A stretch of DNA of 64,000 bases from Macrostomum hystrix. Its lineage: Eukaryota > Animalia > Platyhelminthes. A program made the translations under genes and the position numbers. The notes below the pieces were generated by a model. The model did no database searches and was not told the DNA's origin. It saw nothing but the letters and a program-made list of their open reading frames with translations. Below, piece after piece: positions 1-64,000 of this stretch. The stretch is from contig CATNEN010000034.1 of NCBI GenBank assembly GCA_950097015.1, positions 7,626,001 through 7,690,000 of the forward strand. Reading direction: 5' to 3'. How positions within the stretch are numbered: position 1 is the stretch's first letter; every line of letters starts with the position of its first letter.

Positions 1-527
1 GAAGGGGGTTGGGAATTAGAGGAATTAATCAAGCAGGGCTTACCTGAGCGTGAGAACCCATTGCTCAGAATAAAGCGAATATATTTACAATTTGTCACAC
101 TGGTGCTCTTGAAGCATAACTAACTCTAAGAAATGTGTGTTACCAGCTCCGAAAGGGTGAAGGAAGAGCAATTTTAAGCAGTTGCCACCCCGCTGGCAAC
201 TATCTTGCAGTCCGGATTCCTTCGCAGCCTCCTGCAGTTAAGGGTGATGAATGACTTCAATTGACTGGCGATATTTTTATCCTGAATCAGCCATGCATGG
301 CTGAGCACAATTAGGGCGCGCGATTCGCTTCGTGCCTACTGTTAGTAAGTAGGCGGCCTAGTACTGCAAGGCCTGCTAGGTCACGCTTTTATGCTTGATC
401 AGAGATTGACGAATATTAATAGGCTTCAAGAAGTTTAACATCCCTTTTGTCTGTCGATTTCTTGTCTGCAATTCTCTTTTTCCCCAATTCCATCCTGTTT
501 CCCAGCCGAAAAGACTGAATCCATGCA

Positions 528-674
528 GAGAGGATATTGAGGGGAGGATATTGAGGGGAGGATGAGACAGGGGAGGATGAGACAGGGGAGGATGAGACAG
601 GGGAGGATGAGACAGGGGAGGATGAGACAGGGGAGGATGAGACAGAGGAGGATGAGACAGGGGAGGATGAGACA
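528..674. repeat. Minisatellite, 15-bp unit GGGGAGGATGAGACA (~8 clean + 2 degenerate copies)
   Basis: Directly visible tandem repeat. Confidence 0.95.
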
Positions 675-2100
675 TGGCTGTACTTTATCGCTGGCCATGC
701 ATAAAATTTGGTTTTTCATAATTATTGTAAATGCGCCGTTTCTTCTGAGTTTCAGTTTCCTTTCGGTGCTAAATGTCACTCACAATTACTCCAAGATGAG
801 CAATATGGTATTTTATGGAAAGTATGTATCTACTTGGCCAATTATCTATTTGATAATTAGCGTCTATACTCTCCATTTCACCAAGATAAGTCATTTCGAG
901 ATAATTGCATTACAGCAACTACACACAGGCATTGTCGCAATAGATACTGCTTGAAGTGAATTGTTTTCTGTGCCTGCATCTCTACGGGTTGGGGTGGGTG
1001 GCGTTTTTCGCACATCTTGTAGTATTTATGAATTTTTTTTCTACTGAAACACAATGGAAGCAGATAATTGTTGATGAATATAACACGGATGCCTCCTCAA
1101 TTGGCGCATTGCTGCAGATTAGAAGTCTTGGTGATAAAAAGGTGTCATAAATTTATTGCAGTTCGAGTTGTCAAGTGCACGGAGTATATTGAGCACTTTG
1201 CCAAGTGACAAGTGCAGTTTAACAAATCCATATTGGCCTGTGTTTTGCTAATTCCTTTCAATTTGACAGAGGATTTTCAAGTTTCTCAAAATGAGCATCT
1301 GAGAAGAGCACCTTTTTAATTTTATGAAAACGAAGCGAGCATGCCGAATTTCGCGAGTTGAGCACACCTTGAGCACAGAATCGAGCACACACTTGAGCAT
1401 GGCATCTCATTTTAAAATGAGCAGAAACTTCTGATTACGCTGATAGATTGGATAAGCGGGAGCAGGAATTCGTATTAAGGAGGTGTTGTGCAAACACTTC
1501 ACCTCTACACGCTCTGAGATGCCTCGACCAACGCGCAGTGGACACGGGCGGGGGCAGTGTTCTCACAGACTCAAAATGAGCACAAACAATTCAAACTTTA
1601 AGGGAGAGATATTGAGATTTGGTTGTGAGTTCTCGCTCAACATCACAAGTGAAGAAGAGCGCAGTTCTCAGATTTTCACACATTTCAGATATTAAGCCAT
1701 GAGTCCCTCTCTCTAAATATACTGATCCATTTTTTAGTTCTTGCATATCTGAGATTTCAGGGACAAACACACAAAGTTTTAAAGGCTTGTGTGTAGAATC
1801 CATGCATTTAGGAAAAAGCGACTTAGGAGAGAACACATTTGATTCACAGGGTGTGTAAGTTGGCAGCTTCTCTTCGAGACCCTGACTGCTCAAAGTGTGA
1901 TGCGAGAGTTCGCGTTATATGCATTGCACATGCATGTATACTAAAAGGCATGTATGTGTAAAGGCAAATATTTGTTCAGTCCGGACATGCCTACAGTGTG
2001 TCTAGCCATGCATTCTTCATTCACATTTTGTCAGACAAATGAATAGGCAAATGCTTGTACTGGCCACCTCCCATCACACCTAAGTATTTGAGAGGGGGGT

Positions 2101-2580
2101 GAAGGGAAGAGAGGTAGAGTGAAGGGAAGAGAGGGAGAGTGAAGGGAAGAGAGGGAGAGTGAAGGGAAGAGAGGGAGAGTGAAGGGAACAGAGGGAGAGT
2201 GAAGGGAAGAGAGGGAGAGTGAAAGGAAGAGAGGGAGAGTGAAGGGAAGAGAGGGAGAGTGAAGGGAAGAGAGGGAGAGTGAAGGGAAGAGAGGGAGAGT
2301 GAAGGGAAGAGAGGGAGAGTGAAAGGAAGAGAGGGAGAGTGAAGGGAAGAGAGGGAGAGTGAAGGGAAGAGAGGGAGAGTGAAGGGAAGAGAGGGAGAGT
2401 GAAGGGAAGAGAGGGAGAGTGAAGGGAAGAGAGGGAGAGTGAAGGGAAGAGAGGGAGAGTGAAGGGAAGAGAGGGAGAGTGAAGGGAACAGAGGGAGAGT
2501 GAAGGGAAGAGAGGGAGAGTGAAGGGAAGAGAGGGAGAGTGAAGGGAAGAGAGGGAGAGTGAAAGGAAGAGAGGGAGAGT
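2101..2580. repeat. Minisatellite, 20-bp unit GAAGGGAAGAGAGGGAGAGT x24
   Basis: Directly visible; pure purine strand. Confidence 0.97.
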
Positions 2581-3639
2581 GGATAAAGGTAGGGAAATTG
2601 GATAATCAGGTACCATTGTACCCTTTTGAAGGATACCTTGGAAGCAATTATATTATGTTGGGATAATTGTGAGTGCAAGGCAAGAATGTAACTGCTCTCA
2701 TTCACCTATTTTTCTTTACTGTTGACTTTTTAGTGCATTTAGAGTTAGCTCATCTCTGTCTCACATGAAGCTATCGTTCTATCGTGTGTTTCATCGGAAC
2801 TCACACTGAGCTGATTATATTTGTCTAAATAAAAATGGCATTACCTTTAAAAGGTCTAAATTTTAGATAAACTAAGACTACTGCTGCATGTCTGAACAGT
2901 TATTAGGTAAGTTGACTTCGTATTGTATGCGTTCGAATTAAAGTGAAAATGTGCAAATTGCTGAACAATGTTCTAAAGGCTACCGAATGGGTGGATTTCA
3001 TTTCAGTTAAAATAATCTTAAGGTTATTAGCCCAGAGCTGCACAGCTTGACATCACCTTCGGTCCGGGCCCCAAGTCAATTCTTCAATATTAACACCTGC
3101 AAGTGCACCCGGACTGTCTAATCACAGTCAAGGGTCCGATAACAATTATAACGGCGGCTCTCTTTGATGTGTATAGAAGTTCTGATAATAATATTAACAC
3201 GGCGGCTGCGATAGATGTGTTAGATGTTTTATCCGGGTTTTACAAACAGTTATATTGTCCCCGATTGCGCAATTGAACTAACTTATGCTTTATATAGTAC
3301 CATCCTTGTACGATAGTTCATGCCCACAGAATTCTGCTAAGTCCCATCGATTCACAAGCTATAGTATTGATCTATTTCATTTGCCAGCCTCCGACAAAGT
3401 AAATACAAGGGAGAGAGTGCGATGTGTTCTCAACTGAACTGCTCAAGAAGAATGAACAGCATCGAATTGTGCTCAGGACTCTAAATAGAGTTGCTGTATA
3501 ACAGAGTCTATTCTCGGAGGAACTGCAATGGAATCCGCCATTATCCCGTGTCTCTTACCGTCTTCTCTGTCGCCTCAAAATTCGGTCCCGCCAACCGCCA
3601 ATAGCTCAGATCCTGAAAATGCTTCCAATCCCGACCGGT

Positions 3640-4070
3640 GGGTTGGGGAATCGCAGTCCGTTGCTTGCCCGCCCAATCCGTGCTTGAATCGCGTCTCTCC
3701 GATTCCGAGGGGGGCGGGCACCAGGCGGCTGGCCCTGATTGGTCGGATTGCGGCTGGCACTGGTTGGGGCCCCAGTCACTTCCCCTCCCCCACGGCGCTC
3801 TCTCACTCTCGCTCAGGCCCCACTCCTCCAACACAATCCGAGCGCGGCGGAGGATGGGGCGGCGCAGGTCCGCCAGGCTTGGAGGGGTCTGGGGGTGGGT
3901 GGGCCTGCTACCAACATTTTATAAGTTTGGCCTAACTTGATTGTCGCTAATAGCAAATCTTATTTAGCCAACAGCTCCCGTATCTGCAGCACTGCTTCCG
4001 TAGACTCAGCACTAACTTCTCTGAGCTAGCTACTTCTTCCCTTCTTGAGCAAGACACTTCACCTTTGACT
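3640..4070 (+). promoter_or_regulatory. Putative Gfi1 core promoter
   Basis: GC-rich island upstream of the ATG at 4172 with several CCAAT/ATTGG boxes (~3673, ~3738, ~4054, ~4061), a GGGGCGGG GC box (~3711) and a TTTTATAAG TATA-like element (~3917). Motif inference only. Confidence 0.4.
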
Positions 4071-4171
4071 CAGCCAATACATTGGCCTCTTCAAACATTT
4101 CTCCCTACACTTCTGCCTAGCTACACAGCTTTCCCTCCTCCTTCGCTTTCAATATTCACTCTTTTTGGACA

Positions 4172-5148
4172 ATGAGCAGTGCTGGGAGTCAGCAGCAGCA
4201 GCAGCAGCAGCCACTGCAGCTGACAGTGAACGACAAGAGGATCAAAGGTAAGCCGTTTTTTCTACTCGTACTTAATTTCGATATTAGTCTGGGAACGGCG
4301 GGGACGATTTCTGCAATCAATGTGTCAACAGTGCCGCACATGATAGCCATTGTCGCTAGCAAGTGATTTTTACTCTTCCCGGGCCCTGAGACGAGTTGAG
4401 AAGACGGTCTCATAACTCCATGGCTTAACAGCTGTCAGGCGGGCCCGAAGCTATAGACAGATTTTTGGAGATTGAGAAGTGAAACTTATTGCGTTTATAA
4501 CTAAGATAATGTCTGAGTGAGGTATTGACGGATAAATTTTGTACAGACTTACTGAATTCATTCGATTTCAACGAATGGGATTGCTGCACAATGAACCCGT
4601 AATCAATGTTAGTTGGAGCATGACATTGCTCCTTGCAATAATATGGAACTTTGGATAGCAGCCAAATATACGTAGTTTAAAATTTTAACGTGCATGCCCT
4701 GCATGAAAATATAATTCGAAGCAATAACCCATACTCACAAAATACAAGCGTGCAATGTTTGATGGCCAGGGAAATATTCGGTGCAAAAAATACTCACACC
4801 CGGCGTGCCGCTCTGCTCACCCCCCCTAGACACGTGGGAGTATACAAATAGGCATCAATAGGCATCAGTAATAGTGCTTTCTGATCAACAATGCTGCGCC
4901 TATACAATGCATCACCAAATATTATAGCGAAAAATGAGTTGCTGCTCATAAAACATTTGTCCGAATTTATTCAACACGCTTATTGTTCTCAATGCGATCC
5001 AAACAGGCGAGCCTTCTATTGACAATGCCCATTCCTGTGGGACGCTGAGCTCAACGCATGCGCCGCCTCCTGCCGCTCCGCTGCCGCCCATGCCGTTCCC
5101 GGCGATGGCCGCAGCGGCAGCTGCCGCAGCAGCCGCAGCCGCCTTTCA

Positions 5149-5179
<31 letters not shown>

Positions 5180-8100
5180 TCGCCGTCGGGTTCAACTGGA
5201 GCCTCGGTGACGCTGCCCTCTCTGCCGGCTCCCTGGCTGTGCTGGCCAAACTATGCCGCGGCAGCGGCAGCCGCAGCCGCGTTGTTTGGCGGCAAGGCAG
5301 CTCACGGTGGGGGAATCAGTGAGTGCAGTTTTATTTTTATTGTCCGTTAATATTCTTAATTACATGTTTTAGCTTCAAAAATGAAATAACAAACTGTTAG
5401 ATATTGTATATAGATGAATTGTCTAGTCAAGTGCTCCCATTGTCGGACATTACCGATGACGATAACTAATTGATGATATTGGCTAAACTTAAACTTATTG
5501 TTAAATATGACACCAAATAATCAAGTACAACTATACAGCTACCGTTTATGCATTTATCGGGTCAGGACTGCAGTGTTAGTAGGTACAACCTTGGGAGTTT
5601 TGTTTGGACCCAATTTCCTGACGCCAATATACCTAAGTGACAAGGAAGACAGTTCGGAGACAAATTTATAATTGAATGGAATTGGTGCAGCCAGAAGTGG
5701 GCGATGTAGGAATTTTTCACCTGCTTGGGGGCTGCTGCCGCACTTGACTCCAAATGGGAAACAATTTTTCTGCTTGTTGGATTGCCGTTTCTGACCATAA
5801 TACGGCCGCCTGCTTGTGCTGCTGCTGCTGCTGCTGCTATTTAGGAGCCATTCGAATCCTGAGTGATTTCTCCGCAGTCAAGGCTTCCTCTTTGTTCGCC
5901 AACACCATCTGTCTGATCAGGGAGGAGAAATAATCAAGTTTTTTTTCAGACAATCATTGTGGATTTGTGTACTCGTACTGGGAGAATCGGGTAGTGTAGC
6001 GAAACTGCCACGCTGCTGGAGGTGTTGCAATGTCCGCAGAGAACCTGATGCTGCATCCGAGTGATGAAGGATCCAACGGGATGCTGATATGCCGGTGCGA
6101 AGTAACTGGGGCAATTTCAGGCGTGATGTGGCATCCTCCCCTCTTGTTAGGGGAAATACGCAGCGCCATGAGAATGGATACTTATATGCAGTTCTGTTGT
6201 TGCTAGGCTATTGCTAAAACAACTTTTCTTTAAGTGTGTGTAGATTTTTCGCTATATAAAACAACCTTCCTCATTGGATTCTTCAGTCAAGCCATCGCTT
6301 CTTGGATTTGTATTCTTTTAAATCCAATCCTATCTTTTCAACGAAGTTTTAGGAATGTCTTAACGCGCGCAGATAGCATAGCAACACTGCAGGAGTTGCA
6401 TTTTATTGGGAGAGAAGAGAACGAATGGTTTCAAGGAATCGGAGCAGCAATATTTTTGGGAATGTCTTTGAATCAACGAGAACGAAAGAAGCCAGCGGGT
6501 GGCGTGGCAAATCTTTAAATTTGTCTTATGCGACAAAAAATCGGATTGCAATGATAGAAATCAGTGTGCGGAATTGAATGCGTTACTGATTAATTGCAAC
6601 ATTCGGCATTCATAAACAATAATGGGATAAAACCGATGTTCTCAAGTCGGGGGCAACCAGCTGAGCCTGCATGCATGCGCAGACTTATAGCGGCTATTTA
6701 ACGGAGCCTGTAACATGGAATGTGATGCAAGGAGTGTGCATGAATATTCCATATACATGAGGGCGAGTGGCATGGGATCACCCGCCAAGCCACCCGTCCA
6801 AGAGGTCTCTAAGTCGCCCAGAGAGCGAGTCTCCGATTTCAAAGCCCGATGTCTATGGTCCAACAACTGTTGGATGCGGGCCCGCAGCTTCTTTGACCTT
6901 GCAAATTAGGCTTCCAACGCCCTTCCTGCCTATACACATAGGCCTCTATAATGTGAGCAGGTTGGCGTGAACCCCGATTAAAAAAGACAATGATGCGGGT
7001 CCCACCGTCTCGCCTTAGAGATCGACGATCTCGATCTGACGGACTCAAATCGTGGGGGGCTTCTCTGTGGATACCAGCGAGTTTTTTTCCGATTCAATCT
7101 GCAACACAACACGGCAAAGTATCGCCTAATTAGTGAATCACAATGAGCCCACCTCCGCTTGTTTGAAAACAGCTCCGCTGCCTCCGGTGACTTCGGCTGC
7201 CGAGCTGCACGAAGCTGCTTCCTTCCAGGCGGCGCAGCAGATGCGCGGCCTCCTGGAGTACCAGGCCGCTCTGAGGCACATGCTGGGAGTCGCGAGCCTG
7301 GGAGCGCCCCCGCCGCCTCAGCAGCAGCTTCCGCTGCCGCCGCCGCCGCCACCTCAGCCGCATCAGACAAGCCAGCAGCGCCTGATTGGGCAGCAGTCGA
7401 ATTTCTGGTACCAGGCGCCTTCCTCGCTGGTGCCTCCGCCGCCACCACCGCCGCCGCCTCCTCAGCCGAACCCGTCGTCGTCATCAGCAGCCGCCGCCTT
7501 CCCTCGTCATCATCAGCAGTCAGCTGGCCTCGCCGGCTTCTGCGAGCACCACCGGCATTCGCCGTCGATCCTGACTGCGCGAGAGACCGATTCGCTCAGT
7601 CCGGCAGACCACAAGGATCAGAACAGTAACGAGGACAGCCTGAGCAGCTGCGCCTCAACCAGCGGCGGCGGTGGCGTCGGCACCTTCCAGTGCGTGAAGT
7701 GCAACAAGCTCTTCTCCACTCCGCACGGCCTTGAGGTGCACGTGAGACGGTAAGCATTATTTCTACACCTTTTGTTCTCTCTGCCATTCTGCTAGACTTC
7801 ACAAGCGCATAACTGTACACCTGCGGCCCACCCGTCAAGCAGGTCCCACTCCGGCAAACGGCCCTACGAGTGCGAGGTGTGCCAGAAGACATTCGGCCAC
7901 TCGATCTCGCTGTCGCAGCACCGGGCCGTCCACTCTCAGGAGAAAGTATTCGAGTGCAAGGAGTGCGGCAAGACTTTCAAACGGTCCAGCACGCTGAGCA
8001 CCCACCTGCTGATTCACAGCGACACCCGGCCCTACCCGTGCCAATACTGCGGCAAGCGATTCCACCAGAAGTCGGACATGAAGAAGCACACCTACATCCA

Positions 8101-9443
8101 CACAGGTGAGTTGTTGCGCGGCCGCACGTTGTTGCCAGCTTATAAACGGTTCTCTCTCCATCTTAGAAGCGGAAGCGTAGAACAAAAATAGTATAAAAAA
8201 TCCGCCCTCATTGGCCAGGTGATTCCAACCGGGTGCCGGGGCCCAACACCTGAGGGATCTTTTTTTTCACTCTTAGGAGAAATCCCAATTCCTTGGACGC
8301 CTCGATCAAACGACCCTGCAATGGGGCAATTGAACCACGTGTCACCGCACACCCAGCCAACGTGTTGTGATGCGGGCAAAGGGGGACCGCTCTCTCCGTG
8401 AAAAAACTCCTCACCGACTCGGGACCAAACAATTAATTAGCCCTCCGCCTTTGCCCGGAAAACGATTCGCAAAGTCCCGCTGGACCAGGTTCCTTCTGCC
8501 CGCATTGTAACTGAACACCTATTGAGCGGACTGTCCCACCCCATGATTAACCTGTGGCCGTCAATCCGGGACACGCCCACCAATTTCTAACATCCCAATG
8601 CACGTGCGCCCATCCCTAATAGTAGCGCCTGAATTCAGACAGAGGCCAGACAAAATATCGCACCTCAATGGCATAAAATCTGATTCGAGAAGCGGTGAAA
8701 CATTCGCAGCAATGTCTAATGCAATCATACCGCCAGCGAGCTGCAATCTGTTGTATGTGGGGTCGGCTTGGTATGTATGCGCAATGCACACACTTCATCT
8801 GGGATAGATAGCCAGCGAGTGGGAGAAATGGGAATGAGGAAAATGGGGATCTCCCGCATTCTCCAAACATAGCCAAATCCGAAACGTGCCCCCCCGATAG
8901 CACTCAACAATTTCCACCCCTGTCAATTTAGAGACTGCGAGGCACACGATAGCCGCGACCTCCTCCCTGATCCCCAATCTCTCCGCCCTCTTGTCCCGCC
9001 AGATGCAGCGCACGCCAATACTCAGTTTTTATCCCGCATGCAGTTTGAAGCAGCAGACAATGAGAAAATTGGATTTCCAGACGGGACAAGGCAATTCTGT
9101 AGGCCTCTCGAGGCGAAGTGAAATCCCAGTCTCAACCGCGCCAATAATTCTCCCATCCCGCAGGCGAGAAGCCTTACAAATGCGTGCAGTGCGGCAAGGC
9201 CTTCAGCCAGTCCTCCAACCTGATCACGCACAGCCGGAAGCACACCGGCTACAAGCCCTTCACCTGCGACCAGTGCGGCCGCAGCTTCCAGCGCAAGGTC
9301 GACCTGCGCCGGCACACCGAGACGCAGCACGCCTGCCCGGCCGGGCCCGACGCTGCCGCCGTCGCCGCCGCGGCTTCGCCCAGCCCTTCGCCGCTGCCTC
9401 CGCTGTCTAACCCGACCTCCTCTATCGGTAGGCGGTTCTCTTC

Positions 9444-9475
<32 letters not shown>

Positions 9476-9564
9476 TGTCGTACTCGGTGGACAGCATCCT
9501 GAGCAGGAGTGACAGTTCAGCAGCCGCCAGCGGAGATTCCACCGCGATGGCGGCGATGGCTTGA
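4172..9564 (+). CDS. GFI1: Gfi1/senseless/PAG-3 family C2H2 zinc-finger transcription factor (6 fingers), ~555 aa; join(4172..4247,5007..5318,7134..7749,7843..8105,9164..9564)
   Basis: Spliced translation gives [116 protein letters not shown] and [24 protein letters not shown], the diagnostic Gfi1 finger array. All four introns are GT-AG with matching phases (1,1,2,1) and the total of 1668 nt is divisible by 3. Exons 3-5 are secure. Exons 1-2 rest only on phase consistency and Q/A-rich composition. Confidence 0.95.
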
Positions 9565-11047
9565 ACAGCGCGCCTCTAACTCCTTTAGTGACTCAGCATA
9601 GCGACTTGAGACCCAACTTTCTGTCTATGGCCGGGACTACTCTCTCGTATTATAGATCGCATCTTTTTATTGCCCATTTTGTCAAAGCATAGAAAGATTC
9701 CCAGTAAGTTGAACGGGAGCTCACGAAATAGAATTTTAGAATCCCATGCATGGAGAACACAGCATTATTTATTACACAGCAGCTTTCTCTTTCGCTTCTA
9801 GCAAACAAAGAGCTGCATACAACGGACAAAGACTGTTTCCCATCACCATGCATCATCAGATGCGGGCATGAGGGCTAACCATTTCATGTTTTTATAATAA
9901 AAGGAATTAAATTGCATCAATTCTTTAATGACACCAAAAACATAACTTGCGAGCAAGATTGGGAAAACAAAAATTTAAACTCGTCCCTTGAGCAACAGAT
10001 TGTAGGATATTGTGAAGGATATGCTAACAGTTTTGTTCTTTCTAGAAACCTACATTTTTTCTTCTCGCAATCTCTTGTCACTTTTCAAAGCAAAATTTAG
10101 CTGTTATTTGCAACTTTTTTCTTCTAAAATAGCTACTAAAATGCACCAACTTTGGTTAGATGAAATTGAACTTAACTTGCTTTTCCTTGTTGCAAAATGG
10201 TAAATGATTAAAAATATGAATATTTTATGTCAGTAGGTACTCTATGCCCACAGTGAAGAATGCTGTCTTCAACCCATGCAATCCTTGTTTGTTTTGTTGC
10301 TTTTTTTCTCTATATTTTGTCTCTACTATTGAATTGCTGTTCAGCGCACCACTGCGAACTATTGCTTGCATTCACGGAAATCCTTACTGACAGTCATCGC
10401 AGTGTCGTGCATATATGAAAATACACTTATATACACTAACTCGCAACAGCGATCTTTCTTCGTAATTTAAATGCATCAAACGAAAATGTTCGAAATGAAA
10501 AGTTAAAGAAGAAGAAAATCATTTCATTTTAGGCTGGCTTCATAAATAATTTCAAATCATTAGAAATGTAACTGCATGCTCATTGACAACCACTGCATGT
10601 ATTGCTTGCTGCCTGGGTTGCACGGTGTGAAGTTGCAGTTTGAAGTGGCCTTCTACGAGCGATAGTTTGGGTGTCGTCTCTACTTGCACCCAATGAGTTC
10701 CTCTCTATCCATATATTGCTTTCGTGTCCTAACAGAATATGGCATTGTTGAATTGCATTTTTCTTGCTAGCAGCGCGCGAGGGAAGTCTTGGGCTCAATG
10801 AGACGGACTGAAATAGAGACGAGAGTGTCTGAAGGCAGATGCTTTGAGAGGCCTCTGTTGTGAGTCTTAGATTGAGAGAGACAGTTGGGAAGAATGCAGA
10901 GTATAATAGGAGCTTCTATGAGCTAAATTGCTCCAGGGGTCAGTGGAAATACAGTTGTTGAAACACGAAGTGTAGAACTTGCAGACTATAGGGATTTAGT
11001 CTGTCGTATCGAGTCTGATTGATTTTCTGTGCACAGAAAACTTATCA

Positions 11048-11212
11048 ATAGCCAAGCGTCAGTTCCTCATGGCCAAGCTTCAGTTTCTCATAGCCAAGCT
11101 TCAGTTCCCCATAGCCAAGCTTCAGTTCCTCATAGCCAAGCTTCAGTTCCCCATAGCCAAGCTTCATTTCCTCATAGCCAAGCTTCATTTCCTCATTGCC
11201 AAGCTTCAGTTC
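11048..11212. repeat. Minisatellite, 21-bp unit ATAGCCAAGCTTCAGTTCCTC x~8
   Basis: Directly visible. Confidence 0.92.
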
Positions 11213-12159
11213 GCTGTTCCGTTCTCAGTTCTAGTCTATAAGTTCTAAAGCAAGATTTCCCAACTCAGAAGCAAGCTCTGATAATGCTCCTTCTCAAATG
11301 CCACAAAAAATCCCCAGATTTTATTCGGTGGATCACACTGCGGGAAATAAAAAGTCGAGTTTTATTTTAGCATAGAAGCAGAGGTGTAAGTAAGAATTGT
11401 ACAAAGTTTTCAAATTTTATTCGCTTGCATTCAAGTAGTGTGATGCTAGTCCGGTTGATAGACAGCACCTACCCAACACCGAGCCTCCCCGTTAAACTCC
11501 GTGAATTATGCATGCGTACGCCCGCCCTCGAGACTTTGTAATCCGAGCGGATTACCAGCCACTTTAATCCGCCACCGCTCCGTTGGCTAATGGGCCACCG
11601 GATTATCGAGTATGCGCAAAGTTGAACAAAACAGAAAGCTGGTAATAAACGCAATGAAAACTTCGACCCAGTCCGTCGAGATGGGATCCGTGTCCGAAAA
11701 GCCGGCTCCGCCCCAGCCCAATGGTCCTTATGGCCCGTCTGGTTAATTCAGAATTTCATTATGATAATGAATGACAAGTATAAATTGAGTCCTATCTATA
11801 TAGCACCTGGACTAAGTCGCACGGCTATATGGCGGATATGCCGGAGCAACAATTCTTTTTGTTAATAGTAACCAATGACCAACTACACGGAGGTCGAAAT
11901 ATATTTTAGAGATTAAGCGGATGGATACGAGAGAACACAGGAGGCATAGGAAAAGCATGGAAATAAATATGAAATAGTCGGCACTCAGAGTCTGTCTAAT
12001 GGCTCTTGGCTTCCTGTGGGCTTAATTGCAGAAGACAATTTTCAGACACTGCATTTTCAGAATGGAAAAAGCGACTCTAGCAACTGAACGAAATACCGAT
12101 ATGGAGCACGAAACCAACTGCACAGCTGCCAACTGCCCCCCATCATGTTACAATTGCCT

Positions 12160-14628
12160 CCACCCCACATTCCCTTATCTGCCATCCTCCACCCCACTCT
12201 CCCCTTATCTGCCATCCTCTCCCCACTCTCCCTTATCTGCCATCCTTTCCCCCTATCTCCCCTTATCTGCCATCCTTTCCCCACTCTCCCTTATCTGCCA
12301 TCCTCTCCCCCTATCTCCCCTTATCTGCCATCCTCTACCCCACTCTCCTTATCTGCCATCCTTTCCCCCTCTCCCCTTATCTGCCATCCTCTCCCCACTC
12401 TACCCTTATCTGCCATCTTCTCCCCTCTCTCCCTTATCTGCCATCCTCTCCCCACTCTCCCTTATCTGCCATCCTCTCCCCACTCTCCCTTATCTGCCAT
12501 CCTTTCCCCCCTCTCCCCTTATCTGCCATCCTCTACCACACTCTGCCCTTATCTGCCATCCTCTACCCACTCTCCCTTATCTGCCATCCTTTCCCCCTCT
12601 CCCCTTATCTGCCATCCTCTCCCCACTCTACCCTTATCTGCCATCTTCTCCCCTCTCTCCCCTTATCTGCCATCCTCTACCCACTCTCCCTTATCTGCCA
12701 TCCTCTCCCCACTCTACCCTTATCTGCCATCCTCTCCCCACTCTACCCTTATCTACCATCTTCTCCCCTCTCTCCCCTTATCTGCCATCCTCTACCCACT
12801 CTACCCTTATCTGCCATCTTCTCCCCTCTCTCCCCTTATCTGCCATCCTCTACCCACTCTCCCTTATCTGCCATCCTCTCCCCACTCTCCCTTATCTGCC
12901 ATCCTTTCCCCCCTCTCCCCTTATCTGCCATCCTCTACCACACTCTGCCCTTATCTGCCATCCTCTACCCACTCTCCCTTATCTGCCATCCTCTCCCCAC
13001 TCTCCCTTATCTGCCATCCTTTCCCCCCTCTCCCCTTATCTGCCATCCTCTACCCCACTCTCCCTTATCTGCCATCCTCTCCCCACTCTCCCTTATCTGC
13101 CATCCTTTCCCCCTCTCCCCTTATCTGCCATCCTCTCCCCACTCTACCCTTATCTGCCATCTTCTCCCCTCTCTCCCCTTATCTGCCATCCTCTACCCAC
13201 TCTCCCTTATCTGCCATCCTCTCCCCACTCTCCCCACTCTACCCTTATCTGCCATCCTCTCCCTACTCTACCCTTATCTGCCATCTTCTCCCCTCTCTCC
13301 CCTTATCTGCCATCCTCTACCCACTCTCCCTTATCTGCCATCCTCTCCCCACTCTCCCTTTTCTGCCATCCTCTACCCACTCTCCCCTTCTCCACCCCAC
13401 TCTCCCCTTATCTGCCATCCTCTACCCCACTCTCCCCTTATCTGCCATCCTCTACCCCACTCTCCCCTTATCTGCCATCCTCCACCCCACTCTCCCCTTA
13501 TCTGCCATCCTCTACCCCACTCTCCCCTTATCTGCCATCCTCTACCCCACTCTCCCTTTTCTGCCATCCTCTACCCACTCTCCCCTTATCTGCCATCCTC
13601 TACCCCACTCTCCCCTTATCTGCCATCCTCTACCCCACTCTCCCTTTTCTGCCATCCTCTACCCACTCTCCCCTTATCTGCCATCCTCTACCCCACTCTC
13701 CCTTATCTGCCATCCTCTACCCCACTCTCCCCTTATCTGCCATCCTCTACCCCACTCTCCCTTATCTGCCATCCTTTCCCCACTCTCCCCTTATCTGCCA
13801 TCCTCTCCCCACTCTCCCCTTATCTGCCATCCTCTACCCCACTCTCCCTTATCTGCCATCCTCTACCCCACGCTCCCATATCTGCCATCCTCTCCCCACT
13901 CTACCCTTATCTGCCATCTTCTCCCCACTCTCCCCTTATCTGCCATCCTTTCCCCACTCTCCCCTTATCTGCCATCCTTTCCCCACTCTCCCCTTATCTG
14001 CCATCCTCTCCCCACTCTCCCTTATCTGCCATCCTCTACCCCACTCTCTCTTATCTGCCATCCTCTACCCCACTCTCCCTTATCTGCCATCTCTACCTCA
14101 CTCTCCCTTATCTGCCATCCTCTACCCCACTCTCCCATATCTGCCATCCTCTCCCCACTCTCCCCTTATCTGCCATCTTCTCCCCACTCTCCCCTTATCT
14201 GCCATCCTCTACCCCACTCTCTCTTATCTGCCATCCTCTACCCCACTCTCCCTTATCTGCCATCTCTACCTCACTCTCCCTTGTCTGCCATCCTCTACCC
14301 CACTCTCCCTTATCTGCCATCCTCTACCCCACTCTCCCTTATCTGCCATCCTCTACCCCACTCTCCCTTATCTGCCATCTCTATCTCACTCTCCCTTGTC
14401 TGCCATCCTCTACCCCACTCTCCCTTATCTGCCATCCTCTACCCCACTCTCCCTTATCTGCCATCCTCTACCCCACTCTACCCTTATCTGCCATCTTCTC
14501 CCCACTCTCCCCTTATCTGCCATCCTCTACCTCACTCTCCCTTACCTGCCATCCTCTACCCCACTCTCCCCTTATCTGCCATCCTCTACCTCACTCTCCC
14601 TTATCTGCCATCCTCTCCCCACTCTCTC
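12160..14628. repeat. Minisatellite, 28-29-bp unit CCTTATCTGCCATCCTCTCCCCACTCTC(C) x~85
   Basis: Directly visible; source of the spurious 879/860-aa ORFs. Confidence 0.97.
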
Positions 14629-15391
14629 TCATCACTCTATCTTATCTATTATCTTGAATCTGTGAAATTAGTAAAAAAATATTTGAATTCGAGTATAAAA
14701 TGCATAAAAAACCAGAACCAGAACTAGCAGCAGCAGCAGCAGCAGCAGTGGGCACAGCAAACCGAACCGACTCCTGGCTAATTCGTTTAAATCTTTTTGC
14801 ATCAATCGAGCCTGGCGCAGCTCCCGTGAGGACAGAGAGCTGGTGGAATTGTGGGGCCATGCTGAATTAAAGATGACTGACTGGCTGAGCGGCAGTCAGT
14901 GCCGACTCCCTCAGTTGTGATTCGCGCGAACCCGCCTTCCCCGGATCATCATCAAGGGGGGGAGTCGGTTGTCGTCCAGGGATTTCTCTCACCTCCAACG
15001 CCGGTGAAGCGAGGCTCGCTGTAACTGGGCAGAAAAGCAAATTTGGGGATTTCGGATTAGAGAAAGAAAACGGGTCAGAGTGGGCGATGGGGATTATTTC
15101 ATTTTTTATTCTTGTTCCCAACCGGCCGTGATCCCCATCCGGCGTTCGGGTCCATCTCGATTATCCCCTAATATATAATGGATGCTGCGGTGTCAGCGCG
15201 ACTGGCGGCTCAGCTCAGTAATCACTTCAGGCTGAGCAGCTACTGAATCTGGCGCAGTTTCTGAGTTGCTAAATTATGAAATGGGGATAATTACGCGAGC
15301 TCCGGTGCATGGGATGCGGGATAAGAAGCCAAAATACGAACTCGGGATTATGATTTCGAGTACAGGCGGCGGACTCTTGGGATAAGAACTG

Positions 15392-15500
15392 TGGGATGAT
15401 AAAGACTTGATGATAAAGACTGCAGGATAAAGACTGTGGCATAAAGACTTTGCGATAAGAACTGTGGGATAAAGACTGTGGGATAAAAACTGTGGGATAA
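15392..15500. repeat. Short degenerate 14-bp repeat GATAAAGACTGTGG
   Basis: About 7 imperfect copies. Confidence 0.75.
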
Positions 15501-16484
15501 ACACTGTAGGACGAAGACTGACGGTTAAGGACTGTTTGATAAAGACATTAGGACACATGGGGAATTAATTCGAATAGATTGTACTGAGCAAGGACTCAAA
15601 ATGTATGTCCCCTAGACTGAGAAACGAACTTTGGACTTCATGTCAAAGAGTTCAAGGAAAAATTACAGTCATCCAGGATAAAAACACAGATTATTTGCTT
15701 TGACAAAGACATCAGAATTTTCCAATGAACCAAAAGACTCGAAAAAAATGACCAAAGTCGATGTTCCCCCTGTCGTTGTGTGATAAATTGGCCAGCGAGC
15801 CAATGGGATGGATTTATCAGGGCCAGGCAGTTCTCTGAGACCGACCAGGGAGAGGATACACAGATTATATCAGCTAATGAATTTCCCAGGAGAGAGGAGG
15901 CTGGACCCAGCAGTCAGTGATGAAGGCATGTTTGCTCATATCTCGCGGTGCAAAGACTGGTCGTATTCCCCCAAGGGCCGAGCCTGTCCCTCATCCCGCC
16001 GCGAAATCTGCAGGCCGGTTGGGTGCGGCTTCTAAATAGTGGCTTTGTGCGCGACTCGGCCGCAGCTGAGCTATAATTCGATTTGCACTTATCCACTTTC
16101 CAATGCGCCCAGCAACGCACAACGCACAGCTCACGATTAAGAATGAATCTAGTGCGGGCAATGAGAGATTTGCGGAAACCAAATCACTCTGAGCCTCTCT
16201 GCTGTGTCTCTCTGTCGATGCTTCTAATGAGAACTCCACCCACTCGGAGCCGCTGAACCCCCAGGCGAGATCTGCAACTGTGCCTCCCAATCTTTGAGTT
16301 CAGCTATTTTCCTTTGTTTATGTGGGCTGGAACTGAGTATGGGGACAACTCTGCTTATTTTTGCTGCTGAGAATAGGAAAGCAATGCGCGAAGATTGAGC
16401 TCATAAAAAGCAAGCATGCAGCAGTGAGTCGCTCATTTTTTAATTTGAGGGTAAGCGATAAGTTTGAATTAGAAGCAAGTTGGG

Positions 16485-16925
16485 AAAGAGTGTAGAGAAC
16501 GGGAGAAAGAGAGGAGAGAGTGGGAGAGAAAGAGTGGATGGATAGGGGAGAAAGAGAGGAGATAGAGAGGGAAAGAAAAAGGGGGAGAAAGAGTGTAGAG
16601 AACGGGAGAAAGAGAGGAGAGAGTGGGAGAGAAAGAGTGGATAGCAAGAGAGAAAGAGTGGATGGATAGGGGAGAAAGAGAGGAGATAGAGAGGGAAAGA
16701 AAAAGGGGGAGAAAGAGTGTAGAGAATAGGAGAAAGAGAGGAGAGAGGGGGAGACAAAGAGTGGATTACGAGGGGAGAAAGAGTGTGTAGCGAGGGGGAG
16801 AAAGAGTGTAGAGAATGGGAGAAAGAGAGAAGAGAGGGGGGAAATAAAGAGTGGGATAGAGGGAGAGAAAGAGTGTGTAGCGAGAGGGAGAGAGGGAGAG
16901 GGAGAGAGGGAGAGGGAGAGAGTAG
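16485..16925. repeat. GA-rich complex repeat with internal ~120-bp duplication
   Basis: GGGGGAGAAAGAGTG motifs; the block GAGAGGAGATAGAGAGGGAAAGAAAAAGGGGGAG occurs twice. Confidence 0.8.
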
Positions 16926-17968
16926 GAGTGTAGTGAAGTAGTGGAGTCGAACCGAAGCGGCAGAAGTTCAGCAGGTCTTGCATGCTTTCCAACAGTCCAA
17001 TAAATATTCTCCCAAGGGTTAAGCTGGTGAAGTGGGAATGGCATTCCAATCGTTGGAAATAATGGTTTGAAATAAACACAAGGTTGAAAAATTGCACCGC
17101 TTGCTTGTCGGCTCCCAAGTTGAGACTAAACTCAGCTCTGCCTATTGACAGTGGATTTCTAAGAATTCCCAGAGTGGCTTAGGATTAAGGCAATTTCTGA
17201 GATCAAAAACAGCCCGCAGCTGCTCAAGCTATGGCCTGTGGTCACAATTTCGAATTTGGGAATGTCAACTTGGGTGTTGGGATAAAAAATTATCCCAAGG
17301 CAATCCCAAAAGTTTCTAATAGACGGCAGATGGCCGTGACCCGGCCTACAGACCGCCATCAATAACTGCAATGCCAAATTTCTTCACACTCAGTTCTCGT
17401 CAATCAGTTAAAAAAGTTGGCCATTGCTAAGATTTTTTAATAGGATTATTTTCGCTAACATCCTTCATTTGATTAAACCCTTGAATTGGGAAGAAAGCTT
17501 TGTTCCAGAAATAAAATTACTGCTGTTCAGCAGCCAAGAGAATTTTTAAACAGAGCGGGATGAATGTTTAGAAGAACTTTAGCCCGGTGTCAAGTTGACA
17601 ACGTGTGGAGGGGATAAAATCCCACTATGCTATTGTTTTCTATTCATCGTTTGGCTTTCTTTAACACCTCAGCGAAGTTGTTCCTTCGCTAATTCCTTCT
17701 TCATTTGCTTTTTTTCTTCGGCTGAAAATATTGTGTCGGAGGCGGACAGCTTCGCTGGCAAGTTTCTTCACTCAAGTGCCTTTTGTTTCTTGAGAAATGC
17801 TTTGGCTTCCTTTAGCGGCGGGGTTGCATTGTTTGGGACGTAGGAAACGGCTATGCTTGAGGTGAAGAAGAAATTAAAAAGCTTTCTGCAAATGCAAGCT
17901 GGTTCAGACAAGCTCTTTAACAGCTTTTTCTTTGATTTAGGAACACAAGCTTTCAATTATAAAGGCTT

Positions 17969-19815
17969 GAATGGGATTTGGATGGTTAGAATGGGATTTT
18001 GATAGTTAGAATGGGATTTTGATAGTTAGAATGGGATTGGGATGGTTAGAATGGGATTTTGATGGTTAGAATGGGATTGGGATGGTTAGAATGGGATTTT
18101 GATGGTTAGAATGGGATTGGGATGGTTAGAATGGGATTGGGATGGTTAGAATGGGATTTTGATGGTTAGAATGGGATTTTGATAGTTAGAATGGGATTTT
18201 GATAGTTAGAATGGGATTTTGATAGTTAGAATGGGATTTTGATGGTTAGAATGGGATTTTGATGGTTAGAATGGGATTTTGATGGTTAGAATGGGATTGG
18301 GATGGTTAGAATGGGATTTTGATGGTTAGAATGGGATTTTGATAGTTAGAATGGGATTTTGATGGTTAGAATGGGATTTTGATAGTTAGAATGGGATTGG
18401 GATGGTTAGAATGGGATTTTGATAGTTAGAATGGGATTTTGATAGTTAGAATGGGATTTTGATAGTTAGAATGGGATTTTGATAGTTAGAATGGGATTTT
18501 GATGGTTAGAATGGGATTTTGATGGTTAGAATGGGATTGGGATGGTTAGAATGGGATTTTGATGGTTAGAATGGGATTTTGATAGTTAGAATGGGATTTT
18601 GATGGTTAGAATGGGATTTTGATAGTTAGAATGGGATTGGGATGGTTAGAATGGGATTTTGATAGTTAGAATGGGATTTTGATAGTTAGAATGGGATTTT
18701 GATAGTTAGAATGGGATTTTGATAGTTAGAATGGGATTTTGATAGTTAGAATGGGATTGGGATGGTTAGAATGGGATTTTGATAGTTAGAATGGGATTTT
18801 GATAGTTAGAATGGGATTGGGATGGTTAGAATGGGATTTTGATGGTTAGAATGGGATTGGGATGGTTAGAATGGGATTTTGATGGTTAGAATGGGATTTT
18901 GATAGTTAGAATGGGATTTTGATAGTTAGAATGGGATTTTGATGGTTAGAATGGGATTTTGATGGTTAGAATGGGATTTTGATGGTTAGAATGGGATTGG
19001 GATGGTTAGAATGGGATTGGGATGGTTAGAATGGGATTTTGATAGTTAGAATGGGATTTTGATGGTTAGAATGGGATTTTGATGGTTAGAATGGGATTGG
19101 GATGGTTAGAATGGGATTTTGATGGTTAGAATGGGATTGGGATGGTTAGAATGGGATTTTGATAGTTAGAATGGGATTTTGATAGTTAGAATGGGATTTT
19201 GATGGTTAGAATGGGATTGGGATGGTTAGAATGGGATTTTGATAGTTAGAATGGGATTTTGATAGTTAGAATGGGATTTTGATAGTTAGAATGGGATTGG
19301 GATGGTTAGAATGGGATTTTGATGGTTAGAATGGGATTTTGATGGTTAGAATGGGAATGGGATATTTAGAATGGGATTTTGATAGTTAGAATGGGATTTG
19401 GATAGTCAGAATGGGATTTTGATAGTTAGAATGGGATTGGGATGGTTAGAATGGGATTTTGATGGTTAGAATGGGATTGGGATGGTTAGAATGGGATTTT
19501 GATGGTTAGAATGGGATTTGGATAGTCAGAATGGGATTTTGATGGTTAGAATGGGAATGGGATATTTAGAATGGGATTTTGATAGTTAGAATGGGATTTG
19601 GATAGTCAGAATGGGATTTTGATGGTTAGAATGGGATTGGGATGGTTAGAATGGGATTTTGATGGTTAGAATGGGATTTGGATAGTTAGAATGGGATTTG
19701 GATAGTTAGAATGGGATTTTGATAGTTAGAATGGGATTTGGATAGTCAGAATGGGATTTTGATAGTTAGAATGGGATTGGGATGGTCAGAATGGGATTTT
19801 GATGGTTGGAATGGG
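17969..19815. repeat. Minisatellite, 20-bp unit GATGGTTAGAATGGGATTTT x~92
   Basis: Directly visible, with GATAG/GATGG and TT/GG variants. Confidence 0.98.
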
Positions 19816-20994
19816 AAAATAATGAAGTCATTATTAGTCGGACAATGGAAACAAAAAGTCTTTTGTTTAGAAGAATCATTAAAAAAACAAGCCGCATTTC
19901 AGGCAAGCGTCTACAATTTATCTACAAGTTGAGCACGAAAGTGCCACTAAATGCCTGTCATTTATCTATCCATCAAATCAACAGCCTCATTCACCCCAGC
20001 GGTAGGTAGACAATTCACTGTTTAGCAACAAGTGAGTTTTGACAATTCAATTCATTGTTTTCATCGACCAAAAATGGGAGAATAAAAAAAGACTATACGA
20101 GGAAATGTAGCTCGTATCTCCACAGGATAAGGGTTGAGAAGGGTTTGGTTGGGAGTATGTTTATTCATCTGTGTCAACTTTCAGAATGGATCTTTAAGAA
20201 GAAGAAGTAAAAAAGCTGTGGCGTGTGAAACCGGCGTATAAGTGTCTGACACGCAGTTTATCTAGAGGTGGACTAACATTACACTGGACACAGATTGACA
20301 TAACACCTTTGACAGTCGAGCTCTGTCACTTTCTATATCCCAATCTTGTGTCTTGGCCTATACTCTACAACGGAGTGTTTGACAAACATAAACGTCTCGC
20401 TAAGTTAGCTTTTTCTGTGTTCACTTTTTTTCGCACTCCACACTCCAGCATGCAGCCGAACAAGGGCGCTCCTCATGCGGAGCAGAGCACAGCCGCATGG
20501 AGACTAGAAATTATGCTGGAAGGTCGGGGGTGGAAACTGTGCATGTCAACCTCGGAGACACCATTGCCCGACTCCCACAGTCGACTCCAGGCCGGGCTAA
20601 TTTTCCAGTGTTACAATTTTGAGCAGCCTCCGGGGCAGGGAATGGGAGCAATTTTGATGAGAAATGGAAAGTAAATTGTTATATATTTTTGTTCGCAACT
20701 TCTTCAAGACAGTTTCTGCGGACTGAGCACAGAGAGCGGCTTCTAAAGAAACTCGCCGAAATTGAAAGCTGAGCAAATTTTTTTGCGGAACCGAACCTTA
20801 TAAATAATTCATGAGTATTCTAACTGGCGAATATTAACCCTCTTTAAGCAGCAATTTCGCTTGTTTCTATACAAGCACACTTCACCAACATTGCCAATAC
20901 TGAATTGCGTGTCAAATTCTGCTACAAGAGTTCCTAAAGTTAACTAAAAATTGTTTGTAAAATTTATGTTCGTGAAAACTCGGATTGTTGCTGC

Positions 20995-21385
20995 TGGGGT
21001 AGAATCGGAGAAGTGAAATCGGAGAGGTAGAATCGTAGGGGTAGAATCGTAGGGGTAGAATCGGAGAGGTAGAATCGTAGGGGTAGAATCGGAGAGGTAG
21101 AATCGTAGGGGTAGAATCGTAGGGGTAGAATTGAAGGGGTAGAATTGAAGGGGTAGAATCGTAGGGGTAGAATCGTAGGGGTAGAATCGGAGAGGTAGAA
21201 TCGTAGGGGTAGAATCGTAGGGGTAGAATTGAAGGGGTAGAATTGAAGGGGAAGAATCGGAGAAGTGAAGTCGGAGGGGCAGAATCGGGGGTAGAAAATG
21301 AGGGGTAGAATATGATGGGTAGAATATCGGGGGTAGGAAGTAGGGGTAGAATTAGATGGGAGATCTTAGGGCTTGAGGGGTAGAA
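20995..21385. repeat. Minisatellite, 14-bp unit GGGGTAGAATCGTA with degenerate right end
   Basis: Directly visible. Confidence 0.9.
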
Positions 21386-22194
21386 CCGCAGAAGTAGAGC
21401 AGAACAACTCAGACCCACATGGTAAGCAAGAAAAGAGTTGTCCCAAAGTGAACAGCAGAGCATGCGTATAGAAATTAGTGACTCCTTACAGCAGCCAGCA
21501 ATGGCCAGACACAAGCATTTGAGGTTGGCCAGCTAGAAGGAGCCATAGAATTTCCCCAGACAATCACCGTGCATGCAGCCTGCAAACTAGTCAATCTGCA
21601 AAAGCTTCAGTCCCAGCAAACTCATAAATAAACCAGCTGTCCTCAAGCCACTCCCCCCGCCCCTCTCTCTCGGTGAGCCGACTCCACTAGACTCAAAAAC
21701 TATACATTCAAAAGGTTCTCATCTATAACAGTTGAAAATTCAACTCGTCCGGCGCTGCTGCAGAAGAGTCCGTCAAATCCTCTGTCCCCCCACCACGCGC
21801 ACACACAATGGCTGACACACAATCGTAATATAGCAGCAACTTTGCAGGCGGCGGAGGCGGACCTAAGTGGGCTGGCTGAGTTTCAGCTCCAGTTGCAAGC
21901 ATTGATAGCCTGCAGGTTTCGGAGATTTCTGTCGTAGAATCTCTCATACGAGTGTATAGCTTTAGTTGTTGAAACTTTCAGCTGTCCCCGATTTTAGTAT
22001 TAGCCTAGAGTTCCAAAAACTAAAGGGGAGTTTTATCCCCCACCGCTGCACTGGTCGATAACTCTAAACAATCGAGATTGTCTGTTCTAGGAACACGAAC
22101 CGGAGTTGTCCAAGCAGTTGTGACCGAGTTGATGAGTCTATTTTAAGAACGAAACTATTGAGGATTACTGTTGCATTGCTGTAAAATATTGGGG

Positions 22195-22606
22195 AGACGA
22201 GACAGAGGAGAGATGAGACAGTGAAAAGATGGGACACGGTATAGAGATGAGACACGGGAGAGTTGAGACACGGGAGGATTAGACAGGGGATATATGAGAC
22301 AGGGAGAGACTAGACAGGGGAGATATGAGACAGGGAGAGACTAGACAGGGGAGATATGAGACAGGGAGAGACTAGACAGGGGAGATATGAGACAGGGAGA
22401 GACTAGACAGGGGAGATATGAGACAGGGAGAGACTAGACAGGGGAGATATGAGACAGGGAGAGACTAGACAGGGGAGATATGAGACAGGGAGAGACTAGA
22501 CAGGGGAGATATGAGACAGGGAGAGACTAGACAGGGGAGATATGAGACAGGGAGAGACTAGACAGGGGAGATATGAGACAGGGAGAGACTAGACAGGGGA
22601 GATATG
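22195..22606. repeat. Minisatellite, 31-bp unit GAGACAGGGAGAGACTAGACAGGGGAGATAT x~10 plus degenerate left edge
   Basis: Directly visible. Confidence 0.95.
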
Positions 22607-25424
22607 AAGCAAAAAGTGTTTGAATCGCCAGTTGCGCAATATTTGTGAGGTTTTCAGGCCGGAGGTTGCCGACCCCATGCTTCAGAAGTTCAATAGATTT
22701 AAAGGTTTTGCCCAGTTTTCACAAGGCTGAAGTCTAAACCTTCACTTTCGTTCATTGACCCGCCTAAGAAGGAAAATTAGCTCTGACTATATTAGGCAGA
22801 CGTCTCTAAAACACAAAGGTGCTCAGACTCTTATCCAAGACATCTCGTCCGCTTTGAGTTGATTCTATACTCGTACAAGCGAGAGGCGTGAAGTGGACGC
22901 GAGCCAGTTGCAAGCCGATGCTTGCTAGCTAGGGGGCATCTGGTTTGTCTGTGGGAAATTTTCCAGTTTGCGGTCCGGGCACGACTGAAGTGAGTCGTAT
23001 CGGTACGTGCCACCACCCACGCTCCAATCCTCCCCGGACGTCAAAAATATTCCCAAGAGCTCGTGTCTAACCACGTGGTTTTGAGGATGAGAAAGCAGTT
23101 TCATAGCTTTGCTTGGCTTGATACTGACTGGCAGGGCAACGCGCATAATTTAGTAAGTATGGGCCGACTAAAAGCGTCAAACTCCAGGCGCAATGGGTAG
23201 CTGTGCTTCTGTGAACGGAAGGAGGCAATTAGTTCTGCCCGGAGACTATATAGTCACCAAACAGTTGAACAGAGAAGCTGCATGGCTTTTCATTGTAGGA
23301 GGCAAAAGCAGAAGAAAGTTTTTTTCTTGAATGGAGGCCGCGGCGGCGGCGGTGACAGACCGGAAGAGAAGGCGGAGCCGGGACCTGTTGGGCGGTGACG
23401 ATGTCGGCGCTTCTTCAAGTTGCTTTTTCCCTTTCCTCGTCTCTTTCCCACTTCTTTCAATCGTTTTTTTTCTCTCTTTTGGAGACCCGCTTCAGGTGGA
23501 GGAGACAAGAAAAGGCAGGTTAATGAGCCGCAGCAGTTAGCGACTCAGCGGGTAGAGGTTAGGTTGGCTTCCACAATTCCCCAGAATAAAAAATCCCATT
23601 TTTCCCCATCCCTCCGCCAAGTTTATCACCCCTTACCCCCTTCCCTCACAACAAAAAATGGTGTGGGAAAATTGGGAGCAAAACACAATCTGAAATGAAT
23701 AACAATTTTAATGATTGTGAAATCCCTATATTATGCGTCATCAACCGCTCATGCCTGTACTCGTTTTGGTTGAAACTCGAATTTCGCAAGTATCATGGCC
23801 TTGTCAAACAAGCAATTAAGAGAAACTGGGGATTTCGCCTCTAGTTCCATTGTCAGCCGCTCAACTTGACGGCCGAAATTCAGTACTGGAAGATCTCAGG
23901 AATTATCGGCAACTCAAGCTGCTGCGAGACACTGAAGTGGCCACTTAGCTAGAAAATTACATTTAAAACTTTTTCCACATGTTGTCAATAATTAGATTTA
24001 TCTAACTGCACTAAATATGAAGAATTAAGTTTCCTGACATTTTGGGGATTGTCAATGTTGACAGATTGGGATTTATCAAGAAACGGGATAATTCTCCCAT
24101 AGTTTCTCCCGTCTCGTCTCTGACTAAATATTTGCTCCGTGCATCGTTGGTTCGAACTTACAATCGATGAAAAATGAAATCGCAGAAAATTTGTTTTGAA
24201 AGAGACCGAAAGGAAGCGGCCGCAGTCTGGGGTTGGCGGCGGAGGCGGAGGCGGCGAAGGAGGCGGAGAGGAAATTGCAAGATTTCTGGGGCAAACATTT
24301 TCGCGTCGCACGCGCGCCGCCAAAAAATCCCCGCTTCCTACTCTCTCGAAATTTCTCCCCAGAAGTCTAGTTGCCATGCTGCCCGGGGTAGATTCCAGAC
24401 TCCGCCATCGTCACTCGCTTTGGCGGATAAGCAAACGCAGGGAACGAGCCAGGCGACATTAGCTCTCAACAGTCAAATATAAAATATCCAGCGTCGATGG
24501 CCTCGCTATAGCGAGTAATACCAAGATCGAGTGATCCCAGAAGGAGTCTGCAGTTACATAACATCCTCACGGCGCGGCCCAAGTGGAGCAGCCGGGCCCC
24601 GGAAACTAAAAAACAAAAAAGCATTAAACAGAACAAAAAAGATTCAGGCACCCAGAGTGGGTTAGGGCAGAGATCCACAACAATCTACCGGAACAAACTC
24701 AGCAAACAAAAAGAACTGGGAAAGGATGCGTGCGAGAAATGCTTCTTGGACGAAGCAACAGCTTCGCCAGCCCTGCCCTGCTATCTCCCGGTGCAATACA
24801 AGATGGGAGAATTTCGGAAGCGAAAGTGGGGACAGGAACCACATATGAAAAGTAAACTCCTGCAATTTCCTGAGGGCTTGATTTCATGTCGTTTACCAGA
24901 TCGCGGAATTCCGAACGAAAGATCATTGCAGCCTGTTAAACAGGTGGGCAACAACGGATAATAAGGCATAATTCTATTTCGCAATGGGAGAAACTAAATT
25001 AGATTGGCGAATTAGATTACGCAGACCTGTCTCTAAGGCTATCTTTGTTAGGCCTAGTCAGATTACACAACTAATAGTTCCACTATTACTAATGAAGTTC
25101 ATAATGCCTCTGTGTTTCTGTTTTGTTATTCAAATTGTTGTTGTTGTTACAACACAGTCACAAGTCGACTCTGTGATTAAACAATTAGATAATAAAGGTC
25201 TGTGGACAGAGACGCCTCTCGCTTGGTTGCATTCGGACCGTATTTTTGTGAGCTCGGATCCTAATCTTAATGAGGCTAGATAAATATTTCCCAAACTGTG
25301 TATTAAATATCCCTTATCTTTGCTTTGCCTTTAATTTAAGGAATTGGGAAATATTGTCTGTTTGGCTGCTTAGAGCAGGAGGATCCTAAGTTTTGATCTT
25401 GTGATCCGGGGATTGAGAAATCTT

Positions 25425-25690
25425 TAACTGAGGATTTGAGGATTATGAAATCCCTAACTGAGGATTTGAGGATTGTGAAATCCCTAACTGAGGATTTGAG
25501 GATTGTGAAATCCTTACTTGAGGATCTGAAGATTGTGTGAAGCCCTTGCTGAGGATTTGAGGATTGTGAAGCCCTTGCTGAGGATTTGAGGATTGTGAAG
25601 CCCTTGCTGAGGATCTGGGAATAATTGTGAAATCCCTGCCTATGGATCTAGGGATTTTGAAATATTTACCTGAGGATCTGAGAATCTCAA
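25425..25690. repeat. Minisatellite, 30-bp unit GAGGATTTGAGGATTGTGAAATCCCTAACT (degenerate)
   Basis: Directly visible. Confidence 0.85.
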
Positions 25691-25744
25691 AATTCCTACC
25701 AGTGGATCTGTGGATTGTATGTAGAATCTGAATTTAATAACCTG

Positions 25745-26532
25745 GGGATTGAGAATTTAAGGATGTGGGGATTGTGGATTCCCAATTTAAGGATGTGGGG
25801 ACTGTGGATTCAAAATTTAAGGATGTGGGGATTGTGGATTCCCAATTTAAGGATGTGGGGATTGTGGATTCCCAGTTTAAGGATGTGGGGATTGTGGATT
25901 CCCAATTTAAGGATGTAGGGATTGTGGATTCAAAATTTAAGGATGTGGGGATTGTGGATTTCCAATTTAAGGATGTGGGGATTGTGGATTCCCAATTTAA
26001 GGATGTGGGGATTGTGGATTCCCAATTTAAGGATGTGGAGATTGTGGATTTCTAATTTAAGGATGTGGGGATTGTGGATTCCCAATTTAAGGATGTGGGG
26101 ACTGTGGATTCAAAATTTAAGGATGTGGGGATTGTGGATTCCCAATTTAAGGATGTGGGGATTGTGGATTCCCAGTTTAAGGATGTGGGGATTGTGGATT
26201 CCCAATTTAAGGATGTGGGGATTGTGGATTCTCAGTTTAAGGATGTGGGACTGTGGATTCCCAATTTAAGGATGTGGAGATTGTGGATTTCTAATTTAAG
26301 GATGTGGGGATTGTGGATTCCCAATTTAAGGATGTGGGGACTGTGGATTCAAAATTTAAGGATGTGGGGATTGTGGATTCCCAATTTAAGGATGTGGGGA
26401 TTGTGGATTCCCAGTTTAAGGATGTGGGGATTGTGGATTCCCAATTTAAGGATGTGGGGATTGTGGATTCTCAGTTTAAGGATGTGGGATTGTGGATTCC
26501 TCAGTTTAAGGATGTGGGGATTGTGGATTCCT
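25745..26532. repeat. Minisatellite, 30-bp unit AATTTAAGGATGTGGGGATTGTGGATTCCC x~26
   Basis: Directly visible. Confidence 0.96.
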
Positions 26533-27121
26533 AACTTGAGAATAAAGTTAACGTATATTAGCTTTACAAAGTTACCTGAAGCGAAACAATTTTAATCTGC
26601 ATTAGAATAAGCTTGCTAGACACAGGAGTGACAATCCCCAGTATTTGCTTATGTTAAACTTGCAGCTTTTAGAACGATATTGACCAATTCCTGTAGTGAT
26701 TATTGCTCTAGTCATTAAAGTGGGATTTAGCATCCGCTGCTGGTCTGGGATGCGTGGAACTCACGACTATAGAAGGCCAAGGTGAATGGCTTTAACGAGG
26801 CCATGAGCCTGTGTGAATAATTGAGACACTGTTGATTTGGCAGACACGAATAAAAACTAGACCATTATTACCATCGTCCCCACCGCCACCTGGCCGCTTC
26901 CTCCCAGATGCAGGTGGGCACTTGACGTCAAGCTGCCACTGGCGTGTCAAGCAAGTCAGAAAAAATATGCACGAGACAGGTCTAACACTGCTGCTGCTAC
27001 TGCTGCTACTGCTCATTCCATCATGACAGCCTGAGCACTTCAGCCGTGCAACAACCCAATAATAACTTTGATAAGAGCAAAGACAGCTTAGGAAAGTTTT
27101 TTTCCTGCCCCACCTGTTAAT

Positions 27122-27169
<48 letters not shown>
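27122..27169. repeat. (CAG)16 microsatellite
   Basis: Counted directly. Confidence 0.95.
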
Positions 27170-27176
<7 letters not shown>

Positions 27177-28069
27177 ATCAATTTTATTTATCCACATCAT
27201 CATTGCTGATGGGTTTGATGCAGAAATTCAAGCAGAGTTACTAATTGTCCCCAGCCCACTTGCCTACAGCCTGTCCATTGCTTTAAGTGCCCAAAAAGGC
27301 ATTTTAGCAATAATGAAAAGCAACAAATGCAGAAGAGAAACGCACACAATTTATTTTATCGCTTAGACACAAGCTCAGATAGAGAGGAAAAATAGTGAAG
27401 CTCTCATTGATTCTGTTTACTAAATCCTCTGCTGACCCTCTCCCGTGTGAGCAGACTATCAATTAATGGATGTTTCACCTCGGCTTTTAACTCGAAAGAG
27501 GATATTTTTTTCCCGTTGTCTGCAACTAACTCTTCTGCGCGATATCATTGTGCCGGGCCAGTCACGCAACCTGAAACAAATTTATTTAAGTTAAGAGTTA
27601 AGTTAAGCCTGCAAGCACTGGCAGAGAATTCGGGACAAAATATCTGTGCCCCCCCACCCCGGTCTCTTGCAATGTTCCACTCACCTCTGCTCCACTTGAC
27701 TCTCAGATAGCAGCAAAGCTATTGCAGCTTTTCTTTAACTTTCACTCGATTCTCAGCTGCTGCTGCTGTTGCTGATGCATCGGGACCACTTCTACATTGA
27801 GCACCTATGCTCCAGAGCCGATTGCAGCAACGAGACCCAGCTCTCAGCAACTGAAATCTTGCTGATCTATATAGATACTATTCATACACTCGAGGCTCTT
27901 CAATTGCTTGAGAATGGGCCGAAATATCTGAGCGTATTTTTGCATAGCTGTAAGCAACCCAACACAGTCTACAAATGTTCGGTGTGCTGAGTATAATTCA
28001 ATTCGGCCTGACAATTTATTGACACTAAGAACACGACTACTCTCACTGTATATTAACATCTTACCAATC

Positions 28070-28930
28070 TCCCATCCAATCTTCCCACCCTCCCATCCAA
28101 TCTTCCCACTCTCCCATCCAATCTTCCCACTCTCCCATCCAATCTTCCCACTCTCCCATCCAATGTTCCCACCCTTCCATCCAATCTTCCCACTCTCCCA
28201 TCCAATCTTCCCACTCTCCCATCCAATCTTCCCACTCTCCCATCCAATCTTCCCACTCTTCCATCCAATCTTCCCACTCTCCCATCCAATCTTCCCACCC
28301 TCCCATCCAATGTTCCCACTCTCCCATCCAATGTTCCCACCCTTCCATCCAATCTTCCCACTCTCCCATCCAATCTTCCCACTCTCCCATCCAATCTTCC
28401 CACTCTCCCATCCAATCTTCCCACTCTCCCATCCAATGTTCCCACCCTTCCATCCAATCTTCCCACTCTCCCATCCAATCTTCCCACTCTCCCATCCAAT
28501 CTTCCCACTCTCCCATCCAATCTTCCCACTCTTCCATCCAATCTTCCCACTCTCCCATCCAATCTTCCCACCCTCCCATCCAATGTTCCCACTCTCCCAT
28601 CCAATGTTCCCACCCTTCCATCCAATCTTCCCACTCTCCCATCCAATCTTCCCACTCTCCCATCCAATCTTCCCACTCTCCCATCCAATCTTCCCACTCT
28701 TCCATCCAATCTTCCCACTCTCCCATCCAATCTTCCCACTCTCCCATCCAATCTTCCCACTCTCCCATCCAATGTTCCCACCCTTCCATCCAATCTTCCC
28801 ACTCTCCCATCCAATCTTCCCACTCTCCCATCAAATCTTCCCACTCTCCCATCCAATCTTCCACTCTCCCATCCAATATTCCCATTCTCCCATCCAATCT
28901 TCCCACTCTCCCATCCAATATTCCCATTCT
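28070..28930. repeat. Minisatellite, 21-bp unit CCCATCCAATCTTCCCACTCT x~41
   Basis: Directly visible. Confidence 0.97.
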
Positions 28931-29402
28931 TCCATGAAATATTAAAATTCTTCCACTTGGAAACAAACGCAAATAAATTTAAGTGAAATCGCGAATCTGT
29001 TTTACAATTAACGTCGCAGAGAGCCCATTGAAATGGACAGCAAACAATTGCACAATGGAGAAAGTATATTTTTTAGGCTGACTTAACGTAAGCGAACCGA
29101 GAACATGAGTTAATAAAATGCTTGAACTGATTGATTTAAAAAAGCACTAATTAAGTCGCCAATTAAATTAGCGACATAACAAACAGCTGAGACTAAATAG
29201 CCTTGGTCGTCTTGTCCGTCAGCAGCCGGTCAGTCAGCTCCAACAGTTTGGCCAGTGAGCTGCCGTGACGGCTCAGGCTGCTGTCCGCTTGAGCTGCCAG
29301 GACTTCCGGGCTGACCCGCGGCACGCAGGTCCTTGCGGCTTCCTGAGCAGCCTGCGAGAAGGTTGGCGCGAACGTGACAGACTCAGTGAAATCTTCTGCC
29401 AC

Positions 29403-29895
29403 ACTGTCACTCTCTGCTTTCATAGTGCCACTCTCCAGTCTCATTGTGTCACTCTCCAGTCTCATTGTGCCACTCTCCAGTCTCATTGTGTCACTCTCCA
29501 GTCTCATTGTGTCACTCTCCAGTCTCATTGTGCCACTCTCCAGTCTCATTGTGTCACTCTCCAGTCTCATTGTGTCACTCTCCAGTCTCATTGTGCCACT
29601 CTCCAGTCTCATTGTGTCACTCTCCAGTCTCATAGTGCCACTCTCCAGTCTCATTGTGTCACTCTCCAGTCTCATTGTGCCACTCTCCAGTCTCATTGTG
29701 TCACTCTCCAGTCTCATTGTGTCACTCTCCAGTCTCATTGTGACACTCTCCAGTCTCATTGTGTCACTCTCCAGTCTCATTGTGCCACTCTCCGCTCTCA
29801 TTGTGTCACTCTCCAGTCTCATTGTGTCACTCTCCAGTCTCATTGTGCCACTCTCCAGTCTCATTGTGCCACTCTCCAGTCTCATTGTGCCACTC
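29403..29895. repeat. Minisatellite, 21-bp unit GTCACTCTCCAGTCTCATTGT x~23
   Basis: Directly visible. Confidence 0.96.
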
Positions 29896-31164
29896 TCCCC
29901 TCTCCCCTAACAAAAACGAATCTGCTGTTTTTGTTAAGCTCAGCGAAAGTGCAATCAGACGCTCTCACAATTTTGATCCCTAATCCATTTGATCTAACTA
30001 TACGAGTTCCTTCCCCAATTTACTCCGCTCCCAACAAAATCAGCAAACAGGATTTTCGAACAGACAAATAGAGCAATTAGCAAATTTTTTTGATTCCGGA
30101 ATTAAGTTCTAGATTGCAGAGTTTGAGTAATAGATAGAACAGGAAGGCACGGACAGACAGAGACAAATGAATGGAGAGTGAGAAGTTAATATTTGGTAGC
30201 CACGGGATACGACAACAGCAGCAGCAACAGCAGCAGCAACAGCAGCAGGGTTAGTTCTGTCGACTTGCATCGATGATTGAGAAATGGAAGCTGAGCACAG
30301 CAGGCCGAGTTGCACATAATTGTCAGCCCCTCAATTTCGCTATCCGCTCCGTCTGCATTGGAACAGGCCGTCCGCCCCCAATGTAAATATATATAAATAT
30401 ACACGTTAAGCGAGAATCAAATCATTTCCTAGCCTAGTCATTTTACCTCATTAATAGCCCCCACCCAAGCAAGTCAACCCTCGCACCCGCTTCCTCCTGA
30501 CTCGAATTTGCGCCGGGGTCGCATCGTCAGAGACCGGGGCGGCCGAGTGTCAGATTTCCTGCATTCGGTCTGCTTTGGCACTAATTCAATCAGTGAGAAC
30601 TGACAGCCTATAGCTTGACTAGGAAAGCAAATCCCTTGAGAGGCTGTCGCCATCCCCTTGCCTGCCCCCCCCGCTCTCCACTTTCCTTCGTCCCTTCTCC
30701 CATCGGGGCGGGGGGAGAGGAGAGATTCGACCCGAAGCTGCCTTCTGGCTACCAGATTTTCGTGGCCAGCGAATTGCCGCCAAGCCTCCCTACTGACTAA
30801 CTAACAACTATATGCTGGCTGCTCATCTCCGACTCCTGTTGCTGTCCCTGTCTCAACCTTCTCTTCATCTCCCTAGACTCTGCAGCTACAGTTGGGACTT
30901 CAACGAGGGCCAAATAACGAGAGAAATGCTTAATTAGGGCTGAGCAGAGGACAGGGAATAAGTGAATGAGCAAGTGGACGCGGTTTTAGCTGTGTTGCAG
31001 ACAGTCATGGATTGCAGCCCACACGGTCAGCCACTGGGAAATCACTGGGATAGTTCCCCCTCGGAGAGGATAAAAGACTGTCGGGAATAGCTGTAGACAG
31101 TTTAACACAATGTACTAAGCAAATATTTAGAGCAGAGGCCTAGGAAATGGAAACAAACAATAAA

Positions 31165-33680
31165 TGAGGATAAACTGAGACACTCGGAATGGGGATAATC
31201 TGAGATACTTAAGAATGGGGATAATCTGAGATACTTGGGAATGGGGATAATCTGAGATACTTGGGAATGGGGATAATCTAAGATACTCTGGAATGGGGAT
31301 AATCTGAGATACTCGGGAATGGGGATAATATGAGATACTCAGGAATGGGGATAATCTGAGAAACTCAGGAATGGGGATAATCTAAGATACTCTGGAATGG
31401 GGATAATCTGAGATACTCGGGAATGGGGATAATATGAGATACTCAGGAATGGGGATAATCTGAGAAATTCGGGAATGGGGATAATCTGAGAAATTCGGGA
31501 ATGGGGATAATCTGAAAAACTCGGGAATGGGGATACTCTGAGAAACTCGGGAATGGGGATAATCTGAGAAACTCGGGAATGGGGATACTCTGAGAAACTC
31601 GGGAATGGGGATACTCTGAGAAACTCGGGAATGGGGATAATCTGAGAAACTCGGGAATGGGGATAATCTGAGATACTCGGGAATGTGGATAATCTGAAAA
31701 ACTCGGGAATGTGGATAATCTGAGACACTCGGGAATGGGGATAAACTGAGATACTCGGGAATGAGGATAAACTGAGATACTCGGGAATGGGGATAAACTG
31801 AGACACTCGGGAATGGGGATAATCTGAGATACTCGGGAATGTGGATAATCTGAAAAACTCGGGAATGGGGATAAACTGAGATACTCGGGAATGGGGATAA
31901 ACTGAGACACTCGGGAATGGGGATAATCTGAGATACTCGGGAATGGGGATAATCTGAAAAACTCGGGAATGTGGATAATCTGAAAAACTCGGGAATGTGG
32001 ATAATCTGAGATACTCGGAAATGGGGATAATCTGAAAAACTCGGGAATGTGGATAATCTGAGATACTCGGAAATGGGGATAAACTGAGATACTCGGGAAT
32101 GGGGATAATCTGAGATACTCGGGAATGGGGATAATCTGAGATACTCGGGAATGGGGATAATCTGAGATACTCGGGAATGGGGATAATCTGAGATACTCGG
32201 GAATGGGGATAATCTGAAAAACTCGGGAATGGGGATAATCTGAGAAACTCGGGAATGGGGATAATCTGAGATACTCGGGAATGGGGATAATCTAAGAAAC
32301 TCAGGAATGGGGATAATCTAAGATACTCTGGAATGGGGATAATCTGAGATACTCGGGAATGGGGATAATATGAGATACTCAGGAATGGGGATAATCTGAG
32401 ATACTCGGGAATGGGGATAATATGAGATACTCAGGAATGGGGATAATCTGAGAAATTCGGGAATGGGGATAATCTGAAAAACTCGGGAATGGGGATAATC
32501 TGAAAAACTCGGGAATGAGGATAATCTGAAAAACTCGGGAATGGGGATAATCTGAGATACTCGGGAATGGGGATAATCTGAAAAACTCGGGAATGAGGAT
32601 AATCTGAAAAACTCGGGAATGGGGATAATCTGAGAAACTCGGGAATGGGGATAATCTGAAAAACTCGGGAATGGGGATAATCTGAGATACTCGGGAATGG
32701 GGATAATCTGAAAAACTCGGGAATGGGGATAATCTGAAAAACTCGGGAATGGGGATACTCTGAGATACTCGGGAATGAGGATAAACTGAGACACTCGGGA
32801 ATGAGGATAATCTGAGATACTCGGGAATGTGGATAATCTGAGATACTCGGGAATGTGGATAATCTGAGATACTCGGGAATGGGAATAATCTGAGATACTC
32901 GGCAATGAGGATAATCTGAGAAACTCGGGAATGGGGATACTCTGAGAAACTCGGGAATGGGGATAATCTAAGATACTCAGGAATGGGGATAATCTGAGAT
33001 ACCCTGGGATAATCTGAGATACTCGGGAATGGGGATAATCCAAGATACCCAGGAATGGGGATAATCTGAGATACTCGGGAATGGGGATAATCTGAGAAAC
33101 TCGGGAATGGGGATACTCTGAGAAACTCGGGAATGGGGATACTCTGAGAAACTCGGGAATGGGGATAATCTGAGAAACTCGGGAATGGGGATAAACTGAG
33201 ATACTCGGGAATGTGGATACTCTGAGAAACTCGGGAATGGGGATACTCTGAGAAACTCGGGAATGGGGATAATCTGAGAAACTCGGGAATGGGGATAATC
33301 TGAGATACTCGGGAATGGGGATACTCTGAGAAACTCGGGAATGGGGATACTCTGAGAAACTCGGGAATGAGGATAAACTGAGAAACTCGGGAATGGGGAT
33401 AATCTGAGAAACTCGGGAATGGGGATAATCTGAGAAACTCGGGAATGGGGATAAACTGAGATACTCGGGAATGGGGATACTCTGAGAAACTCGGGAATGG
33501 GGATACTCTGAGAAACTCGGGAATGAGGATAAACTGAGAAACTCGGGAATGTGGATAATCTGAGAAACTCGGGAATGGGGATAATCTGAGATGCTCTGGA
33601 ATGGGGAAAATCTGAGATACTCGGGAATGGGAATAATCTGAGATACTCGGCAATGGGGATAATCTGACATAGATGAGGAT
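31165..33680. repeat. Minisatellite, 26-bp unit GGGAATGGGGATAATCTGAGATACTC x~96
   Basis: Directly visible. Confidence 0.98.
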
Positions 33681-34577
33681 AAACTCCGAATAAAAAAGGC
33701 ATTATTTCAAGCAACATAATATTAGTGAGCAGGCTTTTTGAACAAATCATTAAGCGCCGAATAAATATACAATCGTCAAATAAAATTTATGAAATCGAAA
33801 AGCTGAATTTGGAATTTCTAAATAAGCAACAGCTTGCTAACTGGACTGCCTGAAGACCAAGTCGAGACAAGTTTAATTTTCGCAACACACCCAGGGGACG
33901 CACACAATTCTCCCATTAATAATATCCCATTGCACCCCTAAACACAAGAGGAGCCACTGAGCTGTTCTCGATGACAATTAGATAAAGACTGACCCCAGGT
34001 CCAAAATAACGCCAATAATTAAATAATAAAATATGCCAAGCCATGAGTGAGTTGAGAACTCAACAAGTGAATCAAGCTGCCTCTCAATATCAGATTGGAC
34101 CATAGATCAAGGGTGGGGGGCAGTTTTCGTAGAAATTGATCTAAATCGCCGACAAGCAGAAGGCCTGGCCAGTCATATAGTTTATTATGATTACAATTAT
34201 TACTATGCGATCACGGTTACAGTTAGCCGAGCTGTGTGGCGACAATTCAACATAAAAAATGTCTCTAGATTACAACAACCGAACCCTAGGGGGGGGGATT
34301 CGAGCTTATCTAACAACTAACAGAAGATGCTAGCAATTCTTCATTGCCTCAAGGGACGCTTCGAAAGCAGGGAGAACAAAAAAACAGAACTTGCGACATT
34401 CTCTTCCTCTGGTCATCGCACGCTTTTCTTCTGCTCATTTTTAGACACATGGCAATATGGAATTGCCAATTTAATTGCTCGAAATTATTCTTAAACAATT
34501 ACATGGATCTGAGAGGTCACGATATCTATTCCCAGACCAAGTGTTGCCTCTCACTCCACTCTCCCATTTTGCCAGTC

Positions 34578-34980
34578 TTTCCATTCTGTCAATTCCCTCT
34601 CCCATTCTGTCGATTCCCTCTCCCATTCTGTCACTTCCCTCTCCCATTCTGTCACTTCCCTCTCCCATTCTGTCACTTCCCTCTCCCATTCTGTCACTTC
34701 CCTCTCCCATTCTGTCACTTCCCTCTCCCATTCTGTCACTTCCCTCTCCCATTCTGTCGATTCTCTCTCCCATTCTGTCGATTCCCTCTCCCATTCTGTC
34801 GATTCCCTCTCCCATTCTGTCACTTCCCTCTCCCATTCTGTCACTTCCCTCTCCCATTCTGTCACTTCCCTCTCCCATTCTGTCACTTCCCTCTCCCATT
34901 CTGTCGATTCCCTCTCCCATTCTGTCGATTCCCTCTCCCATTCTGTCGATTCCCTCTCCCATTCTGTCGATTCCCTCTCC
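34578..34980. repeat. Minisatellite, 21-bp unit TCTCCCATTCTGTCACTTCCC x~19
   Basis: Directly visible. Confidence 0.96.
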
Positions 34981-37007
34981 CCTCCCATTCAATATTCGTC
35001 TTCTAAACAGTCTCCAACTGGTCTTTAACATCGCGATGACATCCTTAGCCGCGCAGCCACCTCAGCTGCGCGGCTGTCATTGTTTTGCCAGCAAACCGAT
35101 TGTCGTCAATTCGCCGCAGACAAGACGAACAGCGAGAAATAGCAGCCACTCTTATAGACAGCACACTCGGCAACACTTTAAGTGGCAATCCTTGATGTTC
35201 AACTCCCATTTAAAGGTTGAAAAGTCGTCTAATTTACTAGACAATACATATCTGAATAACACTGCGCCCCCCCTAACAACACAGACAAGAACAGAAGGCA
35301 CAACTGTAAGACACAATGAATAAGCATAAAACTATATTAACTAACCTAACGTGTCCGCATATATTACCCTCTAGGGGAAAATTGTGCGCGTTGTGACAGA
35401 CAGCTTGGCAACGAGACTTTGTGAAAATTTGTTGTAATAAGTAATAATAATAATAATAATAATAATACTGATTTCTAAAACAATACACAAGGAGAGCCAT
35501 CTGGTTGATGGAAGAAAATATCTGTAACTAATTCACGTGTGCTCATGGCCAATTTGACACACTTCTCAAGTAGTCAGGACACCCGGACAACAATAAGCCA
35601 CTGGAACTGAACCACACCGCTTTGAAGAACCAATTCTGGTACAAAAACGAGGATTTTTTCAAGCTATTCTCGTGGCGCGTTTCATCTGTATAGCCACTTG
35701 TGAGGACTAGATCAAGTCTTGCAAGCTGCCATGCGGTTGTTACGATGCTCAGAAATGTGTAAATACCTTCTACTCTCAAACACGAACACCCTTTTTGTTT
35801 AATAATAAATCACTCACTATTACTATAATAGTAAATAACGGTCCACTTTTTTAAAATTCATTTAGATGGGTAAGTCTGCTGGACAAGGAGGTAGTTTTCT
35901 ACCACATTAATTATGAGTCAGAAAATAGATTCAAATTTGTCCAGTTAAAGCTAGCTGTTTGCTCAGTGTAGAAGATTCAAATTCAGCAGCAGCAGCGATT
36001 GTAAGCAATGGATCAATGGAGAGAGAGTGTGTGTGTGTGTGTATTTTGTCCCTGAGACAACACAGGAAAAGATTGGAAGCGAAATGCGGCCTAGCAATGC
36101 AGACTCAAAGAAGTGGAAGCGTTAAAGCAGCAATGAAAGCAGGAAATGCATTCTAGTCGTAGCGCTGTGCTGAGACAAATAGACAAATTATAGAGATTGA
36201 ACAAACACGCCGCGCTCCTAATGCAGCCGTGGTTTTTAGGATTTGGGATTTTTTAAAATCTATATAAGAAGATGGGATGATTTCTGTGTACGTGGGTTGT
36301 CGCGCTTCCGTAGTTAACAGGTCCAAGACACTGCAGCAAGCACACCCAGAATTGACTATTATAAGTTAAAGAAACAAAGAATGCGAGACAGATCTCAGCA
36401 GATGGAGACAGGAAAGCTTAAAGCGACACTTCCGCTGTGGGGTTAGAGAAATCTCGCTTTAAACTGAATCCCAACCAAGTAAACCTAGAGGCAGGAAAAC
36501 AGAAATCAGATTCGCATTGCGATTAAGGCGCAGAAAGCGTACAGAAAAGCCAGTAGCAGGATGTTGAAGTAGGCGCGCGTTTTTATACCGATGAAGCTGA
36601 GAGCGCAGGAAAAACAGTGGAGCTACAAAAATCTAGGTTTTTACCACTCAACCGGTCAGACATAGAAAATCTTCGCACACTATTATAATGATTGCGAAGA
36701 AAATTAATGCTAATTTCGCATTTAGTCCGTTCTCAAAGCGATCTCAAAAAACGAAACGAGATCGTTCGGAAAAAAAGCCGAGCCGATCACATACTTAACA
36801 AGCCGATCTTGAAGAATATTTTGCGCCAATCCCCAGTGCAAACAAAATTGTGAGCAGAAACAGCTCAAAGCAAAATTAAGCTCAAAGGATTATCGCCAAA
36901 TCCAACATTGCGAAAATAGGGGGCCTCTGCTGTTTTCAGGAGCAAGCAAACAGAGGATAGGTGCCTAGCACTTATTGACACACTGACTGGGCTGGCTTAA
37001 TAGGATC

Positions 37008-37958
37008 TGGAGACTGAGGGAACTGAAGGCCTGGAGACTGAGGGAAATGAAGGCCTGGAGACTGAGGGAACTGAAGGCCTGGAGACTGAGGGAACTGAAG
37101 GCCTGGAGACTGAGGGAACTGAAGGCCTGGAGACTGAGGGAAATGAAGGCCTGGAGACTGAGGGAACTGAAGGCCTGGAGACTGAGGGAAATGAAGGCCT
37201 GGAGACTGAGGGAACTGAAGGCCTGGAGACTGAGGGAACTGAAGGCCTGGAGACTGAGGGAAATGAAGGCTTGGAGACTGAGGGAAATGAAGGCCTGGAG
37301 ACTGAGGGAAATGAAGGCCTGGAGACTGAGGGAAATGAAGGCTTGGAGACTGAGGGAAATGAAGGCTTGGAGACGGAGGGAACTGAAGGCCTGGAGACTG
37401 AGGGAAATGAAGGCCTGGAGACTGAGAGAACTGAAGGCCTGGAGACTGAGGGAACTGAAGGCCTGGAGACTGAGGGAACTGAAGGCCTGGAGACTGAGGG
37501 AACTGAAGGCCTGGAGACTGAGGGAACTGAAAGCCTGGAGACTGAGGGAACTGAAGGCCTGGAGACTGAGGGAAATGAAGGCCTGGAGACTGAGGGAACT
37601 GAAAGCCTGGAGACTGAGGGAACTGAAGGCCTGGAGACTGAGGGAACTGAAGGCCTGGAGACTGAGGGAACTGAAGGCCTGGAGACTGAGGGAACTGAAG
37701 GCCTGGAGACTGAGGGAAATGAAGGCCTGGAGACTGAGGGAACTGAATGTCTGGAGACTGAGGGAACTGAAGGCCTGGAGACTGAGGGAACTGAAAGCCT
37801 GGAGACTGAGGGAACTGAAGGCCTGGAGACTGAGGGAACTGAAAGCCTGGAGACTGAGGGAACTGAAGGCCTGGAGACTGAGGGAAATGAAGGCCTGGAG
37901 ACTGAGGGAACTGAAGGCCTAGAGACTGAGGGAACTGAAGGTCTGGAGACTGAGGGAA
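37008..37958. repeat. Minisatellite, 24-bp unit GGAGACTGAGGGAACTGAAGGCCT x~40
   Basis: Directly visible. Confidence 0.97.
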
Positions 37959-38782
37959 CATAAAAACGGAAACAATGGGCTGAGTTGGGTCTTAAAAAAG
38001 CCAGCAAACTAAAAGAAGAAGTGTCCTGACAGCTGCGAACAATTGACTGATAAGAGCGGTCCGGCACACTCCGGGAACTAACAATTGTCAGAGGGCGGCA
38101 CGCAGCTTAGAGGTGAGACTGCACGCCACTGAGAGTGATGAGGCAATTGAGATTCGCGGGAACACGCGCCAAAAAAACGATCCGGTGTACACAATGGGAT
38201 AGCTATCATTGAAGGCTGGGGATAAAATCCCATCTAGGAGCAGGTGCGGAAGCTAAGCTATGTACTCAATATTTGCCACTGGAGTTGAATAGGAGAAAGT
38301 GAACGTCTTGCTTTGGTTGCTTGATGCCCGCGCAACAACACTCCTAACACTAACACTCCACGCAGCATGCTGTTTGATCCACCCAGATCCCCATTCCCCC
38401 AGGTAGAGAGGACGCGTGAGCATATAATTATCCCACACTGTCGGGGGAAAGCAATGGGGTGTTGCTCAAACATTGGCTAGCATGTCTTTTAGAAGAAGAA
38501 CAAGAGCAAACACGCAAGAGTCGCATTGATATTTCCGAATTTGTTTGTCTTAATAAACAGTCGCGCTAGCCTAGGCGGTTCCAGTTTAGTTTTGCTTCAT
38601 GATATCCAGTAGTAGGAGTGTGTGGCGCAACTCACCCACTCAGTCCGCGAGCAGCTAATATATATGTAGATATATTAGTAATTTTAGACACTATTTTCTG
38701 CATGTACCATATTAGCTCGAAGCATGCACTAGACTATGGGTCCACAACCCATGTGCGCTGCGCTGCCGGAGTGGCCACGTAG

Positions 38783-41470
38783 AGATAAGACAGGGCAGAG
38801 ATGAGACAGGGCAGAGATGAGACAGGGGAGAGATGAGACAGGGCAGAGATGAGATAGGGGAGAGATTAGACAGGGGAGAGATGAGACAGGGCAGAGATGA
38901 GACAGGGCAGAGATGAGACAGGGGAGAGATGAGACAGGGCAGAGATGAGATAGGGGAGAGATTAGACAGGGGAGAGATGAGACAGGGCAGAGATGAGATA
39001 GGGGAGAGATTAGACAGGGGAGAGATGAGACAGGGCAGAGATGAGATAGGGCAGAGATGAGATAGGGCAGAGATGAGATAGGGCAGAGATGAGATAGGGG
39101 AGAGATTAGACAGGGGAGAGATGAGACAGGGCAGAGATGAGATAGGGCAGAGATGAGATAGGGCAGAGATGAGATAGGGCAGAGATGAGATAGGGCAGAG
39201 ATGAGATAGGGGAGAGATTAGACAGGGGAGAGATGAGACAGGGCAGAGATGAGATAGGGCAGAGATGAGATAGGGCAGAGATGAGATAGGGCAGAGATGA
39301 GATAGGGGAGAGATTAGACAGGGGAGAGATGAGACAGGGCAGAGATGAGATAGGGCAGAGATGAGACAGGGGAGAGATGAGACAGGGCAGAGATGAGACA
39401 GGGGAGAGATGAGATAGGGCAGAGATGAGACAGGGGAGAAATGAGACAGGGCAGAGATAAAACAGGGCAGAAATGAGACAAGGCAGAGACGAGACCGGGC
39501 AGAGATGAGACAGGGGAGAGATGAGACAGGGGAGAGATAAAACAGGGCAGAAATGAGACAAGGCAGAGACGAGACAGGGCAGAGATGAGACAGGGGAGAG
39601 ATGAGACAGGGCAGAGATGAGATAGGGCAGAGATGAGACAGGGGAGAGATGAGACAGGGCAGAGATGAGACAGGGGAGAGATGAGACAGGGCAGAGATGA
39701 GACAGGGGAGAGATTAGACAGGGGAGAAATGAGACAGGGCAGAGATAAAACAGGGCAGAAATGAGACAAGGCAGAGACGAGACCGGGCAGAGATGAGACA
39801 GGGGAGAGATGAGACAGGGCAGAGATGAGACAGGGCAGAGATGAGACAGGGCAGAGATGAGACAGGGGAGAGATGAGACAGGGCAGAGATGAGACAGGGG
39901 AGAGATGAGACAGGGCAGAGATGAGACAGGGCAGAGATGAGACCGGGCAGAGATGAGACAGGGGAGAGATGAGACAGGGCAGAGATGAGACAGGGCAGAG
40001 ATGAGACAGGGCAGAGATGAGACAGGGGAGAGATGAGACAGGGCAGAGATGAGACAGGGCAGAGATGAGACAGGGCAGAGATGAGACAGGGCAGAGATGA
40101 GACAGGGGAGAGATGAGACAGGGGAGAGATGAGACAGGGCAGAGATAAAACAGGGCAGAAATGAGACAAGGCAGAGACGAGACCGGGCAGAGATGAGACA
40201 GGGCAGAGATGAGACAGGGCAGAGATGAGACAGGGGAGAGATTAGACAGGGGAGAAATGAGACAGGGCAGAGATAAAACAGGGCAGAAATGAGACAAGGC
40301 AGAGACGAGACAGGGCAGAGATGAGACAGGGCAGAGATGAGACAGGGCAGAGATGAGACAGGGCAGAGATGAGACAGGGCAGAGATGAGACAGGGGAGAG
40401 ATGAGACAGGGCAGAGATGAGACAGGGCAGAGATGAGACAGGGCAGAGATGAGACAGGGCAGAGATGAGACAGGGGAGAGATGAGACAGGGGAGAGATGA
40501 GACAGGGCAGAGATAAAACAGGGCAGAAATGAGACAAGGCAGAGACGAGACCGGGCAGAGATGAGACAGGGCAGAGATGAGACAGGGCAGAGATGAGACA
40601 GGGGAGAGATGAGACAGGGCAGAGATGAGACAGGGCAGAGATGAGACAGGGCAGAGATGAGACCGGGCAGAGATGAGACAGGGGAGAGATTAGACAGGGG
40701 AGAGATTAGACAGGGGAGAAATGAGACAGGGCAGAGATAAAACAGGGCAGAAATGAGACAAGGCAGAGACGAGACAGGGCAGAGATGAGACAGGGCAGAG
40801 ATGAGACAGGGGAGAGATGAGACAGGGGAGAGATGAGACAGGGGAGAGATGAGACAGGGGAGAGATGAGACAGGGGAGAGATAAAACAGGGCAGAGATAA
40901 AACAGGGCAGAAATGAGACAAGGCAGAGACGAGACCGGGCAGAGATGAGACAGGGCAGAGATGAGACAGGGCAGAGATGAGACAGGGCAGAGATGAGACA
41001 GGGCAGAGATGAGACAGGGCAGAGATGAGACAGGGCAGAGATGAGACAGGGCAGAGATGAGACAGGGGAGAGATGAGACAGGGCAGAGATGAGATAGGGC
41101 AGAGATGAGACAGGGGAGAGATGAGACAGGGCAGAGATGAGACAGGGCAGAGATGAGACAGGGCAGAGATGAGACAGGGCAGAGATGAGACAGGGGAGAG
41201 ATGAGACAGGGCAGAGATGAGACAGGGGAGAGATGAGACAGGGCAGAGATGAGATAGGGCAGAGATGAGACAGGGGAGAGATGAGACAGGGGAGAGATGA
41301 GACAGGGCAGAGATGAGATAGGGCAGAGATGAGACAGGGGAGAGATGAGACAGGGGAGAGATGAGACAGGGGAGATGAGACAGGGGAGATGAGACAGGGG
41401 AGAGATGAGACAGGGGAGATGAGACAGGGGAGATGAGACAGGGGAGAGATGAGACAGGGGAGATGAGACA
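38783..41470. repeat. Minisatellite, 16-bp unit GAGATGAGACAGGGCA x~165
   Basis: Directly visible. Confidence 0.98.
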
Positions 41471-41674
41471 GTGGAGAGCTGCATCAATACGCTTGTTCCG
41501 ATTGAACTTGCAGGCGTGTGTCTGCAAGGTAGGTCTCTAGAATGGCTGGACTCTGAGAAGAGAGCAAGCAGGTGCATAGTAATAATGAAATGAAACTCAG
41601 CCGAGACAAGACGCCAGTGATCTGCGATTCCACTTGAAACAGATTAAAAAGTTGTGCGAGACAATTTAACAGAC

Positions 41675-44600
41675 TCACAGTAGGAGTGTGATCCAGGCTA
41701 GAATCTCCCAGACTGGCGTGGCCAATGCGATATTGGATCTAGTGAGTCTGGAAAGTGTGAGAGCACAGGGGGTGTGTTGAGGTCAGCTGATGAAGCAGTC
41801 AACACCTGACTGCTGTAGCTGAAATTTCCCTCACTTGAACGTGTCAACAAGGCGCCTGAGATCGTCGCTGATGCAATCCAAACTGACGCCATTAATTTTA
41901 ACAGCCTTCGAGCTGACAAAAGCGGTCAGCTTCTCTTGAACAACTCGACGCCGCAGGGTCGCCTGACTGGCCGAATCGACTGGCGGCATGCGGCGCGGCA
42001 GCTGCTGATTCTCAGCCTCCTCTGTTAATGATAAACTGTTTTATTGTAAAATGCGCGAACTAAACTACTGCTGGCCTGTGCGCAAGTAGGCAAGTAACGA
42101 ATTTTAGCACATTTTTGTTGTTAACCCACAATTTATATTCTCGAATGTTAAGCAAAATACATTAAAGCAATGCATAAGGTAGGAGACAGACAGGAGAACA
42201 TTGTTAGACAGCGGAGTAAAACTGTTAGTCACCAGAATCAAACTGTCAGACAGGACAATCAAACTGTTAGACAGCAGAATCAAACTGTTAGACAGGACAA
42301 TCAAACTGTTAGACAGGACAATCAAACTGTTAGACAGGACAATCAAACTGTTAGACAGAAGAATCAAACTGTTAGACATGTTAAACATCGGAGTAATACC
42401 TTAAGACATAGAAGCGTTAACGCACTAACGTACAGAAGGTAAAAAATTACCTGCGCTAGAAGCAATACGTTCAACAATTTTCACTGCAGTTGCACTTTTA
42501 GAAGCGAGTTTCACGTCCGCTTTATCCATTGATAGCTTATCCTCTTTGCTAGTCAAAGGAGTTGCGACTTCGTTGCCTAGCAACCGAACAGTGTCCTTGG
42601 CAACGCTGCTATCAGACAATCTAGAGGCCGGCTTGGTAATTAGTCGCTTTCTAAGAAACAGTCTAGTTGCCTCGGTGAACCACTCGGCCGCAATGCTGAA
42701 GGCGGCGGCCTCGGGGGTAGCGCGTTGCGAAGCCAGGTTATCACAAGTCGACTCGACAACCTGCGGCGGGTTGGGCTGTACTAGCTTGTCTAGCCAGGCC
42801 AGACTTGGTTGTCGATTGCTACTTATACTACTTGCATTAGTACTGACAGCAGGAGCAGCAGTAGTGGTAGTAAGAGTAGTCGGTTTCTCTTCTTTTTCTT
42901 TGGCTTCAATGCGTAGAAGCTTATCCAAATCTTCAGCCAGAGGATCCAAGTTGACGGGATCGCCGGGAGTCGGCTGAACACTTGACAGCAATTGGGACAT
43001 CCGGGCGGCCGCTGACAATGCGGAATATGACGAAGCGTCATCCGTTCGAAGCCAAAGCGGCGTCTCCGGGATCAGGCGATCGTGAACGCAGGCCGACTGG
43101 GCGAAACAAATGTCTGAGCAGTAGCACTGTGTTGAGGAGGATGCGATTGGCGGACCTGTTAGTACCTGTGTTTGCCCACAGCACCTGTGTCTGTCCATAG
43201 TTAGTACCTGTGTTTGCCCACAGCACCTGTGTATGTCCACAGTTAGTACCTGTGTTTGCCCACAGCACCTGTGTCTGTCCACAGTTAGTACCTGTGTCTG
43301 TCCTCAGTTAGTACCTTTGTCTGTCCTCAGTTAGTACCTGTGTCTGCCTCAGTTAGTACCTGTGTCTGTCCTCAGTTAGTACCTGTGTCTGTCCACAGTT
43401 AGTACCTGTGTTTGCCCACAGCACCTGTGTCTGTCCACAGTTAGTACCTGTGTCTGTCCTCAGTTAGTACCTTTGTCTGTCCTCAGTTAGTACCTGTGTC
43501 TGTCCTCGTAGTCATGCCGTAGTCTAATAGCACTCACGTATCGCTTTGCCGGTCAATCTAATATGTACATATCACTAACTCTCGCTCACTATGTACATGC
43601 CCCCCACGCGCACGTTGATCGTATCGGTTGCACGTTAAGGCAAATATATAAATACTGTCTCGCCCTACTTGGAGGGCTCACCTTTTTCTTCGCACCTCAC
43701 ACAGCGTGACTCTTGAGCTATTACATTGGCGTCGCAAGGCCGAACCATGGCCTTCCTACAACTGCCTCCACCAGCCCACTTTAGCATCAGAGACGACCCT
43801 CACTCTGTAAGCAAGCGCTGGCAGGAGTGGTCGACCAACCTTCTGCGGTACCTGGCGGCAACCGGCATCAAAGATGAGACGCAGAAACGCCAGATCCTTC
43901 TGTATACGGCAGGCAAAGAAGTGAGCGACCTGTACAACGAGATCGCCACCCAGTCGCAGCAACAAGAAGGCGAGCCCGCAGCCGAGCCCACGGTCGACCA
44001 GCTGATCGCACAGTTCAGCACGCACTTCCAAGGCCGCGATAACGTCGTCTTCATTCGATACCAGTTTCGCCACTGTCTCCAGGAAGAAGGCGAATCCATA
44101 GACGCTTGGCACAGCAGACTGTGGAGCGCCTCGGAAACCTGCAAGTTCGAGGGTCTCCGCCAGTCGCTCATCAGGGACCAAATCGTGGCCAGCTGTCGCA
44201 GCGAGTCACTGAGGAAGCGCCTGCTGAATATCCCCAACATCAGCCTGTCGGACACTCTCCAGCTGGCCAGGACGCACGAGGCAGCAGAGAAGCAGGCGGC
44301 CATCATGACCAGGACAGCGGCAGCCTCTGAGGAAGTGGCGCAACTGCGCCGCCAGCGCCACCCGCTGCCGGAACCTTCGCGTGAGTCGCAGCAATTTGCT
44401 AAGTGCATCCGGTGCGGCGAGCTGGGCCACAAGAGCTGCAGCAGGGCGCAAGGCAAGCGATGCAGCAGCTGCGGCAAGGCCAACCATCTGGCCAAGGCCT
44501 GCCTCAGCAGCCGCTCGAAGATTAACTCACTGCAGCCCGAGCAGGACCAGTCAGCCGACCAACCACCCAACGAGGTGTTCTGCACGCTCAGCGGCAAGGA

Positions 44601-47600
44601 CGACAGCGCCAAGTTCGTCATCAGAATCAACGGCAGTCCGGTCCGCACACTGATCGACAGCGGAGCGAGCTGCAACGTGTTGGACATGGCGACGTTCCAC
44701 AGAATCTGCCGGCCCGGCACGCCGCTTTCGCCGTCCAGCACCACAGTCTTTGCGCTTGGTGCCAGCGAGCCACTGAAGACAGCCGGCCAAACAACGCTCA
44801 CTGTCAGAGCGAACCACCGCGAATTGCAGGCCAATTTCATCGTCATCAGCAGCAACTGCACACCGATTCTCGGAAGATCGTCCAGCACAAAGCTCGGCAT
44901 GCTGAGAGTCGGACCTGAAGTCAGCACGAACTCTGCGGTGGTGGCCAGCCTAGCTAAGCCGGCCAGCAGTGAGGACCAGCACCTGCCCAAGCAGCTGCAA
45001 CTTCAGACAATCCTGGCGGAATTCAGCGACTGCTTTCAAGGCATCGGATGCGTGAAGGGAGTCAGCGTCACTATCAGGCTCAGGCCGGATGCCACTCCAG
45101 TCTGCCAGCCGCCATCCCGAGTGCCCGTTCACCTAAGGAATGCTGTAATCAAGGAGCTGGAAGATCAACTGGCACTGGGAATCGTCGAACGAGTGCGTGG
45201 TCCAACAGCCTGGTGCTCCAGAATGGTCGCAGTTCCAAAGGCCGAGCAGGGCGAGGTTCGCATCACCCAGGACCTCCGCGAGGTGAACAAGTACGTCATC
45301 CCAGAGAAGCAGCCTATACCCACATTCGAAGAGGTGACGGACGAGATGGCGGGCGCGACGTATTTCTCGGAGCTGGACGTCGCCAAAGCCTTCCACCAAA
45401 TTGAAGTCGCCGAGGAGTCTAGAGACCTGCTAACGTTCTCCTCACCCATCGGGCTCCTGCGGCTGCGCCGGCTCTGCATGGGCTTCACATCCGCCTCCGA
45501 GATCCTCCAGCGGGTGATGACCTCCGTCCTGAGTGGCCTCCCCGGCGTCCGCTGGGTGCACGACGACATCCTGGTGTACGCGAAAAACATTGAAGAGCAC
45601 AACCAGCGCCTGCGAGACTGCCTGGCCCGGTTGAAGGCTAGCAACATCACGTTGAACCCCAAGAAGTGCCGCTTCGCCCGGCCAGAGGTCGACTTTCTCG
45701 CCATGCGGCTCTCTGCATGCGGCATTCACCCAAGCGCCGAGAAAGTAGCGGCCATCAACAACTTCAAGCGGCCGACCAACGCAACCGAGGTGCGCTCCTT
45801 CCTCGGCCTCGTCACCTTCGTAGCGCGCTTCATCAGCAACCTGTCTGACAGGGCCCGGCCACTCCGCGAGCTGACAAGGCAGGCCGCCGAGTGGACGTGG
45901 GGCGAAAAGCAAGAGGCCGCATTCAACGACATCAAACAGACGATCGCCAGCAGCCACGCGCTGGCATTCTTCAATAGTGAGCTGCAGACTCAGCTGATCG
46001 TGGACGCCAGCCCCACGGGTGTCGGCGCCATCCTTGCCCAAGTTCAGCCAGACGGATCGACGCGGCCGGTGGCATACGCGAGCCGCAGCCTCAGCCCGAC
46101 CGAGCAGCGCTACTCCCAGACGGAGCGAGAGGCCCTCGCGGTGAAGTACGGCGGCCTGAAGTTCTACCACTACCTCAGCGGGGGTGGCAGTTTCAAGGTC
46201 ATCACCGACCACAAGCCGCTGATATCCCTGTTCAGCACGGGGTCTCGGCCGCCACCCCGCATTGAGCGCATGGCGCTGCGACTGCAAGACCTTGTCTTTC
46301 GGGTCGTGTACCAGCCCGGCGCCGGCAACCCGTCTGACGTCCTGAGCCGCCAGCCGCTGCCAATGCCACCAAACAACGTCGGCGAGCAGGCGGACGCGAT
46401 CTACGTGGCCACGGCAGTCCAAGCTGCCACTCCGGTGTCCATCAGCCTGGGCACAATCAAGGCGGCCTCCGAACGAGACGGCACGGTACAAGCAGCGCTA
46501 CACGCCATCCGCGGCCACCAATGGGACAAGAGTGACACGTGCCTGCAGGGACTCCATGGCGTATCCCACGAACTATCCGAGCTGAACGGCCTGCTGCTGC
46601 GCGGCAGTCAGCTGTACATGCCGACGACTCTGCGATACCGGTGCATGCAGCTGGCCCACCAGGGACACCAGGGCGTCAAAAAAAACGCTCGACCGCTTGC
46701 AAGCGAAGGTCTGGTGGCCAGGCATGCGAGCATCCGTGGAGGCGCACGTAGCAGCCTGCACCAGCTGCCTGACCTGCACCAGCGAGACCTCGCCGAAAGC
46801 CACGCCGCTAAAGCCGACCGAACTGCCGGAGGGCCCCTGGCTCGAGCTGGGGCTCGACTTCCTCGGACCGATAAACGGCAAGTCGCTGCTCGTCTGTACG
46901 GACCACTTCTCCAGGTTCCCGCTCGTGGAGGTCATGGCCAGCACCACCGCCTCCGCCGTCATCAACGTGCTACGCAGGTGGTATAGCATCTTCGGGCAGC
47001 CGACAAAGGTGACCACAGACAATGGCCCACCCTTCGCATCGGCCGAGTTCAGCAGCTTCCTGATGGATCAGGGCGCACGGCACCATCGGATCACGCCTCT
47101 CTACCCTCAGGCCAACGGCGCAACGGAGCGGTGCAATCAAGGGCTGAACAAGGCTATCCGCGCAGCGATCGTCGAAGGCAGGGACTGGACACTGGCCCTG
47201 GACGAGTACCTGGCAGCGTACAGACGCACTCCGCACTGCTCCACGGGCGTCGCGCCGGCCAGTCTGTTATTTGGCAGGCAGATCAACGATGTGATCCCGA
47301 GTCTCCGACACTCGCAGCCCGTCGACGCGACTCGACCGGCCATTGCCGACAGCGACAGACAGGCCAAGGAGGCTATGAAGCGGCACGCCGACCGACGCTT
47401 CAGAGCCGCCGACCACGGCATTCGCGCCGGCGACCGCGTCCTCAGGCGCCAGCAGCCCCGGCAAAAGACCGACGCCTTCTACGAGTCGGCGCCGTGGACC
47501 GTGGCCGAGGTGCAAGGCGACTCCCTGCTCATGCAGCGCGACGACGTCGTCTGCCGCAGGCACGCCACGCAGGTCAAGCGGCTGCCCGGGCAGCCTGAGC

Positions 47601-50134
47601 AGTCCGATCAGCAGCCGCTCGAACCTCCCGACGCCCCTGAGCTCACGGAGCCAGTCGCAGCCCGGCTCCACCCACGGCGGGCGAAGGACCCAGAGAGGAA
47701 CTACAGAGAACCCGACCTGCGCAGAAGCTGAATTGCTTGATTGACAGACTAAAGTTACAAGGACTGTTCTAAAAACAATTATATTGTTGCCTGCTACTAC
47801 TTCTTTCATTTTATTCCCTTAATTTTTCATCCACTTGAGGAGGACTGTCATGCCGTAGTCTAATAGCACTCACGTATCGCTTTGCCGGTCAATCTAATAT
47901 GTACATATCACTAACTCTCGCTCACTATGTACATGCCCCCCACGCGCACGTTGATCGTATCGGTTGCACGTTAAGGCAAATATATAAATACTGTCTCGCC
48001 CTACTTGGAGGGCTCACCTTTTTCTTCGCACCTCACACAGCGTGACTCTTGAGCTATTACAGTTAGTACCTGTGTCTGTCCACAGTTAGTACCTGTGTCT
48101 GTCCTCAGTTAGTACCTGTGTCTGTCCTCAGTTAGTACCTGTGTCTGTTCTCAGTTAGTACCTGTGTCTGTCCACAGTTAGTACCTGTGTCTGTCCTCAG
48201 TTAGTACCTGTGTCTGTTCTCAGTTAGTACCTGTGTCTGTCCTCAGTTAGTACCTGTGTCTGCCTCAGTTAGTACCTGTGTCTGTCCTCAGTTAGTACCT
48301 GTGTCTGTCCACAGTTAGTACCTGTGTTTGCCCACAGCACCTGTGTCTGTCCACAGTTAGTACCTGTGTCTGTCCTCAGTTAGTACCTTTGTCTGTCCTC
48401 AGTTAGTACCTGTGTCTGTCCTCAGTTAGTACCTGTGTCTGTCCACAGTTAGTACCTGTGTCTGTCCTCAGTTAGTACCTGTGTCTGTCCTCAGTTAGTA
48501 CCTGTGTCTGTCCTCAGTTAGTACCTGTGTCTGTTCTCAGTTAGTACCTGTGTCTGTCCACAGTTAGTACCTGTGTCTGTCCTCAGTTAGTACCTGTGTC
48601 TGTTCTCAGTTAGTACCTGTGTCTGTCCTCAGTTAGTACCTGTGTCTGTCCTCAGTTAGTACCTGTGTCTGTCCTCAGTTAGTACCTGTGTCTGTCCTCA
48701 GTTAGTACCAATTTATGCCTGTCCTTAAAAATCTTAACAATGATTGAAATAGTCGAGAGAAATTTTAAAAGTATATATTTGTCCGAAAGTTTATATGAAT
48801 CAACAATTTAATTCATTTTCAATACATATAGGACAAGTCGAAACAATCGTCACCTTTCGCCGCGTCAAATCGTAGACTCGCCTTGTGGAGGCCACAATCC
48901 TGTAGCGCTGCTTGGCCTGTAGGCCGCTGTCGCCGGGCGAGCGAAGAGGGGAGGCGCACAATGGGAAGCCGCAGTTGCCTGACAGGTTCCGCTCAGTCAC
49001 CGCGTCTGTGTAGTGCTGCCGGCTCAGAAACACCAGCTTGGTTGAAGGTCAGGGTGGCTCACATAGCTTAATCCCTTCAAAGCGATCTTCAGCCTCCCTT
49101 CAACCCGATCTCCAACCTCCCTTCAAGCCAATCCCCAACCTCCCTTCAACCCGATCCCCAACCTACCTTCAACCCGATCCCCAACCTCCCTTCAACACGA
49201 TCAACAACCTACCTTCAACACGATCCCCAACCTCCCTTCAACCAGATCCCCAACCTCCCTTCAATACGATCCCCAACCTACCTTCAACACGATCCCCAAC
49301 CTACCTTCAACCCGATCCCCAACCTACCTTCAACCCGATACCCAACCTCCCTTCAATCCGATCAACAACCTACCTTCAACATGATCCCCAACCTCCGTTC
49401 CACCCGATCCCCAACCTACCTTCAACCCGATCCCCAGCCTCCCTTCAACTGTACTGACAACTGGAACTGGTTCTGAGAACTGGAGAACGCAGTTCTCCAA
49501 CCCGATCCCCAGCCTCCCTTCAACACGATCCCAACCTCCCTTCAACCCGCTCCCCAACCTCCCTTCAACCCGCTCCCCAACCTCCCTTCAACACGATCCC
49601 CAAACTCCCTTCAACCCGCTCCCCAACCTCCCTTCAATACGATCCCCAACCTACCTTCAACCCGCTCCCCAACCTCCCTTCAATACGATCCCCAACCTAC
49701 CTTCAACCCGCTCCCCAACCTCCCTTCAATACGATCCCCAACCTCCCTTCAACCAGATCCCCAACCTCCCTTCAACCAGATCCCCAACCTCCCTTCAACC
49801 AGATCCCCAACCTCCCTTCAACCAGATCCCCAACCTCCCTTAAACCAGATCGCCAAACTCCATTCAAGCCGATCTCCAGCCTCCCTTCAAGCCGGCCTTC
49901 CCCAGTATAACTCACAGTCATGGCCAAGTACTGCGCTGTCACGCATCCGTCGGCAGCCAGCTGTTCAACGATGCCAACTGCGCGTGAGTCGCACATTCTT
50001 TGACGTCTGGCCGTGATTTGAAAGGCCCGGCTATTGGCCCCGGCCCCGGCAGCCGCTGCTGCCGCCACCTTCGGCGGAATGACGTGGTCGCGAGCAGCCG
50101 CTGACGGAGCAGGCTTTGCCGCGGCGGCAGACAT
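41675..50134 (-). CDS. RPAP2: RNA polymerase II-associated protein 2 (RPAP2/Rtr1 CTD phosphatase); complement join(50134..49916,49036..48854,43126..42451,42021..41835,41747..~41675); 3' end unresolved
   Basis: Spliced translation contains RAVGIVEQL...QYL, HYTDAVTERNLSGNCGFPLC...YRIVASTRRVYDLTRRK|CYCSDICF...IPETPLWLR (Rtr1/RPAP2 zinc-binding domain) and MPPVDSASQATLRRRVVQEKL...LRRLVDTFKLTRSNIALATPVWEIL (RPAP2 C-terminal region), recognised from memory of the human protein. Introns are GT-AG with phases 0,0,1,2. Confidence 0.88.
42195..42377. repeat. Minisatellite, 21-bp unit AATCAAACTGTTAGACAGGAC x~8 (RPAP2 intron 3)
   Basis: Directly visible. Confidence 0.9.
43157..43507. repeat. Minisatellite, 23-bp unit AGTTAGTACCTGTGTCTGTCCTC (left arm, RPAP2 intron 2)
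   Basis: Directly visible; interrupted by the LTR element. Confidence 0.95.
43510..43725 (+). repeat. 5' LTR (216 bp)
   Basis: Direct repeat of 47846..48061; ends ...GCTATTACA; begins AG rather than TG; contains TATATAAATA. Confidence 0.93.
43727..43739 (+). other. Primer-binding site of the LTR element
   Basis: TGGCGTCGCAAGG, 1 nt after the 5' LTR; TGG is complementary to the tRNA CCA end. The cognate tRNA could not be assigned. Confidence 0.7.
43747..47731 (+). CDS. Gag-Pol polyprotein (~1327 aa after removing one A at 46678-46685)
   Basis: Knuckles CIRCGELGHKSC and CSSCGKANHLAKAC; protease LIDSGAS; RT LDVAKAFHQI and VHDDILV; RNase H VDASPTG, YSQTERE and TDHKPL; integrase HQGHQG..CTSC, LDFLGP, TDNGPPF and NGATER. 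Split into two ORFs by an 8-A run where 7 As would keep the frame. Confidence 0.9.
47837..47845 (+). other. Polypurine tract of the LTR element
   Basis: GAGGAGGAC immediately before the 3' LTR. Confidence 0.65.
47846..48061 (+). repeat. 3' LTR (216 bp)
   Basis: TGTCATGCC...GCTATTACA with canonical TG...CA termini. Confidence 0.95.
48062..48708. repeat. Same 23-bp minisatellite (right arm)
   Basis: Resumes immediately after the 3' LTR. Confidence 0.96.
49073..49900. repeat. Minisatellite, 23-bp unit CCTCCCTTCAACCCGATCCCCAA (RPAP2 intron 1)
   Basis: Directly visible, with a short unique interruption at ~49450-49495. Confidence 0.93.
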
Positions 50135-50234
50135 GATGACCGCAGTGGAGACTTTATACAAAGTTATTTAAACTAGACTAGAAAATTCGTCTGCAATGAT
50201 TTCGCCCATTTACATTTAGTATTGCAATGTCTTT

Positions 50235-51055
50235 ACTTCAACCAAATCACCAACCTCCCTTCGACCCAATCTCTGAGCTCCCTATAAACCAATCTCCAAC
50301 TTTCATGGAACCCAATCTCCAGCCTCCCTTCAACCAGATCTCAAACTTCCCTTCAACCTGTTCTCCAGCCTCCCTTCAACCAGATCTCAAACTTCCCTTC
50401 AACCTGTTCTCCAGCCTCCCTTCAACCAGATCTCAAACTTCCCTTCAACCTGTTCTACAGCCTCCCTTCAACCAGATCTCAAACTTCCCTTCAACCTGTT
50501 CTCCAGCCTCCCTTCAACCTGAGCTTCAGCCTCCCTCAACCTGTTCTCCAGCCTCCCTTCAACCCGATCTCCAGCCTCCCTTCAACCCGATCTCCAGCCT
50601 CCCTTCAACCCGATCTCCAGCCTCCCTTCGACCCGATCTTCAGCCGCCCTTCGACCCGATCTCCAGCCTCCCTTCAATCCGATCTTCAGCCTCCCTTCGA
50701 CCCGATCTCCAGCCTCCCTTCAATCCGATCTTCAGCCTCCCTTCGACCCGATCTCCAGCCTCCCTTCAATCCGATCTTCAGCCTCCCTTCGACCCGATCT
50801 CCAGCCTCCCTTCAATCCGATCTTCAGCCTCCCTTCGACCCGATCTCCAGCCTCCCTTCAATCCGATCTTCAGCCTCCCTTCGACCCGATCTCCAGCCTC
50901 CCTTCAATCCGATCTTCAGCCTCCCTTCGACCCGATCTCCAGCCTCCCTTCAATCCGATCTTCAGCCTCCCTTCGACCCGATCTCCAGCCTCCCTTCAAC
51001 CCGATCTCCAGCCTCCCTTTAACCCGATCTTCAGCCTCCCTTCGACCCGATCACC
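50235..51055. repeat. Minisatellite, 23-bp unit CCTCCCTTCAACCCGATCTCCAG with 46-bp dimer (upstream of RPAP2)
   Basis: Directly visible. Confidence 0.93.
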
Positions 51056-51714
51056 ATCCTCCTATAAAACTTCCCAACTAATAAAATACGAAATTCCTTA
51101 AATAGCTTGTTAGTTCCCTCTTACTTGCCTCAATATTTTCTATTCATTCTAGTAAGTAAATTGTTTATATATAAAATGTAGCTTTTTATAGCTCTGAACG
51201 AACAAAACGTTCAGAAATAAATGAGAAAAAATGAAAAAGTCGAGTGAATACTTTCAATTAAAAACATGTAGAAAACGTTTAGATAGGAAAAATAGTTTAT
51301 TACAGCACCAAAAAGAAATAATTTTTGGCGAGTAAAGTCTGGCAAAATTTAAATTATAATGTGTGGCATAAGGGCGTGTGTACTTCGGCAAAAACTATGT
51401 AAACGACAGTATTACTACGAGTATGTAGAATTTGTACGCGATTAGCGAGGTGAAAAGCTTTGAGGCGCAGTCGGACGGTGTACGAGCATACAAACAGTGC
51501 AATACGGTAAATTTAGCGCCTCCGCCACATGCTACTATCAGTAGGAACAGCGGTGCATCGTTATTAGTAAATAACTATCAATGTAGACAAAATCTGGCAA
51601 AGAAATGCGCTGCTAAATAGAAAATTATACTTCTTTTGTGGACAATATATCGACCTTTTGCGGCAGGGGCTTTTGACATTAGACATTTAGAGTGGGGTGC
51701 TTGTGGGTATCTAC

Positions 51715-52295
51715 TGTACATTTAGGGTAGAGAGGAAGGGATTGTCTGGATCGAGTGTACATTAAGGGTAGAGGGGATGGGGATTGTCTGGATCGAGTGT
51801 ACATTAAGGGTAGAGAGGAGCGGATTATCTGGAGTGAGTGTACATTAAGGGTAGAGAGGAGCGGATTATCTGGAGTGAGTGTATATTAAGGGTAGAGAGG
51901 TGGGGGTTGCCTGGATCGAGTGTACATTAAGGGTAGAGAGGAGGGGGTTGTCTGGATCGAGTGTACATTTAGGGTAGAGAGGAGCAGATTGTCTGGAGTG
52001 AGTGTACATTAAGGGTAGAGAGGTGGGGGTTGTCTGGATCGAGTGAACATTAAGGGTAGAGAGGAGGGGATTGTTTGGATCGAGTTTACGTTAAGGGTAG
52101 AGAGGATGGGGATTGTCTGGATCGAGTGAACATTAAGGGTAGAGAGGATGGGGATTGTCTGGATCGAGTGAACATTAAGGGTAGAGAGGAGGGGATTGTT
52201 CGGATCGAGTTTACATTAAGGGTAGCGAGGATGGGGATTGTCTGGATCGAGTGTACATTAAGGGTAGCGAGGATGGGGATTGTCTGGATCGATTG
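51715..52295. repeat. Minisatellite, 41-42-bp unit CTGGATCGAGTGTACATTAAGGGTAGAGAGGATGGGGATTGT x~14
   Basis: Directly visible. Confidence 0.93.
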
Positions 52296-52546
52296 TACGA
52301 TAAACGAGCGAGCGAGCGAGCGATTAGGGTGAGATAAGGGGTTTGTGGGGCTTAGTGTTTATTATGGCAGATAAAATAATAAAATATGAAGCACCTCTGA
52401 AAAAGTTAGTCCAAAAATATAAAACTTATAAACATAGCGTCGCAAAATACAAATATAAAATATAAAACAAGGAAATGAAAAAACAAAAAGTACACAGAGA
52501 GCATCCTACGAGCCTATTTATAAGAAACTAAATACTACATACTTTC

Positions 52547-55500
52547 CTACAAGTAGTCAGTAACAAAGTACTCAACAATGCGACCATATTTTTGCTCACA
52601 AACAGGAGCTGGCTCTTCAGTCCTAACCGACTGCATTCCAACAATATCGGCCAGATTGGCTGTAAACAAACAGTCACCATGGTTACTAGGGTTGTCAATT
52701 TTTCCTTCGGCTGTCAAGGCCTCCAAGCGCAGCTCAACTGAGGCGTCATCGTCGGCCCGATGCGCCAGACAGCGGACTCGACCGCGTCTGCCATCGCTAA
52801 GATTAACAATGTCGCCTAAGCGAACTCGGCCGACTGCAGTCGAGTCGTTGCGTTGGGTGCCGTCGATAGGAAGGATCGCCTTTGAATTCGAAAGTTGATG
52901 CTGCGGTTCTTCACGACGATGCTGATTTGCGGAACACCTGACAGGGATTTTTTTACAGATAATAGATTTACTATTTAGATCCCATTTTGAGAATTGCGCT
53001 TTGAATATACTACCGAAACCAAATCAGATCCACCATCGGGGGACTTTAGTTCGCTAAAAAGGGATTCAAGAACAGATTCTAGGTGGCATAAAATCCATAA
53101 TCGGTGACTATAAATTAACCTAATCAGTGACTATACATATACCTAATCGATAACAATGTAAATTTACCAAATCGGTGACGGTAAATTTACCAAATCGGTG
53201 ACAGTGAATTTACCTAATCGGTGACAGTAAAGTTACCTAATCGGTGACAGTAAAGTTACCAAATCGGTGACAGTGAATTTACCTAATCGGTGACTGTGAA
53301 TTTACCTAATCGGTGACTGTGAATTTACCTAATCGGTGACTGTGAATTTACCAAATCGGTGACAGTGAATTTACCTAATCGGTGACAGTAAAGTTACCTA
53401 ATCGGTGACAGTAAAGTTACCAAATCGGTGACAGTGAATTTACCTAATCGGTGACTGTGAATTTACCTAATCGGTGACAGTGAATTTACCAAATCGGTGA
53501 CTGTGAATTTACCAAATCGGTGACAGTAAATTTACCTAATCGGTGACTGTAATATTACCTAATCGGTGACAGTAAATTTACCTAATCGGTGACAGTGAAT
53601 TTACCAAATCGGTGACAGTGAATTTACCTAATCGGTGACAGTAAATTTACCTAATCGGTGACAGTGAATTTACCTAATCGGTGACTGTGAATTTACCTAA
53701 TCGGTGACTGTGAATTTACCTAATCGGTGACTGTGAATTTACCAAATCGGTGACAGTGAATTTACCTAATCGGTGACAGTAAAGTTACCTAATCGGTGAC
53801 AGTAAAGTTACCAAATCGGTGACAGTGAATTTACCTAATCGGTGACTGTGAATTTACCTAATCGGTGACAGTGAATTTACCAAATCGGTGACTGTGAATT
53901 TACCAAATCGGTGACAGTAAATTTACCTAATCGGTGACTGTAATATTACCTAATCGGTGACAGTAAATTTACCTAATCGGTGACAGTGAATTTACCAAAT
54001 CGGTGACTGTGAATTTACCTAATCGGTGACTGTGAATTTACCAAATCGGTGACTGTGAATTTACCAAATCGGTGACAGTGAATTTACCTAATCGGTGACA
54101 GTAAAGTTACCTAATCGGTGACTGTAATATTACCTAATCGGTGACAGTGAATTTACCTAATCGGTGACTGTGAATTTACCAAATCGGTGACAGTGAATTT
54201 ACCTAATCGGTGACTGTGAATTTACCAAATCGGTGACAGTGAATTTACCTAATCGGTGACAGTAAATTTACCTAATCGGTGACAGTAAATTTACCTAATC
54301 GGTGACAGTGAATTTACCAAATAGGTGACTGTGAATTTACCAAATCGGTGACAGTGAATTTACCTAATCGGTGACAGTAAAGTTACCTAATCGGTGACAG
54401 TAAAGTTACCAAATCGGTGACAGTGAATTTACCTAATCGGTGACTGTGAATTTACCAAATCGGTGACAGTGAATTTACCTAATCGGTGACTGTGAATTTA
54501 CCTAATCGGTGACAGTAAATTTACCAAATCGGTGACAGTAAATTTACCTAATTAGTGACGGTAAATTTACCTAATCGGTGACAGTAAATATACCTAATCG
54601 GTGACTGTAATATTACCTAATCGGTGACTGTAATAGTACCTAATCGGTGACAGTGAATTTACCAAGTCGGTGACAGTAAATTTACCTAATCGGTGACTGT
54701 AATATTACCTAATCGGTGGCTGTAATATTACCTAATCGGTGACTGTGAATTTACCTAATCGGTGACAGTAAATTTACCAAATCGGTGACAGTAAATTTAC
54801 CTAATTAGTGACTGTAAATTTACCTAATCGGTGACAGTAAATATACCTAATCGGTGACTGTAATATTACCTAATCGGTGACTGTAATAGTACCTAATCGG
54901 TGACAGTGAATTTACCAAGTCGGTGACAGTAAATTTACCTAATCGGTGACTGTAATATTACCTAATCGGTGGCTGTAATATTACCTAATCGGTGACAGTA
55001 AATTTACCTAATCGGTGACTGCAAATTTACCTAATCGGTGGCTGTAAATTTACCTAATCGGTGGCTGTAAATTTACCTAAGCTGTAAATTTACCTAATCG
55101 GTGACTGTGAATTTACCTAATCGGTGACTCCTTTCGACCGCGCCGCTTCGCTTCACAACTGGTCGCCGCAGCCTCAGCCCTGGCCAACTGACGCGTCGCC
55201 CTGGCCAAAGCCACCGCCAGCGTCTTGTTCAACTGCATCGCATGCCGTAGTTCTTCGCCGCCATCGTCATGTAGGCCGGACTCCGCTTTCATCAGTTCGC
55301 ATTGAGTTCCCTGTGACAAAGACGCAGTCGTTGAAGTAGATGGAGAAGTAGATGGAGACGGCGTCAAAGAACTACGCGATCTAGACTCCAGAGAAGAATT
55401 TGAGGCGGCCGCCGAGCAGGCGGCGCGCAGAGCGGCATTCTCGGCCGACACTAGGCGCAGCCGCAGCTCCAGGGCGCGCTGCCGCCGAAGCAGGTCGGCA

Positions 55501-55670
55501 ACGTCAGAGCACAGCGTGACAATGCCGCGCCGCGAGCTGTCGATCACCATGGCAACCGCGCGAGCGGCCAGACGCTTCTCCTCTTCGTCCTCTGCCTGAC
55601 GCGCATCTCGACCGCTATCGACGTAGGCATAGTCCGCCAGGGTGGCTGCGGGCCTCTGCTGTCGCGCTTG
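52547..55670 (-). CDS. Uncharacterised coiled-coil protein with degenerate CAP-Gly-like C-terminal domain; complement join(55670..55117,52937..52547); no start exon found
   Basis: Acceptor ttttcccaccgcattgcag|CAA at 55671, phase-2 donor AG|GTAAAT at 55116 and acceptor ccctgtcag|G at 52938 join 554+391 nt into an uninterrupted 314-codon frame ending ...YGRIVEYFVTDYL*. Both exons are GC-rich. The second exon is absent from the ORF track in this frame. Confidence 0.7.
53100..55128. repeat. Minisatellite, 23-bp unit ATCGGTGACAGTAAATTTACCTA x~88 (fills an intron)
   Basis: Directly visible. Confidence 0.98.
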
Positions 55671-55724
55671 CTGCAATGCGGTGGGAAAACTAATTGAGGA
55701 AAAACAGCAGATAAACAACAACTC

Positions 55725-56128
55725 TTGAAGGATTAACAGCAGACACAACCAACAACTCTTGAAGGATTAACAACAGACACAACCAACAACTCTTGAAGGA
55801 TTAACAACAGGCTCAACCAACAACTCTTGAAGGATTAACAACAGACACAACCAACAACTCTTGAAGGATTAACAACAGACTCAACCAACAACTCTTGAAG
55901 GATTAACAACAGACTCAACCAACAACTCTTGAAGGATTAACAACAGGCACAACCAACAACTCTTGAAGGATTAACAACAGACTCAACCAACAACTCTTGA
56001 AGGATTAACAACAGACTCAACCAACAACTCTTGAAGGATTAACAACAGACACAACCAACAACTCTTGAAGGATTAACAACAGACTCAACCAACAACTCTT
56101 GAAGGATTAACAACAGACACAACCAACA
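55725..56128. repeat. Minisatellite, 34-bp unit AACAACTCTTGAAGGATTAACAACAGACACAACC x~12
   Basis: Directly visible. Confidence 0.96.
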
Positions 56129-56731
56129 ACCCTAAAGGACAAATAACAGACACTGTAGGACACTAAAAGACGGACAAAAGATGCAGTACAAACAACTAGA
56201 CGCAAAATTGACTTGTAAAGCTATATTAGACGGACGTTAAAATAGTCAGCTTTCAAAAAACAGATCATATAATATATATTTGTTTTGAAATATAGCCAGG
56301 GAGTTAAAGGACACAATATAAAGGGTATTTATTTTAGACTGCAAGATCTCATTCTCAGATGTTTATAAGTACTAATTAGCTCAATACTTCTAGAAAGCAG
56401 AAATGATGTGGTTAGACTTAAACTAGACACACACTTAACCGGCTTATGCTATTACAATAATTAATTAAACACAAATGGTCATAGCGCGTTGTGTTATGCA
56501 AGGGAAAATTTTTCTAGCGTCACTTTCAGTTTTCAGAGTAGATAATTATTTGTAGATACTACTAATAGTATGGCACTACTAACAAAATCTACGATGCTTG
56601 AAAAAAACCCAGGTCATTGCCAACCACAAACTAAATGATAGATAATATTAGACGTAGGGCCGGCAAAAGCCAACTCATTAGTTAATATTGTCCCGTCCAG
56701 ATGCACACAGAGAATACGGACCGAAATCATT

Positions 56732-57397
56732 CTAGGCCTTGCCCAACCGTTTCATCTCGGCTAGCATCAGCTGGCCCATCTGGGCTGGCGATTTCGACAC
56801 TACAACTCCGGCCGCCTCCAGCGCGGCGATCTTCTCCTTGGCGCCGCCTTTGCCGCCGGCTATGATGGCGCCGGCGTGGCCCATTCGACGGCCGGGTGGC
56901 GCGGTGACACCGGCGATGAATGACACAACGGGCTTGGCATTGCTGCCCCTGTTGTGCTCCATCAGGTACTCGGCCGCGCTCTCCTCGGCTTGGCCGCCAA
57001 TCTCGCCAATGAGAACAATGCCCTCAGTTTTGGGATCTTTCAGGAAGATTTCCAGACAGTCGATAAAGTTGGTGCCGTTGAATGGATCGCCGCCGACGCC
57101 GATGCACAGGGTCTGGCCGAGACCGGTCACCTGCAGTCCGGGTTGATGGGTTGATGTATTTCAAGTACCCACTGCCCAGTTCACTTCGTGACAGTCCACC
57201 ATCTAAATAAAAATTTTCCACCCCTTAACGACGAACTAACTTTCAAAGCCGTCCGACGTCAGCATCGTCGAGATAGTCAGCGATTCTTGTCGAAGACGTG
57301 TATAAACCTCATTGGCGAATCCAAATAGGTTCAAAAATAAAAATTTGGGTATTCGATATTCCCCCGAAGTCTTTCTACTGTCTACTTTCTACTTTCT

Positions 57398-57431
<34 letters not shown>

Positions 57432-59895
57432 TACTACTAAGGGAAATATGGGATCTTTTAGGGAATTTATGGTATTTCGTGGAATATCACAAACTGGCTA
57501 TTGTTTGGGATAAATTTAGTAACTATTTAGTGGCTAGGGCGTCATACTCGCTACTTGAAGATCGGGGGTTCGATTCCTGAGTTCGCTGGAACAAATTGAG
57601 TCCTTTATCAATACATTTAACTCTGTATTGCTTCGGTTCGCCCAGCTATTAATTGGGTACCAAGCTTTAGCTGTAGTACTTTAGGGTCGGTGTGCAATAC
57701 GTAGCTAAGGCTGTGCTGTAGACTAAACACACAGACAATCCAGGTAGCCTTTCTTAGAATCCTACTGACAATAGTTTAGGGGATTGATGGTATCTGTGGG
57801 GATTATAATAGAAAAAAAATAGTTTCTTGTGAATTGATGCAATTTTTGTGCTATTGGCTGTCACTTAGATATCATAACAAGGATGGAATTATTAGAACCC
57901 AGATAATTTAGTGGAATTTTTAATCCACTAAAAATCACAAAATTGATCAGAAAAACAAAAAGGTCACTCACAGTGGTCTGATGCACAGCCTCGTAAGTCA
58001 GGGTGCCGGACCTGGACACAATGCCAATCTTGCCAGGCCGGTGAATATGACCCGGCATGATGCCAATCTTGCACTGGCCTGGAGCAATGATGCCGGGACA
58101 ATTGGGACCAATCAGGCGACTCTTGGACTGCCTGCTGAGCCGGTGCCGCACCCTGACCATGTCGTGCTGCGGAATGCCCTCCGTGATGCACACTATCAGC
58201 GGCACCTCGGCGTCCAAGGCTTCGTGAATAGCGGCGGCGGCGAATGGGGCCGGCACGTAAATCACAGTGGCGTCGCATTGGGTGGCTTTGCGAGCCTCAG
58301 TAACAGTATTGAAGACGGGCAAGTTCAGGTGCTTCTGGCCGCCTTTGCCTGGCGACACACCGCCAACTACCTTGGTGCCGTACTCTATGGCCTGAGTGCT
58401 GTGGAAGGTGCCCTGCGGTGAGGTTTGAGTTATGGGTGTCAGCGCTGTGGAATCTACATATTCACGAAACAATGGGAGCTAGATATTCACTAATGAGTGG
58501 GATCTAGATATTCACTAATGAGTGGGATCTAGATATTCACTAATGAGTGGGATCTAGATATTCACTAATGAGTGGGATCTAGATATTCACTAATGAGTGG
58601 GATCTAGATATTCACTAATGATTGGGATCTAGACATTCACCAATGAGTGGGATCTAGATATTCACTAATTATTGGGATCTAGATATTCACTAATGAGTGG
58701 GATCTAGATATTCACTAATGAGTGGGATCTAGATATTCACTAATGAGTGGGATCTAGATATTCACTAATGAGTGGGATCTAGATATTCACCAATGAGTGG
58801 GATCTAGATATTCACTAATGAGTGGGATCTAGATATTCACTAATGAGTGGGATCTAGATATTCACTAATGAGTGGGATCTAGATATTCACTAATGAATGG
58901 GATCTAGATATTCACTAATGAGTGGGATCTAGATATTCACTAATGATTAGGATCTAGATATTCACTAATGATTAGGATCTAGATATTCACTAATGAGTGG
59001 GATCTAGATATTCACTAATGAGTGGGATCTAGATATTCACTAATGAGTGGGATCTAGATATTCACTAATGAGTGGGATCTAGATATTCACCAATGATTGG
59101 GATCTAGATATTCACTAATGAGTGGGATCTAGATATTCACCAATGATTGGGATCTAGATATTCATTAATGATTGGGATCTAGATATTCACAAATGAGTGG
59201 GATCTAGATATTCACTAATGAGTGGGATCTAGATATTCACTAATGAGTGGGATCTAGATATTCACTAATGATTGGGATCTAGATATTCACTAATGAGTGG
59301 GATCTAGATATTCACTAATGAGTGGGATCTAGATATTCACTAATGAGTGGGATCTAGATAGTCACCAATGAGTGGGATCTAGATATTCACTAATGAGTGG
59401 GATCTAGATAGTCACCAATGAGTGGGATCTAGATATTCACCAATGATTGGGATCTAGATATTCACTAATGAGTGGGATCTAGATATTCACCAATGAGTGG
59501 GATCTAGATATTCATTAATGAATGGGATCTAGATATTCACTAATAAGTGGGATCTAGATATTCACCAATGAATGGGATCTAGATATTCACTAATGAGTGG
59601 GATCTAGATATTCACTAATGAATGGGATCTATAATAGATATTCACTAATGAGTGGGATCTAGATAGCCACTAATGAGTGGATTTAAGTATTAGAAATCAA
59701 TCAATCATGGGTTTAAGGTGTCAGAAATCGATGGGTAAGACTCACTTGCTTGCCAGTGAAACCCTGACAGATGACCTTGGTGTCCTTGTTAATCTTCAGA
59801 TTTGGCCTAGTAGCAACATAGTCAGACAAAAGTCGGTTGGTTGCTAGGCGGGACTGGCGAACAGCCACCAATAAGCGACAAGATACAAACGACAT
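56732..59895 (-). CDS. SUCLG1: Succinate--CoA ligase subunit alpha, mitochondrial, 329 aa; complement join(59895..59746,58412..57972,57130..56732)
   Basis: [12 protein letters not shown]|[61 protein letters not shown] and the phospho-His motif [11 protein letters not shown]. The Arg/Ser-rich N-terminus fits a mitochondrial targeting peptide. Two phase-0 GT-AG introns. Confidence 0.97.
57372..57436. repeat. Short TTCTACT/TTC low-complexity repeat
   Basis: Directly visible. Confidence 0.8.
57524..57730 (+). mobile_element. Diverged, internally deleted copy of the same SINE, antisense in SUCLG1 intron 2
   Basis: B box GGTTCGATTCC at 57567-57577; TTTAACTCTGTATTGCTTCGGTTCGCCCAGCT matches the CORE-like segment of the 61.5-kb copy. 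Confidence 0.75.
58478..59682. repeat. Minisatellite, 25-bp unit GATCTAGATATTCACTAATGAGTGG x~48 (SUCLG1 intron 1)
   Basis: Directly visible. Confidence 0.98.
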
Positions 59896-61499
59896 GTTTC
59901 CCTAAATGAGCTGTGGAAATGTAAATTAGGTAATTTATTAAATATTTGAACTTTATTAAAAATAAATTAAAGGCATGTCTTTGACTTCACTACAGAATTT
60001 ATTTTCAGCTCAACCTTAATAAAACCATTTTAGAAAATGCTAATGCAAATTCTAATGAATCAAAATCACATTCGTAAAAAAATATTTTTTTTTACTTTTA
60101 GTTTTGAGAACTTAATTAAATGTGATATAGAAGTTTATTCATAAGGCTAGGGCATTTAATTAACCTGAAACTTTATGAGTATGGACTCGTCATTAAAACT
60201 AGATAAAATATCAGAATCCAAAAAGTAATTTCTCTGCATAGACTGAAAAAATTTCCTTTAAAGCATTAATAGAGTTTGACATCAATTTATTATAAATAAA
60301 TTTTTGCTTAAGAAAGTAAGTAACTTTCTAAGAGTTGGACAGTGTTACATTTTTTTCCCATAAAGATTAGCCTTTATAGGTATGAGTTGCTTGAAAACAG
60401 CAATTCTAACTTATCAACCTGAATAAACCTTATTCAATAGAGTATTTATAATTGAAATAGTTTTTTAATTCCAAAGCACAATTGTCATTTTTGCACAAAG
60501 TTCATGGACATGCAATTAAAAAAGGTGCCAGAGACATGTGTACACAAAAATGTTTTTGTCCTATAGGGCAGTGCACTATACCACACATCCACCCACACAA
60601 AATGGCAGGCAATGTGCAATGTTGCCCTGCCCTTTTAGTTGTTTACACAATTTAATTACACATATATAATTGCATAAGGCCTACATATATTCGAAACAAG
60701 CTTACAGTTTTACAAAAAAAAAGATTTCTATTTTATAGATGACTTGAAATATAGATTATAGTTATACTAAACAGTCTTTAACTTAGATGCTAGCATTTTT
60801 TATAAGAATCTGAGAAAAAAATTAAATTCTGCACACTATAATCATAATTACCATAGAAAATTCGCTTAAAAAACTAGTCGCATTTTAATTGTAATGAAAA
60901 CGTTTTCTTTTAGTATTAAAGTGAACCTTATTTGCATTTCTATAATCATCATCAACCACCAAAATGATTCTATCAACATTCGCAGTTATAATTTTAGGAT
61001 TCGGTGTTTTGTGATAATTCAGGAGGGCTAAGCTAGATCCACAAACAAATACTTTATAATCGTATACAATATAAATATAAAGCTCAAGTCTCTTCTTCAT
61101 TTTAAAGTGCAATAAGAATCAGCTCAAATTGCAATAATTACATTTAATCACGTATTGACAGTAAAAAGCATTTCTTCTTACTTATTTAATAATAAAAAAA
61201 CAATTATTATTACTACAGGGATGCGTAGCAATTTTTTATCTGTCTATGTATAAGCAAATGTTTTGATTTGTTATATAATATTTTAGATCTATATTCCGGT
61301 GGTTTTACTGATAAGATAACTAAATATCGAGGTTCCGTTTTAAGTTTTTTCCTGTGTCTAACAGATTACAGCGTCTGAGGGAATTTACAGCTACAAGAAA
61401 ACAATTAAATAAAAGACAACGAGATGTTTTCTCCATCTTGACGAAATTATGACGAAGGTTCCGAATCCCAACAAGCTTGAATATTCATGCATCATGCAT

Positions 61500-61812
61500 T
61501 GAGCAGAGGTTGTAGCCTAGTGGTTAGGGCGTCGGACTCACGACTTGAAGGTCGGGGGTTCGATTCCCGACTCCACTGGAACAATTTGCGTCCTTTAGCA
61601 AGACACTTAACTCTGCATTGCTTCAGTTCACCCAGCTGTTAAATGGGTAGCAGCATTAGCTGGGATAGTTGAAGGTGGGTGTGGCGTCCCCCCAGTCCGT
61701 GGACTGAACAGCTGTACGCAGCCTTCAGATGCGCCGCGCATTAGCTGCGGCTGTGCTGTCAGCTGCACATCTGACCCAATTGGGGCAGGTGTAATCAATT
61801 ATTATTATTATT
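61500..61812 (+). mobile_element. Full-length tRNA-derived SINE with CORE(MIR)-like central domain
   Basis: Pol III A box TAGCCTAGTGG (61513-61523) and B box GGTTCGATTCC (61557-61567). Central GCAAGACACTTAACTCT...TTCAGTT...CTGTTAAATGGG resembles the CORE domain. (ATT)n tail; 9-bp direct repeat ATCATGCAT at 61491-61499 and 61813-61821 (TSD). Confidence 0.85.
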
Positions 61813-62417
61813 ATCATGCATCTCCCTTTCCATTATGAATGCGGCTTTAATATGTAATTTGTAATGATTTGTAAAAGCCCTAAAAAAGCAATTTGATAAT
61901 TGTTACTTCTTAAGGAACCGAAAGAAATTATTAAAAAGAAAAATTATTGCACTTCTCATAACTAGAATTGAACTTTTAATAGTATGAGATTTGTCGGTGT
62001 CAACCGTGACTATAGAAATTTGAGTGACTGAACAGTGCTACTAGCTGTACATCAGGCCCAAACGGGCTAGGTATTCGTGTCAATTAAAAAAAATGATAAT
62101 GATCTAATGAAAATTGGAGAGCTTGATCTAGGTCAAGGACCACTCAAAGACCAACCGTAGTATAACTGCAGCATGTTATACTACAGCATGGTCCTTGATC
62201 TAGGTAACCTCTAGTACCTTCTTGTATAATGACCCAATTGTCTTGGAGTTGTAAAAAGCTGCTTCCCACGACCGCCTGCAAGATAGGTCGGGTTCACACT
62301 GGAGCTGGTCTTGGGTAGGGTCGGTCCATCGATCGTTTCGGAACATGACACATCTTTAAAAAGAGCCAAATTCCTCGCATCGGCAGCAGCTGGGTCGTCG
62401 AATTAGCGTTGGAGCAC

Positions 62418-62805
62418 CAGCAGCTAACACTGAATGCCAGCAGCTAACACTGAATGCCAGCAGCTAACACTGAATGCCAGCAGCTAACACTGAATGCCAG
62501 CAGCTAACACTGAATGCCAGCAGCTAACACTGAATGCCAGCAGCTAACACTGAATGCCAGCAGCCAACACTGAATGCCAGCAGCCAACACTGAATGCCAG
62601 CAGCTAACACTGAATGCCAGCAGCTAACACTGAATGCCAGCAGCCAACACTGAATGCCAGCAGCCAACACTGAATGCCAGCAGCTAACACTGAATGCCAG
62701 CAGCTAACACTGAATGCCAGCAGCTAACACTGAATGCCAGCAGCCAACACTGAATGCCAGCAGCTAACACTGAATGCCAGCAGCTAACACTGAATGCCAG
62801 CAGCC
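62418..62805. repeat. Minisatellite, 20-bp unit CAGCAGCTAACACTGAATGC x~19
   Basis: Directly visible. Confidence 0.97.
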
Positions 62806-63068
62806 GCTTCTCTCTGAACGAGATCTTGCCGCACCCACAGCTCTATTCTCTACTCTACAGCTCCAGCTAGGGCAGTTGCGGACCCGACGGTTCGTTGACT
62901 GTCTAACAGAAGACGCTATAAGGCACTTGATCAGCCAATGCACCCGTGCTGTTTTCATTTGTGCAGAGACTGCGAGTTAGCATGCAAATTGACAAAGTAC
63001 CCTTTCCTGACCTACTTAGTGACAAGCCGCGTACTGTGCACTTGCTGCATGTACTTGTGTTGTATCCA

Positions 63069-63382
63069 TAACCCAGTGGTTAGAGCGTCGGACTCACGAC
63101 TTAAAGGTCGGAGGTTCGATTCCTAACTTCACTCGAACAATTCGGATCCTCTATCAATAAATTTACTTGTTAAGTTCACACTGGGTAATTGGGGTATGCC
63201 CCTAAAGCAAGGCGTCCCCCCCAGTCCATGGACTGAACAATTACTACTGAACTAGTCTATAGTGGTCCTCGGCACTGAAAAGCCGTACACAGCCTTCTGA
63301 TGCGCCGCGCAATGACTGCGACTGATCGAGTTTTTGGCTGTACATCTGACCTAATCGATTCTGGTGTAAATCAAATCAATCC
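63069..63382 (+). mobile_element. Diverged copy of the same tRNA-derived SINE
   Basis: Shares GTGGTTAG.GCGTCGGACTCACGACTT.AAGGTCGG.GGTTCGATTCC, GGCGTCCCCCCAGTCC.TGGACTGAACA and GCCTTC.GATGCGCCGCGCA with the 61.5-kb copy. Confidence 0.8.
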
Positions 63383-64000
63383 TGTTTGGTAATAATTTGT
63401 CCATGTCAAATTCTCTCATCTCCGCAGCAGTATTGAACCAGAAATCACAGATTCATACAAGCAGCCATCGTGTTGGTGCCTTGCTTTCACTTTCACAGGA
63501 AGCTTCATCTTTATCGTCTTGAGCATCTCTTCTCGGCTTCCAACCAGAAGCCTTTGTCGGAGCTCTGCAGCCTATTGTGAATTCAAAATGGCAACTCTTG
63601 TTGTTGCTGTGTGGGACTGGGACTGGGACTCATTGCTTCATTCAATGTGCGCTAAACTCTGGAGAGCACAGGGTTGGTTGGACGCGATTGAGGTGAAAAA
63701 CTATTTTTTCTTTTCTTCTAATTGAGGAACCTGGAGCGGGAAAACCGGCTTCACCTCTCTCTCCTGCTCTTGCTGCCGGCTTATTCTTAAACTAGACTCT
63801 CGTCTCCAAGCCTTGAATCTGTTCAAATGTAAAGCCCCTTTTCAACAAAATGAGAAGACGGCTTGGTCGATGCCTGCAAAATTTACTTCGCGTATTATTG
63901 ACAGCGATTTTGCATAATGTCCTTGGCTAAAAATGCTTTGCTGATGCTTCTGCAACCTTTCTAGTTACATGGGCTAACAAATTATTCATTAAGGTCTGCT

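What the first reader, a model, noticed from the sequence alone, without database searches (positions are those of the whole stretch)
55560..56330. Gene with no start exon: the initiator AUG may come from the spliced leader, or it is an alternative 3' end of SUCLG1
Seen: a strong acceptor at 55671 opens directly into the reading frame in phase 0. No exon-like sequence lies between it and SUCLG1, and the first ATG in the exon is out of frame. Established: flatworm spliced leaders end in AUG, which can serve as the initiator. SL-AUG + CAA GCG CGA gives an in-frame 315-aa protein. Alternative: both SUCLG1 donors are also phase 0, so splicing 57972->55670 would give an in-frame SUCLG1(1-197)-coiled-coil-CAP-Gly-like chimera with a mitochondrial targeting peptide. 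A third option is initiation at the internal Met (AMVIDS).
Basis: partly seen in the sequence, partly recalled or inferred. Interest (0 to 1): 0.72.

Follow-up and report, generated by a model that had tools for sequence, protein, structure and literature searches.

The report
Orphan gene borrowing the spliced-leader AUG
A small Macrostomum-only gene just downstream of SUCLG1 has no start codon of its own and most likely takes it from the AUG that ends the trans-spliced leader, which is a further example of a flatworm mechanism known since 2006.

Summary
On the minus strand a complete three-exon SUCLG1 (59895-56732) is followed by a two-exon gene "X": exon A 55670-55117 and exon B 52937-52550.

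- **Start of the frame:** X's reading frame opens at base 1 after a TTGCAG acceptor. The first in-frame ATG is codon 41.
- **No upstream exon:** The 1,061-base spacer holds no consensus GT[AG]AG donor and no usable ATG-plus-donor exon.
- **Only relative:** One real relative turned up among 1.84 billion representative proteins. It is M. lignano PAA58653.1, annotated "partial" with no Met, in the same SUCLG1-X-RPAP2 order.
- **Same layout in M. lignano:** There too the first YTNCAG acceptor is in phase 0 and no in-frame ATG precedes the conserved Met.
- **Coding upstream of the Met:** The ten codons before that Met are identical at protein level. Their only three base changes are synonymous, although silent sites are otherwise near saturation. 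Translation must therefore start upstream of the Met.
- **Best reading (about 0.7):** The spliced leader is joined at 55671 and its AUG is the initiator. X is probably the middle gene of an operon-like trio.

The SUCLG1 chimera and the internal-Met start are disfavoured. The "CAP-Gly-like" label is not supported. This scan has already reported RNA-confirmed cases of the same mechanism elsewhere in this genome.

The parts
55671..55688 (-). Pyrimidine tract plus acceptor (ttttcccaccgcatTGCAG) of gene X. This is the proposed SL trans-splice site, with the AG at 55672-55671.
   Evidence: Read directly. It matches the [T/C]TNCAG motif reported at M. lignano trans-splice sites (PMC8629364). G+C jumps from 0.40 to 0.68 here.
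55117..55670 (-). Gene X exon A: 184 codons plus 2 nt, with no in-frame ATG before codon 41. Further in-frame CAG acceptors would start the exon at 55658 or 55655.
   Evidence: Translation. It is 54% identical to M. lignano PAA58653.1 over 157 residues, E 5e-21. Overall pN 0.27 against pS 0.67. Acceptor list.
55551..55580 (-). Codons 31-40 (EKRLAARAVA), just upstream of the first genomic ATG. They are conserved as protein sequence.
   Evidence: 10/10 residues are identical to M. lignano. The three base differences are all synonymous third positions, and all are non-synonymous in frame +1 (and by eye).
55548..55550 (-). First in-frame genomic ATG (Met41). This is the rival start codon.
55544..55630 (-). 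Frame +1 upstream ORF. It runs from ATG 55630 for 28 codons to TGA 55546-55544 and overlaps the Met41 codon.
   Evidence: Read. A scanning ribosome that skipped the SL AUG would meet this ATG first.
55716..56153 (-). 34-bp minisatellite (12.9 copies) in the outron. A decayed copy continues to 55688.
56154..56731 (-). SUCLG1 3' UTR and spacer, with an AATAAA at 56333. There is no exon-like sequence and no GT[AG]AG.
   Evidence: Nothing here is alignable with the M. lignano spacer.
53098..55116 (-). Phase-2 intron of gene X, filled by a 23-bp tandem repeat. Its donor GTAAAT is at 55116. The intron as a whole runs 52938-55116.
   Evidence: The M. lignano gene has its intron at the same position and phase.
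52547..52937 (-). Gene X exon B: 1 nt plus 129 codons plus the TAG stop. The C-terminal VEYFVTDYL is conserved.
   Evidence: It is 40% identical to the PAA58653.1 C-terminus, E 2e-16. Alignment.
56732..59895 (-). Complete SUCLG1 gene with exons 59895-59746, 58412-57972 and 57130-56735, and a stop at 56734-56732.
   Evidence: Pfam CoA_binding 1.3e-25 and Ligase_CoA 2.2e-25. All three exons are 74-85% identical to M. lignano.
50132..50192 (-). 5' end of RPAP2, the next gene downstream on the same strand. It has a TTGCAG acceptor (AG 50192-50191) and its own ATG at 50134.
   Evidence: The layout in M. lignano is the same.

Best explanation
Gene X is a real, fast-evolving protein-coding gene found so far only in Macrostomum. 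It encodes a coiled-coil region, a Ser/Thr-rich linker and a small C-terminal beta-rich domain. It lies between SUCLG1 and RPAP2 on the same strand.

Its pre-mRNA carries no first exon of its own. The spliced leader (SL), which in M. lignano ends in ...UUGCAUG, is trans-spliced to the TTGCAG acceptor at 55671. It may also be spliced to the in-frame CAGs 12 and 15 nt downstream. The terminal AUG of the leader then sits directly in front of CAA GCG CGA and serves as the initiator. The product is a 315-residue protein starting M-Q-A-R-Q-Q-R-P.

X is probably transcribed as part of, or right behind, the SUCLG1 transcription unit, with the SL resolving the transcript. That would make it an operon-like arrangement.

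Shown here: the anatomy, the lack of any genomic start, conservation of the layout in a second species, and coding constraint upstream of the first genomic ATG. Inferred: that the SL is joined here, which AG is used, that its AUG is the one used, and co-transcription with SUCLG1.
For: 1. Phase-0 acceptor and a 314-codon frame with no in-frame ATG before codon 41.
2. No GT[AG]AG donor and no plausible ATG-plus-donor exon in the 1,061-base spacer. Nothing in the spacer is conserved with M. lignano, while every exon of SUCLG1 and of X is.
3. The only true relative is M. lignano PAA58653.1, annotated 'partial' with no Met, in the same SUCLG1-X-RPAP2 order.
4. In M. lignano the first acceptor, cactCCAG|CAG (exon start L001 9989), fits YTNCAG and is in phase 0. 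So are the next two CAGs. No in-frame ATG precedes the conserved Met. The N-termini read Q-A-R-Q-Q-R-P here and Q-R-Q-R-P there.
5. Codons 31-40 have pN 0 and pS 0.33, with three synonymous changes only. Gene-wide pS is 0.67, and the neighbouring UTRs are unalignable. Frame 0 is therefore translated upstream of Met41.
6. G+C is coding-like (0.63-0.68) from the first exon base in both species. It is 0.28-0.40 in the flanking outron and the local UTRs.
7. The M. lignano SL ends in ATG. In that species, 30% of genes are trans-spliced and the acceptor motif is [T/C]TNCAG (PMC8629364). Use of the SL AUG as initiator is established in Schistosoma (Cheng et al. 2006, cited in PMC9851317).
8. The annotated 5' ends of all three M. 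lignano genes can each be placed directly after an AG. That is what SL-read-defined gene boundaries would give (TBONE pipeline, PMC5730564).
Against: - Two word searches with exon A found no transcript-derived protein from this species.
- The M. lignano CDS begins at L001 10001. That fits a transcript starting at 10000, after the AG at 9998-9999. There the SL AUG would be out of frame and open only a 20-codon ORF. The same cagAG|G exists here, giving an exon start at 55653.
- Codons 1-30 are poorly conserved (pN 0.44-0.48), so their coding status rests on frame, composition and length only.
- The SL AUG context (U at -3) is weak. In the neighbouring M. lignano SUCLG1 the SL AUG is out of frame, so SL AUGs are evidently often bypassed.
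- The SL sequence of this species was not checked here.
Confidence: 0.7

Rival explanations
1. X is SL trans-spliced, but the SL AUG is not its initiator. The leader is joined mainly at an out-of-frame AG (cagAG|G, exon start 55653), or its weak-context AUG is skipped. The protein then starts at Met41 (274 residues) or at a near-cognate codon such as CTG, codon 11.
For: The annotated start of the M. lignano CDS (L001 10001) fits a 5' end at 10000, after the out-of-frame AG. The CAGAGGCC string is conserved in both species. SL AUGs are out of frame in most trans-spliced flatworm mRNAs; only 28% are in frame in S. mansoni (PMC9851317).
Against: Codons 31-40 upstream of Met41 show only synonymous changes, and those changes are non-synonymous in the other frame. 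GAG| is a poor acceptor, while the YTNCAG acceptor is 17 nt (here) and 11 nt (M. lignano) upstream. The CTG codon is not conserved in M. lignano. A ribosome that skipped the SL AUG would first meet the frame +1 ATG at 55630. If the annotation pipeline cuts at every SL site, the annotated end only marks the most downstream site used.
Confidence: 0.13
2. X has an ordinary first exon carrying an ATG that went unrecognised. It could be a very short or non-canonical-donor exon in the spacer, or an exon further upstream.
For: Short first exons are easily missed. One earlier follow-up in this genome found exactly that for one claimed case (note s1-316733).
Against: The window spacer has no GT[AG]AG. 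M. lignano has only one, and it does not follow an in-phase ATG. No block is conserved between the two spacers. The M. lignano gene model is 5'-partial and starts at the acceptor cluster.
Confidence: 0.08
3. Exons A and B are an alternative 3' end of SUCLG1. Splicing 57972 to 55670 would give a SUCLG1(1-197)-X chimera with a mitochondrial presequence.
For: Both SUCLG1 donors are strong (GTGAGT) and in phase 0, so the product would be in frame. The genes are adjacent and co-oriented in two species. A read-through pre-mRNA would make this splice possible.
Against: SUCLG1 is complete and conserved through exon 3, with its own stop and AATAAA. The chimera would cut the enzyme after the CoA-binding domain. 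The M. lignano annotation gives two separate genes. Frame compatibility alone has a 1-in-3 chance.
Confidence: 0.03

Closest known systems
Flatworm mRNAs that use the 3'-terminal AUG of the spliced leader as initiator (Cheng, Cohen, Ndegwa and Davis, J Biol Chem 2006; cited in PMC9851317)
   Same: An ATG-less first exon opens in phase 0 at a trans-splice-type acceptor. The leader of the genus ends in AUG (M. lignano SL, PMC8629364). No other in-frame start is available.
   Different: It was shown experimentally in Schistosoma mansoni. Here it is inferred from two genomes, with no RNA or translation data. The recipient is a genus-restricted orphan gene rather than a conserved one.
SL-resolved operons of Macrostomum lignano (Wudarski et al. 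2017, PMC5730564; Ustyantsev and Berezikov 2021, PMC8629364)
   Same: The neighbouring genes are co-oriented and functionally unrelated (SUCLG1, X, RPAP2). Downstream genes begin at YTNCAG acceptors. The repeat-adjusted spacer is under 1 kb and filled with a minisatellite, as those authors describe.
   Different: Polycistronic transcription was not shown here. The raw spacers (1.06 and 2.36 kb) are long compared with the roughly 100-bp mode reported.
Other SL-AUG cases reported by this scan in the same genome (CHMP6, NDUFA5, SFMBT, PPP2R3C; notes s1-408126, s1-408140, s1-327261, s1-310532)
   Same: Same genome and same layout, with the first codon directly after an acceptor.
   Different: Those notes report RNA assemblies showing the junction. 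I could not obtain that for this gene, and I did not re-check those notes.

Membership tests
mRNA with SL-donated initiator AUG | The organism trans-splices a leader whose last three bases are AUG | not testable with these tools
   This is published for M. lignano, whose 35-nt SL ends ...TTGCATG (PMC8629364). For this species it rests only on earlier unchecked notes. No SL RNA gene lies in the window.
mRNA with SL-donated initiator AUG | The SL is joined to this acceptor in mature mRNA | not testable with these tools
No transcript-derived protein turned up in the word searches.
mRNA with SL-donated initiator AUG | The acceptor is in phase 0 with the long ORF | tested here: met
   Exon starts 55670, 55658 and 55655 here, and 9989, 9992 and 9998 in M. 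lignano, are all in phase 0 with an open frame.
mRNA with SL-donated initiator AUG | No genomic in-frame AUG is available upstream of sequence that is demonstrably coding | tested here: met
   The first in-frame ATG is codon 41 here and codon 45 in M. lignano. Codons 31-40 are 10/10 identical, with three synonymous changes only. The frame upstream of the acceptor has no ATG before its stop.
mRNA with SL-donated initiator AUG | No upstream cis exon supplies the start | tested here: met
   This is sequence evidence only.
SL-resolved operon (M. lignano criterion of PMC8629364) | Adjacent genes on the same strand, downstream gene trans-spliced, repeat-adjusted distance under 1 kb | tested here: inconclusive
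   Orientation is met. The distance from the SUCLG1 stop to the acceptor is 1,061 nt, less the 438-nt tandem repeat, which gives 623 nt. From the AATAAA it is about 200 nt. Trans-splicing of X is itself inferred.
SL-resolved operon (M. lignano criterion of PMC8629364) | A single polycistronic precursor RNA | not testable with these tools
CAP-Gly domain (PF01302) | A match to the family profile and a conserved GKNDG-type motif | tested here: not met
   Pfam gives no hit at E<=1 for exon B, and none for the full M. lignano protein at E<=5. The GKIDNPSNHGD string falls in a gapped, unconserved stretch of the alignment. The AlphaFold2 model has pLDDT 36, so no fold comparison was made.
Succinyl-CoA ligase alpha subunit (SUCLG1), the upstream gene | CoA_binding plus Ligase_CoA domains in one complete ORF | tested here: met
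   E-values 1.3e-25 and 2.2e-25. The gene has three exons, 329 codons and its own stop.

The most novel reading that the evidence does not exclude
SUCLG1, X and RPAP2 are one polycistronic unit. The run of in-frame CAG acceptors at the start of X (CAG|CAA..CAG|CAG|AGG here, CAG|CAG|CGC CAG|AGG in M. lignano) is kept by selection so that wobble in trans-splice site choice never breaks the frame of the borrowed AUG. In addition, a fraction of the read-through precursor is cis-spliced from SUCLG1 exon 2 to X exon A, which would send a version of X to mitochondria.
Probability: 0.04. Interest if true: 0.6.

Novelty: new member of a known kind. Interest (0 to 1): 0.3.

Why it matters
- **Annotation:** gene finders that demand a genomic ATG will truncate this protein by 40 residues or call it partial, as GenBank does for the M. 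lignano orthologue.
- **A case that is hard to explain otherwise:** there is no in-frame ATG in two species whose silent sites are near saturation, yet protein-level constraint runs upstream of the first genomic ATG. That makes it a good test gene for SL-AUG initiation in Macrostomum, where transgenesis exists.
- **Limits:** the mechanism itself is known, and this scan has already reported RNA-confirmed examples of it in this genome.

Tried and rejected
- **Word searches:** searches with exon A (184 aa) and with its first 75 aa found nothing. A search with the M. lignano protein found only that protein itself.
- **Big HMMER search with exon B:** it gave one true relative and two repeat-driven chance hits, P0001 and P0003.
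- **Family and structure searches:** Pfam, PDB sequence search and both ESM Atlas look-ups gave no family.
- **Structure prediction:** AlphaFold2 on exon B gave pLDDT 36, so no fold search was run.
- **Gene id:** Mlig015549 was not found in the full text of the library or in the held supplements of three papers. PMC8629364 has no supplements held as text.
- **SL RNA gene:** none in the window.
- **tRNA scan:** the tRNA-like string in SUCLG1 intron 2 scored negative.
- **Earlier notes by sequence:** blank.
- **Joined model left out:** following the operators' rule, the joined (spliced) 315-residue model was never built or searched. Exons were searched separately by reference.
- **Rejected readings:**
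  - CAP-Gly domain: the membership test failed.
  - Internal-Met-only start: the changes upstream of the Met are synonymous only.
  - Unspliced transcript with its own start: the frame upstream of the acceptor has no ATG.

Full report
**Anatomy**

Everything relevant lies on the minus strand.
- SUCLG1 is a complete three-exon gene: 59895-59746, 58412-57972 and 57130-56735, with its stop at 56734-56732.
- It has Pfam CoA_binding (1.3e-25) and Ligase_CoA (2.2e-25) domains.
- Both of its donors are GTGAGT in phase 0, and an AATAAA lies at 56333.

Gene X follows 1,061 bases after the SUCLG1 stop.
- The tract ttttcccaccgcatTGCAG ends at 55671, and a reading frame opens at 55670.
- The frame runs 184 codons plus 2 nt to a GTAAAT donor at 55116.
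- It crosses a 2.2-kb intron filled with a 23-bp tandem repeat.
- It resumes at 52937 and stops at 52549-52547, giving 314 genomic codons.
- The first two ATGs in exon A are out of frame. The first in-frame ATG is codon 41, at 55550.

**Is there a hidden first exon?**
- The spacer 56731-55671 contains no GT[AG]AG, which is the donor consensus reported for M. lignano (PMC8629364).
- It holds only six ATG-to-GT in-phase combinations, all with poor donors.
- Its G+C is 0.32-0.40, like the local UTRs (0.27-0.35). G+C jumps to 0.68 at the first base of exon A.
- 438 bases of the spacer are a 34-bp minisatellite. A decayed last copy reaches to 17 nt before the AG.
- Reading the frame upstream through the acceptor gives no ATG before the next stop. 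An unspliced transcript would therefore not supply a start either.

**Relatives**
- Exon A found nothing in the word-indexed protein search.
- Exon B, run against 1.84 billion representative proteins with HMMER, found one real relative. It is P0002, or PAA58653.1, named 'hypothetical protein BOX15_Mlig015549g1, partial' from Macrostomum lignano.
- It matches exon A at 54% identity (E 5e-21) and exon B at 40% (E 2e-16). It shares the C-terminal VEYFVTDYL.
- Searching with P0002 returned only P0002 itself.
- Pfam, PDB sequences and the ESM Atlas give no family.
- An AlphaFold2 model of exon B is unusable, with pLDDT 36.

X is therefore a genus-restricted orphan gene. The 'CAP-Gly-like' idea fails both the profile test and the motif-conservation test. 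Overall pN is 0.27 against pS 0.67, so it is a real gene under purifying selection.

**The M. lignano locus** (L001, NIVC01002350.1)
- It has the same order and orientation: SUCLG1 (332 aa), X (347 aa) and RPAP2.
- A blastn comparison of the two loci aligns only five blocks: the three SUCLG1 exons, the core of exon A and the end of exon B. Nothing in the spacers aligns, so there is no conserved upstream exon.
- The M. lignano protein has no Met at its start.
- The genomic sequence there reads ...tcactCCAG|CAG|CGC CAG|AGG CCT.... The first acceptor fits YTNCAG and gives an exon start at 9989.
- That acceptor and the next two CAGs are all in phase 0 with the ORF.
- No in-frame ATG occurs before the conserved Met (codon 45 there).
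- With an SL AUG the N-termini would read M-Q-A-R-Q-Q-R-P here and M-Q-R-Q-R-P there. The codons for R, Q, R and P differ only at synonymous sites.
- Taking a 1-in-3 phase chance and the measured chances of an open frame (0.47 and 0.42), the first YTNCAG acceptor being in phase and open in both species has a joint chance of about 0.02.

**Where does translation start?**
- The two species are far apart. pS is 0.54-0.78 along the gene, and the UTRs of the neighbouring genes do not align.
- Against that background, the ten codons just upstream of the first genomic ATG (EKRLAARAVA) are identical as protein.
- They differ at three bases, all third-position and synonymous. The same three changes are non-synonymous in frame +1.
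- With about 9 of the 30 sites synonymous, this pattern has a chance of about 0.03.
- Frame 0 is therefore translated upstream of Met41, which argues against the internal-Met option.
- The only in-frame CTG/GTG-class near-cognate codon here, CTG at codon 11, is not conserved.
- A ribosome that skipped the leader AUG would first meet the frame +1 ATG at 55630. That ATG opens a 28-codon ORF ending on top of the Met41 codon.
- The only conserved source of an in-frame AUG is a leader joined at one of the CAG acceptors.

**Background from papers**
- The 35-nt M. lignano SL ends ...TTGCATG (PMC8629364).
- In that species 30% of genes are trans-spliced, and the top motif at trans-splice sites is [T/C]TNCAG.
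- Operons there are called when the repeat-adjusted distance is under 1 kb.
- The M. lignano gene models were cut at sites defined by SL-containing reads, using the TBONE pipeline (PMC5730564).
- Use of the flatworm SL AUG as initiator was shown in 2006 by Cheng et al., cited in PMC9851317.
- Earlier notes of this scan report RNA-confirmed cases of the same kind in this genome, namely CHMP6, NDUFA5, SFMBT and PPP2R3C. I did not re-test them.

**A caveat from the annotation**

In M. lignano the annotated coding ranges of SUCLG1, X and RPAP2 start at 6477, 10001 and 13739. Each fits a transcript that begins directly after an AG (6473-74, 9998-99 and 13737-38). That supports 5' ends defined by trans-splicing.

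For X, however, that AG (cagAG|G) is the one out-of-frame site of the cluster. I read this as the most downstream of several SL sites being kept when a transcription unit is cut at every site. That reading is my inference. It keeps alive the rival in which the SL AUG is out of frame.

**Operon question**
- The distance from the SUCLG1 stop to the acceptor of X is 1,061 nt. It is 623 nt without the minisatellite, and about 200 nt from the AATAAA.
- The distance from X to the RPAP2 acceptor (50191) is 2.36 kb, of which 1.4 kb is tandem repeat.
- RPAP2 has a TTGCAG acceptor 57 nt before its own ATG in this species, and an equivalent one in M. lignano.
- The trio fits the published operon criterion, but co-transcription was not shown.

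**SUCLG1 chimera**

It would truncate a conserved enzyme, it needs exon 3 and the poly(A) site to be skipped, and it appears in no gene model. I give it about 3%.

**Limits**
- The species name rests on earlier notes.

**Verdict**

This is a sound, comparatively supported new example of a known flatworm mechanism. Confidence is about 0.7 and interest is modest.

Noticed in passing
window 55688-56153 (minus strand); L001 9360-9843: The 34-bp minisatellite upstream of gene X is built from the 3' end of the outron itself. A decayed copy runs to 17 nt before the acceptor AG, and every unit carries a TTAAT and a CAAGAG. M. lignano has an unrelated 24-bp array at the equivalent place. Its X intron and its X-RPAP2 spacer also hold arrays unrelated to those here.
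   Followed up: partly
window 59893-59911; L001 6470-6488: The 5' end of SUCLG1 reads catttAG|GGAAACATG here, which would put an SL AUG in frame and add M-G-N. In M. lignano, attttAG|CCTGGTCAGCCATG puts the SL AUG out of frame, opening an ORF that overlaps the real start. The M. lignano CDS is annotated from the first full codon after that AG.
   Followed up: partly
window 50132-50192; L001 13730-13823: RPAP2 begins at a TTGCAG acceptor 57 nt before its own ATG. In M. lignano the annotated 5'-partial CDS starts right after a second AG (caacaAG|ACA). There an SL AUG would be in frame with a 27-codon extension.
   Followed up: partly
window 55544-55630 (minus strand): A frame +1 upstream ORF of 28 codons ends at a TGA overlapping the Met41 codon (CCATGGTGA). 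The same overlap string is conserved in M. lignano.
   Followed up: partly
window about 57545-57660, in SUCLG1 intron 2: This stretch looks like the reverse complement of a tRNA T-arm and acceptor (ggaatcgaaccc...), perhaps a tRNA-derived SINE. ARAGORN calls no tRNA there.
   Followed up: partly
window 43726-47731 (+ strand): Long ORFs (1,086 and 344 aa) carry retroelement-type protease, reverse-transcriptase and integrase-looking motifs. They apparently sit inside an intron of the minus-strand RPAP2 gene. This was judged by eye only.
   Followed up: no
window 53098-55128: The intron of X is about 88 copies of a 23-bp unit that repeats the exon-end and donor string (CCGATTAG|GTAAAT).
   Followed up: no
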